From a virus: DNA of 64,000 nucleotides. Made by a program: the position numbers and the translations under genes. Numbering within the stretch: position 1 is the first letter of the stretch; the number at the start of each line of letters is the position of its first letter. The notes beneath the pieces are model-generated. The model did not search any database. It saw nothing but the letters and a program-made list of their open reading frames with translations, and had not been told where the DNA came from. The DNA is taken from the IMG/VR virus record IMGVR_UViG_3300033402_000312; one strand, written 5' to 3'. Shown one piece after another: positions 1 to 64,000 of the stretch.

Positions 1-129
1 GCACCACACCGTGGGGTCGCCGACAATCGAGGGTGCCAGAGAACAGTTGGCTGAGATACGCACCCGGATTATCGTTCCCGACTCAAACGTCTGCGACCGA
101 CCACTCCCGGTGGCAGAGGCAGTCAGCGT

Positions 130-612
130 ATGGGTGCTTCCCAACTGGCTGCGAAACAAACAAACTATCGGCGACGTCTTGCCGTGAGGTCAGCAGGGGT
201 GCGTATGGCCAGATCACCGCTGGAAAAAGTTGACGCAGTAATGAGGGACTGTCTTTTCAAAGAAGAAGAAGTGCCCGACCGCAAACCGCCCGCTGATGCT
301 GTGATTGTCGAGGGCATCATGCAGAAATTCGCCTTGCACAAGATGCGGCTGGAAGGTCACCGCCAAGACGTGATCGACATGATCGGCGAGCTTCCCAAGG
401 AGTTCCTCACCGGCGAGGGCAACGGCGGAGGCTGGAGCTTCCTCAACCTGTGCATGGACAAAAGAGGGAGCCAGTGGGGGGAGCATCCCACGATGGAAGC
501 GTTGTGCGTGCTCGCAATCGGACTTGGCATGGGGAAATGGTGCTTGCCAAGAGAAATGTGGAGCGTCTTGCCGGGTTCGATGCCCTACGTCCAATTCACG
601 GTGCCGGAGTAG
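130..612 (+). CDS. hypothetical protein; true start may be the internal Met near 205
   Basis: ORF with mixed amino-acid composition. No recognisable motif. Start uncertain. Confidence 0.3.
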   Translation: MGASQLAAKQTNYRRRLAVRSAGVRMARSPLEKVDAVMRDCLFKEEEVPDRKPPADAVIVEGIMQKFALHKMRLEGHRQDVIDMIGELPKEFLTGEGNGGGWSFLNLCMDKRGSQWGEHPTMEALCVLAIGLGMGKWCLPREMWSVLPGSMPYVQFTVPE

Positions 613-651
613 AAGTGTTGCAGCAAAGGAAGAAATTCACAGGAGAGATCA

Positions 652-891
652 ATGATCACGATCCTCAAGACGGTTTTAACTATCTTGCTTGTGGTGGCAA
701 TGATTTTTACATTTAGCCTATTGATAGGCTTCCCAGTCAAGTGGCTTGTCAATGGCCTGTTTACCGATCAAGTCCGGCTTGCGCTGTTCGGAGTCGCCCG
801 GATTGGGTTCTGGCGGGCAGTCGGTTTGAGTTTCTTGTGCGGAATCCTATTCAAGAGTTCGGGTTCAACCTCATCTTCTTCATCCTCGTAG
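652..891 (+). CDS. small membrane protein
   Basis: AGGAGA lies 6 nt upstream of the ATG. Two hydrophobic helices (LTILLVVAMIFTFSLLIGF, FGVARIGFWRAVGLSFLCGILF). Confidence 0.5.
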   Translation: MITILKTVLTILLVVAMIFTFSLLIGFPVKWLVNGLFTDQVRLALFGVARIGFWRAVGLSFLCGILFKSSGSTSSSSSS

Positions 892-899
892 GAATACTG

Positions 900-1298
900 A
901 TGCCGACAATCGACATCGTCGTTCGACGAAGGTCTAACGACTACCAAGCGTTCCTCGCAGACAACGAGGGCGTTTGGGACTGCGGTCGCACGCCCGCCGA
1001 GGCTGTCGGCAAGCTGATCTATTCGGCTCGGACTGTCTTGGCGATCTCCATCGTCGAGGAGAAACGGGAAGAGGCTCCCTGCCCCAAGCGCACAAAGCGC
1101 CTCAGCAAGAAGGCGCTTGACAATGCCGTCCGCACCCTGTGCATGTCAGACTACAGGAAAATAGACGCGATCAAGCTCGTCCGCGAGAACCGCAGCTTCG
1201 GCTTGCGCAAAGCCGTGCAATACGTTGACAAAGTAATAGCGACGGAAGGCTTGTTCAAGTCATCCAAACATATAGGAAGCTGCCATGAACGACATTAG
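900..1298 (+). CDS. hypothetical protein with ribosomal L7/L12 C-terminal-like segment
   Basis: Internal Met at 900 follows the end of the previous gene. KIDAIKLVRENRSFGLRKAVQYVDKV resembles the L7/L12 CTD (KIAVIKxVRxxTGLGLKEAKDLVE). Confidence 0.45.
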   Translation: MPTIDIVVRRRSNDYQAFLADNEGVWDCGRTPAEAVGKLIYSARTVLAISIVEEKREEAPCPKRTKRLSKKALDNAVRTLCMSDYRKIDAIKLVRENRSFGLRKAVQYVDKVIATEGLFKSSKHIGSCHERH

Positions 1299-1587
1299 GC
1301 TTGCCAACACGGAAGAGCGGAGTGAGCAAAGCCAAGGCAGGTTCTGGCTCCCGGCGTTGGAAGACCGCCAGACGCTTCGCCCCGGCGACTACGCCAAGAT
1401 CATATTTGAGACGGCAATCATCAGCGGGGAACGCATGTGGGTTGAGGTCGTGACCAAGACACCCGAGGGGCGCTACCTTGGCATACTGGACAACATCCCC
1501 GTCGTGGTGCTCGCTGTGAAGCGCGGCGACATGATCGAGTTCGGTCCGGAGAACGTCTGTGAAATCTTGAGGAGAGGTCAATGCTGA
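1285..1587 (+). CDS. hypothetical protein
   Basis: ORF overlaps its neighbours by a few nt. Amino-acid composition is coding-like. Confidence 0.5.
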   Translation: MNDIRLANTEERSEQSQGRFWLPALEDRQTLRPGDYAKIIFETAIISGERMWVEVVTKTPEGRYLGILDNIPVVVLAVKRGDMIEFGPENVCEILRRGQC

Positions 1588-2192
1588 TTCTGCTTTTGCT
1601 GGCTTGGAACTTCGGCATCTCATGGCTCAACTGCTGGTTCGTCGGCAAGACTTGGGCTGAGTCCAAGGTCATCGGGGGCTGGGTCCGCTTCGTGATGTGG
1701 AGCGCCGCCGTGATGGGCGCATGCGGCTTTGTCTGGTGCAACCTTCTGGTGCTGGGCTACATCGCCAGCACGCACGTCGGCATCCTGCCGCTCAAGTACC
1801 AGCTTAACGACACATACCTCGGGCTGCTGTGGAACATGGGCTACGCGCTGGTCATCTTCCCGATATTGGGAAGCGGTCTGGCGATCTGGGCGGACTCGGT
1901 CAAGCAGGCGTACAGGGACCGCGACGCATTGAGCATCGGCGTCGCCGGGTACAATACCTTTGCGATAGCTTACGACACCTACGAGGCGGCGAAATTCCTG
2001 CCAAGCGTGTTCAAGAGCATCGGCAAGACCTTGGATGACACAAAAGATACCAAGACGAAGCTGATGCTGCTCGCGGTCTACGTCGTGCTGGCATTGTCCG
2101 TGGGGCTGGGCGTCGCGTTGGCGTACTTCATCATCCACACCACAGCGGTGCGGGTGGCGCAGCAAGCCAAGATCGGGGCGCTTAAGGCATAA
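1581..2192 (+). CDS. integral membrane protein
   Basis: Several long hydrophobic segments across 203 aa. Overlaps the previous gene (ATGCTGA). Confidence 0.55.
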   Translation: MLILLLLAWNFGISWLNCWFVGKTWAESKVIGGWVRFVMWSAAVMGACGFVWCNLLVLGYIASTHVGILPLKYQLNDTYLGLLWNMGYALVIFPILGSGLAIWADSVKQAYRDRDALSIGVAGYNTFAIAYDTYEAAKFLPSVFKSIGKTLDDTKDTKTKLMLLAVYVVLALSVGLGVALAYFIIHTTAVRVAQQAKIGALKA

Positions 2193-2215
2193 GCTGCTGA
2201 GCGGAGGGGGAAACC

Positions 2216-2527
2216 ATGAGATTCATCATAATTCTCGGCATTGCAGGGGCGTTCATCGCATCCGTGGCAGCCTTGCTCGGGGCCGCGAAATTGCCGGTGA
2301 GAGTCCGTGTGGGAAAGGCTAAGTTCGTGTTTTGGCAGACCATCGCCGCGCTGGCAGGGCTTGCCTTGAGTCTTAGCCCGAGTGTGGGGCTGTGGCTCTT
2401 CCTCGCGCCGCATGGGTTTTTTCAGCGTTTGTTGACGCTGGGCTGCTGCACCGTGCTGCTCATCCCGCTTAGTGTCGCTGGGTTCTTCCTTTACGCTACG
2501 ATCAGCAAGAAGACGACTGGGTTCTGA
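2216..2527 (+). CDS. membrane protein
   Basis: GGAGGG lies upstream. Three hydrophobic helices. Confidence 0.55.
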   Translation: MRFIIILGIAGAFIASVAALLGAAKLPVRVRVGKAKFVFWQTIAALAGLALSLSPSVGLWLFLAPHGFFQRLLTLGCCTVLLIPLSVAGFFLYATISKKTTGF

Positions 2528-2670
2528 TGATCAGCGAAAAAGATAAAGCTCTCCGAAAAAGCCTCATCAGGCAAAAGGTGGAGGCAAGAAAAGACAAGGA
2601 ATGGAAAGATGATGGGAAAAGACGAGAGGCGGATGAGTCAGATCACGGCGTTGTGGGGACGGGTGAAGGC
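2527..2670 (+). CDS. small basic protein (47 aa), tentative
   Basis: ATGA overlap with the previous stop. Lys/Arg/Glu-rich. Below the ORF-track size cutoff. Confidence 0.25.
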
Positions 2671-2764
2671 TAGGTTTGCCCTGAAGCGAATTCTGATTCG
2701 AGTGCTAATCAGCACGCTGGTAGCTGCCATCATACTCGTCATCGCCTTTTTTGGTGAAAAATGA
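2634..2764 (+). CDS. small membrane protein (43 aa), tentative
   Basis: The stop overlaps the next ATG (ATGA). Single TM helix (ILIRVLISTLVAAIILVIAFF). Confidence 0.25.
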
Positions 2765-3315
2765 AAAAGCAAACCGACAAGTTCGAAGGCATGCGCATCT
2801 ACGTGGTCGTGCCGGGAACGGTGCAGACCCCGATCAAGGTGGCCTACACGCCAAAGGAAAGCAGCATCTATTCCTTCGGGCGCTTCGATGACACCCGCGA
2901 CATCGTGCAGCCAGCCGGGCGGCAGGCGATGCAGGTCGGGCATGTGCGCGGCATGGTGGAGCACGAGCTTATCATGCAGGACTTGGTCAAGCTCATGGCG
3001 ATGAAGGTGCGTGTGGATAAGACCAGCGGCGTCGCCCAGACCGTTCCCAAGAAGAACCTGCGCAGCTTGCTCCCGTACCACGCCATCACGGGCATCGTGA
3101 AGTCGTGCCGCGACAGCTTCGAGCTTCTCCACGTCAAGAGCCTGCTGAAGAAGGCGAACATCCGGTACTTCGAGTTCCACGACACCCAGGAAACCCTGTA
3201 TGAGGACGTGGTGACTGCGCTCGCAACCGAGCCTGTGACCCCATTCGCAGTCGCCGGAATCCTCGACTACCTGCCCTTATGGGGAGCCGAATTCCCGATT
3301 GGGGGCAAGCAATGA
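2761..3315 (+). CDS. hypothetical protein, possibly PTH2-like peptidyl-tRNA hydrolase fold
   Basis: MRIYVVV...GRQAMQVGHV resembles the PTH2 core (MVLVVR...GKVAAQCSHA). The product call is weak; the ORF itself is solid. Confidence 0.55.
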   Translation: MKKQTDKFEGMRIYVVVPGTVQTPIKVAYTPKESSIYSFGRFDDTRDIVQPAGRQAMQVGHVRGMVEHELIMQDLVKLMAMKVRVDKTSGVAQTVPKKNLRSLLPYHAITGIVKSCRDSFELLHVKSLLKKANIRYFEFHDTQETLYEDVVTALATEPVTPFAVAGILDYLPLWGAEFPIGGKQ

Positions 3316-3690
3316 AAAAGGTGAAGAACACAACGCCAAGCGCGGACGTGTTCGGGCTTGTCGGGATGCTCAGGCCGGGAGCCGTGGAGCGACAGAAGCC
3401 GAAGGTCAAAAGTCCTTCGTCGCCAGCGACACGCTCCCGGTAAAGGGCGATCACGAATTCAAGGACGTCCTTGAGTCACTCGGCTTCAAGTTTTTCGGAC
3501 CCGTGGAGGACGACCCGCTCTTTCAATACGTGCAGCTTCCGACCACTCGATGTGGTCCTCCATCGTGGACGACAAGGGCAAGGAGATGGTCTCCATTTTC
3601 TACAAGGCGGCGTTCTACGACCGCGACGCCTTTTACATCGTGGACCGCGATGTCACGCTCAGCTTTCGCAAGACCAGTCGGTTGACTTAG
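3312..3690 (+). pseudogene. disrupted or frameshifted gene: three consecutive reading frames each carry a protein-like segment
   Basis: Frame 0 gives MKKVKNTTPSADVFGLVGMLRPG... (stop at 3441). Frame 2 gives ...DTLPVKGDHEFKDVLESLGFKFFGPVEDDPLFQYVQLPTT and then turns into Arg/Ser/Thr-rich junk. Frame 1 from about 3550 gives MWSSIVDDKGKEMVSIFYKAAFYDRDAFYIVDRDVTLSFRKTSRLT (stop at 3690). Confidence 0.35.
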
Positions 3691-3762
3691 ACTCCCCGTC
3701 ACGAGGTTGTTTTGGCTGGTAAATAGCTGATAAACAAGCACTTGTGACTGGACGTTTTCCGA

Positions 3763-3794
3763 CCCCCGGCTGTATACTATGGCTGGAGGGAACG
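3763..3794 (+). promoter_or_regulatory. conserved promoter/RBS cassette: CCCCC-G-(2-3 nt)-TGTATACT-(6 nt)-GGAGGG-AACG-ATG
   Basis: Extended -10 TGTATACT at 3771-3778. GGAGGG at 3785-3790. ATG at 3795. Near-identical cassette with the same spacing at 10453-10485. Confidence 0.55.
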
Positions 3795-4058
3795 ATGCCA
3801 AACGACAAGCTAGTTCTTCGAGTCTTCATCCCCGAGGATCGCCGCCTGCCAGACAACGCGCAGTACATCCACCGCTTTCAGATCAAGTCCGAGTCCTCCG
3901 AAAGGCTCTATACCATCGCGCAAAGCCGCAGCGGCGGGTGGTGGTCTTGCGGCTGCCCCGGCTGGATTCGCCACAAGAACTGCAAGCACCTTCGCGCCCT
4001 CGGTCTGCCCGGACAACACCAGCCGTTCGAAGCAACGCTACCTGCGGGGAGCAAGTAA
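3795..4058 (+). CDS. SWIM zinc-finger protein
   Basis: CGCPGWIRHKNCKH matches the SWIM CxCx(n)CxH pattern. Strong RBS GGAGGG precedes the start. Confidence 0.6.
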   Translation: MPNDKLVLRVFIPEDRRLPDNAQYIHRFQIKSESSERLYTIAQSRSGGWWSCGCPGWIRHKNCKHLRALGLPGQHQPFEATLPAGSK

Positions 4059-4310
4059 ATGCCGACACCCAACCCCACTGTTGAGCCGGATTATGTGGTT
4101 GCCGTCAGCAGCGACAACAAGGCTTTGCTCGCCCTGGATTCTTATTTGCGGAAGCAGTTCAAGATGCGCACGGAAATTCATCCTTGCGAACAAGGCTTCT
4201 TTTTGCTTTATCGCCCGCTCAGCGAAATCAACCGGGAGACATTGGCTGTCTTAATCTCCCGTTGCGATGGGTTTCTTGCCGGATTGTCGGCAAAGGAAGG
4301 TGCTCTGTGA
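4059..4310 (+). CDS. hypothetical protein
   Basis: ORF directly follows the previous stop. Coding-like composition. Confidence 0.5.
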   Translation: MPTPNPTVEPDYVVAVSSDNKALLALDSYLRKQFKMRTEIHPCEQGFFLLYRPLSEINRETLAVLISRCDGFLAGLSAKEGAL

Positions 4311-4738
4311 GCCGCCGCGCAGCAACATCGAACTTCGGTCGCAAACCCGGCTACTTTGAAAGGTTGAAGGCGGGCACGTCGCATCCGGTCTACGACCCGG
4401 ACACGGAAGGCTACGGCAACGTGACGGAATGGGTCTCGACGTTCAACGTGCGCATGGGCTTCGAGGAAGCGCAGAACCACAAGGCTTCGGGCACCAAGCG
4501 CCGTGAATGGAAATCCGATTGGGCGGTTCTCGGCGAGATCGCAGGAGTCCACCTTGACGAAAATTCCATGTGGGACGAGATCAAGAAGGCGTTCCGCAAG
4601 GCTGCGATGAACTGCCACCCCGACCGCGTGACGTCGCACGGCATGTCGAAGGAGCAGGCGGAAGAGACGTTCAAGGATGCCAGCGCCGCCTATGCGATGC
4701 TGGAAGACGTCTACAACGTGCAGGGGAGGCTCAAATAA
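4307..4738 (+). CDS. J-domain (DnaJ-like) protein
   Basis: Probable GTG start overlaps the previous stop (GTGA). IKKAFRKAAMNCHPDR carries the HPD tripeptide within a J-domain helix pattern. Confidence 0.7.
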   Translation: MSRRAATSNFGRKPGYFERLKAGTSHPVYDPDTEGYGNVTEWVSTFNVRMGFEEAQNHKASGTKRREWKSDWAVLGEIAGVHLDENSMWDEIKKAFRKAAMNCHPDRVTSHGMSKEQAEETFKDASAAYAMLEDVYNVQGRLK

Positions 4739-4953
4739 TGCGCGAAAGGCGGGACTTGCGCTCGCGGGTGCATGGGAACAGCCGGATGCGGCAAGTCCGG
4801 TCGTCCATGCTTCATGTGCACCATGAGGCTGAGTCCAACGCGACGAAGGGGAAGAAATCGAAGCCGGAATGGGTGCGCGATTGGGAAGCCGTCAAGCGCT
4901 TGAGGGATTTCTGTGAAAGGATGAGGGATTTCTGTGAAAGGATGGGGCACTAA
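4738..4953 (+). CDS. small hypothetical protein with tandem heptad RDFCERM x2
   Basis: TAATG overlap with the J-domain gene. The C-terminus is encoded by the 21-bp tandem repeat at 4901-4942. Confidence 0.4.
   Translation: MRERRDLRSRVHGNSRMRQVRSSMLHVHHEAESNATKGKKSKPEWVRDWEAVKRLRDFCERMRDFCERMGH
4901..4942 (+). repeat. 21-bp perfect tandem direct repeat x2 (tgagggatttctgtgaaagga)
   Basis: Read directly: 4901-4921 is identical to 4922-4942. Confidence 0.9.
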
Positions 4954-4978
4954 CCATATGCGGAGTGAAGGAGGAACC

Positions 4979-5254
4979 ATGAAAGCCCTAACGATCAACA
5001 CGGCTCGGACATTTCTGAGCAACTACAGACAGATCAGGGACCCGCACAGCTTGTCCTACAACGACAATTACTGCGGCGCATGGCTGAACGACCAAACCAG
5101 ATCGCCAAGGCATGGGCGGCGCTCCTCGGCTGCGAGGACAAGAAGCGCAGGCGGAAAGCGTAAGAAGGGACTGGCAGTGATTTGGGTGCTTCTACGAAAT
5201 CACGATAGGCAGGAGATGACATCTCCCCTATCGATGATTGAGGGCTGGGCGTAG
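4979..5254 (+). CDS. hypothetical protein
   Basis: GGAGGA lies 5 nt upstream of the ATG at 4979. Confidence 0.4.
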   Translation: MKALTINTARTFLSNYRQIRDPHSLSYNDNYCGAWLNDQTRSPRHGRRSSAARTRSAGGKRKKGLAVIWVLLRNHDRQEMTSPLSMIEGWA

Positions 5255-5292
5255 AAGCATCCTAACCACTGCCACACCGGGAGAGAACGGCG

Positions 5293-5595
5293 ATGGAGAC
5301 CGACATGAAGGCGCAGTTCCTGAAAAAGGCGACCGAGGCGTTTGAGGCGGAGAAGAAAGCCGCCGTTGCATGTCAAGAGCACGCGAAATCGTGCTATATC
5401 TGCCGCAGCAAAATCCTGAGCTTCTTCATCCGGTGCTTGACAATGGAGGGCCTCCTCTTTGACCACATAACGGCGAGAACGGATGCTGACCAGTACCGCT
5501 CCGAGATAAACAACCTGCTGCGGGAAGAAACGCCGAGCGTGGACTGGCTGGAAAACCTCTACAGGCTTCCTGACGACCGAGTCGGAAAATGGTGA
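5293..5595 (+). CDS. hypothetical protein
   Basis: ORF with coding-like composition. ATGGTGA overlap with the next gene. Confidence 0.5.
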   Translation: METDMKAQFLKKATEAFEAEKKAAVACQEHAKSCYICRSKILSFFIRCLTMEGLLFDHITARTDADQYRSEINNLLREETPSVDWLENLYRLPDDRVGKW

Positions 5596-6119
5596 CCTCG
5601 GAAAAGAGGCTCCAGCGCTGGCTGCATACGTTCGTCGGGATGATGCGCGGGCGTTGCAATACATGCCTGTCGCAGCGCAAGGACGGCTCGTTCGTCCCGA
5701 AGGTGGACTACAAGAGCCAAGCCACAGCCGCGAAGTCGGCGCTCCGGCTGACTGAAAAGTGGGGGAAGCCGTTCGACGCGTATCGGTGCTTTTTCTGCAA
5801 GGGGTGGCACGTCGGGGGCGCAGCGAACCTCACGTTCGGCAAGTTCGTGAGCATCGCGCTGGTATGGGCCTTCGGCAAGAGGCGGGCAGGAAACAAGTAT
5901 CGCCTGAAGCCGTACAGGAGGATTAAGACCGTGGTGGAATGCCAAAGGTGCCACAAACATACGCTCGCAACGATCATGTCCATGTTCAACACGGAAGAGA
6001 TTTGCATGGAGTGCAAGGAGGCGGAGAAGCAGCGCCCGGACTACGACGCAGCGGTCAAGGCTGACGAAGCCGCCATCCGCTCCGGGGATTTCAATTTCAA
6101 GGGAATTAGTTTAAAATAG
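5589..6119 (+). CDS. Cys-rich putative zinc-binding protein
   Basis: Multiple CxxC pairs (CNTC...CFFC; CQRCHKH...CMEC). Confidence 0.55.
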   Translation: MVTSEKRLQRWLHTFVGMMRGRCNTCLSQRKDGSFVPKVDYKSQATAAKSALRLTEKWGKPFDAYRCFFCKGWHVGGAANLTFGKFVSIALVWAFGKRRAGNKYRLKPYRRIKTVVECQRCHKHTLATIMSMFNTEEICMECKEAEKQRPDYDAAVKADEAAIRSGDFNFKGISLK

Positions 6120-6171
6120 GCAACGGGAACGGCGGCAGACTACCGAGGCTGATAAGGAGAATAGGGCTAAA

Positions 6172-6698
6172 ATGAGCATAATGGGCAAAACCATGCTGAT
6201 TCTTTCGATCATCTTCCTGTCTTTTGGGCCTGGCGCGAAATCGTCGTAAACTACGAGTACGACAACACCATCGACTCCTACTGGTCGCTGAGCGACAAAG
6301 CGTCCACCCTCCAGCAGAAGGCGATCTACCTCGACCAGTACGTCGCCGCGCTTGAGGCGCAGCACCTTGAGGGTACGCACGACGCCGTCTGGCTTCAGAC
6401 GCCGGACAACAGCTTCGACCAGAACATGGTCGCGCTGAAGTCGCTGCAAGGGCGCATGCACCAGATTCAAAGCATGGACGAACAGTCGTTCGCCTACCAG
6501 ACGGCGATACAACAGATCACCGCGCAGGAACAGGGGGAAGCCGCACACCTGACGGACACGTTCGAGGGCTGCTGGTACCTGCGCAACTACTCCGCTCTGT
6601 GGCAATGGCACGACCTCTTGGTCTGGCTTGGCATCGTTGTATGGGTCGTCTTCAGCATCGTGATCATCTGCATCAATTCTGATTCTTCATTTTTTTGA
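6172..6698 (+). CDS. membrane-anchored protein with apparent -1 frameshift near 6222-6246
   Basis: Frame 1 from ATG 6172 gives MSIMGKTMLILSIIFLSFGPG... and stops at 6249. Frame 0 stays open from 6171 to 6698 with coding-like sequence (VNYEYDNTIDSYWSLSDKASTLQQKAIYLDQYV...LGIVVWVVFSIVIICI) and has no start codon before 6426. Confidence 0.35.
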
Positions 6699-6705
6699 AG
6701 GAACC

Positions 6706-7092
6706 ATGATTTTCGTCTTCGGGGCGAACGAAATCGGTCGGCACGGCGGCGGCGCAGCGCGGGTAGCACGCGAGCGGCACGGCGCGGTCTACGGGCAGGG
6801 CTTCGGGCCGCAAGGCAACAGCTTCGGCATCCCGACCTGCGCCAAGCCGACCGGAGAGCCGAACCACGAAATCGCGCTGGACAAGGTCAAGTACTACGTG
6901 GGCTGCTTCATCCTGTACGCCAGGGCGCACCCAGAGCTTGGGTTCCAAGTCACGCAGGTGGGCTGCGGCCTCGCGGGCTGGACGAAGGAGCAGATCGCCC
7001 CGCTCTTTGCGGACGCGCCGGGCAACTGCGAATTTGACACGGCGTGGAAGCCGTTCCTCGGGGAGAACCGGAAGTACTGGGGGCACGCATGA
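6706..7092 (+). CDS. conserved hypothetical protein (FVFGxNxxGxHGxGAA motif, nucleotide-binding-like)
   Basis: N-terminal IFVFGANEIGRHGGGAARVA...GQGFGPQGNSFGIPT. The family could not be named with confidence. Confidence 0.55.
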   Translation: MIFVFGANEIGRHGGGAARVARERHGAVYGQGFGPQGNSFGIPTCAKPTGEPNHEIALDKVKYYVGCFILYARAHPELGFQVTQVGCGLAGWTKEQIAPLFADAPGNCEFDTAWKPFLGENRKYWGHA

Positions 7093-7304
7093 CCAGACTC
7101 GCCGCAGCCTTCGACCTCGGATGGAAAGTCCGCAGGCTGCGCAAGTGGGAAATCCAGAGGTTTTGCAGCGGTCACCACGTCACGGTGGACATGAAGGAGT
7201 CGTGGAGACCGCTCGTCTCCGCCATCCGCCTGTACGCGGAGGGGGAGACAGACGGAATTGACGCACTGTCCGACTTCCTGCGGGAAAGGGGGCTTTGTGA
7301 CTGA
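7089..7304 (+). CDS. hypothetical protein
   Basis: ATGA overlap with the previous stop. Confidence 0.45.
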   Translation: MTRLAAAFDLGWKVRRLRKWEIQRFCSGHHVTVDMKESWRPLVSAIRLYAEGETDGIDALSDFLRERGLCD

Positions 7305-7311
7305 TGCTTCC

Positions 7312-7629
7312 ATGATCGCAACGCTGCTTCCGGTGCAAACGGTTGTCATGCTTTACCTCGCTTTCGCCTTCCTGTGCGCGATACCGTGGATATTCAACTG
7401 GGTTTCGCCCGCGCCCATCACTACCCGGCTTCTTTCTTTGCTTGTATTCCTGATAGTTTTCACCTCGGATGAGTCGCTTCTGTGGACTGTCCACAATAAG
7501 GTGCCCGGATATACCATGGATGTCCTAAGGCTCCTTTTTCCGATGATGCTCTTCTCCGTAATCGGAATAGTCCTCGTCATGAAGTCCTTGGTCAAGATGG
7601 CCAAAAAGAGCATGCCGGAGGGTAAATGA
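7312..7629 (+). CDS. membrane protein
   Basis: Three hydrophobic helices. The start could instead be 7258. Confidence 0.5.
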   Translation: MIATLLPVQTVVMLYLAFAFLCAIPWIFNWVSPAPITTRLLSLLVFLIVFTSDESLLWTVHNKVPGYTMDVLRLLFPMMLFSVIGIVLVMKSLVKMAKKSMPEGK

Positions 7630-7673
7630 AGCATCCGAATGAAATCTTTATAAAAGAGACGGCAAATTGACTG

Positions 7674-8123
7674 ATGAGAGCCGCGATCAACCCCGACTAC
7701 ACGTGGTACAGGCTCGCCCTTTTCAGGTCGAAGATTCACGGTCGCGGCGTGAAAGCGGTCGAGAACATACCGGCCCGAATGCCCGTCATCGAGCACACCG
7801 GGCTGCTGATAAACCGCAGGCGATACCGGAAGCTTGTCCTGAACGACAAAAGCAAGCACCAGCACCAGTACCTGTGGAACATAAACCCGTATTGGAGCAT
7901 GGACGGCGCGGTCGGGGGCAGCGGGGCGGAGTTCGTCAACCATTCCTGCGACCCGAACCTTGTCGCGCACATAATCGGCAAGCGCATCTACTACTACTCG
8001 CGCCGGGCGATCAAAAAGGGCGAGGAACTGACAATCGACTACCGTTTCGATGCCAGCGAAACCCCGGTGCCGTGCCGGTGCGGGTCTGAGAAGTGTCGTG
8101 GTACAATAAACATGAAAGGATGA
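7674..8123 (+). CDS. SET-domain protein (lysine methyltransferase-like)
   Basis: NHSCDPN and ELTIDY signatures, plus a Cys-rich post-SET segment (CRCGSEKCRG). Confidence 0.8.
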   Translation: MRAAINPDYTWYRLALFRSKIHGRGVKAVENIPARMPVIEHTGLLINRRRYRKLVLNDKSKHQHQYLWNINPYWSMDGAVGGSGAEFVNHSCDPNLVAHIIGKRIYYYSRRAIKKGEELTIDYRFDASETPVPCRCGSEKCRGTINMKG

Positions 8124-8124
8124 A

Positions 8125-8340
8125 ATGGCTAGGAAGAAAAAAGCACGGAAGGCACAGATCGGCGATTGCGAGATGATGGTGTTCTGCCCGCAGTCGGAAA
8201 ACCCTCGCGGCGAGCGCGAATGCGGCGATCCGGGCGTGGCTGAGTGCCGGGAATGCGGCTTGCCGTTCTGCGGAGACCCTGACCACGGCAACGAGATCGA
8301 GGAGCTTTGCCGGGATTGCCGAGAGGGGGAGGAACAATGA
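8125..8340 (+). CDS. small Cys-rich protein
   Basis: Nine Cys in 71 aa. Confidence 0.5.
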   Translation: MARKKKARKAQIGDCEMMVFCPQSENPRGERECGDPGVAECRECGLPFCGDPDHGNEIEELCRDCREGEEQ

Positions 8341-9146
8341 ACCCGCATTTTCTATTTCCGATGTCGCTTCACCCGCACATAATCGATGAAGCATTCGAAG
8401 ACCAAGCCGTTGCCCTCAAGCAGAAAGGCTTCGAGACGTCCGTCATCGACATCGACGACGGATGCATCACTCCGAAACCGAAGCCGGATGCGACCTGCGT
8501 GTACCGGGGCTGGATGATGAACCCCGAGGAATACATGCACTACACCGCAACGGTCGTCTTGAACAAGGCGACGCCGCTCACGTACATCGACCAATATCTT
8601 GCGGCGCACCACCTGCCGAACTGGTACCCGCTGCTCTCGCGGTGGACGCCGAACACAGAGGTTTTTCCGGTGTTCGAAGACAATCTTCGCACCGCGTCTG
8701 TCCCTTTGGAGGATTTCGTGCGCTCCCATATGTTGGGGCTGGGCTGGTCAAAGTTCCAGCTTAAGGACTATGTCAAGAGCCTCAAGACGGCAGGCGGCTC
8801 CGTGATCACCGCGCCGGAGGAGATCATCCCCACGCTGGAAAACATGGAAAAATACCGTGGAACCATCGAGGGGGGCGTCTGCGTCCGGCAATGGGAAAGC
8901 TTCATCCCAGGCAGCGAGACGCGCTACTTCGTGGTCAACGGCCGCTACTTCGGGCAGAACGCCGCCTTCGACACCCGGGCCATGCGCATCTTGGAAGCAA
9001 TCAAGGATTTGATACCCAGCCCGTTCTGGTCTGTGGACATCGCCCAGCGCACGGATGGGGAATTCCGCATCGTCGAGATCGGCGACGGACAGGTCAGCGA
9101 CCTGGTCGGGTGGACACCCGGAAGGTTCGCGGAGATTTGGCAATGA
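8337..9146 (+). CDS. ATP-grasp fold protein
   Basis: ATGA overlap at the start. RYFVVNGRYFG and FWSVDIAQRTDGEFRIVEIGDGQVSD resemble ATP-grasp C-terminal motifs. Confidence 0.55.
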   Translation: MNPHFLFPMSLHPHIIDEAFEDQAVALKQKGFETSVIDIDDGCITPKPKPDATCVYRGWMMNPEEYMHYTATVVLNKATPLTYIDQYLAAHHLPNWYPLLSRWTPNTEVFPVFEDNLRTASVPLEDFVRSHMLGLGWSKFQLKDYVKSLKTAGGSVITAPEEIIPTLENMEKYRGTIEGGVCVRQWESFIPGSETRYFVVNGRYFGQNAAFDTRAMRILEAIKDLIPSPFWSVDIAQRTDGEFRIVEIGDGQVSDLVGWTPGRFAEIWQ

Positions 9147-9448
9147 AAAAGAAAGCAAAGCGCCCCGACTACAAGGCGATGTTCAAGTGCGACACAGTCC
9201 GCATCGCGGAATTCCCCGGCAGGATGTTCCTCATCATCGGCTGGAAGCGAAACAGCAGTGGTGAATGGTTCAGGCTCAAGGACGGCGAGTATGAGCCTTT
9301 TGACTTCGACTACGTAGACGAGCAGGTCGTGGCTTCCGGGCGAAACGCAAAGGAACTCCTCAAGTCCGCTGAAGAACACAGGCGGGTTTCCAAGCTGACG
9401 CCGGAACAATACCTGCGGGAACTGGTCAAGAAGGGGAAGCATGGTTAA
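9143..9448 (+). CDS. hypothetical protein
   Basis: ATGA overlap with the previous stop. Confidence 0.5.
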   Translation: MKKKAKRPDYKAMFKCDTVRIAEFPGRMFLIIGWKRNSSGEWFRLKDGEYEPFDFDYVDEQVVASGRNAKELLKSAEEHRRVSKLTPEQYLRELVKKGKHG

Positions 9449-9905
9449 GAGACCCAGCATCGGAATAGGGGTGCTGCTCGTCCGCGACAAGAAAATTCTC
9501 TTGTCCATGAGGCGGAAGAAGTACGGCTACGGCACGCTGGCGCTGCCGGGCGGTCACGTCGAATGGATGGAAAATTTGAGGGACACCGCCGTGCGCGAAG
9601 TCCTCGAAGAGACGGGCATCCGGCTGAGCAGGCGCAGAGTCCGCAACCTCCACGCGTACAGCGAGGAAATCCACCCGAAGCTGGGCAAGCATTACATCAC
9701 GTTCTACCTGATCGCCAAGTGCCCAAGGGGCCAAGAGCCGAGGAACATAGAGCCGCACAAGCACGGCAAATGGGGCTGGTACGACCCGTTCGACCTGCCG
9801 AGGAGCACTTGGCGACCGACCAAGCGCCTGTGCTCGTCGGAACTGACGGGCGGCAGCGGCACGCTGATCCGGGCGTACATCAACGGGGAGGGAGCCGAGC
9901 TATGA
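9441..9905 (+). CDS. Nudix hydrolase
   Basis: Nudix box LPGGHVEWMENLRDTAVREVLEETG (Gx5Ex7REUxEExGU). Confidence 0.85.
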   Translation: MVKRPSIGIGVLLVRDKKILLSMRRKKYGYGTLALPGGHVEWMENLRDTAVREVLEETGIRLSRRRVRNLHAYSEEIHPKLGKHYITFYLIAKCPRGQEPRNIEPHKHGKWGWYDPFDLPRSTWRPTKRLCSSELTGGSGTLIRAYINGEGAEL

Positions 9906-10411
9906 GCACGGAGATGACCAACTGGAAAACGCTCTACAAGAAAGAGTCGTGGGGCAACCACAGCTTCGGCATAGAAATCCGCGCCGCCATAGATCGCCCG
10001 CTCAACGAGAACGACGAGATGGCGATGCACCGGATCGCAGACGAGATCGAGGAAGCGATCATGCGGGAAACCATGCGCCTCGACCCGGAGGCACAAAAAG
10101 CCAAGAAGGAAGAGAACACGAAGCTGATGGAATGCTTCGGCGGGGAGAACATCTATGCGCTAGAAATCCCGAACGGGTACTCCCCAAGCTGGGAGTATTC
10201 GCAAACTCCATGGTACAAGGTCACGACGCGCAAAGGCGTCGTCGAGATTGGCTGGCGCAAGCGCGTGATCGAGATAAGCTGGGAGCCGTCAGTGAACAGC
10301 GAAGCCTACGACCTTTTCCCCGATGAGGATGTCACCAGAATGGGGCGCACGATCCACGCTTGGGGATACGACAAGGCGAAGGCGTACATCTCGCGGCTTC
10401 TGGCACCGTAA
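9902..10411 (+). CDS. hypothetical protein
   Basis: ATGA overlap with the Nudix stop. The N-terminal 339 nt of the listed 9563 ORF overlap the Nudix gene and are probably not translated. Confidence 0.55.
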   Translation: MSTEMTNWKTLYKKESWGNHSFGIEIRAAIDRPLNENDEMAMHRIADEIEEAIMRETMRLDPEAQKAKKEENTKLMECFGGENIYALEIPNGYSPSWEYSQTPWYKVTTRKGVVEIGWRKRVIEISWEPSVNSEAYDLFPDEDVTRMGRTIHAWGYDKAKAYISRLLAP

Positions 10412-10452
10412 AAGACTGAAAACACAGGCATTATTTCCAGACAAAACCGCCT

Positions 10453-10482
10453 CCCCCGTTGTATACTGAAGGCGGAGGGAAC
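10453..10482 (+). promoter_or_regulatory. second copy of the CCCCC...TGTATACT...GGAGGG cassette
   Basis: TGTATACT at 10460-10467. GGAGGG at 10474-10479. GTG at 10483. Confidence 0.55.
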
Positions 10483-11367
10483 GTGATCTACGCCGAACTG
10501 CTGCGCAACGCCTGCGACATGTGCTCCGGGGCGCAGTGCGCCCACGCCAACGCCCTCGTCCAGCGCCTCCTGCTCGACAACGGCTACGGCTGGCAGGAAA
10601 AGTACAACGGCGACCGCCGCGTCGTCGAAAAGACCACCGCGCCTAACGGCACCGTCCGAATCGTGGACTACAACCGCAGGGGCGACCGTGGCAAGGGCTT
10701 GTCGCCGGAGATCATCGCCGCCCTCAAAAAGCACCCCCTCTACCAGTTTGTCATCGACTGCGAGTTCGTCGGCAAGGGCATCCACGAATCAAAGCTGCAC
10801 GTATTCGACACGCTCCATCTTGGCGACCACAACGTCGTAAACGAAAAGTACCGCACGCGGCTGGACTACTTGCATGCGGCGCTTGACGGGTTCCACCCGC
10901 TGGTCGCCCCGGCTTACACGGCGTTCACCCCCGAGGAAAAGCTGGCGCTGTACGAGCGGCTCCAAGCGGAATTCGCCGAGGGCTTTGTGATGAAAGACCT
11001 GAATGCTCGGTACCGCGAGAGCAACAGGCAAGGCACGGCGCGGTGGAACTACAAATACAAGTTCGTCAAGACGCTCGACGCGGTCGTGATCGGCAACTCG
11101 ACAGAGCGCGACCCCAAAGGCGTACTCAGGAACAGCGTGCGCCTCGGGCTGTACATGCCGAACGGGATGCTGAAAGACATCTGCGGCGCGACGAAGAAGT
11201 CCTCGTTCGTGCTCAAGCCGGGCGACGTGGTCGAACTGGCGTACCTGTGCGGCACGATTTCCTTGGACGTGGTCGAGCCGCGCATCCTGCGGCCCCGCGA
11301 CGACAAGCGGCGACAGGACTGCACGATAGACCAAATCATCGTCAACAAGAACTGGAGAAAATCATGA
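10483..11367 (+). CDS. ATP-dependent DNA ligase (small phage type)
   Basis: Motif I KYNGDR, motif III FVIDCEFV, motif IV EGFVMKD, motif V KFVK. GTG start after GGAGGG is preferred over the listed TTG at 10459. Confidence 0.8.
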   Translation: MIYAELLRNACDMCSGAQCAHANALVQRLLLDNGYGWQEKYNGDRRVVEKTTAPNGTVRIVDYNRRGDRGKGLSPEIIAALKKHPLYQFVIDCEFVGKGIHESKLHVFDTLHLGDHNVVNEKYRTRLDYLHAALDGFHPLVAPAYTAFTPEEKLALYERLQAEFAEGFVMKDLNARYRESNRQGTARWNYKYKFVKTLDAVVIGNSTERDPKGVLRNSVRLGLYMPNGMLKDICGATKKSSFVLKPGDVVELAYLCGTISLDVVEPRILRPRDDKRRQDCTIDQIIVNKNWRKS

Positions 11368-11705
11368 GCTACCAAGAGCAGATTGACGCGAAGCTGGCGG
11401 AAGCCGAGAAGATCATCGGCACGCCCCTGACGGAGCGCGAGCGGAGGGAATTCCATTCCTACACGGTCGGAGCCATTGTCGGCATTAAGCTGATTCGCTC
11501 AATAGACTCCGAAGCGCTGAAAGCCGCGTTGACCGACCCGGCAAAGGGCGAGGCATTGCGCCAGCAAATAGGCGTGGGCACAAACCCCTTGTGGGTGGTC
11601 AGCATCACCGCCGAGACGCTGTACATGCGGCACGAGATCGACGGAGCCAAGCTGGACTACCTGATGGCACACGGCAACCTGGGCGAAGTCAAGATCGAGC
11701 TATGA
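11364..11705 (+). CDS. hypothetical protein
   Basis: ATGA overlap with the ligase stop. Confidence 0.5.
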   Translation: MSYQEQIDAKLAEAEKIIGTPLTERERREFHSYTVGAIVGIKLIRSIDSEALKAALTDPAKGEALRQQIGVGTNPLWVVSITAETLYMRHEIDGAKLDYLMAHGNLGEVKIEL

Positions 11706-11881
11706 TAACCTGCGACAAGTGCGGCGCTGTCTGCCGGGAGAAGAAGGACGAAAAAAGGTTCCAGCGACGGCACCCCGAGAAGTGCGTCCGCCATGAGGAG
11801 TTCCACAAGGCACTGGCGGAAGGCACAGCGAGCGTGGACTACGACGAAGCCGTTGGGATAAAAGAGGAAGACCAGCAATGA
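11702..11881 (+). CDS. small zinc-ribbon protein
   Basis: ATGA overlap. CDKCGAVC motif. Confidence 0.45.
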   Translation: MITCDKCGAVCREKKDEKRFQRRHPEKCVRHEEFHKALAEGTASVDYDEAVGIKEEDQQ

Positions 11882-12174
11882 GCGAACCACTAACGAACCA
11901 ACCATTGACCGAATTTCAGACGCCTCCAGCGACCTTCGGCGACGGCTGGCTGACAAAGTCCGCCCAAGACCTGTGCAAGGCCGCCATCGCGTTCGGCGGC
12001 TTCGAACCGGCGGAGGTCGTGCTGGCTGTCGCCAGAGTTCAGGGGAAGCGGGACGCCAAGGCGAGCCTTGCAACCGTGGAAAAAGCGCTCCAAATGATCT
12101 ACGAAGCGCATGAGACGCCAGAAGAAAAGGCGGCACGCGATGCCGCTTTGAAAGCGAGGATTCTTGGCTCGTAA
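11878..12174 (+). CDS. hypothetical protein
   Basis: ATGA overlap with the previous stop. Confidence 0.5.
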   Translation: MSEPLTNQPLTEFQTPPATFGDGWLTKSAQDLCKAAIAFGGFEPAEVVLAVARVQGKRDAKASLATVEKALQMIYEAHETPEEKAARDAALKARILGS

Positions 12175-12430
12175 GCTGCGCATCTGGAACGGCAGGGGCG
12201 ACTACCGGGAATTTCCCGGTCGCTTCTACGTGTGCGCTCCGACAAAGAAGATGGCGGTCGAACTGCTCAAGCAGGCGGGCCACGACTGCATCAACATGCG
12301 CGAGTTCACTACGTACTACGCCGAGGCTTGGGGCGTCTATATGAAAGACGTGACGCCCGAAACCGGCGTATGGTACGATGAAAAAGGCCCCGGCGGATTC
12401 GACGCAGGGAAACCAAAGAGGTTGCTATGA
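12164..12430 (+). CDS. hypothetical protein
   Basis: ORF overlaps its upstream neighbour by 11 nt. Confidence 0.5.
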   Translation: MARKLRIWNGRGDYREFPGRFYVCAPTKKMAVELLKQAGHDCINMREFTTYYAEAWGVYMKDVTPETGVWYDEKGPGGFDAGKPKRLL

Positions 12431-12633
12431 CCGACTTCAAGATCGGCAGCAAGGTGCGGTGCCTGCACAATCCGCCTGCGCGGCCCGAGGATTCGATAGA
12501 GTTTCAGATCGCCGAGATCAAGCAGGGCGACGGCGTCTTTACCCAATCGGGCATCGTTTACGCCTGCGGGCCCTCGCTGCACACAACGGTTAAGATTTGC
12601 TGGCCGATAGATCGGGTCGAGTTGATCGGATGA
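12427..12633 (+). CDS. hypothetical protein
   Basis: ATGA overlap with the previous stop. Confidence 0.45.
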   Translation: MTDFKIGSKVRCLHNPPARPEDSIEFQIAEIKQGDGVFTQSGIVYACGPSLHTTVKICWPIDRVELIG

Positions 12634-12646
12634 AAGGGGATACACA

Positions 12647-13357
12647 ATGGGCAACAAGGGTCTGAGCGAAGAGACGACCGAGAAGCACGAGAGCTACGGC
12701 ATGGTGGGCATCAACCGCACCACCAGCAGCGGCACCTACTTGTTCGGCTCGCTGGCGAGGCACCACAGCTTCATCACGCTTTCGGTGAAACGCGCCTCGC
12801 GCACCCGGCATCTGGCGGACGACTGGTACCACGCGGAAAGCCGCGACCTGATCGAGATCGAAATGACCCACACGCAGTTCGGGGAGCTTATCACCAGCCC
12901 CGGCATGGGCGACGGCGTGCCCTGCACCATCCGCAACTTCAACGGCGAATCGATGAAAGATTGCCCGGAGCCGGAGGGCATGACCAGCAAATTCTCGGAG
13001 GACTTGAAAAAGACCACCCAAGAGACCGTGGCGGAACTGGTCGCGCTCCGCAACCAGCTTAACGAATCCCTGCTGCCGGGAAACAAGCCCCTCGGCAAAA
13101 GGGAGCAACGTGAACTGCTGGAGAAGATCAACAGCGTCCTCGCAGACATCGAGAACGGCATCCCGTTCATCGAGAAAAGCTTCGGCGAGGAGTTGGAGCA
13201 GCAGCAGAACAGAGCCGTCGGCGAACTGGAAGCGGTCGCCTCCCACCTCATCCACAAGACGGGGCTTAACGCGCTGGCGAGAGCCAATGCCGAAAACATG
13301 CTGCCGGAATTCCCGAAGCCGCAAGCCCAGCTTCCTCCGGCAAAGGGCAAAAAATGA
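12647..13357 (+). CDS. hypothetical protein
   Basis: 236-aa ORF with balanced amino-acid composition. Confidence 0.55.
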   Translation: MGNKGLSEETTEKHESYGMVGINRTTSSGTYLFGSLARHHSFITLSVKRASRTRHLADDWYHAESRDLIEIEMTHTQFGELITSPGMGDGVPCTIRNFNGESMKDCPEPEGMTSKFSEDLKKTTQETVAELVALRNQLNESLLPGNKPLGKREQRELLEKINSVLADIENGIPFIEKSFGEELEQQQNRAVGELEAVASHLIHKTGLNALARANAENMLPEFPKPQAQLPPAKGKK

Positions 13358-13785
13358 CAAGGAAGCCCAAGAAGCCCAAAACCGACGCCGAACTGATCGA
13401 CGCCTTTGCGCACGGCATCGAGGAGCGCAGCTACGCCTCGGTAGCCGCGCAAAGCCAGCGGTTCGTGGTGTTCAAGATCAAGGGGCACTCTGCGTGGGCT
13501 GCCAGAGGCGTGCAGGAGTACGCTAAGACGCAGTACATCCTCATCCGCAAAGGCGATTGGTGGATGTCCGGCAAGCCCACGCGCAAGTGGGAGGGGCGCG
13601 TCTCCCCGCAGACCCTCAAGGAAGCCCTGCGCCGGAGCGAGCTATTCGGCAAGGTCTACGACGGCGACTTCCCGCCCATGTGCTCGGAGTGCGACATCGA
13701 GATGAGCTACGGCTCGGGCTACGAAGGCGACAAGCTGGTGGAATACTATCGCTGCGACCAATGCGGATGGAGCATAGATGCCTGA
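13354..13785 (+). CDS. hypothetical protein with C-terminal zinc ribbon
   Basis: ATGA overlap. CSECD...CDQCGW motif. Confidence 0.55.
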   Translation: MTRKPKKPKTDAELIDAFAHGIEERSYASVAAQSQRFVVFKIKGHSAWAARGVQEYAKTQYILIRKGDWWMSGKPTRKWEGRVSPQTLKEALRRSELFGKVYDGDFPPMCSECDIEMSYGSGYEGDKLVEYYRCDQCGWSIDA

Positions 13786-13948
13786 CGAGCGCGACTTGCC
13801 GACGATCAAACAGATCGGATTCGCGGCTGACAGCATCGCTGACGAGCCGATGTCCGATGAAGAAGCCGAGAAGTGGTTCGAACGCACAGTGGCGCGGAAC
13901 CGCGAGAGAAGGATCAAACGTGAACAAATAGGAGGGAGCGATGGGTGA
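13778..13948 (+). CDS. small acidic protein (56 aa), tentative
   Basis: Overlaps both neighbours (ATG...TGA and ATGGGTGA). Confidence 0.3.
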   Translation: MPDERDLPTIKQIGFAADSIADEPMSDEEAEKWFERTVARNRERRIKREQIGGSDG

Positions 13949-14492
13949 CGAACGACCTTTATGGTGGGGGGCATTCCATCATATTTGGACATGGGCTGTT
14001 GGGAAGCCTGAGTACACGAAAAAGGATTGGCAACAGTTAGAGGCTGAGATTCAGGCCGACCTCGACGCCCGCGTGGCTGCTGCGCTGGCGATGGCGGGTG
14101 AGCATCACCAAGAGTGGGAAGGCATTCGCCTAATTTGTAACTGCGGATGGAAAGCAGATATGAATAATCCAACGAGATTCAAAGACCAATGGCGTGGTCA
14201 CATCCAATCGCTCGTGCCCGCTGCGGCCGAGCACAATAATCTGCTGGTTGCGGGAGCGTACGTGGATTGCGCTACCGAGCTAGAAGACCTAAACAATGCC
14301 GCGCTCGCCGGGATCGCGCAGGCTTTGCGTAAGAAGACCCCCGCCAACGCCCAAGCCGCGCTGGAGAACGACAGACAGAAGGCTGTCCGAGAGTACCTGA
14401 AACGGATGAAAGATGAATGGCTACACGGCAACGAAACGTGGGCCGTCCTGAAATTCTTTGACGATCACATCAACGCTCTCGCTGGAAAATAA
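13941..14492 (+). CDS. hypothetical protein
   Basis: 183-aa ORF. Coding-like. Confidence 0.55.
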   Translation: MGDERPLWWGAFHHIWTWAVGKPEYTKKDWQQLEAEIQADLDARVAAALAMAGEHHQEWEGIRLICNCGWKADMNNPTRFKDQWRGHIQSLVPAAAEHNNLLVAGAYVDCATELEDLNNAALAGIAQALRKKTPANAQAALENDRQKAVREYLKRMKDEWLHGNETWAVLKFFDDHINALAGK

Positions 14493-14493
14493 A

Positions 14494-14961
14494 ATGCCAA
14501 AAGAAGACCCCAACTGGAAGCTGTCCAGCACGGCGAAAGCCGAAATCCTAGCCGGGACGATTCATGTGCTCGCCAGCCACATGCCCAAGGTCTGGAAAAA
14601 AGTCCCGGCATGGCTCCGGGCGCAGATTCGCCAAGCGATGCTTGATTGCAGCGTCGAGCATAAAGACCTGACATCACAAGACCGCAACACGTGCTTGAAG
14701 TACGCGACGTGGCTCGCCGGGAAGCACCCGCAGCCCGGCTTGGCTTTGACGGCGTCGCTGAAGAAGCGGAAGCCGTTGCCGAAAAAGCCACGGTACCTGC
14801 ACTTCGCTTTCATTGACAAAGAACCTGACGGCGTAGGGCAGTACGGCTGCGCATGGGGCACAAGCCTCGCCGATGTGCAGAAAAACAGTGATTTGAGTGA
14901 GATCGGGGACTTGGTGAGGATGCCCCAAAGGGACTGCAAGCTCTGCAAGGAAAACGAATGA
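14494..14961 (+). CDS. hypothetical protein
   Basis: Internal Met lies immediately after the previous stop. Confidence 0.5.
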   Translation: MPKEDPNWKLSSTAKAEILAGTIHVLASHMPKVWKKVPAWLRAQIRQAMLDCSVEHKDLTSQDRNTCLKYATWLAGKHPQPGLALTASLKKRKPLPKKPRYLHFAFIDKEPDGVGQYGCAWGTSLADVQKNSDLSEIGDLVRMPQRDCKLCKENE

Positions 14962-14962
14962 C

Positions 14963-15973
14963 ATGTCGGAACTGCTCAGCCGCGACCAGTTCCGCGAAGC
15001 CGTCTTCGCCAGAGACGGGCACAAATGCGTCCATTGCGGCAAGCCCGGCGTCGATGCGCACCATATCATCGAGCGCAGGCTGTTCCCGAACGGCGGCTAT
15101 TACCTCAACAACGGGGTGACGCTCTGTGCCGACTGCCATCTCGCAGCAGAAGCCACGCTGATCGACTGCTATCAGCTTAGAACGGACGCGGCTATCCTGG
15201 AGGTTGTCCTCCCAGAACACTTTTTCCCTGACGGCGTATACGACAAGTGGGGCGACCAAATCGCCGAAAACGGCATGCGCATGAAGGGCGAGCTTTTCGA
15301 GGAGGAGCCTGTCCAGAAGGTGCTCGCCCCGGTCATGCACTTGTTTACCGACCGGATCAAGTACCCGCGAACAATGCACCTGCCGTTCAGTCCCGGCTTG
15401 CAAAATGATGACCGTGTGCTAGCGAACGGCACAGCAGATTGGGAAGGCACGGAGGTTGTTATCACCGAGAAGCTCGACGGAGAAGGGACCACGATGTACA
15501 AAGACTATCTTCACGCCCGGTCGCTGGAGTTCGAGGCGCATCCGTCACGGGAGCATATCAAAGCTATTCACGCCCAGATTGCTTACGAAATTCCAGAAGG
15601 GTTTAGAATTTGTGGTGAAAACATGACAGCCAAGCATTCTATTAAATATACAGGGCTGCCATCGTACTTCAGGGTCTTCAACATCTGGAACAGGCTCACA
15701 TGCTTGTCTTGGGAAGAGACAAACGAGTGGTGTGCTTTGCTTAATCTTTGGACGGTGCCTGTGCTATACCAAGGCAAATACAGCGACGGGCTGTGCCAAG
15801 AGCTTTGTAGCAAACTTGACCCAGAGACACAAGAAGGTCTTGTGGTTCGTCCGACCCGTGCTTTCCACATGCGAGAATACTCGTCTGTCGTTGGTAAGTA
15901 TGTTCGCAAGGGACATGTGCAGACTACCGAGCACTGGCTTAGGCAAGCCATAGAATACAATCAGCTTGGATGA
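14963..15973 (+). CDS. HNH nuclease domain fused to ATP-dependent RNA ligase (Rnl-type nucleotidyltransferase)
   Basis: N-terminus: HKCVHCG...DAHHI...NNGVTLCADCH (HNH). C-terminus: motif I KLDGE, motif IV EGLVVRP, motif V KYVRKG. Confidence 0.75.
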   Translation: MSELLSRDQFREAVFARDGHKCVHCGKPGVDAHHIIERRLFPNGGYYLNNGVTLCADCHLAAEATLIDCYQLRTDAAILEVVLPEHFFPDGVYDKWGDQIAENGMRMKGELFEEEPVQKVLAPVMHLFTDRIKYPRTMHLPFSPGLQNDDRVLANGTADWEGTEVVITEKLDGEGTTMYKDYLHARSLEFEAHPSREHIKAIHAQIAYEIPEGFRICGENMTAKHSIKYTGLPSYFRVFNIWNRLTCLSWEETNEWCALLNLWTVPVLYQGKYSDGLCQELCSKLDPETQEGLVVRPTRAFHMREYSSVVGKYVRKGHVQTTEHWLRQAIEYNQLG

Positions 15974-16013
15974 AAATGAATTTCCATCTCTTTATAGTGG
16001 AGAGGTGGAAATT

Positions 16014-16547
16014 ATGGTCTCAAATGCTTACAAACGCTACAAGGCAGCGGGATTGTGCCGACGATGCGGGAAACGTCCGTTACCGGGGAAAACAAGGTGC
16101 AAAAACTGCCATGCAGATCACCTTGCTTACACCAAAAAAGCAAAGGACGAAGCAATGGCTTCCGGGCTTTGCCGTTATTGCTGCGTGGTTCCACGGCTAC
16201 CCAACCGCAGCATGTGTTCGAAATGCTGCGAGCTTCATGCGACAAAACAGAAAAGAAACTACGATTTATGGCGTAACGCCTGCATCAAAGCTTACGGGGG
16301 ACGTTGCGTATGCTGTGGTCTCAGCAACAACAAATACCTGCAACTTGACCACAAGGAAAATGACGGCGCTGAACACAAACGGAAAATTTTTGGGCACTGT
16401 AGAGGGCGTAACATGTACCGCTGGGCTTACAAAAACAACTTCCCCGATCTCTTACAACTTCTCTGCGCGAACTGCCATCAAGCTAAAACGTTTCACGGAG
16501 AATGTACTACAGCCGATCACGCGGAGTTCAACGGATTGAAGAAATGA
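16014..16547 (+). CDS. HNH endonuclease with N-terminal zinc ribbons
   Basis: RBS GGAGAGGTGGAA then ATG at 16014. CVCCG...LQLDHKEND...LCANCH. Confidence 0.75.
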   Translation: MVSNAYKRYKAAGLCRRCGKRPLPGKTRCKNCHADHLAYTKKAKDEAMASGLCRYCCVVPRLPNRSMCSKCCELHATKQKRNYDLWRNACIKAYGGRCVCCGLSNNKYLQLDHKENDGAEHKRKIFGHCRGRNMYRWAYKNNFPDLLQLLCANCHQAKTFHGECTTADHAEFNGLKK

Positions 16548-16795
16548 AAAAGACACGGGTAAGCGAACTGGCGCACGAACTGCGCTGCAAGGCAAGGGAA
16601 ATCCTGCAAACCCTGCCGGGATTGGGCATCAAATACACGGGGGCGATCACGCACAACACGCGCCTCGAAGCAGGGGATGCGGACAAGGTGCGGAGGCATT
16701 TCGCTGCGAACCCAACCTTAAGGGAACCGAGGGTTGACCACGTCACGTTGGGTCGCGCCAAATCCATAGCGGATCAATTCGGGGAGGAAATTTGA
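16544..16795 (+). CDS. IF2 N-terminal-like or DNA-binding small protein
   Basis: ATGA overlap. KKTRVSELAHELRCKAREILQTLPGLGI resembles the IF2_N helix-hairpin. Confidence 0.4.
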   Translation: MKKTRVSELAHELRCKAREILQTLPGLGIKYTGAITHNTRLEAGDADKVRRHFAANPTLREPRVDHVTLGRAKSIADQFGEEI

Positions 16796-17133
16796 GCCGA
16801 AAGCTGGAGATTCTCTATGAAAAAATGAGCCAGCTTACGGCACCCGTGTGCGCCAAGGAATGCCGGGTACCCCACTCTTGCTGCGAGCGCATGTACTGCG
16901 AGATCGCCGACGAGTACGCCAAGGAACAAGGCGTGACTCTGGCTCGCACGGATCACCCGACATTACCGTTCATGTCGGCATCCGGCTGTACTGTCCCGCC
17001 GCATCTGCGGCCCATCTGCACTGTCCACGTCTGCTGCATCAACTCGCTTGGCTTCAAGCCCAACGACCCCGAATGGACGAAAAAGTACTTCAAGCTGCGG
17101 GAGAAAATCGCAGAGCTTGACGGGGTAAGTTAA
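16792..17133 (+). CDS. Cys-rich hypothetical protein
   Basis: ATGA overlap. Ten Cys residues. Confidence 0.5.
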   Translation: MSRKLEILYEKMSQLTAPVCAKECRVPHSCCERMYCEIADEYAKEQGVTLARTDHPTLPFMSASGCTVPPHLRPICTVHVCCINSLGFKPNDPEWTKKYFKLREKIAELDGVS

Positions 17134-17212
17134 AATCACGGTTTTCCCCATGCTCTGACCTTCTAGCCCAAGTCGGCTCGACTTTCCGTCCCTAAGATGA
17201 GGGGCGCAAGGG

Positions 17213-18760
17213 ATGCCCGACTACTACAAGTCAATCAAAGTGACGCCCCCGGCAAACCCCGGCGGACCGCTGAACGAGTCGCTCGTCGGCGCGGTGCAGG
17301 TGTCGGGCGGGGCGGCAGACGCCGGGAAGCTGGTTGTGCTTGACTCCTCCGGCATGATCGATTCCTCCATGATTTCAGGATTGGGATCGACCGTTTCCGT
17401 CAACGGCATCCTGGTATCCAGCCCCGATTTCACGGACGGCGACATCCTTTGGCAGGCCACCGGGAGCATCGTCACCGCGACTGTCAATGCGCTCGCCACC
17501 ACAGGGTTGTCGGTGGTCACGAGCACCAGCGCCCCTCCGGCGCACGCCGGGCAACTCCTGATTTCCCAGCCGGGCAACACTAGCGCTGCATGGGCAGACC
17601 CGCTCGTGCAGGGCGTGCAGGCGGCTGGCACTGCCGCATCCACGGTTAATCCCGTCCTCATCGGCGGACGAGACGCGAGTGGTTTGCTCCAAGACTTCAC
17701 GATGACGGCTGCCGGGTCTCCCCCGACCGAAGCCCTCAACGTTTACGTCGTCAACCAGTCCGGCAACGCAAGCAACGTGACCGTCGTTTCGCCGCTTGAC
17801 AGCAGCGGCTACGTCGAAGTCGATCTCAAGACCGCGCTCCCGGCAGGCACGAATGCAATCGGTCACGTCGTCACCGACACGGGCAGCACCACGGCCGTCA
17901 CCGGGACTGTCTCTGTTACCCAAAGTACAAGCCCATGGGTCGTGTCGCTTGCCTCAACCACGGTCTCGGGAACCGTCGCGGTCACGCAGTCCACGTCACC
18001 GTGGGTCGTCAGCAACCCGGTCTTGTCGGGGATGTCGTTCACGTCCTACGGAAGCCCGGCGACCGAGAACCTGAACGTCTATGTCGTCAACCCGGTCACC
18101 GCGACGTTCACCGAGACGCAAATCGGCGTCACGCAATTGACTTCTCCGTGGGCAGTAAGCGGGGCTGTGACCTATGTTACAACTGTCCCTTCTCTAACGA
18201 ACGGCCAATCCGTAGCTCAGCAATGCGACGCCACGGGTTCTAACTACGTCAACACAGAAGGCAGAAAAGCAACATATTCTGCTGTAAATTCCGCAACAGG
18301 CTCCCCGCCCGCAGGCGGCATCTACGTTGTGATTCCCGGCAATGCGACCACGACGGTCAGGGTCACGAGGGTGGAGGTCTCCTTGTCCACCACAGGGACT
18401 GCCGGGGTAGAAACAGTGTTGCTTCAGAAACTAAGCTCCGCTCCTACGGGGGGGACATCCTACAACTTGTCGGTTGTTCCCCACGACACCAATTTTGGGC
18501 CGGCTGACTCCACCCCTATCTGCTACACCGCCGCGCCGACAGGCGGGGCGCTCGTCGGCAACATCCGTGCTTTGCAGTTTTTCGATGAATCGTCTGCGCT
18601 TGCAGGCAGTAGTAGTTGGTTGTGGGAGTTCGGCACACGCGGCGGGGCCGCCGCTATTGTCCTCCGTGGCACAGCCCAATGCCTTGCAATCAACATTGTC
18701 GGTATTATCGCCACTCAAACGGCAACGGTTTCGATTGAATGGACGGAGGACAACAGCTAA
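17213..18760 (+). CDS. tail-fibre-like structural protein with internal repeats
   Basis: Gly/Ser/Thr/Val-rich 515-aa protein. Repeated TQSTSPWVVS and NLNVYVVN segments. The C-terminus resembles the downstream paralogues. Confidence 0.55.
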   Translation: MPDYYKSIKVTPPANPGGPLNESLVGAVQVSGGAADAGKLVVLDSSGMIDSSMISGLGSTVSVNGILVSSPDFTDGDILWQATGSIVTATVNALATTGLSVVTSTSAPPAHAGQLLISQPGNTSAAWADPLVQGVQAAGTAASTVNPVLIGGRDASGLLQDFTMTAAGSPPTEALNVYVVNQSGNASNVTVVSPLDSSGYVEVDLKTALPAGTNAIGHVVTDTGSTTAVTGTVSVTQSTSPWVVSLASTTVSGTVAVTQSTSPWVVSNPVLSGMSFTSYGSPATENLNVYVVNPVTATFTETQIGVTQLTSPWAVSGAVTYVTTVPSLTNGQSVAQQCDATGSNYVNTEGRKATYSAVNSATGSPPAGGIYVVIPGNATTTVRVTRVEVSLSTTGTAGVETVLLQKLSSAPTGGTSYNLSVVPHDTNFGPADSTPICYTAAPTGGALVGNIRALQFFDESSALAGSSSWLWEFGTRGGAAAIVLRGTAQCLAINIVGIIATQTATVSIEWTEDNS

Positions 18761-19260
18761 TGGCAAGCACAATCGAATCGGATTTCGGGTCAAGCGGGCA
18801 GCCCCTAACGATCACGCTCAACAACCTTGCTGCCTCCAACGTTGCTGGCGGTACCTATACGGGCAGACAGTCCACGGCGGTGGACAACACGACCAACCTG
18901 TTCCTCGACGCCCTCGTCAGCGTGCAGGTGAAGACGCAGAGTTCCGTTGTAGCCCCAAGCTTCGTGCTCATCTACGCCTACGGGACAGCGGACGGAGGCC
19001 TAACTTGGTCAGATACCGTGACCGGCGCGGACGGGTCTGTCTCGCTTATAAGTCCGCCCAACGCGCCGCTCCTTTGCACGCTCGCCACGCCCGCCGTTTC
19101 CACCGTCTACGACTCGGGTCCGCTCAGCGTGGCGTCGGCTTTCGGCGGCGTCCTGCCCCAGAAGTGGGGCGTTGTAGTCATCAACTCGACGGGTTCGAAC
19201 CTCGACACGACTACGGGCGGGGCAGCAGTGTACCAGGGCGTGTACGCCCAGCGCACATAA
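18760..19260 (+). CDS. structural paralogue A (166 aa)
   Basis: TAATG overlap with the previous stop. Shares with 19272-19760 the strings STAVDNTTNLFLDALVSVQVKT...LIYAYGTADGG...GPLSVASAFGGVLPQKWG...AAVYQGV. Confidence 0.6.
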   Translation: MASTIESDFGSSGQPLTITLNNLAASNVAGGTYTGRQSTAVDNTTNLFLDALVSVQVKTQSSVVAPSFVLIYAYGTADGGLTWSDTVTGADGSVSLISPPNAPLLCTLATPAVSTVYDSGPLSVASAFGGVLPQKWGVVVINSTGSNLDTTTGGAAVYQGVYAQRT

Positions 19261-19271
19261 GGAGCGACAAA

Positions 19272-19760
19272 ATGGCAAGCACAATCGAAACAAAATACGG
19301 CACAAGCGGGCAGCCCATAACGATCACGCTCACCAGCCTCGGCAACTCCACGTCCTTCGTCGGTGTCCAGTCCACGGCGGTGGACAACACGGCCAACCTG
19401 TTCCTCGACGCCCTCGTCAGCGTGCAGGTGAAGACGAATTCCAGCAGTACTAGCGTCACGGGATACGTGCTGATTTACGCCTATGGGACGGCGGACGGCG
19501 GTTCAACGTGGACTGACACCGCAACCGGGACAGCCGGGGCGATCACACTCACGAACCCGCCGAACATGAAGCTCATCGGCACCCTGAACGCGAACGTCAA
19601 TTCGGTCACATATAATTCAGGACCGCTTAGCGTTGCGAGCGCTTTCGGCGGCGTCCTGCCTCAGAAATGGGGCATCGCCGTTATCAACGTCAGCGGCAAT
19701 ACGCTCGACGGCACGGTGGGGGCGGCTGTGTACCAGGGAGTGGCGGCACAAAGCACATAA
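19272..19760 (+). CDS. structural paralogue B (162 aa)
   Basis: Tandem duplicate of 18760-19260 with long identical stretches. Confidence 0.6.
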   Translation: MASTIETKYGTSGQPITITLTSLGNSTSFVGVQSTAVDNTANLFLDALVSVQVKTNSSSTSVTGYVLIYAYGTADGGSTWTDTATGTAGAITLTNPPNMKLIGTLNANVNSVTYNSGPLSVASAFGGVLPQKWGIAVINVSGNTLDGTVGAAVYQGVAAQST

Positions 19761-19762
19761 CC

Positions 19763-20608
19763 ATGTCGCTTATCATAAATCCTCGTCCTTGGCGCACCAA
19801 GCCGTCAAGGCCCGAGACCGCGCATATAAATTGGAGCCATCCCCTGGCTCAGGGCCTGCTGTTTGCCTGCTTCCCGAAATTCAGCCCTTTTTTTGTAGAC
19901 CTTGTCCGCAGGCGGATGAACAACGAGAATGCCGATTACGCAAATGTAAGTTATCTCCCTGAGGGGCCGGCGGTGAACCAGCAGCAGGACAAGGAACAAT
20001 TCACGCACGCCTCTACAGCGGATTTAACCTTGACCGTGGGCTTCTCGGTCTGGACCCGTTACTTCGCTTTCGCCGTTGACACAGGCATCAACAACTTCGG
20101 TCTGATGATGGGCTTTCAACACTACGTGAACGAGTCGAACAACCAAGGGTGGGCTATCAGCAAGCGGTCTCCGGGAAGCGGAACGGCGAATGCGTGTTTC
20201 ATCACCCTCAACAACAACGGCTCCGCCCAGTACGTCCTTGCTGACCCGGTCAACGCCCCGCTCAAGGCTGGCACCGTGTACGACCATCTTGGGGTGGTCA
20301 CTTCGGCAGGTAATGCTATATTTTACGGGCAAGGAGTGTCCGTCGCAACATCAGCGTATGGCACATGCGCGGCGAACACAACCACCGGGCTGGAGTTGGG
20401 GGCACCTGACAATAGCTTCGCAGACGATTATCGCACGATGACGGCTTGTGTCTGGAACCGCCCGCTCCGAGCAGACGAGGCTCTATGGCTGCATCAGGAG
20501 CCTTATGCGTTCTTGGCTCCGGTGGGACCGCGAAGAAAATATTCTTTTATCAGGGGTCCCGTTGTTGTTGGCGGTTATAGCCCTGCGGTTTGTATCATAA
20601 AAGGGTAG
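19763..20608 (+). CDS. putative structural protein
   Basis: 281-aa Gly/Asn/Thr-rich, beta-rich composition next to the fibre genes. Confidence 0.5.
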   Translation: MSLIINPRPWRTKPSRPETAHINWSHPLAQGLLFACFPKFSPFFVDLVRRRMNNENADYANVSYLPEGPAVNQQQDKEQFTHASTADLTLTVGFSVWTRYFAFAVDTGINNFGLMMGFQHYVNESNNQGWAISKRSPGSGTANACFITLNNNGSAQYVLADPVNAPLKAGTVYDHLGVVTSAGNAIFYGQGVSVATSAYGTCAANTTTGLELGAPDNSFADDYRTMTACVWNRPLRADEALWLHQEPYAFLAPVGPRRKYSFIRGPVVVGGYSPAVCIIKG

Positions 20609-20609
20609 C

Positions 20610-20637
20610 AAACAGCGTCAGCCAACAAAGCTGTTTT
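20610..20637 (+). terminator. weak stem-loop after the structural block
   Basis: AAACAGC-13 nt-GCTGTTT stem followed by T. A second CUUCGG tetraloop hairpin followed by TTTT lies at 20696-20710. Confidence 0.25.
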
Positions 20638-20726
20638 CAGTAGGAGTCCGCCATGGAGGACTACGGGCTTCTCAAATACTTTGCCCACTTGATTTAGCCT
20701 TCGGGCTTTTCGGGTGAGCTTCTTTT

Positions 20727-20741
20727 TGGTACAATGGGGGC
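20727..20741 (+). promoter_or_regulatory. extended -10 promoter TGGTACAAT only 6 nt upstream of the ATG (leaderless-type)
   Basis: TGGTACAAT at 20727-20735. ATG at 20742. Confidence 0.45.
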
Positions 20742-20996
20742 ATGAAAGCCGACGTCATCTACACAGCAGTCGTCTGGGAGAGCGAGCGCGGCTGGGGCCG
20801 GAAGGTCGATGAAACCAGAGAATTCAAGACCGAGGGGGCGCGGGACAAGTTCATCGAGAAATTCAACTCCAAGAACAACGAGCCTGTAGCGCCCGACTGG
20901 TACATGTTCGCCGAGAGGGGCGAAAACATCATCCGTCCCATCCGCCTGAGGCGCAAAGCGCGGTCTTCTCGAAGAGCAAAAACATGCAAACGATAA
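20742..20996 (+). CDS. hypothetical protein
   Basis: 84-aa ORF that begins essentially at the predicted TSS. Confidence 0.5.
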   Translation: MKADVIYTAVVWESERGWGRKVDETREFKTEGARDKFIEKFNSKNNEPVAPDWYMFAERGENIIRPIRLRRKARSSRRAKTCKR

Positions 20997-21133
20997 ACGA
21001 CCTCCGCGACGAGCTAAGGCGCAAGCGCCGGGCGCTCGTCACCGGGCAGATTATCGCCGTCATCTTCTACCTATCAGTCGGGTTCGCCCTCGGCTGGGCA
21101 GCCGCGAAGCACATCCATCCTTGAGAAGAAAGC

Positions 21134-21529
21134 ATGACGAACTCAATAGTTTTTAAGCGTTCCCGTGACCACGACCTTCCATCCGAAGAGTTTCTGCTGC
21201 CGGTCACAAGGTACAACCAAGCCGTCGGGCCGATGTTCGCGGAGTTTCGGGGACGGTTCCCGCTCAGCAAGCACAGCGAGTGCGGGCTGCAACGCTCGCT
21301 GGGCATTTTCCTCGACTCCTGCTTCCGCACCGCCTTGAAGCAGATGGAGAGGCTGCGCCCGGCGCAACTCTCGCGAGAAGAGTGGAACCTTGCCTTGCCG
21401 GAAACCAAAGCTGGGCATATGCTGTGGCAGCGGAACTTGAGGTACCTGCGGCAACGCAACGCCTATTTCGTCAGCCTGATCACCCACGCAAAGCTGAGGC
21501 AGTCGAGGGGCGATAGTGATTCTCTCTGA
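21134..21529 (+). CDS. hypothetical protein
   Basis: 131-aa ORF. Confidence 0.5.
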   Translation: MTNSIVFKRSRDHDLPSEEFLLPVTRYNQAVGPMFAEFRGRFPLSKHSECGLQRSLGIFLDSCFRTALKQMERLRPAQLSREEWNLALPETKAGHMLWQRNLRYLRQRNAYFVSLITHAKLRQSRGDSDSL

Positions 21530-21890
21530 AAAACAAAAGTTCGCAAATACAAAATCTCATCGTCGCTGGAAGTCCCGCCAGATAAAAGAACATCTTGCAG
21601 CCCTAAACCATAAGTGGCATCAAAAAGCATCCAAAATAGCCAGAGAAACCGTAGCGCTTTATTTGTTGGAACATCCTTGCGTAGACTGTGGAGAAACAGA
21701 CATTGTGGTTCTGGAATTTGACCATGTCCGAGGTCAAAAAAAGAATGCTATCAGCAATATGATCACTACTGGTTTGAGCGTAAAGCGTATCATGGCAGAG
21801 ATCAAAAAATGCGAAGTCGTTTGCGCTAATGACCATCGCCGACGCACTGCAAGACGAGCCAAGCATTTTCGCTACGTTCGCACCCCTTAA
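21516..21890 (+). CDS. HNH endonuclease
   Basis: GTG start. CVDCGETD...EFDHV...KCEVVCANDH. Confidence 0.75.
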   Translation: MILSEKQKFANTKSHRRWKSRQIKEHLAALNHKWHQKASKIARETVALYLLEHPCVDCGETDIVVLEFDHVRGQKKNAISNMITTGLSVKRIMAEIKKCEVVCANDHRRRTARRAKHFRYVRTP

Positions 21891-22060
21891 ATACGTAAAA
21901 CGCCCGGAAGATCGAGGGACGCAACATCGAGTTCGACAGACTCAGACCCCGCCCGCAGGATTTTTGCCCCAGCCTGTGACGACAGCCGACAACGCTGAAA
22001 TCCCATAGTTACAGCCAATTTCCCCAGCGAGCATGACAACAGAACTATCTGTCTCTTCTC

Positions 22061-23278
22061 TTGAGGGAAGGACTTGTGGGTTTCGGTAACGACAGCAGCG
22101 CAGCGAAGCGAGCGCCCTCAAGGACAGGTGCCCCGGTGAAGAGCGCAGTAAAAACCGCCCAGCTTGACCCGCATCGACGCAGCGACCAAGTGAAGGAGTT
22201 TTTGAATGCCATGCGCCGCCGCGTCGTGGGCCAAGACCCCGCGATTGAAAAGGTCGCGGAAATCTACCAGATGTTCCTCGCCGGATTGAACCCGCCCGGC
22301 CGCCCCGTGGGCAACCTTCTTTTCCTCGGCCCAACCGGGTCGGGCAAGACACGCGTGGTTGAGGCCACGGCGGAGGCGCTATTCGGCGACGCACGCGCTT
22401 GCATCAAAGTGGACTGCACGGAGTTCCAGCACTCGCATGAAATCGCCAAGCTGATCGGCTCTCCTCCGGGCTACCTCGGCCACCGGGAGACACATCCCGT
22501 GCTCACGCAGGAAGAACTGGCGAAATGGCACAAGGAAGACCTCAAGCTGTCCCTCCTGCTGTTCGACGAGATCGAAAAGTCCTCCGATGCGCTCTGGCAA
22601 CTTCTCCTCGGCATACTCGATAAGGCTACGCTCACGCTGGGAGACAACCGGCGCGTAGACCTGTCGCAAACCATCATCTTCCTGACATCCAACCTTGGGG
22701 CCGGGGAGATGCAGACTTTCCAGGAAGGCGGAGGCATCGGCTTCGGCGGTCCGGTCGTTGTGGTGGACGAAATGCTCGACCAGAAGATTCAGCGTACGGC
22801 AGCCGAGGCGGCAAAACGAAAGTTCACACCGGAATTCCTCAACCGCATAGACAAGACGGTGGTCTTCAGGACGCTGCGCGACGAACACCTCAGGAAAATC
22901 CTTGAGATCGAGCTTGGTCTTGTCCAAGGGCGCGTCCTGTACGCCGGGGGGACAACCAAAGGGTTCCTGATCAGCGTGGATCAGCAAGCAAAGGAAGCTT
23001 TGCTGCTGGAGGGCACCGATGCGAAGTACGGCGCTCGCCATCTAAAGCGTGCCATCGAAAGGAACATCGTGCACCCGCTGGCGAATCTCGTTGCCACAAA
23101 CCAAGTGACGCTGGGCGACGTCGTCCAGATCGGCTACGAGGGCGATCTTCCGGCTCACGGCGAAGCCCCAGTCACGGGGCAGTACACTTTCACAAAGAGG
23201 CAGGAAGGCGTTATACTTCCTACTGTGCTCCTTGAAGCCGAGGGGATCGTCGCACCTGGCAAAGCCGCAAAATTGTAA
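22061..23278 (+). CDS. Clp/Hsp100-family AAA+ ATPase (ClpB D2-like single module)
   Basis: RRVVGQDPAIEKV...LLFLGPTGSGKT (Walker A). LLLFDEIEK (Walker B and sensor). C-terminal small domain. Start may be TTG 22061 or GTG 22076. Confidence 0.8.
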   Translation: MREGLVGFGNDSSAAKRAPSRTGAPVKSAVKTAQLDPHRRSDQVKEFLNAMRRRVVGQDPAIEKVAEIYQMFLAGLNPPGRPVGNLLFLGPTGSGKTRVVEATAEALFGDARACIKVDCTEFQHSHEIAKLIGSPPGYLGHRETHPVLTQEELAKWHKEDLKLSLLLFDEIEKSSDALWQLLLGILDKATLTLGDNRRVDLSQTIIFLTSNLGAGEMQTFQEGGGIGFGGPVVVVDEMLDQKIQRTAAEAAKRKFTPEFLNRIDKTVVFRTLRDEHLRKILEIELGLVQGRVLYAGGTTKGFLISVDQQAKEALLLEGTDAKYGARHLKRAIERNIVHPLANLVATNQVTLGDVVQIGYEGDLPAHGEAPVTGQYTFTKRQEGVILPTVLLEAEGIVAPGKAAKL

Positions 23279-23315
23279 TTTGAACTTCCTGACCAAAAAA
23301 CAGCGCGGCAGGCTG

Positions 23316-23660
23316 ATGTCACGGATACGCTCCGTGTCCCGGCTGGAGCTTAGCGCACGCAGCGCAGCAGAGCGCCGAACCGGATGCAAACTCGTCCACG
23401 GCACGCGCAAGTCCGGTCTCCCCGGATCGCCGGACTACTACTCCAAGAAAAACAAGGTTGTTGTGTTTGTTCATGGTTGCTTTTGGCACGGGTGCCGTGA
23501 GCATTTCAAGCAACCACAGACCAACGCGGAATACTGGCACAAAAAAATCTCCCGCAACCGCCAGCACGACAGGGCTGTGCGCATCATGTACAAAAACCTC
23601 AGATGGCGAGTCGTGACCATCTGGGAGCACTCCTTAAAGCCAACAAAAGCAAAGACTTAG
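23316..23660 (+). CDS. vsr: Vsr-type (very short patch repair-like) endonuclease
   Basis: VVVFVHGCFWHGC...NAEYWHKKISRNRQHDRAV...WRVVTIWEH. Internal ATG 23316 was chosen because the upstream part overlaps the ATPase gene. Confidence 0.85.
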   Translation: MSRIRSVSRLELSARSAAERRTGCKLVHGTRKSGLPGSPDYYSKKNKVVVFVHGCFWHGCREHFKQPQTNAEYWHKKISRNRQHDRAVRIMYKNLRWRVVTIWEHSLKPTKAKT

Positions 23661-23731
23661 AAACCTTGCAATTTCATGCGCTGTTTGCCTCTTTTGCTGC
23701 ATCAAAACGCACAAGGAGGAAGTCGCTTTCT

Positions 23732-24022
23732 ATGGCTACCGCAAAGCAAGTAAGAATCCTGCCCAAGTACACAGGATGCCGCTACCCCAATGAGATGGCG
23801 GAATACCCAGACCTCAACCCCGACCTGTACCCGCCCTTCGAGTTCCCGAAAGACATGACCAAGCTCCAGAGCGGTCTATACCACATTACGTCCGCAATGA
23901 CGCGTGACGAGAAGTTCATCTCCCGCTTCCGCTCCGCGAACTCTGTGCGCAACAGCGCCTCGTGGCAGTCCGAACTGAGTCGCCGCTACATAAGCGGACT
24001 CGGCATGCTCATGGACACATGA
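23732..24022 (+). CDS. hypothetical protein
   Basis: AAGGAGG RBS precedes the start. Confidence 0.45.
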   Translation: MATAKQVRILPKYTGCRYPNEMAEYPDLNPDLYPPFEFPKDMTKLQSGLYHITSAMTRDEKFISRFRSANSVRNSASWQSELSRRYISGLGMLMDT

Positions 24023-24043
24023 GAGTGGGGCAAGGACGGCTTC

Positions 24044-25225
24044 ATGAACAACGCCCACAACCGCGCCATGGCGCTGGCCAAGCTGCCCGGCGACGGAGCC
24101 TGCATCCTCATCAACGCCGTGTTCGGCGTCAACCCGAGGGCGTACCGCTGGTACGACGCCGTAAAGCAGCGCGACATCGCGCAGGTTCTCTACCAAGAAC
24201 TGGGCGAGAAGCGCGGCTGGTCGTTCCCCGACACCAAGAAGATCGCCGCCGCGACGCGCTGGCTCAACCTCTATTGGAGCGGCATCCCCTTGGACAGCCG
24301 CATCGGCATTACCCGCGAGGAGCGCCTTGACAAGTGGGGCTACGACATCCCCGACGACTTCGACGAGTTCTCGGAAAAGGAACTGAACAAGTTCGCCGAG
24401 GAAGCATATCGCCAAGGGATCGGCGGCGAAGCCGACCAGATTTACACCTTCCTTACCGAGCTTAAGCGCATCGTCAAAAAAGCTCCATGCAACCCCAAAG
24501 GCAAGGCAATCCTTCCAATGCGCGAGACGCTGCTGCTCTCCGCGTACACGCTGGGCTGCCGCATCTCCGACATGAAAGGCAAAACCGAGGATTTCTTCGA
24601 ATCCATCATCACGAAAAGCGCCTACGCCTTGAAGACGACCGATCCGCGCCGCGTTTGCATGGAGTACCTGATCAAGAACCAGACCGAGAACGGCAAGGTC
24701 GAGTGGCGCGTCTCCGGCAGCGAGCAGCTTACCGTGACGCTCATTTGCATGCGCGAATACTTCGACGGTCACGAGATTCGCGACGGCGAAATCAAGTGGG
24801 TCGATTGGGAGTCGCAGAATTACCACGGCTGGATGGTGGGCGGCTACCGCTGGAACGACAGGCTGGTCGCTGGCGCTCCGCGTCTGTCCGACGAGGAAGA
24901 CAAGCTCTTCAAGGCGAACGAGGAGTTCGAGAAAGTCCTGCGTGCCCAGCGACGCGCGGCTTTGGCACTGAAGGCTGAGGAAGCCGAGGAAGCCAAGCCT
25001 GAGAAGCCGGAAGAGAAGGTTACCGACAGCACCTCATTGGCTCGCTTGGACATGTCCAAGAAGACCTACAAGATCATCACCGAGAACGGCGGCGTCAAGA
25101 CGGTCGGCGAACTCCGCTCGCTGACGCAGGCGAAGCTGTTCAACATCAAAGGCGTCACCTCGAAGGTCTTCAACGAACTGAAAGATGTTCTTGGCGGCTA
25201 CGGGCTGACGTTCAGGAAATGGTAA
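24044..25225 (+). CDS. hypothetical protein with C-terminal RNA polymerase alpha-CTD-like HhH domain
   Basis: LDMSKKTYKIITENGGVKTVGELRSLTQAKLFNIKGVTSKVFNELKDVL resembles the alpha-CTD HhH. Confidence 0.55.
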   Translation: MNNAHNRAMALAKLPGDGACILINAVFGVNPRAYRWYDAVKQRDIAQVLYQELGEKRGWSFPDTKKIAAATRWLNLYWSGIPLDSRIGITREERLDKWGYDIPDDFDEFSEKELNKFAEEAYRQGIGGEADQIYTFLTELKRIVKKAPCNPKGKAILPMRETLLLSAYTLGCRISDMKGKTEDFFESIITKSAYALKTTDPRRVCMEYLIKNQTENGKVEWRVSGSEQLTVTLICMREYFDGHEIRDGEIKWVDWESQNYHGWMVGGYRWNDRLVAGAPRLSDEEDKLFKANEEFEKVLRAQRRAALALKAEEAEEAKPEKPEEKVTDSTSLARLDMSKKTYKIITENGGVKTVGELRSLTQAKLFNIKGVTSKVFNELKDVLGGYGLTFRKW

Positions 25226-25664
25226 CCGTCAATTTGTAAACAAGACCGGGGAGGGTTCCGCCCGACCAAGCGATCTTCCCCGCAACCTTCATGCCGTGGC
25301 GCTCGTAGAAGGCGCATGCCACGGCATTCGCTTCCCTGACCGAAAGGTAGAGGTCGCCCCCGGACGGCAGCACAACCTGGGCGACAAAGTCTTCAAACAC
25401 GACCGAGCCTTTGCCGTTGCCTTGGCTGCCGTTCACGATCTGGTGGAGCATGACGGCACCGGCAGGAATGTCAACCTCGCCCACGCGGGTGCGCTTCTTG
25501 TATTTCTGGAATGTGATCGCGACGCCGTCCTCATAGATGCACTGCCCCTCCTCGATGCGCTTCTTCAGCTTGTCTTGGCGGACGTGCCTGAGTTCCTCGT
25601 GCGCCTGCATGAGCCTGTGGATTTCCTTCAGGTCGGCCAGAGTCGCGTACCTCATTGTGCCCAT
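25212..25664 (-). CDS. GNAT acetyltransferase
   Basis: VREANAVACAFYERHGMK and a GNGKG motif. Confidence 0.6.
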   Translation of the reverse strand: MGTMRYATLADLKEIHRLMQAHEELRHVRQDKLKKRIEEGQCIYEDGVAITFQKYKKRTRVGEVDIPAGAVMLHQIVNGSQGNGKGSVVFEDFVAQVVLPSGGDLYLSVREANAVACAFYERHGMKVAGKIAWSGGTLPGLVYKLTVTIS

Positions 25665-26779
25665 TATTTCCTTTTGAACACGTAGATCGGCTCGTACTTG
25701 TGGGTGTCTGTTTGCTTCTTGCGGGTGCCCATCATGCGGCTGAGCGCGAGCTTGAGGGTCTCAACGTATTTCCAATCCTTCCGGTTGGCAAAGCGCAAGA
25801 ATTGGTCTTCCATCCCGCTGTAGGTGCCGACGTCCGCGATGTTGACCGCGAGGAAACCGTCCGGCTTAAGACAGTATTCGCAGTTGTCCAGCGTCGCGCC
25901 CATAAAACCTTCCAGCCAGGCTAAGCTGCTTGGAAATTTCTTGTAGCTTTGGGTCTCCTCGTCGGCATATTTCTCGCAGTCAAAATACGGCGGGCTGGTA
26001 AAGCACAAGTCCACGGTGTTCGGCGCAAGCTTGACATGCATCATCTCGCTTCCTAGCATGTGCAGGTCGGTTTCCAGACCGCGCTCCGGTACGATGCGCC
26101 TGATGTCGGCTTCCATCTGCCTCAGGCCAGCGAATGTCTTGGAGGCAGGGTCGCAGCCGATGTATTTGCGGACTTTCTTGGAGGCGACAGCACCGAGCAA
26201 GCGACCGCCCCAGCCCATGCTCATATCCCATGTGGTGCCGCCCTCCGGCAGCAGATGGTCATAGATCGCCGCCGCCGCTGTGGGGCGAAAATTGCTCACA
26301 GCCTGCGTCCCGGTGAATGAGCGGACGGATTTGCGGATGCCGCTGTTGGACATGTAAGCGCCGTACTTGAGGCGCTTCTCGATGACAGCCTTGAGCAGGG
26401 CGTCATCGTTCCATGTCTTCTCTACGGTGCGCATGCTGCCGCACTCGACGCTGATGTGGTGGGGATGATAAGACCAAGCGAGACCGAGGGCATACATGTT
26501 TTGCCCTATGATGCCGTCCTTGAGCAGACCTGAATAGTCGCGCTTGACAAGCATACGGAGCGTGCGCTCCTTTTGCGCCTCGGTCAGCACGTACTGCGGG
26601 TAGCCGGTGGCGCGGTAATGGTCGAACGCAGCCTGCTTGAATGCAGCCATGGCAGGCTCGTCGTAGGTGTCCCATACTTTCTTGTTGACGAAAATTTCGG
26701 GATGCGACAATCCACAGATTTCGCAAGGCTTGAGCGTGGGTGCCACAGCGATTTCACTCATCAAGAGTAATACTCCCAT
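25664..26779 (-). CDS. DNA methyltransferase (amino-MTase, SPPY motif)
   Basis: Motif I-like DMSMGWGGRLLGA comes before motif IV TSPPYFD. N-terminal Cys cluster. Confidence 0.65.
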   Translation of the reverse strand: MGVLLLMSEIAVAPTLKPCEICGLSHPEIFVNKKVWDTYDEPAMAAFKQAAFDHYRATGYPQYVLTEAQKERTLRMLVKRDYSGLLKDGIIGQNMYALGLAWSYHPHHISVECGSMRTVEKTWNDDALLKAVIEKRLKYGAYMSNSGIRKSVRSFTGTQAVSNFRPTAAAAIYDHLLPEGGTTWDMSMGWGGRLLGAVASKKVRKYIGCDPASKTFAGLRQMEADIRRIVPERGLETDLHMLGSEMMHVKLAPNTVDLCFTSPPYFDCEKYADEETQSYKKFPSSLAWLEGFMGATLDNCEYCLKPDGFLAVNIADVGTYSGMEDQFLRFANRKDWKYVETLKLALSRMMGTRKKQTDTHKYEPIYVFKRK

Positions 26780-26816
26780 CTGGACGATTTCAGTGTCCCG
26801 GCTGTATATTTAAGGT

Positions 26817-27083
26817 ATGGAAGCCCACAAGGAGGCCACGGCGTACCGCGTGGATTTGGTCATTTCCACCGGGGGCTATGCCCCATACACCAGCCGCGAA
26901 GGAACCGACCTCGGCATGGCTCAATCGCTTGCTGCCGGGCTGAAAAGGCAATCGACGGCGGGCCGCATCGTTGAGCTTCCATCCGGCGCTGTGGTGGAGG
27001 AGTGGGGTTCCGATCTCCTGCCCAAATCCCCGAATGCCGTGCGTGACGCAGTCCAAGCCCTCCGCGACAAACGCCCTTTATAG
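26817..27083 (+). CDS. hypothetical protein (plus-strand island in a minus-strand block)
   Basis: 88-aa ORF. Weak support. Confidence 0.3.
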   Translation: MEAHKEATAYRVDLVISTGGYAPYTSREGTDLGMAQSLAAGLKRQSTAGRIVELPSGAVVEEWGSDLLPKSPNAVRDAVQALRDKRPL

Positions 27084-27545
27084 CCTTTTCGCCATGCTGA
27101 TGGCGTGTTTCCCCAAGCCGTAGTAATTTTTTACGAATCCGCACACCCGATAGCCAAGCTGAAAGTAGAGAATTTGCGCCGGGTTCTCGGTGTAGACCTC
27201 CAGCCTCATGTCCTCGTACCCGCGCTGCTTCACAGCTTTCTCGCAGGCAGCGATGAGCTTTGTGGCTGCCCCCTTGCGGCGGTGCGCACGGCTGACGTTG
27301 CACGTCTCGATGTTGATCTTGCGGCCCTTGACAGCGGCGACCAGGAATCCGGCAATGCGGCTGCCGATATAGGCGACCCACGCGAGATTCAGCTTCCGGG
27401 CGAATGTCATCTCGCGGCTAAACTCCGGCTCGTGCCAGCGCAACTCCGGCTCAAAGCACTCGCATTCAATCGCAAACAGTCTTGGCAATTCCTCGTCTTT
27501 GAAGGCGTTGCGGATTGCGACGGGCATCTTACTCGGCATGCCCAA
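27078..27545 (-). CDS. GNAT acetyltransferase
   Basis: CNVSRAHRRKGAATKLIAACEKAVKQRGYEDMRLEV...YFQLGY. Confidence 0.75.
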   Translation of the reverse strand: MGMPSKMPVAIRNAFKDEELPRLFAIECECFEPELRWHEPEFSREMTFARKLNLAWVAYIGSRIAGFLVAAVKGRKINIETCNVSRAHRRKGAATKLIAACEKAVKQRGYEDMRLEVYTENPAQILYFQLGYRVCGFVKNYYGLGKHAISMAKRL

Positions 27546-27975
27546 CTAAATATGCTATTGCTGTTTGCAAAACAGCGATATTTTCCTCCGCGAATCCGAG
27601 AAGACTATTGCACTTTTGGCAGAGCAATCCTCGAAAAGTTTTGTTCCTATCATGGGTATGATCAATATAGGGTTTGCGATCTTCTCCAAACTCCTTTTGG
27701 CAAATAGCGCAACGATTGTTTTGGGTCTGTTTTTGGGTTTCTACCTGTTCAGGCGTTACGTCATACAAACACTTGATGCGCGACGCATATTTACGATCTG
27801 GATAGCGACTTGCCCAAGCACGCGTGGCTTTATGATGGTACTCTGGGTCATTCAAATAGCGTGTTCGACCGCGTTGTCTTCGACACTCTGAACAGTGTGC
27901 TTTACGCCCAGACCCTTGACGAGTAATCGACATATCATGCCCCGCTCGACAAAAAGCTTGTCTGGGTGCTGCCAT
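27529..27975 (-). CDS. recombination endonuclease VII family protein
   Basis: CAICQKEF...YIDHTHDRNKTFRGLLCQKCNSLLG. Confidence 0.8.
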   Translation of the reverse strand: MAAPRQAFCRAGHDMSITRQGSGRKAHCSECRRQRGRTRYLNDPEYHHKATRAWASRYPDRKYASRIKCLYDVTPEQVETQKQTQNNRCAICQKEFGEDRKPYIDHTHDRNKTFRGLLCQKCNSLLGFAEENIAVLQTAIAYLVGHAE

Positions 27976-27978
27976 TTT

Positions 27979-29262
27979 TTATTCCTCTTCGACGAAAATC
28001 GGGGTCACCATTGCTTTACATCGGTGCCGTCGATTTATCAAAAAAAACGCCTGTTTCGGCGGCTCGTACGGCGCTTTGATGTGGATGGCGAACGAATTGT
28101 AGCCGATCAGGGACCCGTTGCAGATGAAGTCCTGGCCGTCGATGAACTGGTGGTGGTGGCCGAACACGTCGAGGTTGACGTCGCGCACCGACTTGTTCCA
28201 GCCAGCAATCGCCTTGTTGACCGTGGGGTAGATGCCGCCCACGCCGCCTGTGCTCTTGATGGCGTGCCCATGGTGGAAGCGGATCACGTAGGGCTTGTCC
28301 TTGTCGAACAGGCGGACGATGGTGTGGTAGCCCGAAGCGATCTGGAAAACTATGCGAGGCTCGTCCTTGAATTGGTCGCGGATGTTGAAGTACATGAAGC
28401 GCTCGATGGAAGTGCCTGCTTCAGTCTTTATGCGCTGCTCGGATGTCATCCTGCCGTGGTTGCCGCTGTGGCATACGATGGTGAGCTTCACGTCCTTGGG
28501 CAAGTGCTCCAGCAGGAACAGCAAGCCGCTGATGATGAAGCTTTGCGCCTTGTACATGGCGTCGGTCGGCTGGAGCAGGTTGCTTTCGGCTAGGTCCTCA
28601 TGGATGCGGTTGGTGATAAAATCCCCAAGCAGGGCGATGATGACTTCCTTGATTTCGGTCTCCTTCGACTCTTTCTCGTACAAGCGAAGGGCGCTCTGCC
28701 AAGCCTTGATCACGCGCTTCTCGGCGATCTCAAGGTTGAACTCGTTCACGCCGCTGACGTCGTTCGGATCAACAGGCTCCTCGATGTGCCAGTCCGAAAA
28801 GACGACCACAGCGACGGAATAGCTGCTGCCGCTGCTCCTCCTCGGGAGGATGTCGATGATCTGGGGGGTGTGCTGGTCGAGGCCGATCAGGAGCGAAACC
28901 TGCTCCTCAAGTTCTTTGATGCGGTTGAGGGACTCGTTGTATTTCTGCTGCGTGCCCTCTTTCTTGACGGCAACCTTTTCAAGGTCAACCTTCAGCCTAT
29001 CTTCCGGGGTCAATTCGACCGGCGCTGCCTTGGGCGACGCCAAAGCCTCGGGCTGCCCCCCTCCGGCCTCGATGAATGCCTTGAAGGTTGGAAAATACTC
29101 CGCCCATGCGATGTCCGCATATTCGCCATGTTTGCGGTAAAAATCTCTTGTGATCGTGGCGTCTGGGAAATTCCTGCGGATTTTCTTGATGTCCGCGACC
29201 AGTTTCTTGCGCGTGCCGTGAGTCGGCTTCTGTCCCGGCTCTGTCCTTGAGGGCTTGTTCAT
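27979..29262 (-). CDS. calcineurin-like metallophosphoesterase with N-terminal coiled coil
   Basis: VVVFSDWH, LLGDFITNR, CHSGNHG and VFGHHHQ phosphoesterase motifs. ATG at 29262 is preferred over the listed TTG at 29283. Confidence 0.75.
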   Translation of the reverse strand: MNKPSRTEPGQKPTHGTRKKLVADIKKIRRNFPDATITRDFYRKHGEYADIAWAEYFPTFKAFIEAGGGQPEALASPKAAPVELTPEDRLKVDLEKVAVKKEGTQQKYNESLNRIKELEEQVSLLIGLDQHTPQIIDILPRRSSGSSYSVAVVVFSDWHIEEPVDPNDVSGVNEFNLEIAEKRVIKAWQSALRLYEKESKETEIKEVIIALLGDFITNRIHEDLAESNLLQPTDAMYKAQSFIISGLLFLLEHLPKDVKLTIVCHSGNHGRMTSEQRIKTEAGTSIERFMYFNIRDQFKDEPRIVFQIASGYHTIVRLFDKDKPYVIRFHHGHAIKSTGGVGGIYPTVNKAIAGWNKSVRDVNLDVFGHHHQFIDGQDFICNGSLIGYNSFAIHIKAPYEPPKQAFFLINRRHRCKAMVTPIFVEEE

Positions 29263-29442
29263 TGACAAGGGGTGTGCCTCCAAAAATGTTCTGCCTTACT
29301 AATGAGGCAGGAAGCGGCTGCATCCGATAGATACTGCGCATTCTGGGACTTGCAGAATTGCCAGTGCTCGACTCTTGACCAAACTATCCGTTTCAAGGTA
29401 GAGGAGGGCTGTCTTGGCACGCGCCGGAATTCCAACAAAACC

Positions 29443-31002
29443 ATGAAATCCGTAACCGCAGACAAGCTGCCCAACATGCACTCCACGGAATTCAAGGGAA
29501 TCCCGCTCGTCGTCCAATGGCCTAAGGGGAGCACACGCGTCGGCGAGCGCGGCGACGGCACCCCGTTCAAGATCGAGATGAAGGCAGACTACGGCTACAT
29601 CCCCGCCACAGTTGACATCGATGCGGACGACCACCTTGACGTCTACATCGGCCCGCACAGGGATTCCGAGTACGCATACGTGCTGGAGCAGTTGCGGAGC
29701 GGGGCGTTCGACGAGTACAAGATCATGCTCGGCTACGAATCGCTGGAGGAGGCGGAACGCTCCTACCTCGACCACCTGCCCGAGGACATGCTTGGGGAAA
29801 TCTACGAGGTGCCGTTCGACGACCTTTTCGACGCGTACAAAAAGGAAGAGGTAAAGGGCAAAACGGACGAAGCGGAAATCCACGAGGAGCGTGCCGAAAA
29901 GCACAAGCAGGGCGACGAGAAGCTCTCTTTGATCGACGCTTTCGTCAAGCTGTACAAGCACGAGTTCGAGTACTTCGACAAGGTCGCCGACGAGGTGCAC
30001 GACCAGCTTTCCGAGGTGCTCCAGGAAGCGGGCATCCGCGCCATCGTGACCTACCGCGCCAAGAAGCCCCGCAAGCTCAAGGGAAAGCTCCTTGAGCGCA
30101 GCAAGGCAAAGAACTACCAGTCCTTCCAGGACATCTACGACGACATCGTAGACCTCGCCGGAGTCCGCGTGGCGCTGTACCTGCCCAACGACCGCGCCGC
30201 CGTGGGGCAACTCATCGAGCAGCGGTTCACCCTGATGCGGAAGCCCAAGAATTTCCCCGAAGACAAGGGACCGAAAGACAGCATAGGCTACGTCGCCACG
30301 CACTACCTCGTCAGGCTCAAGCCGGAAACCCTCCACAAGGACGAATACCAGTATGCAGACACAAACGTCGAGATTCAGATCGCGTCCGTGCTCATGCACG
30401 CGTGGGCCGAAGTCACCCACGACCTCCTCTACAAGCCCCAAAACGGCACCACCCTCACCCCCGAAGAAGTAGCGATGATCGACGACCTGAACCGGGTCGT
30501 GCAGGAAGGCGAGGCCGTCCTTGAGAGGCTTCAGCAGTCCGTCGAAAGCCGCAGCCATGAAGACCTGCGCTTCGAGCTTGCCGCTGCCCTGACCAGGCTG
30601 GCGAAAAGGCTGGAAACCCAGTCCAAGGGGCGGGCAATCCGCAGGATCACCGCCAGCGACGTCAGGGCTGTCGCCAAGCAAGCGGCGGGAGACCTTTACG
30701 CCTCGCTGATGCAGTGCATGAAAGACCTCGGCTGGAACTACGCGGAGAACGACAACTGGTCGGACCCCATCAAGCCGCAAGAGCAAATCCAAGTGTTCCG
30801 CGACGGCTGGCTGCACCGCGCATGGGACAAGATCAAGGGGAGCGGCAGCACGGCGCAGGAGCTTCAGGAATACCTTGGGAGGCACGGTTTGGGCGACGCC
30901 AAGCACCCGCACAGGCTGCCGAACCAGCCCCCGCTGCCGCCGCACGTGAGCTACCTGAGAGCCAAGCTCGCGCTGTGGAAGGCGTACAGCAAGTCGCTTT
31001 GA
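29443..31002 (+). CDS. RelA/SpoT-like nucleotidyltransferase (small alarmone synthetase-like) with large extensions
   Basis: DLAGVRVALYLPND...GYVATHYLVRL...TNVEIQIASVLMHAWAEVTHDLLYK matches the RelA_SpoT synthetase core. Internal ATG 29443 is used because the upstream part overlaps the divergent gene. Confidence 0.75.
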   Translation: MKSVTADKLPNMHSTEFKGIPLVVQWPKGSTRVGERGDGTPFKIEMKADYGYIPATVDIDADDHLDVYIGPHRDSEYAYVLEQLRSGAFDEYKIMLGYESLEEAERSYLDHLPEDMLGEIYEVPFDDLFDAYKKEEVKGKTDEAEIHEERAEKHKQGDEKLSLIDAFVKLYKHEFEYFDKVADEVHDQLSEVLQEAGIRAIVTYRAKKPRKLKGKLLERSKAKNYQSFQDIYDDIVDLAGVRVALYLPNDRAAVGQLIEQRFTLMRKPKNFPEDKGPKDSIGYVATHYLVRLKPETLHKDEYQYADTNVEIQIASVLMHAWAEVTHDLLYKPQNGTTLTPEEVAMIDDLNRVVQEGEAVLERLQQSVESRSHEDLRFELAAALTRLAKRLETQSKGRAIRRITASDVRAVAKQAAGDLYASLMQCMKDLGWNYAENDNWSDPIKPQEQIQVFRDGWLHRAWDKIKGSGSTAQELQEYLGRHGLGDAKHPHRLPNQPPLPPHVSYLRAKLALWKAYSKSL

Positions 31003-31080
31003 CCGATTTTTCCGAAAAAACGTTTACAAAATCCCTAAGCAGCGGGGAAGATAAAATCCCCTAAGCAAAATAAGGGATTG

Positions 31081-34000
31081 ATGAGCTTGCTGGACAAAAA
31101 GACGGCCAAGCAGTACGAAAACGCCAGTACGCAGATCAACGTGCCCCCGGAGGTCGCCGCCGAGATCGCCCGCATAGGGAAGAAACTGATCCCGGACGGG
31201 CACCTTGCAGGCGACGGCAGAGTTGAAGTTCTGCATGTCACAATAAAGTACGGCGTGCAGCCGAACGAACACGTCCTCCAGCAAGCCTTGGCTGGGCACA
31301 AATCCTTCGAGGTTGTGCTCGGAAAGACCACGATATTCCCCGAGGCGAGCACCGAAGCCACCCCGGTGGTGATCGAAGTCCACGGTCATGAGTTCGAGGC
31401 GCTCCACGAGACAGTCGCTGCTGTCATGGGCATCCTGCCCGACGACTTCCCTTACACCCCGCACATCACCATCGCCTACGTCAAGCAAAAAGAAGCGCAG
31501 CACTACGCCGGGAAGGACGACTTTGTCGGCATCGAGTTTGTCGCCGACGCCGTAACCCTGTCCATATTCGACGACGACAACCAGGTTGACGTCCCGCTGG
31601 CGAAAGCCGCCGCAGAGGCTATCTTAGGAGGGAGAAACACAAAAGCGTGGCTTCTTCCCAACGGTAGATTCCAGACATGGGAGTTTATCGAGCATCCTTT
31701 GGTAGAACCTGAGATGTCACCCGCCATCCGTGTTGGGCGAGGTCCCTCGGGGCATGCTTACGCCCAGATAACAGAACCGCCGACTAACGCCCAGATGAGC
31801 GCCCTCGCAGACTTGGACAAGTTCGAAAAAGGATTATTCGTTGAGATCAAAGATAAAAACTCAGATACCGTGTATGAGGGCGTCCCCGTAAGGTTTTCTG
31901 AAATTCGTCATGCGGTGAACTCTGCTTTTCCCAAAACTGCCGCGTCCCCGGCTGTAATGCCCGAAATTCCCGAGGTTGTGCCGCAGGTTCCGCAGGAACA
32001 GCCTGAAGACGAGGAAGAGGTGCAGCGCGACGAGCCTGCCACGGGAGAGAAGCGGGAGGAACCGAAGCGCCAAAGGCAGCCGAAGAACAGGCTCCTCCGG
32101 CCGAAGCAGCCCAAGCAGAGGGCACCGAAACCCCCCGTCCAAACCACGAACTTCAAGAGGTGGTTCGGCAAATCCAAGGTGCGCGACGACAGCGGCAAGC
32201 CGCTGGTGGTCTACCATGGCACGACGCATGATTTCGAGGCGTTCGACCCGAGCCAGGGCAACGTGGAGAACCACTACGGCAGGGCACTGTACTTCACGTC
32301 CTCCAAGACCGACTTGGCGGAAAACTACGCGACAGAGGCGGGGCCGGACATCACCCAACGCATCGAACTGACCGCCGAGCGCATCTTCAACGACTTGCAG
32401 GAGGAGTGGGACGAGGAGCACCCCGGCGAGGAGTTCCCGCCATACAGTTCGGACGAATACCAAAAGTTAATGGAAGAAGCGAGGCAGCAGGCGAAAAAGC
32501 AAATCGCTGGGCAGAGCCAAGGCGTGAGCATGCCCGTCTACCTCAGCCTCCAGAACCCGGTCGTCGTGCAGAAGAACGGCGGCACCGGGTTCGAACTCAA
32601 CATCGACGAGGACGGCAACGAGTCCGGCAGCGCATTAACCCTGTACCACGCGATGTTGCGCGTGGCAGGAAACTATCACCATACTGATGCGCAAGAAATA
32701 TGGGTCGATCTCATCGAACATAACGGCGAGTCGTTCAATGCCTGGGATTTCGAGCGGCAAGTTCGCAACGCGGGACATTACGTTGAGGACGACGAAGGGA
32801 ACCTGGCAAGCGGCAGCTTCATCGCAGATGTTTACCGAGAGATGGGCTTCGACGGCATCATCCAAGACGCCTACGCCGAGTTTGGGGTCGGTCAATACGG
32901 CAGAATGAAGATGGAGCCGGGCACGAAGCACTACATCGTCTGGGACCCACGCAAGGTCAAGAGCGCCATCGGCAACGTGGGCAAGTTCGACCCGGCGAAC
33001 CCCAGCATCACGGCCGCGAGCAGGCAGTACCCCGCCACGGAAGAGTGGATCGGCAGGGCGAAGAAGTTCCTGAGGGAAAAGTGGGCGCAGCGCAACGACG
33101 AAATGGGGCGCGGAGAAATTCCAAGCAACCTTGAAGGCGCGTGCAAGTTCGCGTCGCTGTTCGCCAAGGAGCTTTTCGGCGGCAGGATCGTCGGCAACCC
33201 CGAACACCAAGTTGTCCAGCACGTGTACCAGATCATCGACTTGACCGACCGATACGACCCGAATACGTTCCGCCACGACAAGGAATGGTTCGGGAACCCC
33301 GAGCATCAGGAATCCATGCAGTCTTGCATGCCCCGCGTGAAACAGTGGGCAGAGGAGTTCAGGCAAAAGCACCCGCTTGAGTCCGAGACCGATGCTAAAC
33401 TCGCAAGCGACTACCACCGAAATGTCGGCTGGCTCCTGCATGACGGCAGCTTCAAGCCCCTAATCAAAGGCGAGAGCCACCGCGAGGGGGCTGTGCGCCT
33501 CGGGCTTTCAACCGACCCGCAGGACATGACCGAGGCTTTCGACAAGGGGGCCGTGCGGGTCAGCGGGAACCAGTATACGAGCCTTGAGTTCAAGATGCTG
33601 TCGCCGAACATCGCTTCCCTGCTCCTGGACTTCATCCTACAAAAACGCAGCGACGCAAAGACAATCACCTTCGACTGGTTCAGGCCGCGACGGGCAGAGC
33701 AGGAATTCAACAGCGTGGACGACGCCGTCGAGTGGCTGGACAACCCGTTCGCCGTGATGGCTTCCGCCAAATCCGCCGCTGGCTTTAACAAGCGCGTTAT
33801 CAGCATCGACGACCTTCCGGGGGAGGCGAAAGCCGACTTGGCGGCGGAGATCGCCGAGCATCTGACCGCCATCGGATTCCAGCCCCCGTGGCAGGAGAGC
33901 GGGGCGGTGGAGGCCAACGACCTGCGCCCGGAACTGTTCGACCTCGCCGACCCGCCGCTGGTCACGGTGTACGACGCCCCGGTCGAAAGCCTGCACAAGA

Positions 34001-37000
34001 CGCTAGACCGCAAGTACGACCCCGGCGACGGCGTCGTCAGGAAATACGTGGAAATGCTGAAATCCGGCGTGGAGTTCGACCCGATCTTCGTGAACAACGG
34101 CGAATTCTCGGACGGCGGGCACCGCCTCGAAGCCTACTATCGCGCCGGGCGCAAGACCATCCCGGTCGCCGAAATCGGCCCGTTCCTGAACGCCCCTGCC
34201 GAGTTCTGGCAGCGCTGGCTCTCGGGCGACGAGAATGCAAAGTTCGCAGCGTTTCCGAAGACGGCCTTGAACGTGCCCCGCCTCGTGAAGGACTTTGGGC
34301 AGAAGCTTGTTGCCCGCGCAGAGCGGGACCACTCCGCGCCTACGGTGCCCCCGCCGCGGCCGGGAGCGGAACCCGCGACGAGGGAACAGCAGGTGGAGCA
34401 GCGGGCGACGACGCTCGTCAACTCCATCGCGCAGTCCGACCCGTCCCCCAACAAGGAATACACGGCGTGGATCGTGGGCAACTACGCCAGGGGCGGCATC
34501 AACCGCTGGGAGGACATCAAGTCCCGCGCCATTCCGGCGCTCAAGCGCTTCAATACCCTGAAAATCACCAGGAAGCTGCCCCTCGAAGAGCGCGACATCA
34601 TGAAGGTCAAGGGCATGAAGGGGCTTGAAGACCTCATGGAGAAGTACAAGGAGGTCGAGGCAATCTCTGAGACCCAAAAGGAAAAGGAGGTGGAGGCGGC
34701 TTTCTTCCAGAACGGCGGCGCGGCGATGGTGCATGACGACCCCCAGATCAAAGTCGTCACCCCCAAGACCAAGGAAGCAGCTTGCTTCTTCGGCATCAAC
34801 ACGCGCTGGTGTACATCGGCGCAGAACAGCTACAACTATTTCGAGAGCTACAACAAGAAGGGTCCGCTGTACATCGTGCTCATCAAGGCGAACAACCAGC
34901 GCTTCCAATTCCATTTTGAGACCGAGTCGTACATGGACGAGCGCGACAACGCGGTCGATCCGTGGGACTTGACCTCCCAGTACCCGGTGCTCAAGAAAAT
35001 CTTCCAGCCCGTCGTTCTCGGATTCATGCGGAACAACGCGAACATCAGGGCCAGCTTCGTGGCTTTCGTTGAGAAGCCCACCACGGAGATGATGCTGGCT
35101 GCCGTGGACGAAGACCCGTCCGCCATCGACCATTTCCCGAACGCCCCGCAGGAGGTCAAGTGGAGGGCATTTTGCCGCCGAATGGGGTTCTCGGAAGAGA
35201 ATTACGACAAGAAGCTGAAGGGCTTCGTTGTCGCGGAATACGAGAACGTGGAGGAGTTCGCCGAGGAGCGGGGAAACGACACCGCGAAGTGGGCTGCCGG
35301 GATTTCGAGCGGCAAGGAAGACTGGGACTCCGATGGCTCCGGGTTCGAGGCAAGCACTGTGCTGGACGCGTGCAAGCCGACCACCATAGCCGAGATCAAC
35401 GAGTACATCAAGTTCCACCACGACGCCTCGCTCCAGCCTTGGCTCAAAGCCAACGAGGAAACATTCCCCCTCGATGCCAGCAAGATCGAGCAGTTCATGA
35501 CCGACGAAGGGCTGGACGATGTCGAGGACAAGCTCCGGTCCGGCTGGTACAGCGGCGAGGAATCGGGGGCGCAGGACGAGGTTATCGGCGCGTTCAAGAG
35601 CGCCTTGACGGACATTAACCGCAGCACCACGGAAAACGGCACGGTAATCGTCTTCGACCAGGCAAATATGTGGGACAGCAAGGTCTTGGAAATCCTGCCG
35701 CTTGCCGAAGCCGAGAACATGGTCAAGGAGAACCCCGGCGACACGGACCTATGGGACAGTTCCGACAGGTACCACGAGAACGAAATCCTCAAGGTCGAGC
35801 AGCCGTACTACGGCTTTTCCGGCTTCAGCGAGGAGGCGTGCAACGAGCGCATCTCCGAGGAGTTCTACATCTCCGACAAGGAGCGCAAGGAAAGAGCGGG
35901 GCAGCAACCGGAACTTCCCCTAGCCGCACCGGCAAAGAAAAAGCGCAGGAAAACCAAGGCGTCGCTGCTGGAAAAGCGGGGCGTGCGCGAGAAGAGCGTG
36001 GACGACCTCGGGCTGGCGAAAAAGGTCATGCGCGAGCTTATCCCCGTCCTCGGCGAGCAATTGCCGGAGCCGGAACTGAAGGTCGTGAACCAGCCGAGGG
36101 CGGGGTGGCTCGGGCGGGACACGTGGCGCGTCGGCATCCAGAATGGCAAGCCGACTTGGGGTGACAACACGACCATCGAGCTTCAGGCGTACATCCTGAA
36201 TGATGAAAACACTCTGCGCCGGATCATTGCGCACGAGCTTGCGCACCATGCCGACGCGCTGGTCAACGGCGTCGAGGAAATGAAGAAGGTCAACGACAAG
36301 TGGACGTACAAGTGGTTCTTGCGCGAGAACAGAGGCAGGGGCCACGGCATGACGTGGAAGCAGTATGCGCAGAAGTTCAACGCCAAGTACGGTGCGGACT
36401 TCGTCACTGAGAAGTCCGACGAGTCGTACGTGACGGAAGAGCAGGAATTAAGACCGTACCACATCCTGCTCAAGCGGGACTATGACGGGAAGCTCGCCTA
36501 CGAGGTTTCGTCCCGCATTTCGCCGAAGATGAAGAGAATCCTCGATAGGATGGCGAGCAACAAGGACGGCACGGAATACCGCCTCACGCAGACTAACGAC
36601 CGTGACTTCTACGAGGGGCAACTCATCAGTTCATACTACTGGAACCACCCGAAGGAGCCGGAGAAGCAGGCGAAGCTGGAAGCGCTCTGGGAGAAAGGGC
36701 AGAGGGTTCTGCCGACCGGAACGGCGAAGGAGCAAGATGAACTGGTGAGACTGTGGAACGAAGCCAAGGAGCGCAGCAAGGCGAGGGGCAAGGCGAAGGT
36801 CTCCGACGCCCACAGCGACAGAGCCAAGACCTTCCCTGACGCCGATGCTTTCTTGAAGGAGCACTACACGGGGTTTATCCCCAGCAACGCTTACGACAGC
36901 AAAGACTGGTCTATGTGGAAAAGGGAGGATTTCCCGGTCCTCCTCAAGACCTTCACTCTCAAGGACGGCACGGAAGTCGAACTCCGCAAGACAGGAGAAC

Positions 37001-40000
37001 CCAACAAGTACACGAAGGTGGACGAGAGCGGCGAAATTGTCCGCGACACAGGAGGTCTCGCAACCTACCTCTCCCCGGAGGAGGTGAAGGCGAAGGGTCT
37101 TCCCGAAACGGACACCGCGATTTTCGCCTTCATCATGGACGGGGATTGCGTAGGCCAAGCGTCTGATGAATGGGGCGCGGACGGTGTCTGGGTCGCCCCG
37201 CAAATTCAGCGTCAGGGCCTAGGCACCGAACTCCTAACCGAGCTAAGAAAGCAATTCAAACCGACCCGCCAAATGGGGCAAATGACCCCGGCTGGCAGGG
37301 AGATGGCCAAGAAGTACTACAACAATTTGTTGTTGAAAGAAGCCGCCGTGCCCCAGCTTCAGGAATTGCAGCACGGCGTGTCCAAGGACTACGACCGCGT
37401 GCGCTGGGTCTATCAGCAGTTCCTCGACAGCCGCGTCCGGTCCATGCCGTGGCAGGACTTCCAGAAGAGGTTCCCGTGGGCGCAGAACTCCCCGCTGTTC
37501 ACCGAGGTGCGCCAGAACCGCCCGAGGATCACGACCGAGGACATGGAACGCTGGATGGACGAGTACGACGCCAAAGCCAAGGAGTACCAGAACTACGAAA
37601 TCGAGCACGGCACGTACCGGGACAAGGAGACATCCTTCCGCGACGTGGAGCAGCTTGTTCTGAAAGTCAACCAGTCCGCCAGCGCGAGGGAGATCGTCGG
37701 CGAAGACCCGATGATGAAGGAGTTCCTGGGGCAGGTCGCGCAGGGCAGCGCCCAGTCCGGGCACCCTGCGGGCGAGAGCACCGTGGGCTGGCTCCGCGTG
37801 GACTTCATCGACGACGACTGGCTGCTTGTCGATGAAGTCCAATCGGACTTGATCAACGCGATGGAGCTAGGCAAGCGCTTCCTCGCCGAGCCGACGCTCG
37901 AATCGCTGATGTCCAAGTACAAGAGCGAGACCGTGAAGCAGAAAATCCGCGACATGGGGGCGACGGAGCAGACGTTCCAGATGTCCAAGCGGGAGATGGT
38001 GCGCCGGGGCTACACGGTCGAGAAGCTGGAGGAGATGAAGCGGCAGCTTGTCAACCTGTTCAAGGACTGGGCAGAGTACGGCATCGCCAGCCTGATCGAG
38101 ATCGCCCGTCGCCACGGCATCAGGAACGTGGCGATCCACACGGGCGAGACCGTCGCAAGGCGGGACCCCGACCTCGAAGCAGACAAGGCGGGCATGTACT
38201 ACGACCGGCTTGCGAAGTCCTTTGGTTTTAGGAAGCAACCGTTGGACGTTGGCGACCTCAAGGGCACCTTCTGGGTGCGCACCGCAAGCGCCAAGATGCC
38301 CAAACACCTGTACCACGGCACATCAGAATCTAACATAGCAAAAATCCTGAAAGAAGGAATAAAGATAAAGCACGTCCGGCAGGCTTCTGACGGAATCTAT
38401 CTCACAGATAATCCATCGAAAGCCGCAGAGTACAGTGATTCTTCCGAGGTTCTGAGGATTGACACAAAAGCCCTAGATTCGAACAAATTGCGGCCTGATT
38501 CCGACGACCTACAAGCCTTTTGGGAGGAGCATCTATCTGAGGCGGAGAAGGAACAATACGGGAATAGTGCCAACGTCCCGTGGCAAGCTGTAGTTCACGA
38601 TTTGACCCAGATTACCTACGTTGGGGATATTCCGCCCGAGGCTATTCAAGTCATTCGAGTAAAGACCGCAGGCAAGCGCGACGAGGACGTGGGCGACCTC
38701 AAGGGGAATTTCTGGGTGCGCACCGCGAGTAAAACCAGCCCGGTGACGTGGGAAGAAGTTAAAAAGCATATCACTAAGACTAATCCCCATGAAGGTGCCC
38801 GAGACGCTTGGGGTGGTATGAGTGTGGAACTTCCAAATCTGGCGTGGGCAAAAGAACTAATCCAACCGAACGACCCCCGTCTTGATTGGAGTAATCTACA
38901 TCCAGCGTCAAAGCGGGATATAAGGCGCTATATCAAATTCCATGAAAAGAGCGAAAACCAAGATTGGTACAGAGGTTTTCCCGCAGTCATATTGACACTG
39001 GAGAACGGTAGGCTTTTTGTGCAAGATGGGGCGCATCGCCTTGCAGCTATTCATGAATTGGGCATTCCGGTTGAGGCTTATGTGGGGAGACAACAGGAAT
39101 CAAAGCAGGCAGGCAAGCGCGACGAGGCGACGACCAGCATGACGGTCGGGACGACCGACCCGAGCTTCCCCATGCCGGTGCTGATCCGCTGGGAGCAGGG
39201 CATGCGCTGGCGTCAGGTGCTCAAGGCGGTCAAAGCGATAGTGGGCGAGATCGCCGGGCGCAGGGTGCCGTGGCGCGAAATCCACATCTGGGCCTCGCTC
39301 TGGGAGAACCAGCAGGTGCAGCAGGAGGGCTGGGCGACGGAGAGGGCGATTGGCAACCGCGTCATGTACGACATCCTGCACAACGGCAGCTTCGTGAGCG
39401 TGGGGAAGCAGGTTGCCACGGCGACGGGGGCGGAACCAGAGCCGGAGTATGTCGGAAACTGCACCGAGGACGAGGTCGTGGCGCAGTATTTCGGCGACGC
39501 CACAAGGCTCGCCCAAGCCATAGAAAACGGCGAGAAAAGGTCGGAAACCGAAGTCTTTGATCCGACCTCGAACTTGCTGATCAAGTACGACCCGGCGACG
39601 GACGTCCACTCCTTCTACAAGACTGCCGACTCGCACAAGGTCACGCCGCTCGACGAGACGTACTACAACTCGCCGGAGAGCGGCGAGGAGACCAACGCCT
39701 ACGCCGACGTACCGGAGCGCGTGCGCGGCATCTACGACGTGCCGCCTTTGAAGGAGCTTGCCCCGCAGCTTTTCGAGAAGGACGCGGCGGGCAAAAAATA
39801 TCCTTTCGCCGCAGTGAAGCGCGTCGCCGACCGATGGTTCAGGAAGAATTGGCGCACGGTGCAAAGCGGGTGGGGAGACCAAGTAAGCTACGAAGTGGGG
39901 TTCACGATCTACCTCGACCAGAACGGCAAAGTGCAGATGACGAAGCTCGCGCAGGGTGACACCGCCGAGGTGGAAATCCCCGCCCCGCCCGAGGGGTGCA

Positions 40001-42036
40001 TTGCGCTTGGCAGCCTGCATACCCACAGCGGAGAGGGCGGAGGCGAACTCAGCCCGTGGGACGAGGAAGAAGGGCAGAGGGTCGCCAACGAACAAGGCTC
40101 CTCTTACTGGATGTTCGTCGTCGGCCCCAATCCGCTGAGTGAATCTTCCGATATACCAGGCGTGGTCATGGTGAACGACTTTTTCGAGCCTGAGACGCAG
40201 GTCAAGAAGGGTGCGCTTGAAGGCGTGGAGTACAGGGTCAATGTGCTGGATTCGCACGGCGGCGAGCTTTTCTGCACGGCTGAGGCTTGGCTGAACGGCG
40301 AGCGCGTCGGCACGGTGGACTTCAACGAATCCGAGGCGGATGTTCCTCTTGAGGACACGCGCTACTACAAAGAAGTGCAGGACGAGTACGGTGCAAAGGA
40401 GTACGAGCGTATCGCCGAAATTCCGAAGGAAGTTTGGATCAAGCATGTGTGGGTCGAGCCAACGCACCGCCGCAAGGGCATAGCCACGGGTATGTACGAG
40501 AAGATCAAGCAGGAGTTCCCCGGCGAGAAGATCGTGAGCAGCGGCACGACCCCCGAGGGCGGCGAGTTCCGCAAAAAGCTAAAAGAGCACGGCGTGCTCG
40601 CGCATAAGATGGCGGCAGACATGCCTGCCTTGGCGAGGTCAATCCAAGACGCTATTGAGGAGGCGGGACAGAAAATTCCTCGCACTAACTGGGAGGAATG
40701 GCTCAGGAAAGCGAAAGCACGTCTCAGCGAAAGAACCGGAGTGGAAGCTGATGATCTGCTTGACGACGCTATCACGGAAGCCGTAGTGAACGCACTGTTC
40801 AGGGATAACTTGGCTAAGAGATACGACCCAAGCAGAGGTCCTAGCAACTACCTGACATTCGTCCTCGGAAAGAGGGTAATGAGCGGGGGTGAAGAGTACC
40901 TGCAAAGAGAAGCGAGACAGCAACCGGAAACAATGCCGCAGGAACGTTCCGATGAAATAGAGCTTGTGGAAAACAAAAAAGACGCACAAAAATTCGTTCG
41001 CGCTTTCGGAGAATGGCTTGCAACTTTCTGTAGCAAAACACTTATGGGTTGCAAGCCTGCCGTAACCCAAAAAAGAATTTGGTTGTTGTCAATGGTGATG
41101 AAGTACGGATATCCGAAGCGAAGGGAATTAGTCGGCCCTTGGCAAAAGACATTCAATCTCAGTCTTGGAGCACTGAAAGGGTATCTCGGCGAATTGAAGA
41201 ATCTCATGAGGGAATTTGCAAGGACAGGCGGGGCTTGGGCAGAAGCCGCTGGTGCAGTCTCGTCCCTGCTAGCCAAGGAAGCTTCGTCCAAGGAGTTCAA
41301 GACCGCCCGACTTCAAAAAAACGCTGTGTACGCCGAGGCGCAGAACCAAGTCCAGCACACCGACCACGAAGCCGTGGGGATGACCAAAACGCTGAAGAGC
41401 GACCCGTTCGCCGAAGAGATGGAGGCGCTGCACAAAGACCTCGGGCAAGAAGTGCCGGAGCCGAACCCCGCCATTACGCCCAGCAAGGGCGAGGGCCAGC
41501 CGCAGGCGAAGGGCGAAGACCAGTTGCAGCTTCAGCAAGCCCAGAGGATGCAGCAGGCGAGCTTGCTAGCAGCCAAGAAACCCCTGCTCGAATCCTTGGA
41601 AGCCCTGCGCCCCGCCTTCGTCAAGGCGGCGCAGGAGGCATACGAGAACGGGCCGGAGCACGAATGGCAGGGCGTCTGTTATTGGGTCGCCTCAGCCATC
41701 TTGGAGGAGGCGCTGTCGCACAACCCAGGCTGGGGCGGAAAGGTCGTGGACTGCGGCGAGCACCACTCGTGCGCCGTCGTTTGCGACCGCAAAGAATGCT
41801 TCAGGGTTGACATTCCGTTTGCAAAGTACGAGAAGCTGATCCCGAGGGAGGAGAAGCCCGGCAACAAGGCGTACGACTACGACATGCCTTGGAGCTTTGA
41901 GACAATCGGCGACGTGGTGTTCAAGCCTGAGGACATCGAGATCGTGCCCACCAAGCGCCCGAAATGGGGCAAGAAAAGCAAGAAAATGGCTAATGACCTG
42001 CCATCGCTTGAAGAAGTGTTGGCAGAATTGGAATAG
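31081..42036 (+). CDS. giant polyvalent multidomain protein 1 (about 3,651 aa)
   Basis: Uninterrupted 10.96-kb ORF. Motifs read in order: 2H phosphoesterase (HVTI/HITI); ART/Tpt1-like (VVYHGT); Cys/His module; ParB-like (DGGHRLEAYYRAGRKTIPV); HExxH (IAHELAHH); GNAT (RQGLGTELL); second ART-like (LYHGTS...GIYLT); second ParB-like (DGAHRLAAIHELGIPV); JAMM-like (HTHSGEGGGELSPWD); second GNAT (HRRKGIATGMYE); C-terminal Cys/His module. Confidence 0.85.
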   Translation: MSLLDKKTAKQYENASTQINVPPEVAAEIARIGKKLIPDGHLAGDGRVEVLHVTIKYGVQPNEHVLQQALAGHKSFEVVLGKTTIFPEASTEATPVVIEVHGHEFEALHETVAAVMGILPDDFPYTPHITIAYVKQKEAQHYAGKDDFVGIEFVADAVTLSIFDDDNQVDVPLAKAAAEAILGGRNTKAWLLPNGRFQTWEFIEHPLVEPEMSPAIRVGRGPSGHAYAQITEPPTNAQMSALADLDKFEKGLFVEIKDKNSDTVYEGVPVRFSEIRHAVNSAFPKTAASPAVMPEIPEVVPQVPQEQPEDEEEVQRDEPATGEKREEPKRQRQPKNRLLRPKQPKQRAPKPPVQTTNFKRWFGKSKVRDDSGKPLVVYHGTTHDFEAFDPSQGNVENHYGRALYFTSSKTDLAENYATEAGPDITQRIELTAERIFNDLQEEWDEEHPGEEFPPYSSDEYQKLMEEARQQAKKQIAGQSQGVSMPVYLSLQNPVVVQKNGGTGFELNIDEDGNESGSALTLYHAMLRVAGNYHHTDAQEIWVDLIEHNGESFNAWDFERQVRNAGHYVEDDEGNLASGSFIADVYREMGFDGIIQDAYAEFGVGQYGRMKMEPGTKHYIVWDPRKVKSAIGNVGKFDPANPSITAASRQYPATEEWIGRAKKFLREKWAQRNDEMGRGEIPSNLEGACKFASLFAKELFGGRIVGNPEHQVVQHVYQIIDLTDRYDPNTFRHDKEWFGNPEHQESMQSCMPRVKQWAEEFRQKHPLESETDAKLASDYHRNVGWLLHDGSFKPLIKGESHREGAVRLGLSTDPQDMTEAFDKGAVRVSGNQYTSLEFKMLSPNIASLLLDFILQKRSDAKTITFDWFRPRRAEQEFNSVDDAVEWLDNPFAVMASAKSAAGFNKRVISIDDLPGEAKADLAAEIAEHLTAIGFQPPWQESGAVEANDLRPELFDLADPPLVTVYDAPVESLHKTLDRKYDPGDGVVRKYVEMLKSGVEFDPIFVNNGEFSDGGHRLEAYYRAGRKTIPVAEIGPFLNAPAEFWQRWLSGDENAKFAAFPKTALNVPRLVKDFGQKLVARAERDHSAPTVPPPRPGAEPATREQQVEQRATTLVNSIAQSDPSPNKEYTAWIVGNYARGGINRWEDIKSRAIPALKRFNTLKITRKLPLEERDIMKVKGMKGLEDLMEKYKEVEAISETQKEKEVEAAFFQNGGAAMVHDDPQIKVVTPKTKEAACFFGINTRWCTSAQNSYNYFESYNKKGPLYIVLIKANNQRFQFHFETESYMDERDNAVDPWDLTSQYPVLKKIFQPVVLGFMRNNANIRASFVAFVEKPTTEMMLAAVDEDPSAIDHFPNAPQEVKWRAFCRRMGFSEENYDKKLKGFVVAEYENVEEFAEERGNDTAKWAAGISSGKEDWDSDGSGFEASTVLDACKPTTIAEINEYIKFHHDASLQPWLKANEETFPLDASKIEQFMTDEGLDDVEDKLRSGWYSGEESGAQDEVIGAFKSALTDINRSTTENGTVIVFDQANMWDSKVLEILPLAEAENMVKENPGDTDLWDSSDRYHENEILKVEQPYYGFSGFSEEACNERISEEFYISDKERKERAGQQPELPLAAPAKKKRRKTKASLLEKRGVREKSVDDLGLAKKVMRELIPVLGEQLPEPELKVVNQPRAGWLGRDTWRVGIQNGKPTWGDNTTIELQAYILNDENTLRRIIAHELAHHADALVNGVEEMKKVNDKWTYKWFLRENRGRGHGMTWKQYAQKFNAKYGADFVTEKSDESYVTEEQELRPYHILLKRDYDGKLAYEVSSRISPKMKRILDRMASNKDGTEYRLTQTNDRDFYEGQLISSYYWNHPKEPEKQAKLEALWEKGQRVLPTGTAKEQDELVRLWNEAKERSKARGKAKVSDAHSDRAKTFPDADAFLKEHYTGFIPSNAYDSKDWSMWKREDFPVLLKTFTLKDGTEVELRKTGEPNKYTKVDESGEIVRDTGGLATYLSPEEVKAKGLPETDTAIFAFIMDGDCVGQASDEWGADGVWVAPQIQRQGLGTELLTELRKQFKPTRQMGQMTPAGREMAKKYYNNLLLKEAAVPQLQELQHGVSKDYDRVRWVYQQFLDSRVRSMPWQDFQKRFPWAQNSPLFTEVRQNRPRITTEDMERWMDEYDAKAKEYQNYEIEHGTYRDKETSFRDVEQLVLKVNQSASAREIVGEDPMMKEFLGQVAQGSAQSGHPAGESTVGWLRVDFIDDDWLLVDEVQSDLINAMELGKRFLAEPTLESLMSKYKSETVKQKIRDMGATEQTFQMSKREMVRRGYTVEKLEEMKRQLVNLFKDWAEYGIASLIEIARRHGIRNVAIHTGETVARRDPDLEADKAGMYYDRLAKSFGFRKQPLDVGDLKGTFWVRTASAKMPKHLYHGTSESNIAKILKEGIKIKHVRQASDGIYLTDNPSKAAEYSDSSEVLRIDTKALDSNKLRPDSDDLQAFWEEHLSEAEKEQYGNSANVPWQAVVHDLTQITYVGDIPPEAIQVIRVKTAGKRDEDVGDLKGNFWVRTASKTSPVTWEEVKKHITKTNPHEGARDAWGGMSVELPNLAWAKELIQPNDPRLDWSNLHPASKRDIRRYIKFHEKSENQDWYRGFPAVILTLENGRLFVQDGAHRLAAIHELGIPVEAYVGRQQESKQAGKRDEATTSMTVGTTDPSFPMPVLIRWEQGMRWRQVLKAVKAIVGEIAGRRVPWREIHIWASLWENQQVQQEGWATERAIGNRVMYDILHNGSFVSVGKQVATATGAEPEPEYVGNCTEDEVVAQYFGDATRLAQAIENGEKRSETEVFDPTSNLLIKYDPATDVHSFYKTADSHKVTPLDETYYNSPESGEETNAYADVPERVRGIYDVPPLKELAPQLFEKDAAGKKYPFAAVKRVADRWFRKNWRTVQSGWGDQVSYEVGFTIYLDQNGKVQMTKLAQGDTAEVEIPAPPEGCIALGSLHTHSGEGGGELSPWDEEEGQRVANEQGSSYWMFVVGPNPLSESSDIPGVVMVNDFFEPETQVKKGALEGVEYRVNVLDSHGGELFCTAEAWLNGERVGTVDFNESEADVPLEDTRYYKEVQDEYGAKEYERIAEIPKEVWIKHVWVEPTHRRKGIATGMYEKIKQEFPGEKIVSSGTTPEGGEFRKKLKEHGVLAHKMAADMPALARSIQDAIEEAGQKIPRTNWEEWLRKAKARLSERTGVEADDLLDDAITEAVVNALFRDNLAKRYDPSRGPSNYLTFVLGKRVMSGGEEYLQREARQQPETMPQERSDEIELVENKKDAQKFVRAFGEWLATFCSKTLMGCKPAVTQKRIWLLSMVMKYGYPKRRELVGPWQKTFNLSLGALKGYLGELKNLMREFARTGGAWAEAAGAVSSLLAKEASSKEFKTARLQKNAVYAEAQNQVQHTDHEAVGMTKTLKSDPFAEEMEALHKDLGQEVPEPNPAITPSKGEGQPQAKGEDQLQLQQAQRMQQASLLAAKKPLLESLEALRPAFVKAAQEAYENGPEHEWQGVCYWVASAILEEALSHNPGWGGKVVDCGEHHSCAVVCDRKECFRVDIPFAKYEKLIPREEKPGNKAYDYDMPWSFETIGDVVFKPEDIEIVPTKRPKWGKKSKKMANDLPSLEEVLAELE

Positions 42037-42906
42037 ATGCAGCAAATAGACTTTACCGTACCTAAGTGTATGCTATTACATAACATCTATGTTCTTACTG
42101 ATCCTTTGGAACCCGACCATATTCGATATGTGGGATACAGCCGACACTTGCCTGAAACTCGCTTGAGGCGACATATCATTGAAGCCCGGTCGTCGCATAA
42201 GGATTCTCGCACTTACAAGAATACTTGGGTTCGTAAATTGCTTAGGGAAAATCGCATACCCACAGCGCTTTGGATTGAAGCTACTAGCGATCCTGACGAA
42301 GCTGAGAAACGCTGGATACAAAAACTCAAGGCGGAGGGACATTCCTTGACAAACGGAACAGATGGTGGGATAGGCGGACCTCCGGGTGTTCACCGGGGGC
42401 ACAAACACTCGGAGGAAACCAAGCTACGTTGGAGCCAAAAGAGGCGTGATGGTGTCAGAAAAACTTCATCCATTTTGAAAGCCGCACAATCCAATTCAGG
42501 GCAAACAAGAACCGCAGAGCAAAAAACTCGCATCAGCGAAGGAAAGCGCAAAGCGTGGGCATTGAGAAAAGAAAAAGGACTGGACGCACATAGGAGAACT
42601 TACACAATCATCTTTCCCGATGGTCATTGTGAAGAAGTGTCCTCTTTGCATGAATGGTGTACACAGAACAAGATAAGCTATGACATGATGACCCGAGTTA
42701 CCGGGGGGAAATGCGAATCCTATCACGGCTACGCCTGCGAAACCCATAACGGGGATCGAGCACAAAAGATAGCTGCCTTTATTGTGGCTAACCCAAAAAT
42801 CAGCTACAAAAAAATAGCAACACACTTTTCCACAACCAAACCGACAGTTCTGTCTGTCGTGCGCAAGTACAACTTGTATCGCAAACAGAGACAGCCAAAT
42901 GTCTAG
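42037..42906 (+). CDS. GIY-YIG homing endonuclease (Seg/I-Tev-like) with NUMOD3-like repeats
   Basis: NIYVLTDP...IRYVGYS...RLRRH (GIY-YIG). HSEETKLRWSQKRRDG and TAEQKTRISEGKRKAW (NUMOD3-like). The ATG immediately follows the giant ORF stop (TAGATG). Confidence 0.8.
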   Translation: MQQIDFTVPKCMLLHNIYVLTDPLEPDHIRYVGYSRHLPETRLRRHIIEARSSHKDSRTYKNTWVRKLLRENRIPTALWIEATSDPDEAEKRWIQKLKAEGHSLTNGTDGGIGGPPGVHRGHKHSEETKLRWSQKRRDGVRKTSSILKAAQSNSGQTRTAEQKTRISEGKRKAWALRKEKGLDAHRRTYTIIFPDGHCEEVSSLHEWCTQNKISYDMMTRVTGGKCESYHGYACETHNGDRAQKIAAFIVANPKISYKKIATHFSTTKPTVLSVVRKYNLYRKQRQPNV

Positions 42907-44383
42907 TTGCTATCTTCTTCACTTTGATCGAGGCCTTCCCCATGGTGCTCAAGCCGAGACAAGGCACTATCTCGGGTTCAGCACTGCTCCCGAGGAACGC
43001 ATCGCGCAGCATTTCAGCGGCGAGGGCGCACGTTTAATGCAAGTACTTTACGAACGCGGAATCACTTTCACTGTCGCCCGCATCTGGAACAACTGTGAAC
43101 GAAAGTTTGAGCGGCGCTTGAAGAGCCAAGGCGGACTCTCTCGTCATTGTCCAATTTGCCTGAATCTGGGATTGATTCCCACTTCACGGGCACGAAGCAA
43201 GGCTTTAAGTGACGTGCAACCTGTCCCCAAGACCATGCAGCCCAAGACGGCCGCTGGCGCTGTGGACATCGACTGGGAGACCGGCATGTTCGAGAACTAC
43301 AAGCTCGTCCCAAAGTACTCGTACCACGAGTACGGCGACCCAATCGACGAGGACGAGGCGATTGGCGAATTGAACTGGAACATGCTGGTCGTGAGCGTGT
43401 TCGACACCGCCAAGGAGCAAAGGGGAAAGCCGGGCAAGCAGGTCGGCGAAGCCGACTTCGTGCTGCGCGGCGGGCGGCTTGAGTCCGCGAACACCGAAGT
43501 GGACAAGAGCTACTGGAGGCGGGGCATAGCCACGGCATTGTACCAGTACGCCGAGAGCTTGACCGGATTCAAGACGAAGCCACACTCGACGCAGTCCCCG
43601 GAAGGACGCGCCCTGTGGCAGCAGGGGAGCAGGCCGTTCGGCAAGTCCGGCTCGGACAAGCCCATGATGGAAATGCACCGCAAGGGCGCTGTTGTCTGGA
43701 TCGACTGGTTCGAGGTTCCGGCGAGCCAGCAGGGCAAGGGCTTAGGCAGGAAGTACTACGAGGCGTGGGAACAAAAGCTGCCCAAAAACGTGAAGCTTGT
43801 TCGGCTGTTCGCAGGTAATACGGACACCGGAGAAGCGTCGGGCTTCTGGGCAAAGATGGGCTTCGAGAATGTATTCTACGACGAAGAAAGTCAGTACAGC
43901 TTCTACATGTGGAAAGGCGTGAACGGCAACCCGACGCCGCCGCCGATGGATTCCCCCGACGAAGACCCCGGCTACGACGTCGAGGACGAACCGGAGAAGA
44001 CGGCGTCCAAGACGGCTGCAAACCGTGTGAGCGGCGAGGACGTGGTCGCTTACGTCATGAAGCTCAACGAGTGGGACAGGGACACGGCTTATCAGGTCGT
44101 GGGGCCGGACGCCGGGGGCGACTACGTGCTGCGCGACTTCCCGCTCAGCAAGCTGAGCGCAGGGGACGATTACGACCCGGAGCAAGCGGAGCAGTACTCA
44201 AGAATGGAGGGCCCGCTCCCGCCCATCGTGCTGGGGCTGGAGTCTAGGGCGCACCGCGACAAGCCGGAAATGGTGACGTACTATGTCATCCGCGACGGGA
44301 ACCATCGCGTGGCGGCGGCAAAGCTGCGCGGGGATAGCAAGATCAAGGCGTACGTCCCAGCGGACGCTACGAAGGTTAAGTAA
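42899..44383 (+). CDS. GIY-YIG-like / GNAT / ParB-like multidomain protein (494 aa)
   Basis: N-terminus YLLHF...HYLGFS...RIAQH (GIY-YIG-like). GNAT-like SYWRRGIATALY and QQGKGLGRKYY. C-terminal YYVIRDGNHRVAAAKLRG (ParB-like). Confidence 0.7.
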   Translation: MSSCYLLHFDRGLPHGAQAETRHYLGFSTAPEERIAQHFSGEGARLMQVLYERGITFTVARIWNNCERKFERRLKSQGGLSRHCPICLNLGLIPTSRARSKALSDVQPVPKTMQPKTAAGAVDIDWETGMFENYKLVPKYSYHEYGDPIDEDEAIGELNWNMLVVSVFDTAKEQRGKPGKQVGEADFVLRGGRLESANTEVDKSYWRRGIATALYQYAESLTGFKTKPHSTQSPEGRALWQQGSRPFGKSGSDKPMMEMHRKGAVVWIDWFEVPASQQGKGLGRKYYEAWEQKLPKNVKLVRLFAGNTDTGEASGFWAKMGFENVFYDEESQYSFYMWKGVNGNPTPPPMDSPDEDPGYDVEDEPEKTASKTAANRVSGEDVVAYVMKLNEWDRDTAYQVVGPDAGGDYVLRDFPLSKLSAGDDYDPEQAEQYSRMEGPLPPIVLGLESRAHRDKPEMVTYYVIRDGNHRVAAAKLRGDSKIKAYVPADATKVK

Positions 44384-44384
44384 A

Positions 44385-47300
44385 ATGCGCTGGTATCACG
44401 GCACAAGTCGGCAGAACGCCAAAAAAGCCCTCAAGGAGGGCATTCTCAAGCCGGGGGAGGACTCCATTTATGACGTGGACGTCCCGCGAGATGATGCCGT
44501 ATACATAACTTCGGAATACCAAATCGCCAAATACTACGCTGAAGAGCATAGTTGGCAGGGCAAAGGCGGCGTGGTCTTGGAGGTTGCCGCCAACGAAGGC
44601 AGCTTGATGCCTGACGAGGACGCAATTTACGACGCCCTGCATGAGGGCGCTGTGGTGCTGGGCGAGAAAAGCAGCAAAAAGCTGGGGCAGGCGATCCGCA
44701 AGGCATGGCTGAGGCACTGGAAGTCCATCGAAGGCGAAGGCGACACGTTCGAAGAGGCATGGGAAGCGTGGGGGAATGTGGAAGCCGAGGGTTCGTCGGG
44801 GATCGCCGAAGAGATGAAGGAACTGACTGAGGAAATCCATAGGGAGAACCCGGCTCTGTCCAAGGCTATCATCGAAGCCAGCGGCAAAGCTGCGCACATC
44901 GGGCCGGTGAAGGTCATGGGCATCGCCAAGAAGCAAACCGCAAAACCGGACCTGTCAAACGATCAAGAGCCTCTGGAGGCGGCGCGGCAAATGCTTGCGG
45001 AGCTTGGCGGAAACGAGAAACTCTGCGGAAAAAGCAAAGTCGTGCATGGGTATTGGATCGAGACCCACACGCTGGGATGCCGCAACGCCGCAGACGAGCC
45101 GGAAAGCGAGTGGGAAGCCAACCACAAGCGCATCAGGGACGAATACGCCAACGACGGCGTCAGTATCGTCCTGGACGACAAGAATTCCAGCAACTTCGCG
45201 ACGGTGACCCCGCAGTCCAAGACCGCAGCCAAGAAGGTCAGGGTCGTCAAGACTCCGGGCTTCATGATCGAAGTGCCGCAGGAACGTCGCAAGACGTTTT
45301 TCATCCGCCCGAAGACCCCGCTGGAGTACTGGGCTTTCAAGAACCGCCCCCGCGTCTTCGTGAACGAGCCGCTTATCTTCACGTTCGGCGGAAAGCCCGT
45401 GGCGGAAGCTGTAGCCGTGAGGGTCGAGGCCCCCGGTCGCGGCGAGGGCGAGTACAGGCACTGGCACAAGGTGTACTGGAAGCCCACGAGCTTCAAGAGG
45501 TTCCGTATAACTGCGTCTGAGCGACCCGGAGTGTTGTACCACATCAGCCGCCGCACCAACCGCCAGTCCATCCTGAAGAACGGACTGCTGCCGTTGCTCA
45601 AAGAGTACAAGGATGTAGAGCGTGCGCCGGGAATCTATTTCTTCCAGAGCATCGACGCCGCGAAGGACTACGGCTTCTACCACGCGCAGCATGTCAACCA
45701 AGCTCTCGACATCTGGGAATGCCGCATCCCCGAAGGCTACGAGGTGCGCCATGACCCGCACCCGGAGATGGACGAGTTCGATGCGTGGATGAGCCATGAG
45801 CCGCTGCCCCCGGAAAACCTGAAAGTCGTGGACACGATCCTCGTGCCGAAGTCCACTGCCGACGCGCCTCCTCCCTACAAGAGCCAACGCGGCGACAAAT
45901 TCAAGAGAATGTATGAAGAGCGAGTCCGGGAATTTGCTTACCGGGGCAAAGGTGCTGCTGGGAAACCAGTTCCATGGAAGTCCGACCTGCTGCGCTGGGA
46001 CAGGCTCACCGCGTGGGAAGACAGGAACACCGCGAACGACGATGCCGAGTACACATCCGAGGAGATCGAGGAGAAGTACAGACTCGCGCCGCCCAGCGAG
46101 ACGCGCAGGGGCGTCAACGCCGCGCTGCTCAAGTCCGCCAAGGCTAATTTCCCGACCTTCGAGCAGGTGATCGACAAAAAGACCGACACGAACAACGAGT
46201 TCGAGATTGACATGTGGAAGGGCGAGGAACTGGGAAACAGGCGCAAAGAGTACGACGAGTTGCTCCGGCAAATGAAGGCGCTGAAGTTCCCGCTCACGGT
46301 GTACCGCTGCTTCGCGCTCAAAGAGGGCGAAAAGATCGACTACAGCAGCCTCGGCGGCTCGTGGTCTCTCAACAGCCGGGCAGCGTACTTGGTTTCCCAC
46401 GAACTGTTTCCCGACGACGAGGGCTACGACTACAAGACCGTCGCGGGCACCATCCAAAGCCCGGATGCCGTGGACTGGCTCAACACCATGCGTGCCTGGC
46501 TGACCTTGCCGGACGAGGAGGAGATCAGGCTGAAGCCCGGCGCGAAAGTCGGGGTCCGGGGGAAGACCCGCACCGCAACCGGCAAAAAATTCTATCACGG
46601 TACGAAAAAGAAGAACCTTGACGACATCCTGAAAAACGGTTTGAAGGTCGAGATGTCCGAGGCGCACACCGAATGGGGCAGGGCAATCTACCTAGCGTGC
46701 GATGCCTACACCGCCGCGAACTACGAGGGCATGCACGGAGGCGGCGAGCCGTGGGCGATCCTTGAGATCGACGGCAGTAAGCTGAACGAATACTACATGC
46801 GCCCGGACGACTACGACTTCCCCGACCTCTGGGAACAAGCAGGGCGCAAGGAGAACTGGGCGCACCAGACATGGCAGACGAGCCTCAAGGTGTCGTGCCA
46901 GATCGCCTATCTCGCCGACATCCCGGCAAGCGCCATCAAGGTGCATCCGTACAAAAAGAACAATGTTCCGGCAAAAAATACGCAAAAAGAGTTTCTCGAC
47001 AGCCACACCGTGGAGCAGGTCGCGGAGCACTTCGGCATCACGCCCGCAGCCGCAGCCAAGGCGAAATCCGAGGGCATAGTGAAGAAAGCCGATATGACCG
47101 AAGACCCCGACTACTACATGACAGAAGGCTGCGGCATCTGGGCGGTGGACTTCGCCCGGAAGAACGGCGGGGAGATATACATCCTGTCGGCGGAGCGCGG
47201 CGAGGAGTGGAGCGAGGAAATCCCGTACGAGGTCACGCACGCCTTCGTGAAGAAGGACGGCAGGACCTACGACGTCCGGGGCGAGCGGACGCCCGACAAG

Positions 47301-50300
47301 ATGGCCTGGGAGCTAAGCATGGGCGAGTACACCGTCAAGGGGCCGTGGACGCCCGACGAGTTCGAGGCCAAGTTCATGGGCAGCACCGACGATAAGCCGC
47401 TGTTCGGCAAGGAGAGTGCCAAGACCGCGACGATGCCCCCTCGCGGGCGGTTTATGTGGCACGTTACCCCAATGCGTAACGTACCCTCGATCAAAAAGAA
47501 CGGGCTGATTCCGCAAGTGGGCGAACGCAGCGCCGAAGGGGGCGAGAAGCCAGGCATCTTCCTCTTTCCGACAAAGCAAGGAGTAGAGGATGCCCTTACT
47601 GGATGGCTCGGCGAATCCTTTGAGAACACTCCCGAGGAACTGGCTATCGTTGAAGTAGCTGTGCCAGAAGATGTTCAAATGGAGGATTCCACTGATTACA
47701 CCACTCAGTTCGAAGTGGTCATCCGTCAGCCGTTGCCAGCGAACTACATCCGCAGGATATACACGGAAAAAGAGTTCGAAGACCACCTTGCCCGAATTGC
47801 CTCCAAGACCGCCGACAAGGTCATCGGCGTGGGCGAAGGGGACGAGTACTGGGCGGGAGAGGGCAACGCCGCGTCCGGCGTGCTGCCCGTGTGCCCGAGC
47901 AAGGGCACGGTGTGCCTCGCGTGGAGAAGCCCCTATGTCATGAGTCCCGACTGCTGGGGCACCATCGGCGGGGCGGTCAAGAAAGGCATGAGTCCGCAGC
48001 AGAGCGCGAAGACCGAGATGGCGGAGGAGACGGGGTACCACGGCGGGATCAGGCTGATTCCCGCGTACACTTTCTTGGATCGCGGCTTCAAGTATTTCAA
48101 CTTCGTCGGCGTGGTGCCGAACGAGTTCCCGTTCAGCCCCGGCGAAGGGCACGGCTGGGAGACCGACCACATCGCGTGGGTGCCCTACGAGCAGGTCGTC
48201 AAGGACATGCAGGAGAACCCCGGCGACTACCATCCCGGCTTGCTCAAGCTGTTCGCCAACTCCAAGGACGCCATCGAGCGAGCGCTGAAGATCAAAAAGC
48301 AAGGAGCCATTAAGACTGCCTCTATTGATACCAACGGTTGGATCACCCCCGATGGAGACTGGGAACCGCTGGAAGACGGAGAAACTCATGTCAACGCAAT
48401 CCAACGCCTGCTAAATCGCGACGATGTTTTTGAAAAAGATGGATTGAAAGAAGGATATATCCGAGTTCATTACCAGGATTACGTGCCCGGTCAACCCATC
48501 GAAGCCTACTTTCTTTGCGAAAAACGCACGTCACACAATTTTGCCTTGGTCAGGGAAGCGATCCATGATTTGCCGTCTCAGACTAAGCAAGTAGCGGTCG
48601 TGTTCAAACATCCCGAAGATTATCAAACATACACGTTTGAGGAGGCACTGGAGGATTTCCCCCGCCGTGCTGTTTTCGCGGCCGAGAAGCAAAGCGCCAT
48701 CGTGAGACGCGGCGCGTTCGACCCGTTATGGATGAAGCGCTGGGTCGAGGGCGGCTGCTGGCTGTTTGCGCTGGCTTTGCAGCCTCTCATCCCCGGCTCG
48801 GTGTTCGTCGGTCTCGCTAGAGAAGGCGAAGTCCTTGAGCACGTCGGCGTGCGCAAGGGTGACAGGTACTACGACGTGCGCGGGGAGATGGACGAGACCG
48901 AGTTCAACTACGGAGCCGACTCCGAGGTTCCTCTCCATATCGTGCCCGTGGACTACGAGCAGGTGATGAGGGACGGGGAGTACGGAAGCTGGCTCGGGCA
49001 CGAGGACGAGTTCGAGACCCTGCCGGAGATGCAGGCGGCTAAGGAAGCTGTGCAGAAAGTATTCGGCAAGGGCAAGACCGCAGAAGTCAACCCAACAGCC
49101 CCACCGCCAAGTTCCAGCCGCCTCCCGTGCCCCAGCGGCAAGCGCAAGTTCTACGACGAAGTGTCGGCAATCGGCCCCCACAAGCAGTGGAGCAAGGGCA
49201 CGCCGAACCTCCGCGCCTACAAGTGCCCGATATGCGGCTGGTGGCACCTGACGAGCAAGCCGCAAAGAGTGACGGCGAACCTCCATGGGATGGGGACGTT
49301 CTATCACGGGACATCATGGGCAGAGGCAGACCAAATCAAGGTCGAGGGCCTCAAAGCCCACCCATGGGCTTTCAACGACAAATCGTACGTCTGGTGTACG
49401 CTGATCGAGCAGCTTGGCATCAGCTATGGGGAATCCAAAACGGAGAATAGCTCAGAACCCGGATACGTCGTAAGCTTCGAATGGGATTACGACCAAACGG
49501 AACCCGACCCCGAGCATGGGGAAGAGTATGAGGACGTATATCGTCGCATCGAGGGCGACGTGCCAGCCTCCGCCATCACCGGCATCAACTATTACGCCCC
49601 GGATCACAGGCTTGTGAAGACAGCAGCCGGGCAGAAGCAGGCGGATGCCGCCTTGAACGACTTCTTGGCAGGCAGGATTTCCAAGGAAGAGTACAAGGCG
49701 ATGCTCTCAGGGGAAAGCCAGCCGGAGCAGGCACCGCAGCAACAGCACTTGTTCCCGTCTTCGCAAGACGCAAAGTTCAAAGCTTGGTTCGACGGCTCGA
49801 AGGTCGTGGACAAGAACGGGAACCCGATGCCTGTGTACCACGGCACGCGCTCATCCGTGGAATTCGAGGAGTTCAGCGTCGAGGGCCCGCCACAAACAGA
49901 TTCATACGAAAATGAAACCACGTCTTCCGGCTCCGGTGCAGACCCGACCGCGTTCCTCGGCGCTCACTTCGCTGAGGAAACAAACGTCGCCAACCTGTTT
50001 GCCGAGGGCAAGGGCTGGACGGGCGTCCGCTACGAGGGGGAGCAGCCCAAGCCCCGCGTGATACAGGTTTTCCTGCGGATCACGAATCCGAAGGACTTCG
50101 GCAGCGAGCACAACCTGCGCGAGTTCATTAACCAAGGCAAAATCGCCGACGATGAGGTGACCAATCTCGTTATGGAAAATCGTGACGGGATTAACTATTG
50201 GGAGCCAGAGCAAGAACAAGCGGCGCAGGAGTGGGGTGAAAAGTATGAGAACGATCAAGCCTTCCGCACTGAAGTCAACCGTTACCTGTGGGAGCAGCAT

Positions 50301-53300
50301 AGCACGGGATCAGAATACGAAGGTGAACAGGACAGGTTAAATTCCGCTGCCTACGATCTCGCTATGCAGGCACGGAATCGTCTGACCACCGCTGGTTATG
50401 ATGGGGTTCGCTATAAGAACGTGGTCGAGGGCGGTCACGCATGGATCGCGTTCGCGGCGAACCAGATCAAGAGCGTCTATTCCCAGTTCAACCCGAAAGA
50501 CCCAAGCTTCACCGCTTCCAAAGACGCAGCAACCCATACGCCAGAATATGCGCAGAAACTTGTGGAAGCGCTGAAGCAGACCGTCACGGACGCAGACTTC
50601 CGGGTTATCGGCTCCGTGGGAGCCGGGCAAGAATCCGAGAACGACATTGACATCATGGTGGACATTCGCCCGGATGCCGCCTTTAAGGACGATCAAGCTT
50701 GGATCGACACCAGCGGCCTGACCGGGGCGATGAAGCTGCTGGGCTTCGACTACCTCGGGCCGTCCGATTTCGCACCGGGGGAAAGCGCGGAGAAGTCCGA
50801 GGCGAGCGGCAAATACCTCGACCCGGCAGGCTCCGGCGTCGAGAAGTTCTTCAACCCGACGACATACCACACGGTCGAGTTCTGGTTCACCGAGTCCGGC
50901 ATGCCGAAGGAAGCGGATTGGAGGAGCAAGTACGTGCTGCCGACAGCCCTTGCGTTGGGTCTCGGCGCTCCGTCCAGCGTGCACCCCGACGAAGTGACTC
51001 CGCAGCAAATCGAGCAGGTGCGCGAGGAGCAGGCGAAAAAGCGGATCGACGCCCTCGTCGAGGCGATCTCCCGCGCCGAGGGCGCTAAGCCGGAACTCAA
51101 CAACCCCGGCAACCTCGTGGACTTCAACACGGGCAAGATCAGGACGTTCGATTCGTGGGAAGAGGGCCGCAACGCGTTGGCTGAGCAGCTTGAGCGCATC
51201 GCTGACGGCGACCACCCGAACATCAAGCCCGACATGACGCTGCGCGAAGCCGGGCTGGTCTACAGCAACGGCGACCCGAACTGGGCGAAAAACGTCTCGC
51301 GCATCATGCGCGTGCCGGAAACCATAAAGATGCAAGAACTCGTCCGTGGACGCACGGAAGAGGCGGGCGTGGCTGCGACGCCTTCCGGCAAGATAGGATG
51401 GCTCAGGAAGGCTGCGGGCTTCGCGTTCAAGTCCTTCAAGAAGCTCTGGCACGTCGGCAGCATGAACCCCAAGGACAAGCGGCCCGGCTCGCTGGAGGGC
51501 GTCGGTCTCAGCGTGAGCGTACATCCCGAGGAGTGGAAAGGGATCGCGGAGATCGGCGGCCCGACATGGGAACTGACCAAGCCGGGCAACAAATTCCTGA
51601 ACTTCTACCGCCTCAGCAAGACGCAGCGCAAGCAGATCGCCGTGTGGGGCGTCGCGAACGGCTATGCCACCGAGGTCGCCATCGGCTGGCGCTGGTATTT
51701 CACGGACGCCGAGACCGACGAAGAGCGCTACATGGAGTTCGAGACCGAGCAGGAAGCCCAAGAGGAGATGGAAGGTCAAGGCATAGGCGAGGTGCGCCCG
51801 GCGAAAGGCTCCAGCATGAAGGGCACGGAAAAGCTCAAGCAGCGCACCAAGAACCCGAAGGCGGACGATATGGTCGTCGCCTTCGACTTGCTTGTCACCG
51901 TGTATGCCGAGGATGAGCTTGACTGCGACGGCGTCTGGTGGGAAGACATCTTCGATCCCGCCTCCCTGTCCGCGCCTCGCGGCGTAATATTCCCTGGAAA
52001 ATTGTCATCATGGAAAAAGAAGAAGGTCGAAGAAGTAGATGACGAAGGTGCTGCACCGATCAATAGGGAAATCGATATGCTGGAGCAGGAGATCAAAAAA
52101 CACGGCGACCCCACCGGAATGCTGACTGATCACCTGAAAATGCTCAAGCAGAAAAAGTCCGGCGCAGCGAAGACCGCAGCTAGGCTTGCTGCCTACGACC
52201 CAGCCCGTGCCGCGCAATTTTCTGTTAGGGTTATCAAACATCCCACCAACCCCAACATGTTTGATGTGCGAGCCGTGGACGTAGGTAAGGGGTGGGCGGG
52301 GACGGTTTCCGTTACACAGAAAGGCAAGGATTTCTATGTCACTCAGTCTGTGCTTTACAAGCCCTACCAAGGCATTGGTTTGGGGTCCCGCTTGTACGCC
52401 TGGGCGATGGATGAGGCCGAAAAGCGGGGCGGTGAACGTTTTTGGTCTGACGTAGAAGTCAGCTTGGACGCTCAAAAGATTTGGGAACGGTTGGACGCCG
52501 GTTTTGATGAAGAAAGCGGGAGATTTTTTATCCCGTTGATGGCCACGGTCAAAACCGCAACCGCAGAGTTCTTCCGGGACTCGAACGGGGTGCTGTGGGC
52601 GAAAGACCCCGCGCTGTCGCCGAACCCCGTCTCCATCCCCAACCGAATCCCTGAGGGCGAGCGCGAAGCCTACGTCGCCGAAAAGCTGAGGCAGCAGGGC
52701 GAGATGGACGCTGCCCTTAAAACTGAACGGGCGAAAAAGAACCCGGCGAAAAAGAACCCGTGGCAAGAGTGGAACCACGGGCTTGGTACAGTTGACCCAA
52801 CGGAGGTCGTCAAGAAGCTCGAAGCGGAAGGCAAGGAAGTCAAGGTGCGGCTCATCCCCTTGGGCTATTACAAGATTTGGTTCAGGGACAAGACCGCAGC
52901 GAAACCCAAGCCCAGCCCGACGCAGGTCGCCGCGCTGCAAGGCATGGCTGCGGGCGACGGCACCATTCACCGGGAGAAGGGCGGCTTCTGGATTTGGGGC
53001 GACTACATCGTCGGTTGGGACAGTCTTGGATTGCCTATCTTCAAAGGCGAGGAGGAAGGCAGGCATCTTGAGCCGCGCCCGTGGGTTGACATCCGCACCG
53101 TGCGGGCGATGGAGTCTCGCGGCTGGGTGAAGCGCACGAACAAATTTCCTGAAGAGTGGAGAGATAACCGTAAAATAACGGACGCTGGGCGTGCGCTCAT
53201 CGCAGGCAAGACTGCCGATCTTGACGAGGATGATGACATTTATGACCAGCCTGTTGAGTACTTTGCCCACAGTGCGTGTTGGCTTTACGCCTTCGCGCTG

Positions 53301-53981
53301 CACAAACTCACAGGGCTGCCGATGGTATCAATCTCTGATCCCCACGAAGGTGTTATTCATGCCGCCGTCGAGCGTGAAGGAAAGCTTCTGGACTCTAAGG
53401 GCGAATTCACGCTTAAGCAAATCGGAAAACGCTATGGGCTGAAAAACCCGTTCACTCTTCCGTTGACCGAAGAAGGTGTGGAGTATTTTTACGGCATCAA
53501 CGAGCACGAGCTTGAACGGGCGATGGAAGTTGCCCGCGAGCAGGTCAAAAAGCTGGGCATTAAGACCGCAGCGGCAGAAATCTACCTGTACCACGGCACC
53601 TCGGAAGACAACTGGAACGCGATCATGGAAGCCGGGGGTGTGGTTCCCGCTGGAAGCTGCTGGGGCACCGAGCGGGTAGCCGAATACTACGCAGAGGACC
53701 GCGCTGAGGCGCAGACGAACGACGCCATCTACAACGAATTGGGCACGCGGGTTGAGGAGGCTATCATCCGCGTCCCGCTTTCGCGGTTCGACGAGACGAA
53801 CCTCAAGCCGGACGGCAACTCCGTCGCGGAGCCGTTGACTTTCACCTTGCAGCGTAGCGAAGAAGACCTTTATGCTGACTGGCAGAAAGCCGGGGGCACA
53901 TGGCAGGATTCGCTCCGCATCTACGAATCCGTGCGCTACGACGCGCCCATGAAAGTCACCAAAAAAGACCGCTACGTATAG
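44385..53981 (+). CDS. giant polyvalent multidomain protein 2 (about 3,198 aa)
   Basis: Start MRWYHGTS one codon after the previous stop. Seven YHGT-type ART/Tpt1-like modules. Three Cys/His modules (GCGIWAVDFA, GGCWLFALAL, SACWLYAFAL). Nudix (WGTIGGAVKKGMSPQQSAKTEMAEETGY). MNT nucleotidyltransferase (GSVGAGQESENDIDIMV). Possible GH73-like (AEGAKPELNNPGNLVDF). GNAT (QGIGLGSRLYAW). Confidence 0.85.
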   Translation: MRWYHGTSRQNAKKALKEGILKPGEDSIYDVDVPRDDAVYITSEYQIAKYYAEEHSWQGKGGVVLEVAANEGSLMPDEDAIYDALHEGAVVLGEKSSKKLGQAIRKAWLRHWKSIEGEGDTFEEAWEAWGNVEAEGSSGIAEEMKELTEEIHRENPALSKAIIEASGKAAHIGPVKVMGIAKKQTAKPDLSNDQEPLEAARQMLAELGGNEKLCGKSKVVHGYWIETHTLGCRNAADEPESEWEANHKRIRDEYANDGVSIVLDDKNSSNFATVTPQSKTAAKKVRVVKTPGFMIEVPQERRKTFFIRPKTPLEYWAFKNRPRVFVNEPLIFTFGGKPVAEAVAVRVEAPGRGEGEYRHWHKVYWKPTSFKRFRITASERPGVLYHISRRTNRQSILKNGLLPLLKEYKDVERAPGIYFFQSIDAAKDYGFYHAQHVNQALDIWECRIPEGYEVRHDPHPEMDEFDAWMSHEPLPPENLKVVDTILVPKSTADAPPPYKSQRGDKFKRMYEERVREFAYRGKGAAGKPVPWKSDLLRWDRLTAWEDRNTANDDAEYTSEEIEEKYRLAPPSETRRGVNAALLKSAKANFPTFEQVIDKKTDTNNEFEIDMWKGEELGNRRKEYDELLRQMKALKFPLTVYRCFALKEGEKIDYSSLGGSWSLNSRAAYLVSHELFPDDEGYDYKTVAGTIQSPDAVDWLNTMRAWLTLPDEEEIRLKPGAKVGVRGKTRTATGKKFYHGTKKKNLDDILKNGLKVEMSEAHTEWGRAIYLACDAYTAANYEGMHGGGEPWAILEIDGSKLNEYYMRPDDYDFPDLWEQAGRKENWAHQTWQTSLKVSCQIAYLADIPASAIKVHPYKKNNVPAKNTQKEFLDSHTVEQVAEHFGITPAAAAKAKSEGIVKKADMTEDPDYYMTEGCGIWAVDFARKNGGEIYILSAERGEEWSEEIPYEVTHAFVKKDGRTYDVRGERTPDKMAWELSMGEYTVKGPWTPDEFEAKFMGSTDDKPLFGKESAKTATMPPRGRFMWHVTPMRNVPSIKKNGLIPQVGERSAEGGEKPGIFLFPTKQGVEDALTGWLGESFENTPEELAIVEVAVPEDVQMEDSTDYTTQFEVVIRQPLPANYIRRIYTEKEFEDHLARIASKTADKVIGVGEGDEYWAGEGNAASGVLPVCPSKGTVCLAWRSPYVMSPDCWGTIGGAVKKGMSPQQSAKTEMAEETGYHGGIRLIPAYTFLDRGFKYFNFVGVVPNEFPFSPGEGHGWETDHIAWVPYEQVVKDMQENPGDYHPGLLKLFANSKDAIERALKIKKQGAIKTASIDTNGWITPDGDWEPLEDGETHVNAIQRLLNRDDVFEKDGLKEGYIRVHYQDYVPGQPIEAYFLCEKRTSHNFALVREAIHDLPSQTKQVAVVFKHPEDYQTYTFEEALEDFPRRAVFAAEKQSAIVRRGAFDPLWMKRWVEGGCWLFALALQPLIPGSVFVGLAREGEVLEHVGVRKGDRYYDVRGEMDETEFNYGADSEVPLHIVPVDYEQVMRDGEYGSWLGHEDEFETLPEMQAAKEAVQKVFGKGKTAEVNPTAPPPSSSRLPCPSGKRKFYDEVSAIGPHKQWSKGTPNLRAYKCPICGWWHLTSKPQRVTANLHGMGTFYHGTSWAEADQIKVEGLKAHPWAFNDKSYVWCTLIEQLGISYGESKTENSSEPGYVVSFEWDYDQTEPDPEHGEEYEDVYRRIEGDVPASAITGINYYAPDHRLVKTAAGQKQADAALNDFLAGRISKEEYKAMLSGESQPEQAPQQQHLFPSSQDAKFKAWFDGSKVVDKNGNPMPVYHGTRSSVEFEEFSVEGPPQTDSYENETTSSGSGADPTAFLGAHFAEETNVANLFAEGKGWTGVRYEGEQPKPRVIQVFLRITNPKDFGSEHNLREFINQGKIADDEVTNLVMENRDGINYWEPEQEQAAQEWGEKYENDQAFRTEVNRYLWEQHSTGSEYEGEQDRLNSAAYDLAMQARNRLTTAGYDGVRYKNVVEGGHAWIAFAANQIKSVYSQFNPKDPSFTASKDAATHTPEYAQKLVEALKQTVTDADFRVIGSVGAGQESENDIDIMVDIRPDAAFKDDQAWIDTSGLTGAMKLLGFDYLGPSDFAPGESAEKSEASGKYLDPAGSGVEKFFNPTTYHTVEFWFTESGMPKEADWRSKYVLPTALALGLGAPSSVHPDEVTPQQIEQVREEQAKKRIDALVEAISRAEGAKPELNNPGNLVDFNTGKIRTFDSWEEGRNALAEQLERIADGDHPNIKPDMTLREAGLVYSNGDPNWAKNVSRIMRVPETIKMQELVRGRTEEAGVAATPSGKIGWLRKAAGFAFKSFKKLWHVGSMNPKDKRPGSLEGVGLSVSVHPEEWKGIAEIGGPTWELTKPGNKFLNFYRLSKTQRKQIAVWGVANGYATEVAIGWRWYFTDAETDEERYMEFETEQEAQEEMEGQGIGEVRPAKGSSMKGTEKLKQRTKNPKADDMVVAFDLLVTVYAEDELDCDGVWWEDIFDPASLSAPRGVIFPGKLSSWKKKKVEEVDDEGAAPINREIDMLEQEIKKHGDPTGMLTDHLKMLKQKKSGAAKTAARLAAYDPARAAQFSVRVIKHPTNPNMFDVRAVDVGKGWAGTVSVTQKGKDFYVTQSVLYKPYQGIGLGSRLYAWAMDEAEKRGGERFWSDVEVSLDAQKIWERLDAGFDEESGRFFIPLMATVKTATAEFFRDSNGVLWAKDPALSPNPVSIPNRIPEGEREAYVAEKLRQQGEMDAALKTERAKKNPAKKNPWQEWNHGLGTVDPTEVVKKLEAEGKEVKVRLIPLGYYKIWFRDKTAAKPKPSPTQVAALQGMAAGDGTIHREKGGFWIWGDYIVGWDSLGLPIFKGEEEGRHLEPRPWVDIRTVRAMESRGWVKRTNKFPEEWRDNRKITDAGRALIAGKTADLDEDDDIYDQPVEYFAHSACWLYAFALHKLTGLPMVSISDPHEGVIHAAVEREGKLLDSKGEFTLKQIGKRYGLKNPFTLPLTEEGVEYFYGINEHELERAMEVAREQVKKLGIKTAAAEIYLYHGTSEDNWNAIMEAGGVVPAGSCWGTERVAEYYAEDRAEAQTNDAIYNELGTRVEEAIIRVPLSRFDETNLKPDGNSVAEPLTFTLQRSEEDLYADWQKAGGTWQDSLRIYESVRYDAPMKVTKKDRYV

Positions 53982-53982
53982 G

Positions 53983-54693
53983 TTATTTTGGCGGTGCGAG
54001 TTCCGTAAAATTTTTGCCCCAACGGGTTGCAGCCGCTTTTCGTGAAGACCATTTCTTGTACGCATCGGAACGTGAGTCCCGCATAACCCTTTTCTGTGAT
54101 GATTTCCTGAAGACGAAACGGCGCACTCTGTGTCTCGGCCCACGCGGTCGTAAAGGCATACCGCTTTTCTTTAACCTGCGATGCACAGTCATTGGGCTGC
54201 ATTCAAATTTTTCTGCCAATTCCTTAATTGAAAGCCCTCCCCCATACAACTTGGCAAGCTTATCGTCTGCTATTCTATGAATCAACCGAAGGGGTTTTTT
54301 GATTGGTATTTTTCTCATCTTCCACCGAGACAAATAGGTGGCACCTTGCCTCAAAATTTTTGTATTATCCTTGGCTAAACCGAGCATGCGGTTGCAGAGT
54401 CCACAAAGCACACCTCGCACGCACTTTTCACAGAAGCGACCCGATGGACAGCATGTATGGTCATGGTCAACGTTCCAACTGTTCGGAACCGCCAAGCAAA
54501 GAGGTTTGCGGCATACCGGGCACCTGCCTTTTTGCCATTCCACTAAGCGTACCACCGGGAGTCCAAACAGCCCAAGTCGTCGGAAGGCGTTCATCTGCTT
54601 TACGTCGTGTAGTTCTTGGCAGGATAAGCACCAAAAACTTTCTACGCGACGTAGATTTTTGCCAATGTTTACGCTGTCAAGATATATTTCCAA
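53983..54693 (-). CDS. endonuclease VII family protein with C-terminal HTH
   Basis: CPVCRKPL...NVDHDHTCC...CEKCVRGVLCGLCNRMLG. HTH LSIKELAEKFECSPMTVHRRLKK. Convergent with the giant gene, 1 nt apart. Confidence 0.7.
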   Translation of the reverse strand: MEIYLDSVNIGKNLRRVESFWCLSCQELHDVKQMNAFRRLGLFGLPVVRLVEWQKGRCPVCRKPLCLAVPNSWNVDHDHTCCPSGRFCEKCVRGVLCGLCNRMLGLAKDNTKILRQGATYLSRWKMRKIPIKKPLRLIHRIADDKLAKLYGGGLSIKELAEKFECSPMTVHRRLKKSGMPLRPRGPRHRVRRFVFRKSSQKRVMRDSRSDAYKKWSSRKAAATRWGKNFTELAPPK

Positions 54694-54778
54694 GTTTTTT
54701 TGCTCCTTAAATTTCAGTTACTTACAAAACAATAATACCAAAACTTCAAGGGAAACGCGAATTTCCGAAAATGCGATT

Positions 54779-54820
54779 TGGTATAATGGGCGCGTAGTCG
54801 AAACTCGACAAGGAGGAAGC
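54779..54820 (+). promoter_or_regulatory. extended -10 promoter TGGTATAAT, 5-bp-arm inverted repeat (GTCGA-AAC-TCGAC) and RBS AGGAGG
   Basis: TGGTATAAT at 54779-54787. Palindrome at 54796-54808. AGGAGG at 54811-54816. ATG at 54821. Confidence 0.5.
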
Positions 54821-55063
54821 ATGACTTATTTGGTTAAGCGGAAATCGCGCCTGATCTTTACTACCGCCGACACTGTCCGGTACAAAGGCCGCGAACGGGA
54901 GATCGTGATCGAGGTCTCGCCGTTTATTGCCACCTGCCGACTGGCGGGGACGCGGACGCGATACGAAATGTCGTGGTCTGGAATTTTTCAGCATGCTGCA
55001 CGCGTGTACGCTGACAGGCTGCGTGCGGAGCGCAAAGCAAAAAAGAAAGGGGCGAGCCGATGA
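54821..55063 (+). CDS. hypothetical protein
   Basis: Strong RBS precedes the start. ATGA overlap with the next gene. Confidence 0.5.
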   Translation: MTYLVKRKSRLIFTTADTVRYKGREREIVIEVSPFIATCRLAGTRTRYEMSWSGIFQHAARVYADRLRAERKAKKKGASR

Positions 55064-55608
55064 GAGTCACGAACCGCACGAAATGGAGTACGCTGGACAT
55101 CATCAGGCTGGTGTACCGCATCGCGCAGGACGAATTGAATCCGGGCGGTTTGAAAAATGCCCACATCGCAATTAGGTACCGACGCGGAAACGGCATCAGC
55201 GGGCGGTGCTGTTACGGCACGATCCAAAACCCGAACGTCCGCATGAGGCTCAGCCTGCCGCGCATGCAGATTGACCCGGTTTCGCTGGCGATGGTCATTG
55301 CGCACGAGCTTGCGCACGCAAGGGGGCTGCATCACCGCGATATGAATGCAAAGCGGTACAAGTGGGGCGAAGGCTGGCGCGAGCTTTACGCCTACGCCAA
55401 GGATTTCCCCATCGGCATCAAGCCCGATCCCCCGAAGCCCACTCTGAACGACAAGCGCCGCGCAGAACTGACCAAGGCGCAGGGCATGGTCATCAAGTGG
55501 ACGCGCAGGCACAGACTCGCATCCACAACACTCAAAAAGTGGCAACGGAGGGTGAGGACTATCGAGCGTCGGCTAGTTGTCGCAGTTCCCGCCGCACCTT
55601 CCGCCTAA
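55060..55608 (+). CDS. putative zinc metallopeptidase (HExxH)
   Basis: MVIAHELAHARGLHH motif. Confidence 0.6.
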   Translation: MRVTNRTKWSTLDIIRLVYRIAQDELNPGGLKNAHIAIRYRRGNGISGRCCYGTIQNPNVRMRLSLPRMQIDPVSLAMVIAHELAHARGLHHRDMNAKRYKWGEGWRELYAYAKDFPIGIKPDPPKPTLNDKRRAELTKAQGMVIKWTRRHRLASTTLKKWQRRVRTIERRLVVAVPAAPSA

Positions 55609-55840
55609 CCTTCCTATGGTAGCGCCTTTTGCCGCGTGGGCGAATATGCTTCGCCCACTCCGGCGAGGGCGTTTGAGTGATCCCGTCTGGTTTCCCATAA
55701 CTTCCTTGAAGCAGCCCCTCCAGGCGCAGGTCTTTACGGAGTCCTTCGCTGCGCTTGTGCGGGTAGCGGGTCTCCAACTTGAAGCGTTCTTGCTTTTGAG
55801 TTGCCATGCGTGCATGGCAACCCCCCGTTTGACAAACCAA
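55559..55840 (-). CDS. hypothetical basic protein, tentative
   Basis: The ATG abuts the stop of the upstream minus-strand gene. Overlaps the 3' end of the plus-strand gene by 50 nt. Confidence 0.3.
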   Translation of the reverse strand: MVCQTGGCHARMATQKQERFKLETRYPHKRSEGLRKDLRLEGLLQGSYGKPDGITQTPSPEWAKHIRPRGKRRYHRKVRRKVRRELRQLADAR

Positions 55841-56554
55841 TCATCTCGTCTTGCTTGCCCATCTTTTGTCCAGTTCCCTTTGGGTTTTCCCGTTGACTTG
55901 CCGCTTGGCGGTCACGTCTTTGGCGTACTCGGGGAGGGCGATGCGCACGATCCTCACCTCCCCGTTTTCCTCTACCAAGTCCTCGTAGGAGTTCTTGAAC
56001 GTGTAGTGCTTGGTCTCGAACTCGAACCAATAACCTTCGATCTTCTCGTACCAGTGGTCGGCATTCACAAAGATTTTCGGGTTCGGAGCCTTGTACGGCT
56101 CCGGCTTCCACTTGTTGCGCCTCCGCCAATAGGCAGCCTCGGCGGCTCGTTCCGCCTCGGTTTTCTCGCGCTTCTCTTGCAGGGTGCCGTCCGTGTCCAC
56201 GAAGAACGGTCCGTAGCGCCCGTTGTGACCGACGTCGTAGTTGTTGGGCACGACATAAGACCAGACATGCTGCCGAAGGTGGTAGCCCCGGATGGCGCGG
56301 GAGTCCGCGAACGCGCAAATGTCCCGATACACGTCATCCCAAGGGCGACCGCAGTTCGCCTTCAGAAAACGCCAAAGCGGACGCGAGCGGTCGCCGAGTT
56401 CCTTATGGCCTTCTTGCCTGCGGCGGGCAGAAGAGATGAAGCGCGGCAGATCGTCCGCGTCCGCATTCTTGAAGCGAAAGCGGCGCGAGGAAGCTTTCCC
56501 GTAGCTGCCGCTGCGCCCGGTGTCAACGAGCAGGTCTTTCATGTCTTGACGCAT
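55841..56554 (-). CDS. hypothetical protein
   Basis: Trp/Tyr/Phe-rich, coding-like. The antisense ORF 55577-56599 is Leu/Pro/Val-rich and looks like an artefact. Confidence 0.55.
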   Translation of the reverse strand: MRQDMKDLLVDTGRSGSYGKASSRRFRFKNADADDLPRFISSARRRQEGHKELGDRSRPLWRFLKANCGRPWDDVYRDICAFADSRAIRGYHLRQHVWSYVVPNNYDVGHNGRYGPFFVDTDGTLQEKREKTEAERAAEAAYWRRRNKWKPEPYKAPNPKIFVNADHWYEKIEGYWFEFETKHYTFKNSYEDLVEENGEVRIVRIALPEYAKDVTAKRQVNGKTQRELDKRWASKTR

Positions 56555-56595
56555 CGCTTATTTCAATCTCCATACTCGCTGTCGCACTTGTCAGC

Positions 56596-57111
56596 CTAAT
56601 CTTTCCCCGTCTTGTAATCCCCGTAGAATTTCCATGCGAGCCTCGCAAGGCGAACAAGAGCTTCGTCAAAGGTGCTGGCTCCCGTGTCAAGGCGCGTGTC
56701 GTGAAAATGGCGGAGATAACTCCGGGCGTGGTCTTCCTTGGCCTCAAATTCGGGCTGGTTGTAACCGTACTCTAAAGGGCCGAATTCCAGCCAGCACTCG
56801 GCGTATTTGTTCTTGGTCTTGTCGTTATCAACTGTGCCGTGCCCGCCCGGCTTGTTGGTCTTGGCGTAGAAGATGTTGAGATTCTCTTCAATAGCGTGGC
56901 GAACGAGGCGGCGGCAAACGGCCCATGTATTTCCGCCCTCGTCCTTCACGAAGCGATAGTGCTTTGCGCTGAATTGTTTCGCGTGCTTCTCGTCCCTGAC
57001 TTCGATGCGCTCAGGCAGGCAAAGCCTGGGATGCCCGTACAGGAACCACCACGCCTCATAGCTGTTGGTGATCTTGTGGTAGTGCTTTTTCTTCATGTGT
57101 TTTTCCTTCAT
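56596..57111 (-). CDS. hypothetical protein
   Basis: 171-aa ORF. Confidence 0.55.
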   Translation of the reverse strand: MKEKHMKKKHYHKITNSYEAWWFLYGHPRLCLPERIEVRDEKHAKQFSAKHYRFVKDEGGNTWAVCRRLVRHAIEENLNIFYAKTNKPGGHGTVDNDKTKNKYAECWLEFGPLEYGYNQPEFEAKEDHARSYLRHFHDTRLDTGASTFDEALVRLARLAWKFYGDYKTGKD

Positions 57112-57329
57112 GGCAGGTTTTTTATCTCTTGCTTAAACGCCTTCACTTTGGGCAGGCACCTGCTGCACCAAAAATCATCATTATAGCCCGTGATGATGTG
57201 GTCGCCGAACCACTCCAGATGGGTGACGCAGCGGTCGCACAGCGATAGCTTGATCCGTCTATGCAATTTGGTGAGATCATCCTCACCGCTATGCATGGCG
57301 GCGAAAAGGCGGTTGTCCATCAGTCCCAC
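57108..57329 (-). CDS. small zinc-binding protein
   Basis: ATGA overlap. CDRC...CSRC motif. Confidence 0.45.
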   Translation of the reverse strand: MGLMDNRLFAAMHSGEDDLTKLHRRIKLSLCDRCVTHLEWFGDHIITGYNDDFWCSRCLPKVKAFKQEIKNLP

Positions 57330-58006
57330 AACGAGCGATAGTGCTCGACGAAGAGCTTCATGCCCTCTTCGAAAATCTTCTGGTCGCGCTCTTCAAGGAG
57401 GCGGGAAGCCTTGAAACGATCATCCTTGATCTTCTTCCAGCCTTCCTTGCTGACGCCCTCGGGGCGGTGCAGCGGATATTCCCCGAGTTCCTCCTCGTAA
57501 AGCCCCTCGTCCATGCGGCGGCTCGCCTCGAAAGCAGCGATCATTTTGTCCAATACCGCGTCCCATCGCGCCTCGGCGATCCTGAACTCCGGGTCGTCGT
57601 GGTAGCCCTGCTCGTTCACGGGGAGACCGTCGAACATAGGCGTGGGTATGCCGTGCTTGTCCTTCTTGAGCTTGCGGAGAATGTCTGGCATCATTCCGTC
57701 GAGCCACCAATCGATGCTCCATACGGCGCGGTCGTCCCAGCCGCGAGTTAGGCGCTGGTAGGCGAACTTGATTTTGCGGCAAGCGTCGCGGGGGTTGACG
57801 AGCCAATGGTTCGTCCAGAAGCGGCGGACTGCCCAGTACGCACGGGTGCGCAGGGGGTCTTTCTTCGGGTCTTTGTCGAAGATGTCCTCGAAAGGAATGA
57901 GCTTGGAATCGCCCGATGGCGGGGAATAGGGTTCGTTGCGCAGGTAGAAGTCCGCCCGGCGCAGTAATGCCTTGAGCTTCATGACAGTGCCCTCCTTAGG
58001 GTTCAC
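57320..58006 (-). CDS. hypothetical protein
   Basis: 228-aa ORF. Confidence 0.55.
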   Translation of the reverse strand: MNPKEGTVMKLKALLRRADFYLRNEPYSPPSGDSKLIPFEDIFDKDPKKDPLRTRAYWAVRRFWTNHWLVNPRDACRKIKFAYQRLTRGWDDRAVWSIDWWLDGMMPDILRKLKKDKHGIPTPMFDGLPVNEQGYHDDPEFRIAEARWDAVLDKMIAAFEASRRMDEGLYEEELGEYPLHRPEGVSKEGWKKIKDDRFKASRLLEERDQKIFEEGMKLFVEHYRSLWD

Positions 58007-58109
58007 TATAGAAATCTAACTGTCATGTGCTCCTCAAGGGGAAGTGTCCCAGTTCATCTACAAATACCAGCCAAAGTCCGAAAAGTCAAGAAGAAAAGTA
58101 AGTTCTCAC

Positions 58110-59087
58110 CTAAACCGATGGGCGATGGTGGTGATGGTGGTGGTGATGGTGGCGATGGTGCTTGTGGTGGTGCTTGTGGTGCTTATGTTTATGGTGTTTG
58201 TGGTGCTCATGGTGCTCGTGGTGCTCGTGGTGCTCGTGATGCTCATGGTGCCCCTCATCCACCAGCTTGCGCATCATTTGCGGCTTGCCCTGCGCTGCGT
58301 AGTAGCGGTGCGAAAGCTTGTTGTTCACGCCGAACTCGGGCTGGTTTTCCCACACGCGCTCGTTCCAGTGAACCCAGTCTTGTATCCCTTGCGAGCCGAT
58401 CTGCGGGTGCCACAGGTGCAAGACTTGGCTGGGCAGGGTCTTGTGAAGACCGTACAGGGTGTCCATGGCACGCATCGCGGCATGGTCCTCGCCGCCCCAG
58501 CCACGGAAGCGCACATCCCAGCCCCCCACAAGCTCGAATGCCTCGCGGGGCACGATTTGGATCATCGCCCCGTACCAGTGCCCGACGCCGGGATCGGTGT
58601 CCCCCAAAACGAAATCCGCTGGCGGAGGCGAGGAAAACCTGTAAGGCAATGCCGGGTCGGATTCCAGCAAGATGCGCGATGCCTTCTCCGTCAAACGATA
58701 GAACTTGCGGTAGGGGACGAACCACAGCTTATAGCCCATTCTCCGTGCGTGGCGGATTTCCTTGGCGCAATAGAGAACGACATCGGCGGGGACGTATCCG
58801 TCCGCATCCACGATCACAAACACATCGCCTGTTGCCCTGGACGCCGCATTGTTCACTGCCTCCGACTTGGAAAAGGGCCCCTCCGTGACCGGGTCGTCGC
58901 CTATGACAATTTCGGCACCCGGAAGCTGGGCAGCCCAGTACCTCTTGAGCCATTCAACGTTCCTCATACGGGGACTCGACGGGTCGGAGCAGCGGAACGG
59001 AATCAAAATGCTAACGCCATAGCCCCTGCGAAAGCGCGAGGAAAGCGCCGCGAGCGACAGTATCGCTATGAGCAAGGCGTATATCAT
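58110..59087 (-). CDS. family-2 (GT-A) glycosyltransferase with C-terminal poly-His/Glu/Lys tail
   Basis: DxD motif VIVDADG. GGWDVRFRGWGGEDHAAMRAMD (GT2 C-terminal motif). Tail of about 40 aa reading HHEHHEHH...HHHHHHHHH. Confidence 0.75.
   Translation of the reverse strand: MIYALLIAILSLAALSSRFRRGYGVSILIPFRCSDPSSPRMRNVEWLKRYWAAQLPGAEIVIGDDPVTEGPFSKSEAVNNAASRATGDVFVIVDADGYVPADVVLYCAKEIRHARRMGYKLWFVPYRKFYRLTEKASRILLESDPALPYRFSSPPPADFVLGDTDPGVGHWYGAMIQIVPREAFELVGGWDVRFRGWGGEDHAAMRAMDTLYGLHKTLPSQVLHLWHPQIGSQGIQDWVHWNERVWENQPEFGVNNKLSHRYYAAQGKPQMMRKLVDEGHHEHHEHHEHHEHHEHHKHHKHKHHKHHHKHHRHHHHHHHHHRPSV
58113..58260 (-). repeat. imperfect GTGGTG(C/A)T-type microsatellite encoding the poly-His tail
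   Basis: Runs of gtggtgctc / gtggtgatg units read directly from the sequence. Confidence 0.7.
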
Positions 59088-59890
59088 TTCAACTCCTTTC
59101 CAAGCGCCTTAAAGGCATCGTAAATTGCGAACTTTACGTCCTCAACATAAAACCTTTCGGGCAGCATCACTTTCCCCGTAACAAACGGCGTCCGTATCGA
59201 AGCGCTGTAGTCGCGGAACTTAAAGTCCCCGCCGTCCTTTGCCAGCTTCGAGCACATCTCTACCCGGCGCGGGATGCCGAAGGCGTCCGCTGCTATAAGG
59301 CCGTGCAACGAAGAAGTCACGATCTTGCGGCAAGCGCCGATTTGCCGCAGCACCCCAAGCGGGTCTCCCATCGGGTTGATGACTTTGACGGTATAAGGCT
59401 TAGGAATCAACGGGATAAACCTCCCCGCTAGCTCCTTATCCTGCCAGTGGGGCACGATCCCCAAGTCCCATTGCTTTTCCTGCGGGCCGACAAGCTCATC
59501 AGCCAGTATGCCGGGATCGCCCAAGGCGTAGCTGCCTGGTATCCCCCTCGCCGACAGCGGCCCCCGCACGGCAAGAATCTTGGCGGTCACGCCGGACTTA
59601 AGCTGCTGCAATTGCAGCCGGGAATCCTCGATCAGCCTGCCGGAGCCGAGGATATACCCGTCCCAAAGCGGGGGGATATGCTCAAGGATCGAACCCACGG
59701 AGGCTATCGAAGAATGGGAAATCGTGTCCCACTTGACCTTGATCTCGGCAAAACGCTCCAATAGGAGCGGGGATATGGTATCGCCAAAATTAGGGACTTG
59801 ATTCCACCAATAGGCCTTGAATACCCGGTTTCTGAAGGGGTTTATGAGCATCGCGTCTCGCTCCTCTACTAACGAAACGCACACATTCAA
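59084..59890 (-). CDS. polysaccharide pyruvyl transferase-like protein
   Basis: NFGDTISPLL near the N-terminus and KIVTSSLHGLIAADAFGIPRRVE near the C-terminus. Confidence 0.5.
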   Translation of the reverse strand: MNVCVSLVEERDAMLINPFRNRVFKAYWWNQVPNFGDTISPLLLERFAEIKVKWDTISHSSIASVGSILEHIPPLWDGYILGSGRLIEDSRLQLQQLKSGVTAKILAVRGPLSARGIPGSYALGDPGILADELVGPQEKQWDLGIVPHWQDKELAGRFIPLIPKPYTVKVINPMGDPLGVLRQIGACRKIVTSSLHGLIAADAFGIPRRVEMCSKLAKDGGDFKFRDYSASIRTPFVTGKVMLPERFYVEDVKFAIYDAFKALGKELK

Positions 59891-59928
59891 AATTTTTTGA
59901 CTTGCAGGAAGAGGGCGAAGCCAAGGGG

Positions 59929-60495
59929 TTAGTTGTGGTCGTTGTCGGCGTACTGCTCTTCGGTTGCAGCTTCCATTGCTGCATCATGCTGCTCGGCCAG
60001 GGCGTCCGTGCTTGCCTGCACTGTTGAAGTGTTCCCGAAGTTGTTGACCAAAGGCTCGACCACTGCGGCGGACGCAATGGTTGCTGGCGTCGGCTGCTCC
60101 GTTGCCTGCACGGGCTGTCCCTGCGGGGGCGCATCCTGAAGCTCGTACGTGAAAGCGAACTCCTTCGCAGTTTCGACGGTCTCGCCGTCCGCAACCTCCC
60201 ACTTGATGTTGATGCGCTTCTGCTGGAGGGACTCCATCTCTTCCTTCGTCAGCACGACTTTGTCGTTTAGCTTCCTGATAAGGCTTACTGCCAGCACCGA
60301 GAGGCGCTGGTTCTGACCGTAAAGCTCGCGGAACTGCCCGATGAACGAACCAATGACCGTGCTCGGGTCGTTCTTTAGATCGTAGTTTTCTTTCTCAAGC
60401 TGCTCAACGTACTTCCTGCACGACGAGAGCATCTGCTTCTTCAGCGTGTTGCGCTGCCGGATCGCGTCCAGCCCCTTCGATCTCCTGCCCATCAT
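59929..60495 (-). CDS. hypothetical coiled-coil protein
   Basis: 188-aa ORF. Confidence 0.5.
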   Translation of the reverse strand: MMGRRSKGLDAIRQRNTLKKQMLSSCRKYVEQLEKENYDLKNDPSTVIGSFIGQFRELYGQNQRLSVLAVSLIRKLNDKVVLTKEEMESLQQKRINIKWEVADGETVETAKEFAFTYELQDAPPQGQPVQATEQPTPATIASAAVVEPLVNNFGNTSTVQASTDALAEQHDAAMEAATEEQYADNDHN

Positions 60496-60824
60496 TCTCC
60501 CTCGTCGAACTCTTCGTCGAACCTGCTAACGTCCGTCCAAGACCCCTCGCCGAACCGCTTCTCGAACTCGTTGAAGCAGTCAACGCAAATCCAGATCACG
60601 GTGTCGCCCGTCTCGCTGACCTGCTTGTAGAACGCTGGCTTGCCGCACAGCCTCGCCCCGGCGTCGATCAGGCGTTGCTCGTCCACCATGTCGGTGACGG
60701 CGAAAGTTCCCTCCGGGAAGTCTGGCTTGAAGACCCTTTGGCAGGTAGGCATTATACTTGCTCCGGCTCGTTTACTACGATGTGCCAATAGCCCTTCAAC
60801 AGACCGTTGTTGAACGACAAGCAC
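60492..60824 (-). CDS. hypothetical protein
   Basis: ATGA overlap. CVDCFNEF motif. Confidence 0.5.
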   Translation of the reverse strand: MLVVQQRSVEGLLAHRSKRAGASIMPTCQRVFKPDFPEGTFAVTDMVDEQRLIDAGARLCGKPAFYKQVSETGDTVIWICVDCFNEFEKRFGEGSWTDVSRFDEEFDEGE

Positions 60825-60924
60825 ACGCTTTCGAACGGGATGCCAACCATCTCGGCTACTTCGTGAAAATCTTTCGCATCGTCCAAGAGGGCCTGCCTTA
60901 TCTCTTCTAGGTAAGGTGCCGCCA

Positions 60925-61200
60925 TTAGAGTTCTTCTTTCATAGCAGATGCGGCTCGAAGGGGCGCTCCGTGCTGCTCAAGGCACCGCACCGCGATGGCT
61001 GCGATTTTGCGCACGATCTCCAACTTCGCTGTGTCGCTATCGGACTTTGTCGCTGCCTCGTCCAACACCTTGCTGTACCGCCGGATGTAAGTCGCGAGCG
61101 CATCGATCTCGTGCGGGTTCTCGCCGAAAAGGTCGCGCTGGTAGGCAAGCTCCCCGTCGATGGCGGCATAGACGTTGCTGCGGGTTTCTCTGCCCATCAC
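60925..61200 (-). CDS. hypothetical protein
   Basis: 91-aa ORF. Confidence 0.45.
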   Translation of the reverse strand: MMGRETRSNVYAAIDGELAYQRDLFGENPHEIDALATYIRRYSKVLDEAATKSDSDTAKLEIVRKIAAIAVRCLEQHGAPLRAASAMKEEL

Positions 61201-61421
61201 TTTTGCTCCGGCTCGCCCCCGGAGAGCGGGAGTTCAAGCTGCGCCGTGTCCGCCTGCTCCGCCAAGACCTTGCCCAGCTTCGCGTCGAACAGGGGGTCGA
61301 TGTAGTGCTCCAACCCGTAGGAGTCGCGGTAGGTAAGCTCGGTGAGCTTGGTGAACTTCTCGCCGTCAACGACGAACGTGTCGCCGACTTTGAGAAGGGT
61401 AAGAAAGTGTTCGATTTTCAT
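61197..61421 (-). CDS. hypothetical protein
   Basis: ATGA overlap. Confidence 0.45.
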   Translation of the reverse strand: MKIEHFLTLLKVGDTFVVDGEKFTKLTELTYRDSYGLEHYIDPLFDAKLGKVLAEQADTAQLELPLSGGEPEQK

Positions 61422-61448
61422 TTAGTTGCTCCTCCCCTTTGATACTGC

Positions 61449-63977
61449 TCAGATCGCCTCTTCCTCGATTTCTTTCGGGACGGGCTGCGAGATCAGCACG
61501 CCGTGGTCGGTCAGGTATTTCTCCGCGAGCTTCTTGATGTGGTCGGGGTCAACTTGCAGTTTTTGGACAAGGTCTTGGTTCGGGTCCCTAATGCCCTCGA
61601 TCTGCTGCTTCTTGATTCCCAACACGTCGGACACGACCGGGTCAGAGCCTTCGTCCGCCAGAAGGTAGTAGCTGGTGACAGGCTCATCCTGCCCGTCGCG
61701 GTGGAGGCGGCCTTCGCAGTTCCCGACTATCGCTGTTTTTCCGTTACGGCGCACTACCAACGTGCCCAGCCTATTGCTAACGCACCAAACCCGTTCCCCC
61801 GGTGTGCTTACGCAAAGCGTTAGCTTAGATCGGTCTTTTTGGGATGTCCCTGCCACAGAACGATAACCCATCGGCTTTACATGCAATAGCCAATTGCCGC
61901 TGGGCAAATCAGCTATGTTTGCCCGCCAACCACGCCTTACGCAGAGACTTTGAAGCCTGTCCACAAAAGCCCTCCTGCCGGATGTTATTCGATAGGTAGC
62001 TTGCACAAAATTTCCTGAATCCGTACTGCCATCGCCCATGTCAACCGCTTCTAGGAACAAGGCAAGTTGACGCTCATCCATGTCCTCCAACAGCGGCGAC
62101 AGGTCTTTGTCGAGATATTGAGCTAAACGGTTCCAGCCTTTGTTAGACTTTAGATAGCCCGGCGCTTTCGGTCCGAACTTTGGGACACAAAAACGCAAAA
62201 GCGGGGCACTTCTCTTCCACTGGCTGTTCTTTGTTATTTTGTTCACAGTGAAGTGGAACCCGCATGAAGTAAGGCAATGCTCTATCTCATCCTTGAACGG
62301 TGAGTTCTCATTTTGGCAAACAGTCAAAGTGCCGGACAAAGGATTGAAGCTGCCGTCTGTGCAAAACCAGCCAAGGAATCGTATCTCATCGTCAGTGAGC
62401 GGAACACCTTTTGCGTGCTGCTTTCCGGCCACAGGAATATGGTAAAACTGGCTCCGGGTTGCCAAATCTTGCGCTGTCGTTACCCCCCATTTAGACAGTC
62501 TCTTGTGGTTTTTGCCGACCCCGCTCCGGTAAACCATCCTATGCCCGCCCGTAACGCGCAAGTCCATGCCCGGTTGCCGCAGAGCAAACATCTGTTCCCC
62601 GACTGCTAACTGACGATCAACTACGCGCTCCGCAGGCGTCCAGTCTACGCTTCCGGTCGCCAGATCAAAGCCAGCAACAGAGTCGCCCACTACGATCTCT
62701 CCTCGCTTTTTGAATCCAAACGGCGTCAAAATTTCCGTCGCATCGTCAAGGCACTGCTCGTGGACCCCAGGCGACCAGTCAAGCTCGCCGAACACGCAGA
62801 TGTGGCACATGTCCTGCAAGCCGTCCATGCCCAGCCCGGCGCGGAGCGAGATAACCATGACCTTCGACCGGCCGGACAGGAACTCTTGCTTCGCCCATTC
62901 CTTTTGGTTTGGGCTTTCGGTGCCCGTGTACATCACCGGGTTGAGGTCCGCAACACCGTGGGCCGGGTTCCCCCGGAGCTTCTCCAGCCAAATCTCGTAC
63001 ACGTCGCGGTGCCAGCCGTAGAGAACCACAGGCGTTTCGTTCTCCTCGACGAGGAACCGCACGAAGTCGGCGACGAACGGGGCCTTGGCGATGCCGGTCG
63101 CCTGCCGCATCCTCATGTCGAACTCGCCTGCTGCCTGCATCTTCTGCCCCCTGAACTCCTGGCTCTGGCGTAGGATCAGCTTGGCAAGCTCGATGGCTTG
63201 CCCCTTGAGCTTCTTGAACTCCTCGGGGTCGGACTGAACCCACTGGGGCACGCGGATGACGCCGGGAAGCTCGCGCTTGACCTCCTTCCGCGTCCTGCGG
63301 AGCATGACGCCCGTCTCACGGGCGTACACGCCGAACGCGGCGGGGTCGTCGATCACGTATCTCTGCCCCTGGAACTCGCACCATTCCCGGCTAAACTCCT
63401 CCCACGTGCCCAGCGCGTCCGGCACGATGACGTTGCACACGTTCCAGATTTCGCCGCCGTAGTTGTAGATCGGCGTGGCGCTCAGCCCCAGCCGGAAGTC
63501 CACGCTGTCCGCGACCCGCTTGGCAGCCTCGTACTTTTGCGTGCCTTTGTGGCGCAGTTCCTGGCATTCGTCGAACGCGACGCTTCGGACGACGCCGTCC
63601 AACGTCTCCGCCCAGCCGTCCAGCTTGTGGTAGTTCGAGATAATGACGTCCGGCAGCCTTCCCTGCTTGTCGAGGATGTCGTAAGGGGTGCCCCTCTTCA
63701 GGATGTGGCACCGCAGGTCGGTGAACTTCTCAAGCTCGGACGCCCACTGGAACGGGAGGTGGGACAGTGTTACGACCAGCGCCGGGCGGAGCCTGGGGTC
63801 TATGAAGCCGCAGAACGCCACCAGCGTCTTGCCTAACCCCACGTCGTCCGCCAGCAGCAGACCGCCCGTGGTCAGCCACATGTTCGCGGCCAAGCCTTGG
63901 TACTCGCGGGGCGGAAGCTTCAGCGGGAAGAGCTTGTCGTTGCCCTCGCCACGCAGGAACCTGTCCACAAGGCTCAT
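61449..63977 (-). CDS. SNF2-family helicase interrupted by an intein
   Basis: Motif I LADDVGLGKT. Motifs V/VI DWSPGVHEQ | intein | CEGRLHRDGQDEPVTSYYLLADEG. Confidence 0.85.
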   Translation of the reverse strand: MSLVDRFLRGEGNDKLFPLKLPPREYQGLAANMWLTTGGLLLADDVGLGKTLVAFCGFIDPRLRPALVVTLSHLPFQWASELEKFTDLRCHILKRGTPYDILDKQGRLPDVIISNYHKLDGWAETLDGVVRSVAFDECQELRHKGTQKYEAAKRVADSVDFRLGLSATPIYNYGGEIWNVCNVIVPDALGTWEEFSREWCEFQGQRYVIDDPAAFGVYARETGVMLRRTRKEVKRELPGVIRVPQWVQSDPEEFKKLKGQAIELAKLILRQSQEFRGQKMQAAGEFDMRMRQATGIAKAPFVADFVRFLVEENETPVVLYGWHRDVYEIWLEKLRGNPAHGVADLNPVMYTGTESPNQKEWAKQEFLSGRSKVMVISLRAGLGMDGLQDMCHICVFGELDWSPGVHEQCLDDATEILTPFGFKKRGEIVVGDSVAGFDLATGSVDWTPAERVVDRQLAVGEQMFALRQPGMDLRVTGGHRMVYRSGVGKNHKRLSKWGVTTAQDLATRSQFYHIPVAGKQHAKGVPLTDDEIRFLGWFCTDGSFNPLSGTLTVCQNENSPFKDEIEHCLTSCGFHFTVNKITKNSQWKRSAPLLRFCVPKFGPKAPGYLKSNKGWNRLAQYLDKDLSPLLEDMDERQLALFLEAVDMGDGSTDSGNFVQATYRITSGRRAFVDRLQSLCVRRGWRANIADLPSGNWLLHVKPMGYRSVAGTSQKDRSKLTLCVSTPGERVWCVSNRLGTLVVRRNGKTAIVGNCEGRLHRDGQDEPVTSYYLLADEGSDPVVSDVLGIKKQQIEGIRDPNQDLVQKLQVDPDHIKKLAEKYLTDHGVLISQPVPKEIEEEAI
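61719..62753 (-). mobile_element. intein (about 345 aa) with LAGLIDADG-type homing endonuclease; coordinates +/-1 nt
   Basis: N-terminal splice junction Q|CLDDATEILTP. C-terminal junction AIVGN|C. Internal LGWFCTDGSF and LFLEAVDMGDGSTD (two LAGLIDADG-like motifs). Confidence 0.7.
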
Positions 63978-64000
63978 GCGCTCCTTGTGCTCGTTCGCCC

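What the first reader, a model, noticed from the sequence alone, without database searches (positions are those of the whole stretch)
42037..43200. Seg-like GIY-YIG homing endonuclease wedged between the giant genes, followed by a second GIY-YIG-like N-terminal domain
The 42037-42906 ORF has textbook GIY-YIG motifs and NUMOD3-like repeats. It starts on the nucleotide after the giant-1 stop (TAGATG).

The next ORF overlaps it by 8 nt. Its first 90 aa, YLLHFDRGLPHGAQAETRHYLGFS...RIAQH...CPIC, again look like a GIY-YIG core. Tandem GIY-YIG units at the seam between mega-ORFs suggest that a free-standing homing endonuclease invaded and split an ancestral single gene, or that intron-less homing is under way.
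Basis: partly seen in the sequence, partly recalled or inferred. Interest (0 to 1): 0.6.

Follow-up and report, generated by a model that had tools for sequence, protein, structure and literature searches.

The report
Homing endonuclease splitting a giant phage gene
A selfish "homing" nuclease gene sits next to its probable target, a small nuclease-like module of a giant multi-domain phage gene, and has cut that gene into two separately translated pieces; this is a new example of a well-known kind of mobile element.

Summary
The sequence observation holds. ORF 42037-42906 passes Pfam's GIY-YIG threshold. The first ~100 aa of ORF 42899-44383 are a second, different GIY-YIG-fold unit, here called the YLLHF module.

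Two corrections:
- The endonuclease (HEG) most likely starts at ATG 42070 (278 aa), not at the TAGATG.
- The split gene is giant-1 itself. Its original C-terminus is the 494-aa ORF. The boundary with giant-2 is ancestral.

A related viral contig (L001) lacks the HEG and carries the upstream linker, YLLHF module, GNAT and ParB parts in one uninterrupted 2839-aa ORF, which ends where the giant-2 homologue starts.

The YLLHF module is not a second HEG. It is a widespread small Slx1/YhbQ-like GIY-YIG gene, free-standing or embedded in polyvalent proteins, usually without a HEG. All four closest HEG homologues found among 1.84 billion proteins sit immediately upstream of a YLLHF gene, in otherwise unrelated contexts. 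In one (L026) the HEG lies inside the gene, with a leftover 5' fragment and a recoded duplicate; deleting the cassette restores the ORF.

Best reading: a free-standing GIY-YIG/NUMOD3 HEG clade that homes into YLLHF genes, here creating a genes-in-pieces polyvalent protein. This is a new member of a known kind, of moderate interest.

The parts
31078..42036 (+). Giant-1: the upstream piece of the split polyvalent-protein gene (3652 aa). Its last ~157 codons (41563-42033) are a module absent from L001 and have native codon composition.
   Evidence: ORF. Pfam hits: ART-PolyVal, 2',5' RNA ligase/Acb1-like, GNAT, PARP, SprT-like. It follows a MuF-like minor head protein gene at 29272-31002. Homology to the L001 giant ORF ends at aa 3495. 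GC3 of the last 157 codons is 0.78.
42037..42069 (+). 33-nt leader between the giant-1 stop and the probable HEG start. It contains the motif CAAATAGACTTT (42043-42054), conserved upstream of the HEG in L013 and, more weakly, in L023. It is probably the left end of the mobile cassette.
   Evidence: Alignments of the left junctions. The motif occurs only once in the window. A weak hairpin spans the start region (z = -1.9).
42070..42906 (+). Free-standing GIY-YIG homing endonuclease gene (278 aa; the longest ORF starts at 42037).
- GIY-YIG catalytic domain: 42070-42369
- Two NUMOD3-like repeats: 42397-42558
- C-terminal beta-beta-alpha-alpha-beta module plus three-helix HTH: 42598-42867
   Evidence: Pfam GIY-YIG 25.8 bits against a 22.6 cutoff. 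phrog_314. 7758 relatives, with 36/41 hitting GIY-YIG and 29/41 hitting NUMOD3. AlphaFold model pLDDT 86.8 with the stated domain order. Best Foldseek hit is I-HmuI over a 77-column stretch; GIY-YIG PD-T4-3 and HTH proteins also hit. GC3 0.46. Absent from L001.
42899..43234 (+). YLLHF module: a small Slx1/YhbQ-like GIY-YIG-fold domain with a C-terminal H-C-P-x-C knuckle. It now forms the N-terminus of the 494-aa ORF and is the probable target gene of the HEG. Its ATG lies inside the HEG stop region (ATGTCTAG).
43235..44383 (+). Remainder of the downstream piece: two GNAT acetyltransferase-like modules and a ParB-like C-terminal module. This is the ancestral C-terminus of giant-1. Automatic gene callers start the gene here, at M113.
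   Evidence: Pfam GNAT families and PHROG ParB-like. 71-73% identity to the C-terminus of the L001 giant ORF. Called as a 382-aa gene in public contigs. GC3 0.84.
44385..53981 (+). Giant-2: a separate polyvalent-protein gene. Its boundary with the preceding ORF is ancestral and is not part of the split.
   Evidence: ATG lies one nt after the TAA. Homology to the second giant ORF of L001 starts at residue 1 (77% identity over aa 1-180). Pfam: ART-PolyVal, PARP, NUDIX, GNAT.

Best explanation
Region 42037-42906 is a free-standing GIY-YIG/NUMOD3 homing endonuclease gene (HEG). It belongs to a small clade whose homing site lies in, or at the 5' edge of, genes for a small Slx1/YhbQ-like GIY-YIG protein, the 'YLLHF' family.

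In this phage lineage the YLLHF unit is one internal module of a giant, probably virion-packaged polyvalent protein. Arrival of the HEG therefore cut that gene into two cistrons: giant-1 (3652 aa) and a 494-aa ORF (YLLHF-GNAT-GNAT-ParB).

The downstream piece restarts at an ATG that overlaps the HEG stop codon. This feature is shared by the HEG-bearing relatives L013, L023 and L027 (not L026). Both pieces can therefore still be made, and the insertion should cost little because polyvalent modules act independently.

Inferred mechanism (intronless homing). In a mixed infection the endonuclease cuts a HEG-less YLLHF allele. Repair from the HEG-bearing genome copies the HEG plus a variable length of flanking YLLHF sequence. 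That length is 16 codons in L026 and possibly the whole 112-codon module here.

Shown: presence and absence among relatives, the conserved HEG-YLLHF linkage, the insertion scar in L026, and the domain identities.
Inferred: nuclease activity, the exact cleavage site, current mobility, and translation of the 494-aa ORF from 42899.
For: 1. HEG identity: Pfam above threshold; a large family with GIY-YIG plus NUMOD3; conserved catalytic residues; a modelled architecture of GIY-YIG, helical linkers and HTH.
2. Empty allele: L001 has one continuous ORF through the site and no HEG. L012 and L015 also have the module inside large ORFs without a HEG.
3. Linkage: the four best HEG relatives among 1.84e9 representatives (P0040/L013, P0041/L023, P0042/L027, P0043/L026; E 8e-40 to 8e-26) all have a YLLHF ORF or module starting within 0-60 nt of the HEG end. 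This holds although the upstream flanks and neighbouring genes are unrelated; L026 lies beside a ribonucleotide reductase gene and L027 among small genes.
4. Asymmetry: 13 loci with a complete YLLHF unit (plus one partial match, L022) lack the HEG. None of the five clade HEGs lacks YLLHF.
5. L026 scar: a remnant with host-like codons, VYLLHFSRPMGRVQ (2290-2333), abuts the HEG ATG. An AT-rich duplicate, VYLLHFSSPVGGRIQ (GC3 0.31 against 0.84 for the rest of the gene), follows the HEG. Deleting 2334-3113 restores an intact 95-aa ORF in frame.
6. Composition: the window island has GC3 0.46-0.53 against 0.77-0.84 in the flanks, with sharp edges at about 42037 and 43230. The module in L001 has native GC3.
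7. No intron: no Rfam family matches 41000-44600.
8. Precedent: HEG insertions that split phage genes, namely mobE/nrdA, mobA/gene 60 and seg43(25)/gene 43 (PMC2988022).
Against: - No biochemical evidence exists for cleavage or mobility.
- The nine public contigs that carry the window HEG are 100% identical to the window over the overlaps read (six of the nine were fetched), so no polymorphic empty site is seen within this phage population.
- L011 has the polyvalent gene split at the same module boundary without any HEG and with native composition. A split can therefore exist independently of the HEG.
- Low GC3 is not unique to the island. About 4% of 112-codon windows in the giant genes are as low, so co-import of the whole module with the HEG is suggestive only.
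- YLLHF modules next to HEGs are not each other's closest relatives. The window module is 62% identical to HEG-less L011, against 54% and 44-46% to HEG-bearing L023 and L013.
- The DNA-binding regions of the clade differ. The window HEG has an extra ~115-aa C-terminal region, while the others have extra NUMOD3-like repeats. A common recognition sequence is therefore not guaranteed.
- Gene callers do not call the YLLHF part of the 494-aa ORF, and no obvious Shine-Dalgarno sequence precedes 42899.
Confidence: 0.7

Rival explanations
1. The HEG and the YLLHF unit form a functional two-nuclease cassette that moves and works as a pair. For example, the small GIY-YIG protein could supply a second active site, or act as an immunity or regulatory partner. 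On this reading YLLHF is not simply the HEG's target.
For: Strict adjacency, same strand and overlapping stop/start in four of the five loci: window, L013, L023 and L027. In the window, and partly in L023, the module shares the HEG's atypical codon composition. GIY-YIG domains have a single active site, so a helper is conceivable (general knowledge).
Against: - At least 13 loci carry YLLHF alone, free-standing or embedded in polyvalent ORFs with native composition. The module therefore has a life independent of the HEG.
- In L026 the HEG interrupts a pre-existing YLLHF gene and leaves a remnant with host-like codons. That is an invasion signature, not an operon signature.
- HEG-linked modules are not monophyletic by identity.
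Confidence: 0.12
2. The polyvalent gene was already divided at this module boundary, as in L011. The HEG merely settled in the short gap between two existing cistrons, so it did not cause the split.
For: L011 has two ORFs overlapping by 11 nt at exactly this module boundary, with no HEG and native GC3. Module order and fusion state vary widely among relatives. The same caveat was raised for seg43(25) (PMC2988022).
Against: - The closest relative (L001, with 67-83% identity in flanking modules) is uninterrupted, as are L012 and L015.
- The downstream start codon lies inside the HEG's own 3' end in the window, L013, L023 and L027. The restart signal therefore travels with the cassette.
Confidence: 0.15
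3. The endonuclease gene is an immobile relic or a domesticated nuclease (for example for host DNA degradation or exclusion of competing phages). It is fixed in this phage and no longer homing.
For: All nine public contigs carrying this exact protein match the window at 100% over the overlaps read, and no empty site was seen in this population. P0051 is a truncated clade-related copy away from any YLLHF gene, which shows that decay does occur.
Against: The ORF is intact, with all conserved catalytic residues and complete DNA-binding modules. Its strongly atypical GC3 argues for recent arrival. Its distribution among relatives is sporadic.
Confidence: 0.1
4. The endonuclease is encoded within a self-splicing group I intron or an intein, so the giant protein is restored after splicing.
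For: Many GIY-YIG enzymes are intron-encoded. TIGR01453 'group I intron endonuclease' gives a weak hit at 23.1 bits.
Against: - No Rfam intron or any other RNA family matches 41000-44600, even at E<=1.
- TIGR01453 is far below its cutoff of 56 bits.
- The flanking ORFs have their own stop and start, and no in-frame fusion exists.
- No intein motifs were reported by Pfam.
Confidence: 0.02

Closest known systems
Free-standing homing endonucleases that split phage genes: mobE in nrdA of Aeromonas phage Aeh1 ('genes-in-pieces' RNR), mobA in T4 gene 60/39, seg43(25) in gene 43 of phage 25 (PMC2988022)
   Same: A free-standing HEG is inserted in a coding region that is continuous in relatives. The result is two separately translated polypeptides. 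Distribution is sporadic, and intronless homing with co-conversion of flanking DNA is the expected mechanism.
   Different: - The host gene is not an essential single enzyme. It is a polyvalent, beads-on-a-string effector protein, and the cut falls at a module boundary, so no reassembly of fragments is needed.
- mobE and mobA are HNH enzymes, whereas this one is GIY-YIG.
- No activity data exist here.
T4 Seg proteins (SegA-G) and I-TevI/I-BmoI-type GIY-YIG homing endonucleases
   Same: An N-terminal GIY-YIG catalytic domain of ~100 aa, a flexible linker with NUMOD3-like repeats, and a C-terminal helix-turn-helix DNA-binding module.
   Different: - No detectable sequence match to T4 or other characterised Seg genes in 50,697 phage records.
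- The TIGR01453 hit is sub-threshold.
- No PDB sequence hit.
- The gene is not intron-encoded.
It is 'Seg-like' in architecture and lifestyle only.
UPF0213/YhbQ (COG2827) and Slx1/HIGLE 'URI'-type GIY-YIG nucleases
   Different: - Pfam GIY-YIG is below threshold for the window copy.
- The module has its own signature (YLLHF, ERRLK-x-QGGLSRHCPxC).
- It occurs in phages either free-standing or as a module of polyvalent proteins.
- Its function is unknown.
Polyvalent proteins of phages and conjugative elements (Iyer et al. 2017, PMC5512222)
   Same: The giant ORFs follow a MuF-like head protein gene. They string together ART-PolyVal, 2H/2',5'-ligase, GNAT, PARP, SprT-like, NUDIX and ParB modules.
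   Different: That survey does not use the terms GIY-YIG, URI or homing anywhere in its text. Neither a GIY-YIG module in polyvalent proteins nor a HEG-interrupted polyvalent gene is described there under those terms.

Membership tests
GIY-YIG homing endonuclease (free-standing, Seg-like) | GIY-YIG catalytic domain with the conserved Tyr, Tyr-x-Gly, Arg, His, Glu and Asn residues | tested here: met
   Pfam PF01541 scores 25.8 bits against a cutoff of 22.6. Y7, Y20, G22, H35, E79 and N95 are invariant and R31 is >=90% conserved in a 41-sequence alignment.
GIY-YIG homing endonuclease (free-standing, Seg-like) | Modular DNA-binding region (NUMOD3 or similar repeats plus an HTH) C-terminal to the catalytic domain | tested here: met
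   - Pfam NUMOD3 does not score on the window protein itself.
- The two repeats align to NUMOD3 repeats of relatives, and 29 of 41 relatives score for NUMOD3.
- The model shows helical linkers, a beta-beta-alpha-alpha-beta module and a three-helix HTH.
- The best Foldseek hit is I-HmuI, probability 1.00, over a 77-column stretch.
GIY-YIG homing endonuclease (free-standing, Seg-like) | Not embedded in an intron or intein; has its own start and stop | tested here: met
   No Rfam match in 41000-44600. The flanking ORFs are separate, each with its own stop and start.
GIY-YIG homing endonuclease (free-standing, Seg-like) | Sporadic presence at a defined site, with HEG-less alleles in relatives | tested here: met
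   The HEG is present in the window, L013, L023, L026 and L027. It is absent from the equivalent site in L001, L012, L015, L011 and in free-standing YLLHF loci.
GIY-YIG homing endonuclease (free-standing, Seg-like) | Site-specific cleavage of the HEG-less allele and super-Mendelian inheritance | not testable with these tools
   This needs enzyme assays and phage crosses.
GIY-YIG homing endonuclease (free-standing, Seg-like) | Sequence homology to T4 SegA-G specifically | tested here: not met
   A tblastn search against 50,697 phage records gave only three weak hits, none in T4-like Seg genes. 'Seg-like' therefore describes architecture, not orthology.
GIY-YIG superfamily (Slx1/YhbQ branch), for the N-terminal module of the 494-aa ORF | Significant profile match to GIY-YIG families | tested here: met
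   - The single sequence is sub-threshold at 14.8-17.4 bits against 22.6.
- The family profile hits UPF0213 structures at E 3.4e-5 and 1.9e-3.
- 16 of 33 members hit PF01541 at E<=0.1, with a best E of 1.7e-5.
GIY-YIG superfamily (Slx1/YhbQ branch), for the N-terminal module of the 494-aa ORF | GIY-YIG fold | tested here: met
GIY-YIG superfamily (Slx1/YhbQ branch), for the N-terminal module of the 494-aa ORF | Catalytic residues in the canonical spacing (Tyr, Tyr+~19, Arg +10, His +4, Glu ~+33) | tested here: met
   Y5, Y24, G26, R34, H38 and E71 are at least 90% conserved in the family and are present in the window copy.
GIY-YIG superfamily (Slx1/YhbQ branch), for the N-terminal module of the 494-aa ORF | Nuclease activity | not testable with these tools
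   No characterised member was found.
Polyvalent proteins (Iyer et al. 2017) | Many unrelated effector-type domains in one polypeptide, encoded next to virion or MuF genes | tested here: met
   There are 12 and 7 Pfam families in giant-1 and giant-2, including ART-PolyVal. A MuF-like minor head protein gene lies immediately upstream.
Genes-in-pieces created by a HEG | The two flanking ORFs are colinear with one continuous ORF in a related genome | tested here: met
   Giant-1 aa 3408-3495 and the 494-aa ORF (aa 4-114, 114-252 and 349-494) map in order onto one L001 ORF, at aa 2167-2248, 2263-2382, 2519-2657 and 2693-2838.
Genes-in-pieces created by a HEG | Both pieces are expressed and functional | not testable with these tools
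   Only the intact reading frames and conserved residues can be seen. Gene callers start the downstream gene at M113.

The most novel reading that the evidence does not exclude
The conserved pairing of a full-length GIY-YIG homing endonuclease with a minimal GIY-YIG protein is not just parasite and target. It is a co-evolving two-nuclease mobile unit. In it, the small YLLHF protein would take part in homing as a second-strand nickase, a specificity factor or an immunity factor. Alternatively, it could be an injected anti-host nuclease whose gene the HEG exploits to spread among polyvalent effector arrays and so drive their module shuffling.
Probability: 0.12. Interest if true: 0.65.

Novelty: new member of a known kind. 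Interest (0 to 1): 0.42.

Why it matters
- It adds a clear 'before and after' example of a homing endonuclease breaking a gene into pieces. Here the gene is a giant polyvalent effector of a large environmental phage. This supports the view that polyvalent modules work independently and can be split or fused at little cost.
- It defines a HEG clade with a specific, previously unnoted target family: small Slx1/YhbQ-like GIY-YIG genes. The L026 scar pins the insertion point between the GIY and YIG motifs, which makes the cleavage site directly testable.
- It shows that a GIY-YIG module belongs to the polyvalent-protein repertoire.
- Practically, it flags an annotation problem. Gene callers omit the YLLHF module and begin the downstream gene 112 codons too late.

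Tried and rejected
- DNA similarity of 41500-44500 to 50,697 phage records found no match.
- tblastn of both proteins against the phage records gave only 2-3 weak partial hits.
- A PDB sequence search with the HEG found nothing.
- An exact-sequence look-up of the 289-aa ORF found nothing on record. The 278-aa form is on record, which supports the start at 42070.
- A locus search with the last 399 aa of giant-1 found no relatives.
- A coordinate or frame error was corrected.
- The metagenome scan with the upstream linker found only L003. That contig shares the linker peptide but has different downstream modules, so it says nothing about the junction.
- The word-indexed search with the whole 494-aa ORF returned only 5 partial hits.
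A 5-sequence alignment worked.
- The promoter/terminator scan found nothing above shuffled expectation.
- RNA folds at the two junctions were weak or non-significant, z -1.9 and -0.3.
- A group I intron or intein origin was rejected.
- The idea that the second unit is a duplicated or degenerate copy of the HEG was rejected. tblastn of each against the window finds only itself, and the two belong to different families.
- The idea that L011's HEG-less split is a scar of HEG loss was not supported. The composition there is native and no remnant is visible.
- The more distant HEG relatives P0044, P0046 and P0051 are not next to YLLHF genes. The linkage is therefore limited to the closest clade.
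Full report
**What is in the sequence.** Giant-1 is ORF 31078-42036 (3652 aa) and ends in TAG. An ATG follows it directly and opens ORF 42037-42906 (289 aa). ORF 42899-44383 (494 aa) begins 8 nt before that ORF ends (ATGTCTAG). Giant-2 begins at ATG 44385, one base after the TAA of the 494-aa ORF, and runs to 53981.

**The giant genes.** Both giant ORFs are polyvalent proteins in the sense of Iyer et al. 2017 (PMC5512222).
- Giant-1 carries ART-PolyVal, 2',5' RNA ligase/Acb1-like, GNAT, PARP and SprT-like hits.
- Giant-2 carries ART-PolyVal, PARP, NUDIX and GNAT hits.
- The gene just upstream (29272-31002) matches MuF-type minor head and virion proteins.

The exact window sequence recurs at 100% identity in public metagenome contigs. 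Nine contigs carry the HEG, six were fetched and compared, and the longest on record is 894 kb.

**The endonuclease.**
- The 289-aa ORF passes Pfam GIY-YIG (25.8 bits against 22.6) and matches phrog_314 'homing endonuclease'.
- An exhaustive HMMER search of 1.84 billion representatives gives 7758 relatives at E<=1e-3. Most are 200-300 aa, with the GIY-YIG domain at the N-terminus.
- Of the 41 best aligned sequences, 36 score for GIY-YIG and 29 for NUMOD3.
- The catalytic Tyr, Tyr-x-Gly, Arg, His, Glu and Asn are invariant or nearly so.
- Pfam NUMOD3 does not score on the window protein itself. Its two repeats (GHKHSEETKLRWSQKRR and GQTRTAEQKTRISEGKRKAW) align with the NUMOD3 repeats of relatives.
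- An AlphaFold model built on that alignment (pLDDT 86.8) shows GIY-YIG (aa 1-100), helical linkers (115-168), a beta-beta-alpha-alpha-beta module (177-226) and a three-helix HTH (230-266).
- Its best Foldseek match is the homing endonuclease I-HmuI (77 aligned columns). GIY-YIG restriction enzymes and HTH proteins follow.
- No Rfam family, including group I introns, matches 41000-44600, so the gene is free-standing.

**Start codon.** The start is most likely ATG 42070.
- Gene callers predict 278 aa.
- Nearly all listed relatives align from query residue 9-18, almost all to within their own first ~40 residues.
- The two closest homologues begin MMLQN/MLLQT, matching MLLHN at M12.

The 33-nt leader (42037-42069) carries the motif CAAATAGACTTT. 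L013 has CAAGTAGACTTT upstream of its HEG and L023 a weaker GAAATAGA. The motif is unique in the window.

**The second GIY-YIG unit.** Residues 1-~100 of the 494-aa ORF belong to a distinct family, here called YLLHF.
- Its members are mostly free-standing ~90-aa proteins.
- The consensus is YLLHFD..HA.HYLG...D...R...H..G.GARL...GI.F.LAR.W....R.FERRLK.QGGLSRHCP.C.
- Single-sequence Pfam is sub-threshold (14.8-17.4 bits).
- The family profile hits the UPF0213 GIY-YIG structures 1zg2 (E 3.4e-5) and 1ywl (E 1.9e-3).
- 16 of 33 members hit PF01541 at E<=0.1.
- Foldseek agrees, though weakly.
- The spacing Y5, Y24-x-G26, R34, H38, E71 mirrors the canonical GIY-YIG residues (the mapping onto I-TevI residues is from general knowledge).

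The domain is therefore a GIY-YIG fold of the Slx1/YhbQ type. It is not a copy of the neighbouring HEG; each query finds only itself in the window.

**Is there an uninterrupted allele? Yes.** L001 (IMGVR_UViG_3300043788_000023, 169.6 kb) has the same gene order: MuF-like gene, giant ORF, second giant ORF.
- Its first giant ORF (2839 aa) matches giant-1 in many blocks, up to 83% identity.
- The same ORF contains, in one frame and in order, the homologue of giant-1 aa 3408-3495 (67%), 14 linker residues, the YLLHF module (55%), an extra GNAT-like module, then the GNAT (71%) and ParB (73%) parts of the 494-aa ORF.
- It stops exactly where the giant-2 homologue starts (77% identity from residue 1).
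- No HEG is present in L001.

So the ancestral gene was giant-1 plus the present 494-aa ORF, and the boundary with giant-2 is old. L012 and L015 likewise have the module inside ORFs of 1178 and 1263 codons, without a HEG.

The window also has a ~157-codon module at the giant-1 C-terminus that L001 lacks. Its GC3 (0.78) is native, so it is ordinary module variation and not part of the cassette.

**The tandem arrangement is conserved.** The four best HEG relatives in the exhaustive search were traced to their contigs.

| Locus | HEG relative | HEG position | YLLHF unit |
|---|---|---|---|
| L013 | P0040, ~54% identity over the GIY-YIG domain | 7193-7984, after a 1431-aa polyvalent ORF | Downstream ORF starts inside the HEG 3' end and opens with the module |
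| L023 (332-kb contig) | P0041, 52% overall (60% over the GIY-YIG domain) | 8001-8927, after a 3510-aa polyvalent ORF | Followed by an 1151-aa ORF that starts with the module; every other module is in a different order from the window |
| L026 | P0043 (48%) | 2334-3059 | At 3064-3312; not a polyvalent gene, a ribonucleotide reductase gene follows |
| L027 | P0042 (41%) | 5309-6046 | At 6097-6384; not a polyvalent gene, among small genes |

- The upstream flanks share nothing. Only the downstream YLLHF unit is constant.
- More distant HEG relatives (P0044, P0046, and the truncated P0051) are not next to YLLHF genes.
- Conversely, YLLHF units without a HEG are common. They occur in L001, L011, L012, L014-L021 and in two Actinocrinis MAG contigs.

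The HEG is always with YLLHF, while YLLHF is usually without the HEG. That asymmetry is what a homing endonuclease and its target gene would show.

**The insertion scar in L026.**
- Directly before the HEG ATG lies GTG TAC TTG CTG CAC TTC ... CAG CA (2290-2333). It encodes VYLLHFSRPMGRVQ in host-like GC-rich codons and is terminated by a TGA that overlaps the HEG ATG.
- Directly after the HEG lies an AT-rich duplicate encoding VYLLHFSSPVGGRIQ (3067-3113). Its GC3 is 0.31, against 0.84 for the rest of the gene and 0.45 for the HEG. It continues in frame into HYLG....
- Deleting 2334-3113 restores an intact 95-aa YLLHF ORF.

The cassette therefore entered between the GIY-type (YLLHF) and YIG-type (HYLG) motifs. 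It carries its own replacement 5' end for the target gene.

**Composition in the window.**

| Region | GC3 |
|---|---|
| Giant-1 | 0.77 |
| HEG | 0.46 |
| YLLHF module | 0.53 |
| Rest of the 494-aa ORF | 0.84 |
| Giant-2 | 0.76 |

- GC3 drops at about 42037 and rises sharply at about 43230, the end of the module.
- The module in L001 has native GC3 (0.76).
- This fits import of the HEG together with a donor copy of the module, that is, a long co-conversion tract.
- About 4% of equally long windows in the giant genes are as low, so this point is suggestive only.

**Expression of the downstream piece.**
- In the window, L013 and L023, the downstream ATG lies in an A-rich (A)AAATG context at or inside the HEG 3' end. 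In L027 it forms an ATGA overlap with the HEG stop.
- This suggests translational coupling that travels with the cassette.
- That inference is untested. No clear Shine-Dalgarno sequence precedes 42899, and gene callers start the gene at M113 (43235).
- All near-invariant family residues are intact in the window copy.

**Interpretation.** The best-supported model (confidence about 0.7) is as follows.
- This is a free-standing GIY-YIG/NUMOD3 homing endonuclease of a clade that targets YLLHF genes.
- Here it has invaded the YLLHF module of a polyvalent gene and created a genes-in-pieces arrangement.
- This is analogous to mobE/nrdA, mobA/gene 60 and seg43(25)/gene 43 (PMC2988022).

Rivals, with approximate confidence:
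- A functional two-nuclease cassette (0.12).
- A pre-existing split later occupied by the HEG, as suggested by L011, which is split at the same boundary without a HEG and with native composition (0.15).
- A fixed or domesticated relic (0.10).
- An intron or intein origin (0.02; rejected).

**Novelty and interest.**
- HEGs that split phage genes are known, and GIY-YIG/NUMOD3 HEGs are abundant. This is a new member of a known kind.
- Three elements are new: the target family, the polyvalent host gene, and the recognition of a GIY-YIG module in polyvalent proteins.
- The Iyer et al. survey does not use the terms GIY-YIG, URI or homing.
- Interest is moderate (0.42).

Noticed in passing
window 31078-53981 (e.g. 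43244-43255 PKTAAG; 43997-44020 KTASKTAA; eight sites in giant-2): The short motif K-[TS]-A-[AST] recurs in the giant polyvalent ORFs, in several cases at module boundaries. It occurs 8 times in giant-2 against 0.44 expected, and 3 times in the 494-aa ORF against 0.03 expected. A similar delimiter follows the YLLHF module in L001, L012, L013 and L023. These may be protease-processing sites of a polyprotein. A Lon-like ATP-dependent protease gene lies at 22061-23278.
   Followed up: partly
window 31531-32076, 38185-39216, 40570-41382, 48189-48770, 53079-53585: Other low-GC3 islands (0.42-0.53 against a mean of 0.77) lie inside the giant genes. They are probably horizontally swapped modules and show that the polyvalent genes are compositional mosaics.
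   Followed up: no
window 41344-41409 (giant-1 aa ~3423-3444); L001 ~8990-9055; L003 ~10040-10110: A strongly conserved 21-residue peptide, NQVQHTDHEAVGMTKTLKSDPF, sits in an otherwise variable linker. It is shared with L001 (identical) and, with several substitutions, with the distant contig L003, where different modules follow it. Its function is unknown.
   Followed up: no
L011 4624-4634: A related viral contig has its polyvalent gene split exactly at the N-terminal edge of the YLLHF module. The two ORFs overlap by 11 nt (ATGGGACATAG). There is no HEG, and GC3 is native throughout. Splits at this boundary can therefore exist without a resident HEG.
   Followed up: partly
window 42899-43234 (same stretch in L004-L009): Public gene calls start the downstream gene at M113 (43235, 382 aa). 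This leaves the intact 112-codon YLLHF module unannotated as a 328-nt 'intergenic' gap. The module in L026 is likewise called from an internal Met.
   Followed up: yes
L064 2521-3009; L065 385-873: P0051 is a truncated (162-aa) relative of the HEG clade, 59% identical to the L027 HEG. It lies away from any YLLHF gene and next to IS21/Mu-like transposase genes. It may be a decaying or ectopic copy.
   Followed up: no
L026 3357-6656; L061 1-3603: There are other mobile elements near HEG relatives. The L026 ribonucleotide reductase gene carries intein and HNH hits. In L061 a 2012-aa portal-containing ORF with a faint LAGLIDADG hit abuts a HEG relative.
   Followed up: no
whole window: The longest public contig carrying the identical HEG protein is 894 kb, and two contigs fall in the 0.2-1 Mb class. 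The window may therefore come from a very large phage genome, a prophage within a chromosome, or a chimeric assembly. This contig could not be fetched.
   Followed up: no

Follow-up and report, generated by a model that had tools for sequence, protein, structure and literature searches.

What are the nine related modules that recur in two giant phage proteins, and what would they do during infection? The locus lies in a 64,000-nt stretch of viral DNA (IMG/VR record IMGVR_UViG_3300033402_000312), which we call the window, and the two proteins, P1 and P2, are listed with their predicted domains in Table 1. A first-pass annotation, made from the letters alone, had noticed at least nine copies of a Y-H-G-T module, had read them as carrying the H-Y-E signature of ADP-ribosyltransferases (ARTs) and of the RNA 2'-phosphotransferase Tpt1/KptA, and had suggested a diversified toxin or antitoxin repertoire.

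Results

Two giant proteins carry nine YHGT-type modules

The mechanical open reading frame of P2 begins at 44283 and ends at 53981; its true start is the ATG at 44385, which is M35 of that frame. Since this ATG abuts the stop codon of the upstream gene, MRWYHGTS is the N-terminus of P2. A database protein identical to P2 over its 3198 aa (P0001) is found on contigs that reach 894,233 bp in length, and its JGI naming includes 'ADP-ribose...' among the functions. Megablast of the P2 DNA against 50,697 phage records returned no match, so there was no annotated close relative to draw on.

The two giant ORFs hold exactly nine YHGT-type modules, seven in P2 and two in P1. The count made in the first-pass annotation thus stands, and the starts that it noted lie within about 30 nt of those found here. 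The YHGT tetrapeptide occurs five times in P2 against 0.018 expected (0 of 500 shuffles reached the observed count) and twice in P1 against 0.006 expected from shuffles. Profiles of the three module groups defined below, run against all six-frame ORFs of the window, found no tenth module, and we therefore rejected the existence of hidden additional copies.

Outside the ART modules, P2 contains NUDIX, GNAT and YunG-like domains, a pol-beta-type NTase motif and a zinc ribbon. P1 contains an N-terminal 2H phosphoesterase (Acb1-like in a Pfam scan, E 0.0026), ParB-like motifs, a SprT/zincin-like HEXXH, two GNATs and a JAB-like HxH...SxxD motif. The NUDIX domain of P2 is a candidate ADP-ribose/NAD-derivative pyrophosphatase. 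The SprT/zincin-like domain of P1, whose SprT-like match of 19.6 bits is under the Pfam cut-off of 25.6, is a candidate processing protease.

Table 1. Coordinates in the window of the giant proteins, their predicted ART modules and selected other domains
Predicted feature	Position (nt)	Strand	Position (aa)	YHGT-type motif (nt)	Details
P1, giant polyvalent protein	31078..42036	+			~3651 aa; two ART modules
Module H, long-form ART-PolyVal	32098..33027	+	P1 341-650	YHGT 32212 (long form)	FKRWFGKSKVRDDSGKPLVVYHGT, GRALYFTS, GFDGIIQ
HEXXH motif AHELAHH of SprT/zincin-like metallopeptidase domain, P1	36229..36249	+			Pfam SprT-like E 8.7e-4
Module I, mini-ART	38278..38664	+	P1 2401-2529	YHGT 38311	HLYHGTSE, GIYLT, LRPDSD, TQITYVGDIPPEAIQV
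P2, giant polyvalent protein	44385..53981	+			3198 aa; seven ART modules
Module A, mini-ART	44385..44945	+	P2 1-187	YHGT 44394	MRWYHGTS, AVYI, LMPDED
Module B, DarT/Tpt1-like ART	45501..45914	+	P2 373-510	YHIS 45537	VLYHISRR, GIYFF
Module C, mini-ART	46572..46988	+	P2 730-868	YHGT 46593	KFYHGTKK, AIYLA, MRPDD, CQIAYLADIPASAIKV
Module D, minimal ART	47424..47807	+	P2 1014-1141	WHVT 47457	FMWHVTPM, GIFLF, QFEVVI
NUDIX domain of P2	47871..48215	+	ORF 1197-1311		Pfam PF00293, E 8.5e-9; between ART modules D and E
Zinc ribbon CxxC...CxxC of P2	49128-49247	+			Precedes module E
Module E, mini-ART	49275..49619	+	P2 1631-1745	YHGT 49302	TFYHGTSW, YVWCT, EPDPEH, YRRIEGDVPASAI
Module F, long-form ART-PolyVal	49725..50534	+	P2 1781-2050	YHGT 49836 (long form)	FKAWFDGSKVVDKNGNPMPVYHGT, GAHFAEE, GYDGVRY, VVEGGHAWIAF
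Module G, mini-ART	53565..53978	+	P2 3061-3198	YHGT 53589	C-terminus of P2; IYLYHGTSE, SCWGT, LKPDG

The modules belong to the ART superfamily and form three groups

All nine modules belong to the ART superfamily, as had been proposed, and fall into three groups. Modules C, I, F and H pass the Pfam cut-offs of ART clan members, the structural models of E and D match only chains with the split beta-sheet ART fold, and A, G and B are tied to the superfamily by profile-profile comparison (84-97%).

The two long forms, F and H, are assigned to Pfam ART-PolyVal (PF18760) well over its curated cut-off of 31.2 bits, F with 61.9 bits (profile positions 1-134 of 140) and H with 67.6 bits, and hhalign pairs them at 99.2%. 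None of the seven short modules reaches that cut-off: I comes closest with 23.4 bits (1.1e-4) and the others give no match.

Modules A, C, E, G and I, the predicted 'mini-ARTs' of ~115-190 aa, are mutually alignable. C and I exceed the Pfam PARP cut-off of 26.7 bits with partial cover only, within about profile positions 50-103 of 199 (C with 29.0 bits, over positions 52-99; I with 33.0 bits), and I also matches PTS_2-RNA at 0.004. B, G, A, D and E stay below the PARP cut-off or have no match: B reaches E 0.046 and G only 0.11-0.13, while A and E alone have no Pfam match, and scans of family members are marginal for A and G. Module A has a ~90-aa helical insert ahead of its last strand (GKAAHIGPVKV). 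By hhalign, the family of A matches C at 96.9%, I at 97.5% and G at 94.7%, and G matches C at 96.2% and I at 97.1%; the comparisons of A with I and with C cannot count as independent, as families I and C have members in common. The assignment of A and G combines these profile-profile comparisons, made with shallow families of 5-9 sequences (A has nine orthologues within other giants, at the N-terminus or inside the chain, and G has five), with weak Pfam and PDB matches.

Searched against the PDB one family at a time, the mini-ART profiles give weak matches (A 0.083, to the PE-like toxin 9g7o; E 0.36; G 0.47), which become significant only after the families are merged. The merged profile finds Tpt1 first (2.2e-6), then exotoxin A (3.4e-4), PARPs and diphtheria toxin, and ARTs make up 60 of the 60 matches listed. 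The AF2 model of module E (pLDDT 88.1, pTM 0.82) has as its best Foldseek PDB matches the Rhs ART toxins TreX/TreTu (1.9e-5, TM 0.74), followed by cholera toxin A1, Tpt1 and pertussis toxin, all of them ART folds; in a viral library it matches small jumbo-phage proteins, DarT, Tpt1 and PARP-annotated proteins. Its free-standing relatives are P0024-P0026, and a search for homologues of the E family yielded only three new proteins. The mini-ART family as a whole comprises 5,266 cluster representatives, includes many free-standing phage proteins of ~130 aa and has no dedicated Pfam model.

Modules B and D, which carry YH[IV][ST], are classed from their sequences as DarT/Tpt1-like minimal ARTs. 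They pair at 96.9% by hhalign, B reaches I at 83.5%, and the B/D group matches the merged mini-ART profile at 95.8% (E 7e-9); their joint profile finds Tpt1 (9ld3) in the PDB at 4.8e-4. The AF2 model of D (pLDDT 84.6, pTM 0.78) retrieves KptA (9ldg, 3.4e-4), DarT1 (8baq, 4.6e-4), pertussis-like toxins, CC0527 and RES, ART folds only, and D has free-standing relatives of 105-110 aa (P0028-P0032).

Mutual alignability, proposed earlier as a check, thus holds within each set: the seven short modules align with one another (84-97%) and the two long forms do so too, but hhalign finds no significant link between short and long forms (12% or less), which do not form one uniform repeat. What links the short to the long set is the Pfam clan and the common YHGT motif alone. 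We found neither an unrelated fold nor a set of copies that fail to align, and Tpt1, PARP and DarT, named in the first-pass annotation, are indeed the nearest characterised relatives of the modules.

A conserved His, aromatic residue and Asp

ARTs contact NAD through a His or Arg in strand 1 and an aromatic residue or Ser in strand 2, and have a catalytic Glu or Asp at strand 5. The His of strand 1 is present in all nine modules, and every copy in the window keeps the NAD-site residues. The second motif, first described as G-I-Y-F/L, persists in A, B, C, D, E, H and I in that an aromatic residue stands in a predicted strand; it does not extend to F, where the motif reads GAHFA with a His, nor to G, where it is replaced by S-x-W-G-T with a Trp in a shifted motif. 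Across 274 instances of the family, the His is conserved in 99%, the Gly in 99%, the Thr in 95% and the aromatic residue in 90%.

The H-Y-E signature itself was not borne out. The conserved set consists of the His, the aromatic residue and the Asp of an L-x-P-D motif that sits after strand 3 in mini-ARTs (225 of the 226 instances where it is aligned). The triad Glu is conserved nowhere in the mini-ART family, and the alignment places Q, Y, K or a variable residue at the classical strand-5 Glu position, with Gln in C (CQIAY) and I (TQITY). In module B the conserved Asp lies within VRHDPH, module D has a Glu immediately ahead of a predicted strand (QFE-VVI), and F and H carry the Asp of G-[YF]-D-G.

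P1 and P2 are polyvalent proteins

Both P1 and P2 combine many unrelated effector domains in one phage polypeptide and are phage 'polyvalent proteins'. We found 22 homologous giant proteins, among which the domain order is shuffled; homologous giants have 2-6 mini-ARTs apiece. Any given module turns up again in 3-9 other giants, at differing positions, and modules also exist on their own, as proteins of 105-210 aa. ORFs of the window match 48 PHROG families. A neighbouring upstream ORF, InPase-RelA/SpoT, matches domains of proteins annotated as minor head, virion structural and DarB-like antirestriction proteins, and the window further encodes an HNH-RNA ligase fusion (PHROG RNA ligase, 6e-117). 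No tRNA gene was found in the 64,000 nt.

Most domain boundaries are marked by the tripeptide K-T-A. P2 has 11 of them where about 1 would be expected, and 69 related giant proteins together have 226 where 47.5 would be expected. The tripeptide may be a protease processing site.

The multi-ART arrangement is real, but it belongs to a class already described: among the protein-modifying domains of polyvalent proteins, ARTs are the most frequent; their active site is of the H-Y-D type, and they number one to twelve copies per protein (Iyer et al., 2017, PMC5512222). These polyvalent ARTs (PF18760; Tox-ART-HYD2-like clade; Iyer, Burroughs, Anand, de Souza and Aravind, 2017) share with ours the giant multi-effector phage polypeptide with several ART copies, a His/Tyr/Asp type of conservation and the company of NUDIX, GNAT, InPase, NTase, ParB and zincin-like peptidase domains (PMC5512222). 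The present proteins differ in that seven of the nine modules lie under the ART-PolyVal cut-off, cannot be aligned to F and H and make up a separate minimal family that lacks a Pfam model of its own, and in that three ART sub-families are combined in one protein.

Relation to characterised ARTs

Likeness to Tpt1/KptA (PF01885; PDB 8tfi, 9ld3) extends over the YHGT strand 1, a helix with I..G, the hydrophobic strand 2, strand 3 and a C-terminal (D/x)(I/V)P...I strand, and includes the missing catalytic Glu. The modules differ from these enzymes in being multi-copy and embedded in giant proteins, in having the invariant L-x-P-D Asp, and in lacking the N-terminal RNA-binding lobe. All PTS_2-RNA matches fall at profile positions 90-158 of 177, and none extends into positions 1-89. 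No module by itself scores more than 17.7 bits, against a cut-off of 26, and the 35.7 bits of whole P2 are a sum over several copies. The N-terminal lobe of Tpt1 bears most of its Arg-His-Arg-Arg tetrad. The proposed membership in Tpt1/KptA thus reduces to the NAD-binding lobe, and full Tpt1 enzymes were rejected on the absence of the N-lobe.

The H-Y-E enzymes (PARP, PF00644; diphtheria toxin; exotoxin A) share the His of strand 1 and the Tyr of strand 2, and the PARP cut-off is passed by 4 of 10 free-standing relatives as well as by C and I; but only about positions 50-113 of the 199 in the profile are matched, the modules are roughly half the size, and the aligned Glu position is Q, Y or K in mini-ARTs. 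TreX/TreTu of Xenorhabdus bovienii (PDB 8s2m, 8s2n; PMC11606950), which module E matches over about 125 aligned columns, are likewise compact ART toxin domains of ~130 aa delivered into bacterial cells, but they have 13-14% identity to module E and sit at the C-terminal tip of T6SS Rhs toxins, which have immunity proteins. With DarT (PF14487; PDB 8baq, 7omu), B and D share a Y-H-[IV]-[ST] strand 1 without Gly, followed by N..SI...GL; module D, however, scores 12.9 bits (0.093) against a Pfam cut-off of 22.5, its structural match to DarT is a poor alignment (rmsd 9.7 over 177 columns), and there is no DarG partner. T4 Alt, a head-packaged ART that is injected with the DNA and modifies host RNA polymerase and other proteins (PMC5512222), has been proposed as the model for polyvalent ARTs (PMC5512222; PMC9503650). 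It serves here as a functional model only: Alt is a single-domain R-S-E ART, and we claim no sequence relationship to the modules.

Discussion

We consider it probable that P1 and P2 are polyvalent chains whose nine diverged ARTs modify host targets via NAD+ after injection. Each protein would chain some 15-25 autonomous effector domains and, packaged into virions, would enter the host along with the phage DNA. The window has no capsid, portal or terminase gene, so this mode of delivery is proposed by analogy only, with T4 Alt and the Dar proteins of phage P1. The His of strand 1 and the aromatic residue of strand 2 would bind NAD+ in each module, and early in infection each would ADP-ribosylate a host protein or nucleic acid of its own, in the service of takeover and counter-defence. 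The NUDIX, 2H-phosphoesterase and GNAT domains of the same chains would handle related nucleotide chemistry.

The short modules could instead be Tpt1/KptA-type enzymes that place ADP-ribose onto nucleic-acid phosphate for phage RNA repair, not protein modification, by removing RNA 2'-phosphates or capping 5'-phosphate ends. Tpt1 is the best PDB sequence match of both the merged and the B/D profile, both models, E and D, have Tpt1 and KptA among their structural matches, and the modules are without the catalytic Glu, like Tpt1. The HNH-RNA ligase fusion in the window and the 2H phosphoesterase at the start of P1 fit such a role, as 2H-KptA-ligase is a known phage repair route (PMC9503650). Against it, the likeness is confined to the NAD lobe, every module taken singly falls short of the Pfam cut-off, the residue conserved instead is an invariant Asp, and module E finds its best structural match in an Rhs toxin that modifies proteins; one housekeeping repair step would also hardly explain seven diverged copies in one chain. 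We think this unlikely, both for the enzyme type and for the particular chemistry.

A role of some or all mini-ARTs as NAD+ glycohydrolases, or as binders of NAD or ADP-ribose derivatives that sequester or destroy host immune signals or NAD, seems to us similarly improbable. The missing canonical Glu, the very small size of the modules (105-140 aa) and the linked NUDIX and Acb1-like 2H domains, which degrade nucleotide signals, would suit it, and ART-fold NADases are known from conflict systems (PMC9503650). That the His, the aromatic residue and the Asp are invariant points to catalysis beyond mere binding, however, and the nearest structural neighbours (TreX/TreTu, cholera toxin, Tpt1, DarT) are true transferases.

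The toxin or antitoxin repertoire of the first-pass annotation, which would be DarT/DarG-like or ParT-like, could appeal to the weak DarT likeness of module D and to RES and ParT toxins among its distant structural matches. Yet the DarT score is far under the cut-off, the modules are internal to two polypeptides of more than 3000 aa and do not form two-gene cassettes, the same modules shuffle among phage polyvalent proteins, and a Pfam scan detected no Macro/DarG or other antitoxin domain in P1 or P2. We rejected a toxin-antitoxin array on the internal position of the modules and the absence of partner domains, and consider it very improbable. Chance or low complexity without shared ancestry, conceivable for so short a motif, is refuted by the shuffle counts, by full-length alignments (up to 33.6% identity over 134 aa, between C and I) and by concordant profile and structure evidence, and its probability is negligible.

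Returning to injected chains of ARTs that modify host targets, a bolder version may be entertained. P1 and P2 might be true polyproteins that a phage protease cuts at K-T-A, and the mini-ARTs an ART family not defined before, with a catalytic arrangement of its own; we put this forward tentatively, as an idea that we doubt but take seriously. If so, cleavage by a prohead protease, or by P1's own zincin-like domain, would release about 25 separate effectors, nine distinct ARTs included. The His, the aromatic residue and the L-x-P-D Asp would replace the strand-5 Glu scheme, and the paralogues would differ in the host protein or nucleic acid that they modify. Were K-T-A a cleavage site, the processing of polyvalent proteins would become testable by virion mass spectrometry.

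Delivered ARTs are among the main means by which phages take over the host and counter its defences. To our knowledge, almost none has a known target beyond T4 Alt, ModA and ModB. Here one operon encodes nine diverged ARTs, several of which (105-140 aa) are among the smallest ART domains. Because all nine keep the NAD-site residues, they offer a compact panel for the study of target choice in minimal ARTs, and since the mini-ART family is large and has no Pfam model, a curated model would improve the annotation of huge phages.

Nine ART modules in two giant proteins

The giant polyvalent proteins P1 and P2 together carry nine modules of the ADP-ribosyltransferase (ART) fold, A to G in P2 and H and I in P1. 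They fall into three sub-families (the mini-ARTs A, C, E, G and I; the short DarT/Tpt1-like modules B and D; the long forms F and H), keep their NAD-site residues, are shuffled between proteins, have free-standing homologues and lie in a phage polyvalent context. All nine motifs of the first-pass annotation were found again, at most about 30 nt from where it had placed them, and profiles of the three module groups recovered only these nine, and no tenth, from all six-frame ORFs of the window. P2 contains YHGT five times (0.018 expected) and P1 contains it twice (0.006 expected); none of 500 shuffles attained these counts, which excludes chance recurrence.

Pairwise BLAST aligned C with I (33.6% identity across 134 aa) and joined C-G, G-I and B-D, each over the full length; the A-I link was confined to the N-terminal 44 residues. 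Comparison of the family profiles by hhalign, which rests on shallow families of 5-13 sequences, gave probabilities of 96.9% for A-C, 97.5% for A-I, 94.7% for A-G, 96.2% for C-G, 97.1% for G-I, 94.5% for E-I, 87.6% for C-E, 84.1% for A-E, 96.9% for B-D, 83.5% for B-I and 99.2% for F-H, the A-I and A-C results being non-independent because family I has members in common with family C. Since the merged A/C/E/G/I alignment matched that of B/D at 95.8% (E 7e-9, 123 columns), all seven short modules form one family in a broad sense. Mutual alignability, whose lack the first-pass annotation had named as speaking against its reading, holds among the short modules and for F with H, but not between short and long forms, for which profile-profile comparison gave no significant link (≤12%).

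A search with the whole of P2 returned 22 homologous giant proteins of 1961-5245 aa. Every module is present again in 3-9 of them at varying positions (A stands at the N-terminus of five and within the chain of three), which argues that the modules are autonomous, shuffled units; D is the only one without a close orthologue among these giants.

Fold and superfamily

Modules A-I are ARTs. The long forms F and H are ordinary members of Pfam ART-PolyVal (61.9 and 67.6 bits; cut-off 31.2). C and I pass the PARP cut-off of 26.7 bits with 29.0 and 33.0 bits, I also matching ART-PolyVal (1.1e-4) and Tpt1 (0.004). B and G match PARP at 0.046 and 0.13 and D matches DarT at 0.093, while A and E had no Pfam match in the module-by-module scan. 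Against PDB sequences the single-family matches, though weak, were consistently ARTs: a PE-like toxin for A (0.083) and Tpt1 for B/D (4.8e-4), E (0.36) and G (0.47). The merged mini-ART profile (alignment A7) matched Tpt1 best (2.2e-6), then exotoxin A (3.4e-4), PARP1/3/10 and the diphtheria and cholix toxins, and all 60 PDB chains among the matches listed were ARTs.

Structures were predicted for the two least certain modules, E (from a 9-sequence alignment) and D (13 sequences). By Foldseek, the E model (pLDDT 88.1, pTM 0.82) best matched the Rhs ART toxins TreX/TreTu in the PDB (E 1.9e-5, TM 0.74), followed by cholera toxin A1, Tpt1, and pertussis and pertussis-like toxins. Its matches among predicted viral structures were many small jumbo-phage proteins, five of them from Bacillus phage G, and others annotated as DarT, RNA 2'-phosphotransferase or PARP catalytic domain; some sit within 'structural' or 'head morphogenesis' proteins. 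The D model (pLDDT 84.6) matched KptA/Tpt1 (3.4e-4), DarT1 (4.6e-4), pertussis-like toxins, the minimal ART-like CC0527, and also RES and ParT toxins, with moderate TM scores of about 0.5 for these matches. An unrelated fold, the outcome that the first-pass annotation had named as speaking against its ART assignment, was not seen in the Pfam, PDB-profile or model matches.

Conserved residues and family size

Across 274 aligned mini-ART instances, the His and Thr of YHGT are conserved at 99% and 95%, the Ile and Gly of the following helix at 95% and 99%, the strand-2 aromatic residue at 90% and the Ala of the A..Y motif at 93%; the Asp of L-x-P-D is present in 225 of the 226 instances in which the column is occupied. 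On an alignment-based reading, the PARP/DT strand-5 Glu position holds Gln in C and I, Tyr in E, probably Lys in A and a variable residue in G. The H-Y-E triad suggested earlier thus gives way to what, from sequence conservation, appears to be a His/aromatic/Asp signature. B retains the Asp of L-x-x-D, and D has a Glu right before a predicted strand (QFE followed by VVI). F and H retain the ART-PolyVal Asp in G-[YF]-D-G, with His and Tyr, respectively, at the strand-2 position. The NAD-site His is kept in 9/9 modules, so that none is an obvious dead copy.

Searched against 1.84 billion cluster representatives, the merged mini-ART profile matched 5,266 proteins with E ≤ 1e-3, of which 404 reached E ≤ 1e-10. 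The best 150 of the 5,266 comprise giants matched in 2-6 stretches each and some 54 free-standing proteins, 123-210 aa in length. Free-standing homologues (P0028-P0032, D relatives; about 54 among P0039-P0178) can be as short as 105-140 aa; they keep the His, aromatic and acidic residues and are among the smallest ART-fold proteins. Ten were scanned: all had marginal Pfam matches to PARP, PTS_2-RNA, ART-PolyVal or DUF7002, four narrowly exceeded the PARP cut-off, and none matched a dedicated Pfam model. The short modules fall into a large 'mini-ART' family, which is uncurated and frequent among huge phages.

Genomic context

Features of the window and their coordinates
Feature	Position (nt)	Strand	Details
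HNH endonuclease-RNA ligase fusion	14963-15973	+	Pfam 1.4e-30; PHROG RNA ligase 6e-117
ORF with C-terminal domain like bacterial RNA polymerase alpha C-terminal domain	24044-25225	+	393 aa; PF03118 5.2e-6, above cut-off
InPase + RelA/SpoT fusion ORF, directly upstream of P1	29272-31002	+	InPase 3.8e-27; RelA/SpoT alarmone-synthetase 4.4e-13
P1 ORF	31078..42036	+	3652 codons
2H phosphoesterase (2',5' RNA ligase/Acb1-like), N-terminus of P1	about 31144-31569	+	aa 23-164
Two ParB/sulfiredoxin-like DG[GA]HR motifs of P1	34111-34137, 39025-39051
HEXXH of SprT/zincin-like peptidase in P1	36229-36249		Pfam match sub-threshold
JAB/MPN-like H-x-H...S-x-x-D motif of P1	40018-40062		HTHSGEGGGELSPWD
GIY-YIG/homing-endonuclease-like ORF	42037-42906	+	Pfam 1.3e-5; PHROG homing endonuclease 1.6e-7
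P2 ORF	44283..53981	+	very long ORF
K-T-A in P1	31099, 31933, 34258, 38662, 39619, 41299
R-T-A in P1	38278, 38719
K-T-A in P2	45219, 47421, 47805, 48312, 49074, 49617, 52170, 52551, 52890, 53208, 53562
R-T-A in P2	46569

The 55 window ORFs scanned matched 48 PHROG families, including RNA ligase, Clp-type protease ATPase, helicase, endonuclease VII and several phage-only families of unknown function. P1, a GIY-YIG ORF, a GNAT ORF and P2 are four consecutive genes that either adjoin directly or share a few bases. The GIY-YIG ORF is wedged between P1 and the GNAT-P2 pair at a spacing of zero to few bases, and may be a mobile insertion that broke up one still larger polyvalent gene. The true start of P2 is the ATG at 44385, one base after the upstream gene stops; a protein of 3198 aa that equals P2 from this Met onwards (P0001) is recorded on five contigs, the longest of 894,233 bp. 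If this contig is one phage genome, it would exceed the largest phage genomes known to us; alternatively, it could represent a misassembly, or a cellular genome with a prophage. Contigs of 447,784 and about 190,000 bp carry homologues.

Besides ARTs, P1 and P2 contain a 2H phosphoesterase, a NUDIX domain, three GNATs, a SprT/zincin-like HEXXH, ParB-like DGxHR motifs, a JAB-like motif, a pol-beta-type NTase motif and YunG-like domains, a content that fits the definition of polyvalent proteins. Among the protein-modifying domains of such proteins, ARTs lead by a wide margin; they have His in strand 1, Tyr in strand 2 and Asp in strand 5, cluster with Tox-ART-HYD2, and take as their working model T4 Alt, which is packaged, injected and modifies RNA polymerase (Iyer et al., 2017, PMC5512222), an account given again in a 2022 survey (PMC9503650). 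Several ARTs per phage polyvalent protein is thus an already published phenomenon.

The inorganic-pyrophosphatase-like InPase part of the fusion ORF upstream of P1 matches segments of large phage proteins whose annotations read minor head, virion structural or DarB-like antirestriction protein, and this ORF may belong to the same injected effector set as P1 and P2. The RNA polymerase alpha C-terminal domain is ADP-ribosylated by T4 Alt and ModA; an alpha-CTD-like phage protein alongside so many ARTs could serve as a substitute or as a decoy. The HNH-RNA ligase, the 2H domain of P1 and the Tpt1-like modules could form an RNA-repair or anti-cyclic-nucleotide theme.

Discussion

We propose that P1 and P2 would be packaged and then injected, each module spending NAD+ on the ADP-ribosylation of a different host target; the divergence of the paralogues (20-35% identity) fits differing substrates. 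The NUDIX and 2H domains would handle ADP-ribose or nucleotide by-products or host signals, and the chain may be cleaved into individual effectors.

The seven short modules are distant kin of Tpt1, PARP, exotoxin A and DarT, and putatively alike in action, but they fall outside these families through partial coverage, sub-threshold scores or lack of the Glu, the N-lobe or a DarG partner. The KptA/Tpt1 signature of the first-pass annotation is accordingly borne out as similarity, Tpt1 being the best PDB match, but not in architecture, the N-lobe being absent. That absence, together with the copy number of the modules, makes it unlikely that they act in a Tpt1-like manner on nucleic-acid phosphates, as their similarity to Tpt1, the missing Glu and the nearby RNA ligase and 2H genes might suggest. 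We consider it just as doubtful that the modules are NADases or serve for binding only. A toxin-antitoxin array is excluded, and with it the earlier 'toxin or antitoxin repertoire', as the modules are internal domains and no DarG-like partner was detected in P1 or P2.

The proposed cleavage of the chain into effectors bears on a short motif, K-T-A (more loosely [KR]-T-A or x-T-A-[AS]), seen at most domain boundaries of P1 and P2 and often 5-10 residues ahead of YHGT. P2 contains 11 copies (z about 11) and P1 contains 6, where about 1 would be expected in either. Among 69 related proteins with lengths of 1000 aa or more the total is 226 (47.5 expected), and 17 of these proteins account for the bulk of it. 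Homology blocks common to P2 and other giants stop at K-T-A sites. V-K is invariant at the end of the E family, and in P2 as well as in the free-standing P0024 the next residues are T-A. Zincin-like peptidases have been proposed to process polyvalent proteins autoproteolytically, and the word 'linker' appears nowhere in the text of the same paper (PMC5512222). The K-T-A motif, possibly a site of protease processing or else a conserved linker, is to us the most interesting loose end of this analysis.

Follow-up and report, generated by a model that had tools for sequence, protein, structure and literature searches.

The window, that is, the whole 64,000-nt stretch of viral DNA analysed here, very probably carries a full-length mobile intein of the class 1 type, composed of a Hint splicing domain and a two-motif LAGLIDADG endonuclease, within motif VI of a phage SNF2-like helicase. 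The insert occupies positions 61719-62753 on the minus strand, exactly where the first-pass annotation had put it, and interrupts the motif at Q|C-x-G-R-x-x-R-x-G-Q. Its intact frame of 1035 nt translates into 345 aa without stop codons (CLDDATEILT...NGKTAIVGN); the plus-strand reading of the same interval contains many stops and was ruled out. The insert corresponds to residues 409-753 of a minus-strand ORF (61449..63977, 842 aa) and is preceded by ...FGELDWSPGVHEQ and followed by CEGRLHRDGQDEPVTSYYLLADEG. The features of the locus are the following:

62754..63998, minus strand: N-extein of the SNF2-like helicase, comprising the DEXH/SNF2 ATPase lobe and the beginning of the C-terminal lobe; it ends in ...FGELDWSPGVHEQ and runs to the window edge, the N-terminal codons continuing beyond 64000
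61719..62753, minus strand: complete intein, Cys1 to Asn345, 345 aa (translation, absence from orthologues, homologues, AF2, Foldseek, GC3)
62424..62753, minus strand: N-terminal half of the Hint splicing domain, intein residues 1-110 (family alignment, profile match, all-beta model)
62715-62753, minus strand: block A, CLDDATEILTPFG
62529-62570, minus strand: block B, GMDLRVTGGHRMVY, with Thr68 (B:7), His71 (B:10), Arg72 (B:11) and Met73 (B:12)
61854..62423, minus strand: predicted LAGLIDADG homing endonuclease domain, intein residues about 111-300 (model helices, Foldseek, profile)
within 62343-62402, minus strand: helix of LAGLIDADG motif 1, DDEIRFLGWFCTDG, with the acidic residue Asp133
within 62019-62081, minus strand: helix of LAGLIDADG motif 2, ERQLALFLEAVDMGDG, with the acidic residue Asp241
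61719..61853, minus strand: C-terminal part of the Hint domain, intein residues 301-345 (family alignment)
61746-61802, minus strand: block F, PGERVWCVSNRLGTLVVRR, with Cys324 at F:4 and without the block F His
61719-61745, minus strand: block G, NGKTAIVGN, with Val343 (G:5), Gly344 (G:6) and Asn345 (G:7)
61452..61718, minus strand: C-extein, whose first residue is the +1 nucleophile Cys (codon 61716-61718); it supplies the remainder of motif VI (CEGRLHRDGQ) and extends to the end of the helicase, which is closed by TGA at 61449-61451

The gene runs off the window, a correction to the first-pass annotation: the helicase frame is still open at the right window edge (63998). Orthologues have ~85 extra N-terminal residues, and the window's ...ANEHKERMSLVDRFLRGEGND aligns within them; the ATG at 63977 is thus an internal Met and the true precursor, judging from the orthologous sequences, is ~925-930 aa long rather than 842.

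The host protein matches the PF00176 SNF2-rel_dom profile (E 1e-16 to 4.7e-16), in agreement with the earlier naming of an SNF2 helicase as the host. The Helicase_C domain was detected only after in silico excision of the insert, and then weakly (E 0.0012; 19.5 bits vs a cut-off of 23.5), with a match that spans the junction and extends up to the profile end; the same profile, PF00271, is present in many of the orthologues. This reappearance across the junction bears out the proposal that the insert splits motif VI. Excision rejoins ...DWSPGVHEQ|CEGRLHRDGQ..., and the resulting extein could be aligned in one piece, residue for residue and without gaps across the junction, with intein-less helicases (E 0 to 1e-150), as expected if the flanking halves are contiguous in SNF2 motifs; the spliced helicase is 58.6% identical to a protein of Tunturiibacter phage Tunturi_5. 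The insert is absent from the aligned helicases of Tunturi_5 (gp268), LKA5 and DrYang, and from all 120 of the 120 best metagenomic orthologues (55-87% identity), one of which lies on a 187-kb contig with conserved synteny (helicase, small ORFs, pyruvyl transferase and glycosyltransferase). The protein sequence at the junction, DWSPGVHEQCEGRLHRDGQ, is identical in the intein-less orthologues P0058 and P0060, and the DNA around the insertion site is identical to L007 at 77 of 90 positions. In P0057 and P0083, by contrast, the residue at +1 is Asp (HEQ|DEGR). A megablast search of window positions 55000-64000 against GenBank phages returned no match and thus no near-identical sequenced phage.

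The base composition of the insert sets it apart from its host gene. Third-position GC content (GC3) is 0.557 in the intein, 0.892 in the N-extein and 0.798 in the C-extein, most neighbouring genes falling between 0.70 and 0.85. Because the GC3 of the intein is far below that of both exteins, we consider it foreign DNA, and the strength of the contrast points to a recent arrival and argues against long decay. A GC3 drop of ~0.3, combined with the intein-free state of all close orthologues, including the syntenic one, makes for unusually clean signs of recent invasion.

The residues by which inteins are recognised are found in the insert: Cys1, Thr68-Gly-Gly-His71 (TxxH) in block B, the terminal Asn345 and Cys+1. 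The insert ends in Gly-Asn, with Cys as the next residue, so that the penultimate His is replaced by Gly at G:6; the block F His (F:13) is missing as well, and F:4 is Cys324 rather than Asp. Asp at this position is typical of class 1, without being part of the class definition, and the G:6 and F:13 His residues are common but non-obligatory assisting residues in inteins. The lack of both does not exclude the insert from the inteins, because inteins without either of them splice (PMC5050341, PMC7891396). The AF2 model of the 345-aa insert (pLDDT 91.5, pTM 0.90) displays an all-beta N-terminal Hint half; confidence is low only where the endonuclease domain forms two short loops (around residues 190-200 and 246-250). 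Its top Foldseek matches are the TliVMA intein, PI-SceI, PI-PfuI and PI-PkoII (E 1e-14 to 1e-6), with I-DmoI and I-SceI next; Prp8 inteins and the Hedgehog autoprocessing domain are matched as well, and the Hint halves are predicted to wrap the endonuclease as they do in PI-SceI. A profile built from the family of homologues likewise matches solved inteins, including the AceL NrdHF intein (PDB 6zgq; E 1.8e-9 over the splicing domain), which Foldseek aligned with the model at 23% identity and an rmsd of 2.7 Å. Splice residues, profile matches and fold thus uphold the identification of the insert as an intein.

Standard domain searches are blind to this element. Compared with Pfam and NCBIfam at a threshold as permissive as E 10, the insert alone gave no intein, Hint or LAGLIDADG match, the only hit being a meaningless one to PXB; the assignment accordingly rests on relatives, profiles and predicted structure. 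Among 24 relatives searched against Pfam, Hint_2 was found in four, Hint in two and Intein_splicing in one. The family HMM, run on the six-frame translation of the window, recovered the helicase ORF at E 1e-106, a match that chance cannot account for, and no further family copy better than E 0.8. A phmmer search of PDB sequences with a manually assembled mini-intein (Hint halves taken from relative P0029) did not recover 6zgq and yielded only spurious designed TIM-barrels and weak RecA-intein matches; the kinship with AceL NrdHF is accordingly based on Foldseek and the family profile.

The family of phage inteins to which the insert belongs was known before and is very large, with roughly 8,700 representatives, and the insert is unremarkable within it. 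Homologous elements with the same ends reside, in frame and with equally exact borders, at catalytic motifs in dozens of unrelated proteins, including the DNA methylases and the RDF phosphoesterase of mycobacteriophages, the DNA polymerase I of a coliphage, GTP cyclohydrolase I and other helicases. In a smaller and a larger sample of the family, Cys1 is invariant (30/30 and 195/195), as is His at B:10 (34/34 and 195/195); B:7 is Thr in 34/34 and Thr or Ser in 193/195, and F:4 is Cys in 34/34 and 183/195, the remaining 12 copies of the larger sample carrying Asp (n = 7) or Ser. The first-pass annotation had commented neither on this near-invariant F:4 Cys, reminiscent of class 3, nor on the absence of the block F His. 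Gly is found at G:6 in 187 and Asn at G:7 in 194 of the 195 copies, whereas the +1 residue is Cys (n = 91), Ser (n = 80) or Thr (n = 24) and nothing else. Positions G:6 and B:11 covary: Gly at G:6 is paired with a side-chain-bearing residue at B:11 (mostly Arg or Lys), and Gln, Ala or Met at G:6 with Gly at B:11, a rule that holds in 34/34 sequences and nearly always in the larger sample but, because the pattern follows two subclades, reflects few independent events.

Judged by these alignments, the Gly-Asn end is the norm of the family rather than a sign of decay, which refines the otherwise correct earlier remark that GN replaces the usual HN at the C-terminal junction. A characterised homologue shows the same end: the 317-aa RDF intein of mycobacteriophage Bethlehem (pairwise E 1e-13; family HMM E 3.4e-54) terminates in TGN|S and has EVWCLRV in block F. 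Experimentally, this intein splices efficiently with its native Gly-Asn, replacement of the penultimate Gly by His slowed splicing, and a wild-type clone was not recovered, owing to toxicity of the endonuclease (PMC5050341). In the AceL NrdHF structure, Arg at B:11 hydrogen-bonds the carbonyl of the C-terminal scissile bond, and a His substituted for Gly at G:6 clashes with this Arg (PMC7891396).

The central domain is predicted to be a single-chain LAGLIDADG enzyme with two motifs, a view supported by the model. Both LAGLIDADG-like strings, like the flanks of the insert, are present as quoted at first pass: LGWFCTDGSF covers intein residues 127-136 and LFLEAVDMGDGSTD residues 232-245. In the AF2 model, the helices spanning residues 121-133 and 227-241 terminate at Asp133-Gly134 and Asp241-Gly242, respectively. 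Foldseek related the domain to I-DmoI (E 1e-6), I-SceI (5e-4) and WhiA, and the family profile to PI-PkoII (1.5e-6) and the free-standing endonuclease 2dch (2e-4). LAGLIDADG_3 (PF14528) was found in 14 of the 24 relatives but not in the window sequence alone. Together with the matches to I-DmoI and I-SceI, this agrees with the endonuclease proposed from the two motifs. Position 133 is Asp or Glu in 190 and position 241 Asp in 186 of the 195 copies, Gln268 is invariant across the family and Lys216 is conserved, both of the latter being present here.

The data establish the anatomy of the insert, its homology and fold, its presence/absence polymorphism and its foreign base composition; splicing, the sequence of its chemical steps and the activity and specificity of the endonuclease are inferred, along the following course of events. 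The helicase would be made as a ~925-aa precursor with its arginine-finger motif VI split, and because of this split the precursor should be inactive before splicing. Once the Hint domain has folded, Cys1 would attack the Gln(-1)-Cys1 peptide bond to give a thioester, aided by Thr68 and His71, the N-extein would move to Cys+1, and cyclisation of Asn345 would free the intein. Arg72 (B:11) probably stands in for the absent penultimate His by polarising the C-terminal scissile bond, with Gly344 giving the space. Since the F:13 and G:6 His are both absent, this role is borrowed from one solved relative, AceL NrdHF, and the analogy suggests that the block B Arg takes over from the His. An S-to-N shift would then rebuild ...HEQ-CEGR.... 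The freed 345-aa protein would act as a LAGLIDADG endonuclease with Asp133 and Asp241 as catalytic residues. Its expected target is the intein-less allele ...CACGAGCAG|TGCGAAGGCCGC... of a related phage infecting the same cell; after cleavage, recombinational repair would copy the intein into the cut allele (homing).

The sequences favour class 1, because Cys1 never varies while F:4 is Asp or Ser in 12 of 195 copies. That the same intein follows a class 3 or hybrid route, or that the acyl group passes from Cys1 to Cys+1 by way of Cys324, appears unlikely. The prevalence of Cys at F:4, the position of the class 3 nucleophile, speaks for such a route, class 1 inteins normally carrying Asp there (PMC2807308, PMC4031507), and so does AceL NrdHF, which scores best among the solved relatives of the splicing domain. 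It is a proven class 3 intein (PMC7891396) and has the oddities seen here: block B reads His-Arg-Met, F:4 is Cys, the F:13 His is missing and the penultimate residue is Gly. However, class 3 inteins by definition lack an N-terminal nucleophile (no Cys, Ser or Thr at position 1) and carry the W-C-T triplet, whereas Cys1 is present here and invariant in the family, and the triplet positions are Met73 (B:12), Cys324 and Val343 (G:5), so that the Cys alone agrees; in addition, +1 is Cys, block B retains the class 1 TxxH, and the 12 relatives with Asp or Ser at F:4 imply that the thiol is dispensable in parts of the family. Kelley et al. also ranked the homologous RDF intein as class 1, albeit by sequence only. 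With Cys1 invariant and two of the three triplet positions deviating, class 3 was rejected as the primary reading. It is quite unlikely, too, that the lineage is mechanistically intermediate between classes 1 and 3, with Cys1 and the block F Cys both catalytic and AceL NrdHF an offshoot without Cys1. Its members share Cys1, T-x-x-H-R/K-M in block B, W-C in block F, the lack of the F:13 and G:6 His and the Gly-Asn end; the acyl group may be relayed from Cys1 via the F:4 Cys to Cys+1, or splicing may be redox-gated by a disulfide among Cys1, Cys324 and Cys+1. If this were true, the lineage would record how class 3 splicing arose from class 1.

Two further explanations question the activity or the very nature of the element. 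A decayed or domesticated remnant, in which splicing has been lost and/or the endonuclease is dead and the helicase is inactive or tolerates the insertion, would fit the absence of the penultimate and block F His, the lack of a Pfam or NCBIfam match for the insert alone and the low AF2 confidence in the two endonuclease loops. Yet the 1035-nt frame is unbroken, the junction and catalytic residues conserved in the family are all present, the loss of the His residues is family-wide and compatible with fast splicing in two characterised relatives, and both LAGLIDADG acidic residues are kept, along with Lys216 and Gln268; the GC3 contrast, moreover, speaks for recent arrival. From what is established for SF2 helicases, a functional unspliced helicase is unlikely because the insert splits the arginine-finger segment of motif VI. 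Decay is thus very unlikely, and a degenerate intein was rejected, the family-conserved residues all being intact. An origin other than at the protein level, through an assembly chimera or a DNA- or RNA-level insertion (an intron or an in-frame free-standing endonuclease gene), would account for the sharp change of base composition at both borders, and free-standing low-GC endonuclease genes do occur elsewhere in the window. Nevertheless, the borders match Cys1 and Asn345|Cys+1 to the codon, neither has a stop or start codon, the homologues show equally exact in-frame borders in dozens of unrelated proteins, and the predicted Hint halves wrap the endonuclease in the manner of PI-SceI, all of which renders such an origin extremely improbable.

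[quoted passage not shown] The locus adds one more case of phage inteins sitting in catalytic motifs of replication enzymes and puts a donor/recipient pair for homing studies at hand in a lineage that resembles jumbo phages and has an Acidobacteria phage among its relatives. With regard to intein chemistry, it offers a typical member of a huge family that has Cys1 and the block F Cys and is devoid of both assisting His residues; to our knowledge, only two relatives in this family have been studied. Nothing here would surprise an intein specialist.

Among known systems, PI-SceI, PI-PfuI, PI-PkoII and TliVMA have the same fold (TM about 0.55), a Hint domain interrupted by a double LAGLIDADG domain, and the same expected life style of splicing and homing. 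The sequence identity is only 8-13%, and these inteins, unlike that of the window, possess Asp at F:4, His at F:13, a penultimate His and an extra DNA-recognition region, and are longer (430-540 vs 345 aa). The Snf2 intein of Deinococcus radiodurans, which reportedly shares an SNF2-family helicase host with the window intein, is said to belong to class 3, with the canonical W-C-T and, unlike here, no N-terminal nucleophile. For the splicing domain, the closest solved structure is the AceL NrdHF split intein (6zgq), which is an atypical member of class 3 (its triplet is M-C-T) and probably phage-derived too. It has in common with the window intein ...H-R-M... in block B, Cys at F:4, the lack of the F:13 and G:6 His and the penultimate Gly, and its block F resembles that of the window (EFHCLSVPGKSFVV vs RVWCVSNRLGTLVV; AceL ...EFH(C)LSVPGKSFVV...). 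In contrast to the window intein, it begins with Ala1 and so lacks an N-terminal nucleophile, its B:7 is Ser, its G:5 Thr and its +1 residue Ser, and it is naturally split, with a GIY-YIG gene between the halves in place of an in-frame LAGLIDADG domain; it is class 3 by experiment, whereas the window intein retains the class 1 Cys1 and TxxH. Full-length homologues are provided by the inteins of the Bethlehem RDF (gp51; gp52, 'phosphoesterase', in GenBank), the related mycobacteriophage DNMTs (for example Bobi gp73) and the Phapecoctavirus DNA polymerase I, which are matched by the family HMM at E 1e-35 to 1e-56, with an identity of only ~24-27% to the window intein. They differ from it in the insertion site (a metallophosphoesterase motif, methylase or polymerase vs SNF2 motif VI) and, in the RDF and Bobi inteins, in having Ser rather than Cys at +1 and Thr rather than Val at G:5. 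They and the window intein are phage-borne, reside at catalytic motifs of DNA-metabolism enzymes, belong to the same size class (317-345 aa) and share Cys1, TxxH, the xVWCx of block F, the Gly-Asn end and the two-motif LAGLIDADG domain.

The insert at 61719-62753 lies on the minus strand as 345 stop-free codons running from CLDDATEILT to NGKTAIVGN, exactly at the coordinates proposed in the first-pass annotation, and the plus strand of the same interval shows stops throughout when translated. Both LAGLIDADG-like strings quoted there and the terminal Gly-Asn followed by Cys are present in the ORF translation, in which the insert is flanked by ...FGELDWSPGVHEQ on the N side and CEGRLHRDGQDEPVTSYYLLADEG... 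on the C side (in motifs, a slash marks the junction).

Host ORF, and intein blocks placed by the family alignment
61449..63977, minus: host ORF, 842 aa as listed, insert at residues 409-753
Block A: Cys1
62529-62570, minus: block B, DLRVTGGHRMVY, with Thr68 and His71
First LAGLIDADG helix: DDEIRFLGWFCTDG
Second LAGLIDADG helix: ERQLALFLEAVDMGDG
61746-61802, minus: block F, ERVWCVSNRLGTLVVRR
Block G: NGKTAIVGN/C

No stop codon closes the helicase frame before the right-hand end of the window (63998), and in ANEHKER-M-SLVDRFLRGEGND, which spans the listed ATG, the upstream residues align inside orthologues having ~85 extra N-terminal residues, indicating that the helicase runs off the window and that the real precursor is ~925 aa long. 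The window therefore truncates the gene (63978-64000 and beyond), and the listed 842 aa fall short of the precursor.

Sequence, profile and fold evidence together support the original proposal of an intein with a LAGLIDADG endonuclease. A profile built from 24 family members and compared with the sequences of solved structures bore out the intein assignment, matching the AceL NrdHF intein at 1.8e-9; other matches were PI-PkoII (1.5e-6), V-ATPase inteins (1e-5), PI-MtuI (3e-4) and the free-standing LAGLIDADG enzyme 2dch (2e-4). When the 24 members were scanned singly against Pfam, LAGLIDADG_3 was found in 14 and Hint_2, Hint or Intein_splicing in a few; the window intein by itself matched no such model. 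The AlphaFold2 model calculated on the family alignment is confident (mean pLDDT 91.5, pTM 0.90) and has an all-beta N-terminal part, a beta C-terminal part and two helices that end exactly at Asp133-Gly134 and Asp241-Gly242. Its Foldseek matches in the PDB were led by the TliVMA intein (5.7e-14), PI-SceI (2.5e-11), PI-PfuI (6e-9) and PI-PkoII (1e-6), followed by the single-chain LAGLIDADG enzymes I-DmoI and I-SceI, and then by mini-inteins and the Hedgehog autoprocessing domain. The analysis thus shows an intein anatomy.

The flanking halves do join into a contiguous SNF2 motif, as had been claimed, the spliced sequence aligning in one piece to intein-less helicases. The full ORF matches Pfam SNF2-rel_dom (E 4.7e-16), and the Pfam scan did not find Helicase_C in this insert-bearing form; in-silico removal of the 345 residues yields a weak Helicase_C match (E 0.0012, 19.5 bits, under the Pfam cut-off) that crosses the junction and extends to the last profile position. 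In tblastn searches, gp268 of Tunturiibacter phage Tunturi_5 ('DNA helicase') gave a one-piece match over 100% of the spliced 497-aa sequence (58.6% identity), and 92-95% of it aligned with helicases of Pseudomonas phage LKA5, Arthrobacter phages and others. The 345-residue insert is the sole large gap in the multiple alignment with helicases, in which motif VI, Q-C-x-G-R-[IL]-H-R-D-G-Q, is made up from both sides of the insert. An orthologue search of 5.8 billion proteins (E <= 1e-30) recovered 6,961 relatives, and none of the best 120 (55-87% identity) carries the insert, since they are only 367-615 aa long. At the insertion site, the metagenomic proteins P0058 and P0060 both read precisely DWSPGVHEQCEGRLHRDGQDEPVTSYYLLADEG. 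Two intein-less orthologues, P0057 and P0083, have Asp, not Cys, at the +1 nucleophile position (HEQ/DEGR); judging from this residue, such alleles could not support splicing, and they might be resistant to intein invasion.

Another helicase orthologue, P0059, is encoded on a metagenomic contig with a downstream gene order matching that of the window.

Syntenic region of the intein-free contig
5002-10475 of contig Ga0556607_0000130 (L007; JGI metagenome 3300054963; 187.5 kb): helicase, small ORFs, polysaccharide pyruvyl transferase and family 2 glycosyltransferase, ordered as in window 57320-63998

Because P0059 is without the insert and the gene order is shared, the 187.5-kb contig represents a syntenic genome with an intein-free allele and is a natural 'empty site' partner, identical to the window at 77 of 90 nt across the insertion point and its flanks. 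GC3 of the insert is 0.557, compared with 0.892 for the N-extein and 0.798 for the C-extein; most other window genes have values of 0.70-0.85, and the GC profile dips to 0.48-0.51 mid-insert. These values mark the insert as foreign DNA, a mobile element.

The Gly-Asn terminus, singled out in the first-pass annotation as departing from the usual His-Asn, is the family norm rather than a sign of decay: in a conservation sample of 195 full-length copies, drawn from those 144 of the 150 top-scoring representatives that were new proteins, position G:6 (Gly344 here) is Gly in 187 and His in one. Two relatives have been characterised. The Bethlehem RDF intein (317 aa), homologous to the window intein over its full length (E 1e-13), ends in TGN/S; its native Gly316 supports efficient splicing, and precursor accumulates in the G316H mutant, the wild-type clone being unrecoverable because of endonuclease-related toxicity (PMC5050341). 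The AceL NrdHF intein, which shares His-Arg-Met in block B with the window intein, has neither F:13 His nor G:6 His; its B:11 Arg forms a hydrogen bond with the C-scissile carbonyl, and replacing the Gly at G:6 by His causes a clash with it and abolishes activity (PMC7891396). Across the family, Gly at G:6 pairs with a side-chain-bearing residue at B:11 (Arg, Lys, Asp, Asn and others; Arg72 here) and Gln, Ala or Met at G:6 pairs with Gly at B:11, without exception in 34 sequences and with almost none in 195. Such covariation is consistent with B:11 and G:6 being coupled sterically and functionally; it follows subclades, however, and so represents few independent events.

Position F:4, overlooked in the first-pass annotation, is Cys324 in the window intein and Cys in 34/34 and 183/195 relatives. 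Class 3 inteins use Cys at F:4 as their initiating nucleophile, whereas class 1 inteins normally have Asp there (PMC2807308, PMC4031507), and the closest solved relative, the AceL NrdHF intein, is a demonstrated class 3 intein whose triplet, M-C-T, is unusual (PMC7891396). Both facts speak for a class 3 or relay route, which we nevertheless consider unlikely for the window intein: Cys1 is present and unvarying (195/195), the TxxH motif of class 1 is preserved, B:12, G:5 and +1 are Met, Val and Cys, respectively, and 12 of the 195 relatives have Asp or Ser at F:4. Within the intein reading, these residues make the standard class 1 route, in which Cys324 would assist, the probable one.

From general knowledge of SF2 helicases, the unspliced precursor would be inactive because its motif VI is split. 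By analogy with homologues, the Hint domain would process itself through Cys1, Cys+1 and Asn345, assisted by Thr68, His71 and Arg72, releasing a ~580-aa helicase and a free LAGLIDADG endonuclease. The latter may cut the intein-less allele at or near CAG/TGC, so that co-infection would result in intein homing, a step supported by the presence/absence polymorphism, the foreign composition and the retention of Asp133, Asp241, Lys216 and Gln268.

The window appears to come from a large phage genome and contains additional nuclease genes.

Other elements in the window
14963..15973, plus: HNH-RNA ligase fusion, 336 aa (N-terminal HNH motif; PHROG 24030, E 6e-117; Pfam RNA_ligase, 1e-30)
31078-42036, plus: giant ORF, 3,652 aa, scattered matches
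42037..42906, plus: GIY-YIG nuclease ORF, 289 aa (GIY-YIG E 1.3e-5; GC 0.467, GC3 0.466)
44283-53981, plus: giant ORF, 3,232 aa, scattered matches
53983..54693, minus: endonuclease VII and helix-turn-helix ORF, 236 aa (endonuclease VII E 2e-16; low-GC island, ~0.48)

The giant ORFs contain segments like RNA ligase, NUDIX hydrolase and RNA 2'-phosphotransferase families and large uncharacterised phage proteins, and are reminiscent of the 'polyvalent' multi-domain proteins that large phages carry in the virion or inject. The GIY-YIG ORF, of markedly low GC, begins at the base that follows the stop codon of the 3,652-aa ORF and overlaps the beginning of the adjacent gene; it probably encodes a free-standing homing endonuclease. 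The endonuclease VII ORF, directly after the 3,232-aa ORF, is a candidate mobile nuclease gene. These two genes and the HNH-RNA ligase fusion sit in low-GC islands, which makes the intein one of several selfish nuclease elements that the genome carries. The family 2 glycosyltransferase (58110-59087, minus) carries a C-terminal tail of ~45 residues, nearly all His with Glu, Lys and Arg (HHEHHEHHEHH...HHHHHHHHH).

Homologues of the insert occupy unrelated host proteins. In tblastn searches, it matched 202 GenBank phage records, with at least 80% of the insert covered in 192, the hosts being mycobacteriophage DNA methylases, DNA polymerase I of Escherichia phage nieznany and relatives, a Staphylococcus phage NAMPT-like gene and others. 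A phmmer-type search matched 56 metagenomic proteins; in those containing the whole element its borders are exact to the residue, C[LFY][DS]xxTE[IV]LT ... [GQAM]N / [CST].

Examples of host sites in metagenomic proteins
Other SNF2 motif VI: Q/C-x-G-R-x-x-R-D-G-Q
Motif VI of other SF2 helicases: Q/CGRxLR and Y/CQMIGRGTR
Metallophosphoesterases: GH/[TC]HR motif
GTP cyclohydrolase I: EAEH[LM]/CM[TS]MRG motif

In several more distant metagenomic SNF2-type proteins (P0001, P0013, P0015, P0020 and P0025), homologous inteins interrupt motif VI at the identical position. The family HMM matches Bobi gp73 (E 1e-56), Bethlehem phosphoesterase/RDF (3e-54) and nieznany PolA (2e-35) end to end, and its exhaustive search of 1.84 billion cluster representatives returned 29,785 proteins at E <= 1e-3 and 8,701 at E <= 1e-30, many with several copies; the family is therefore very large. 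Members have been described from actinobacteriophages, where their hosts are phosphoesterase/RDF, DNA methylase and helicase proteins (PMC5050341; 2025 bioRxiv survey). The near-invariant F:4 Cys, the invariant Cys1, the lack of His at F:13 or G:6 and the B:11/G:6 covariation connect the family with the AceL NrdHF intein, an atypical class 3 intein. Inteins in SNF2 helicases are already known, such as the class 3 Snf2 intein of D. radiodurans; what is new here is the lineage of the host, whose jumbo-phage-like genome has an Acidobacteria phage as a relative, and the clean evidence of recent invasion.
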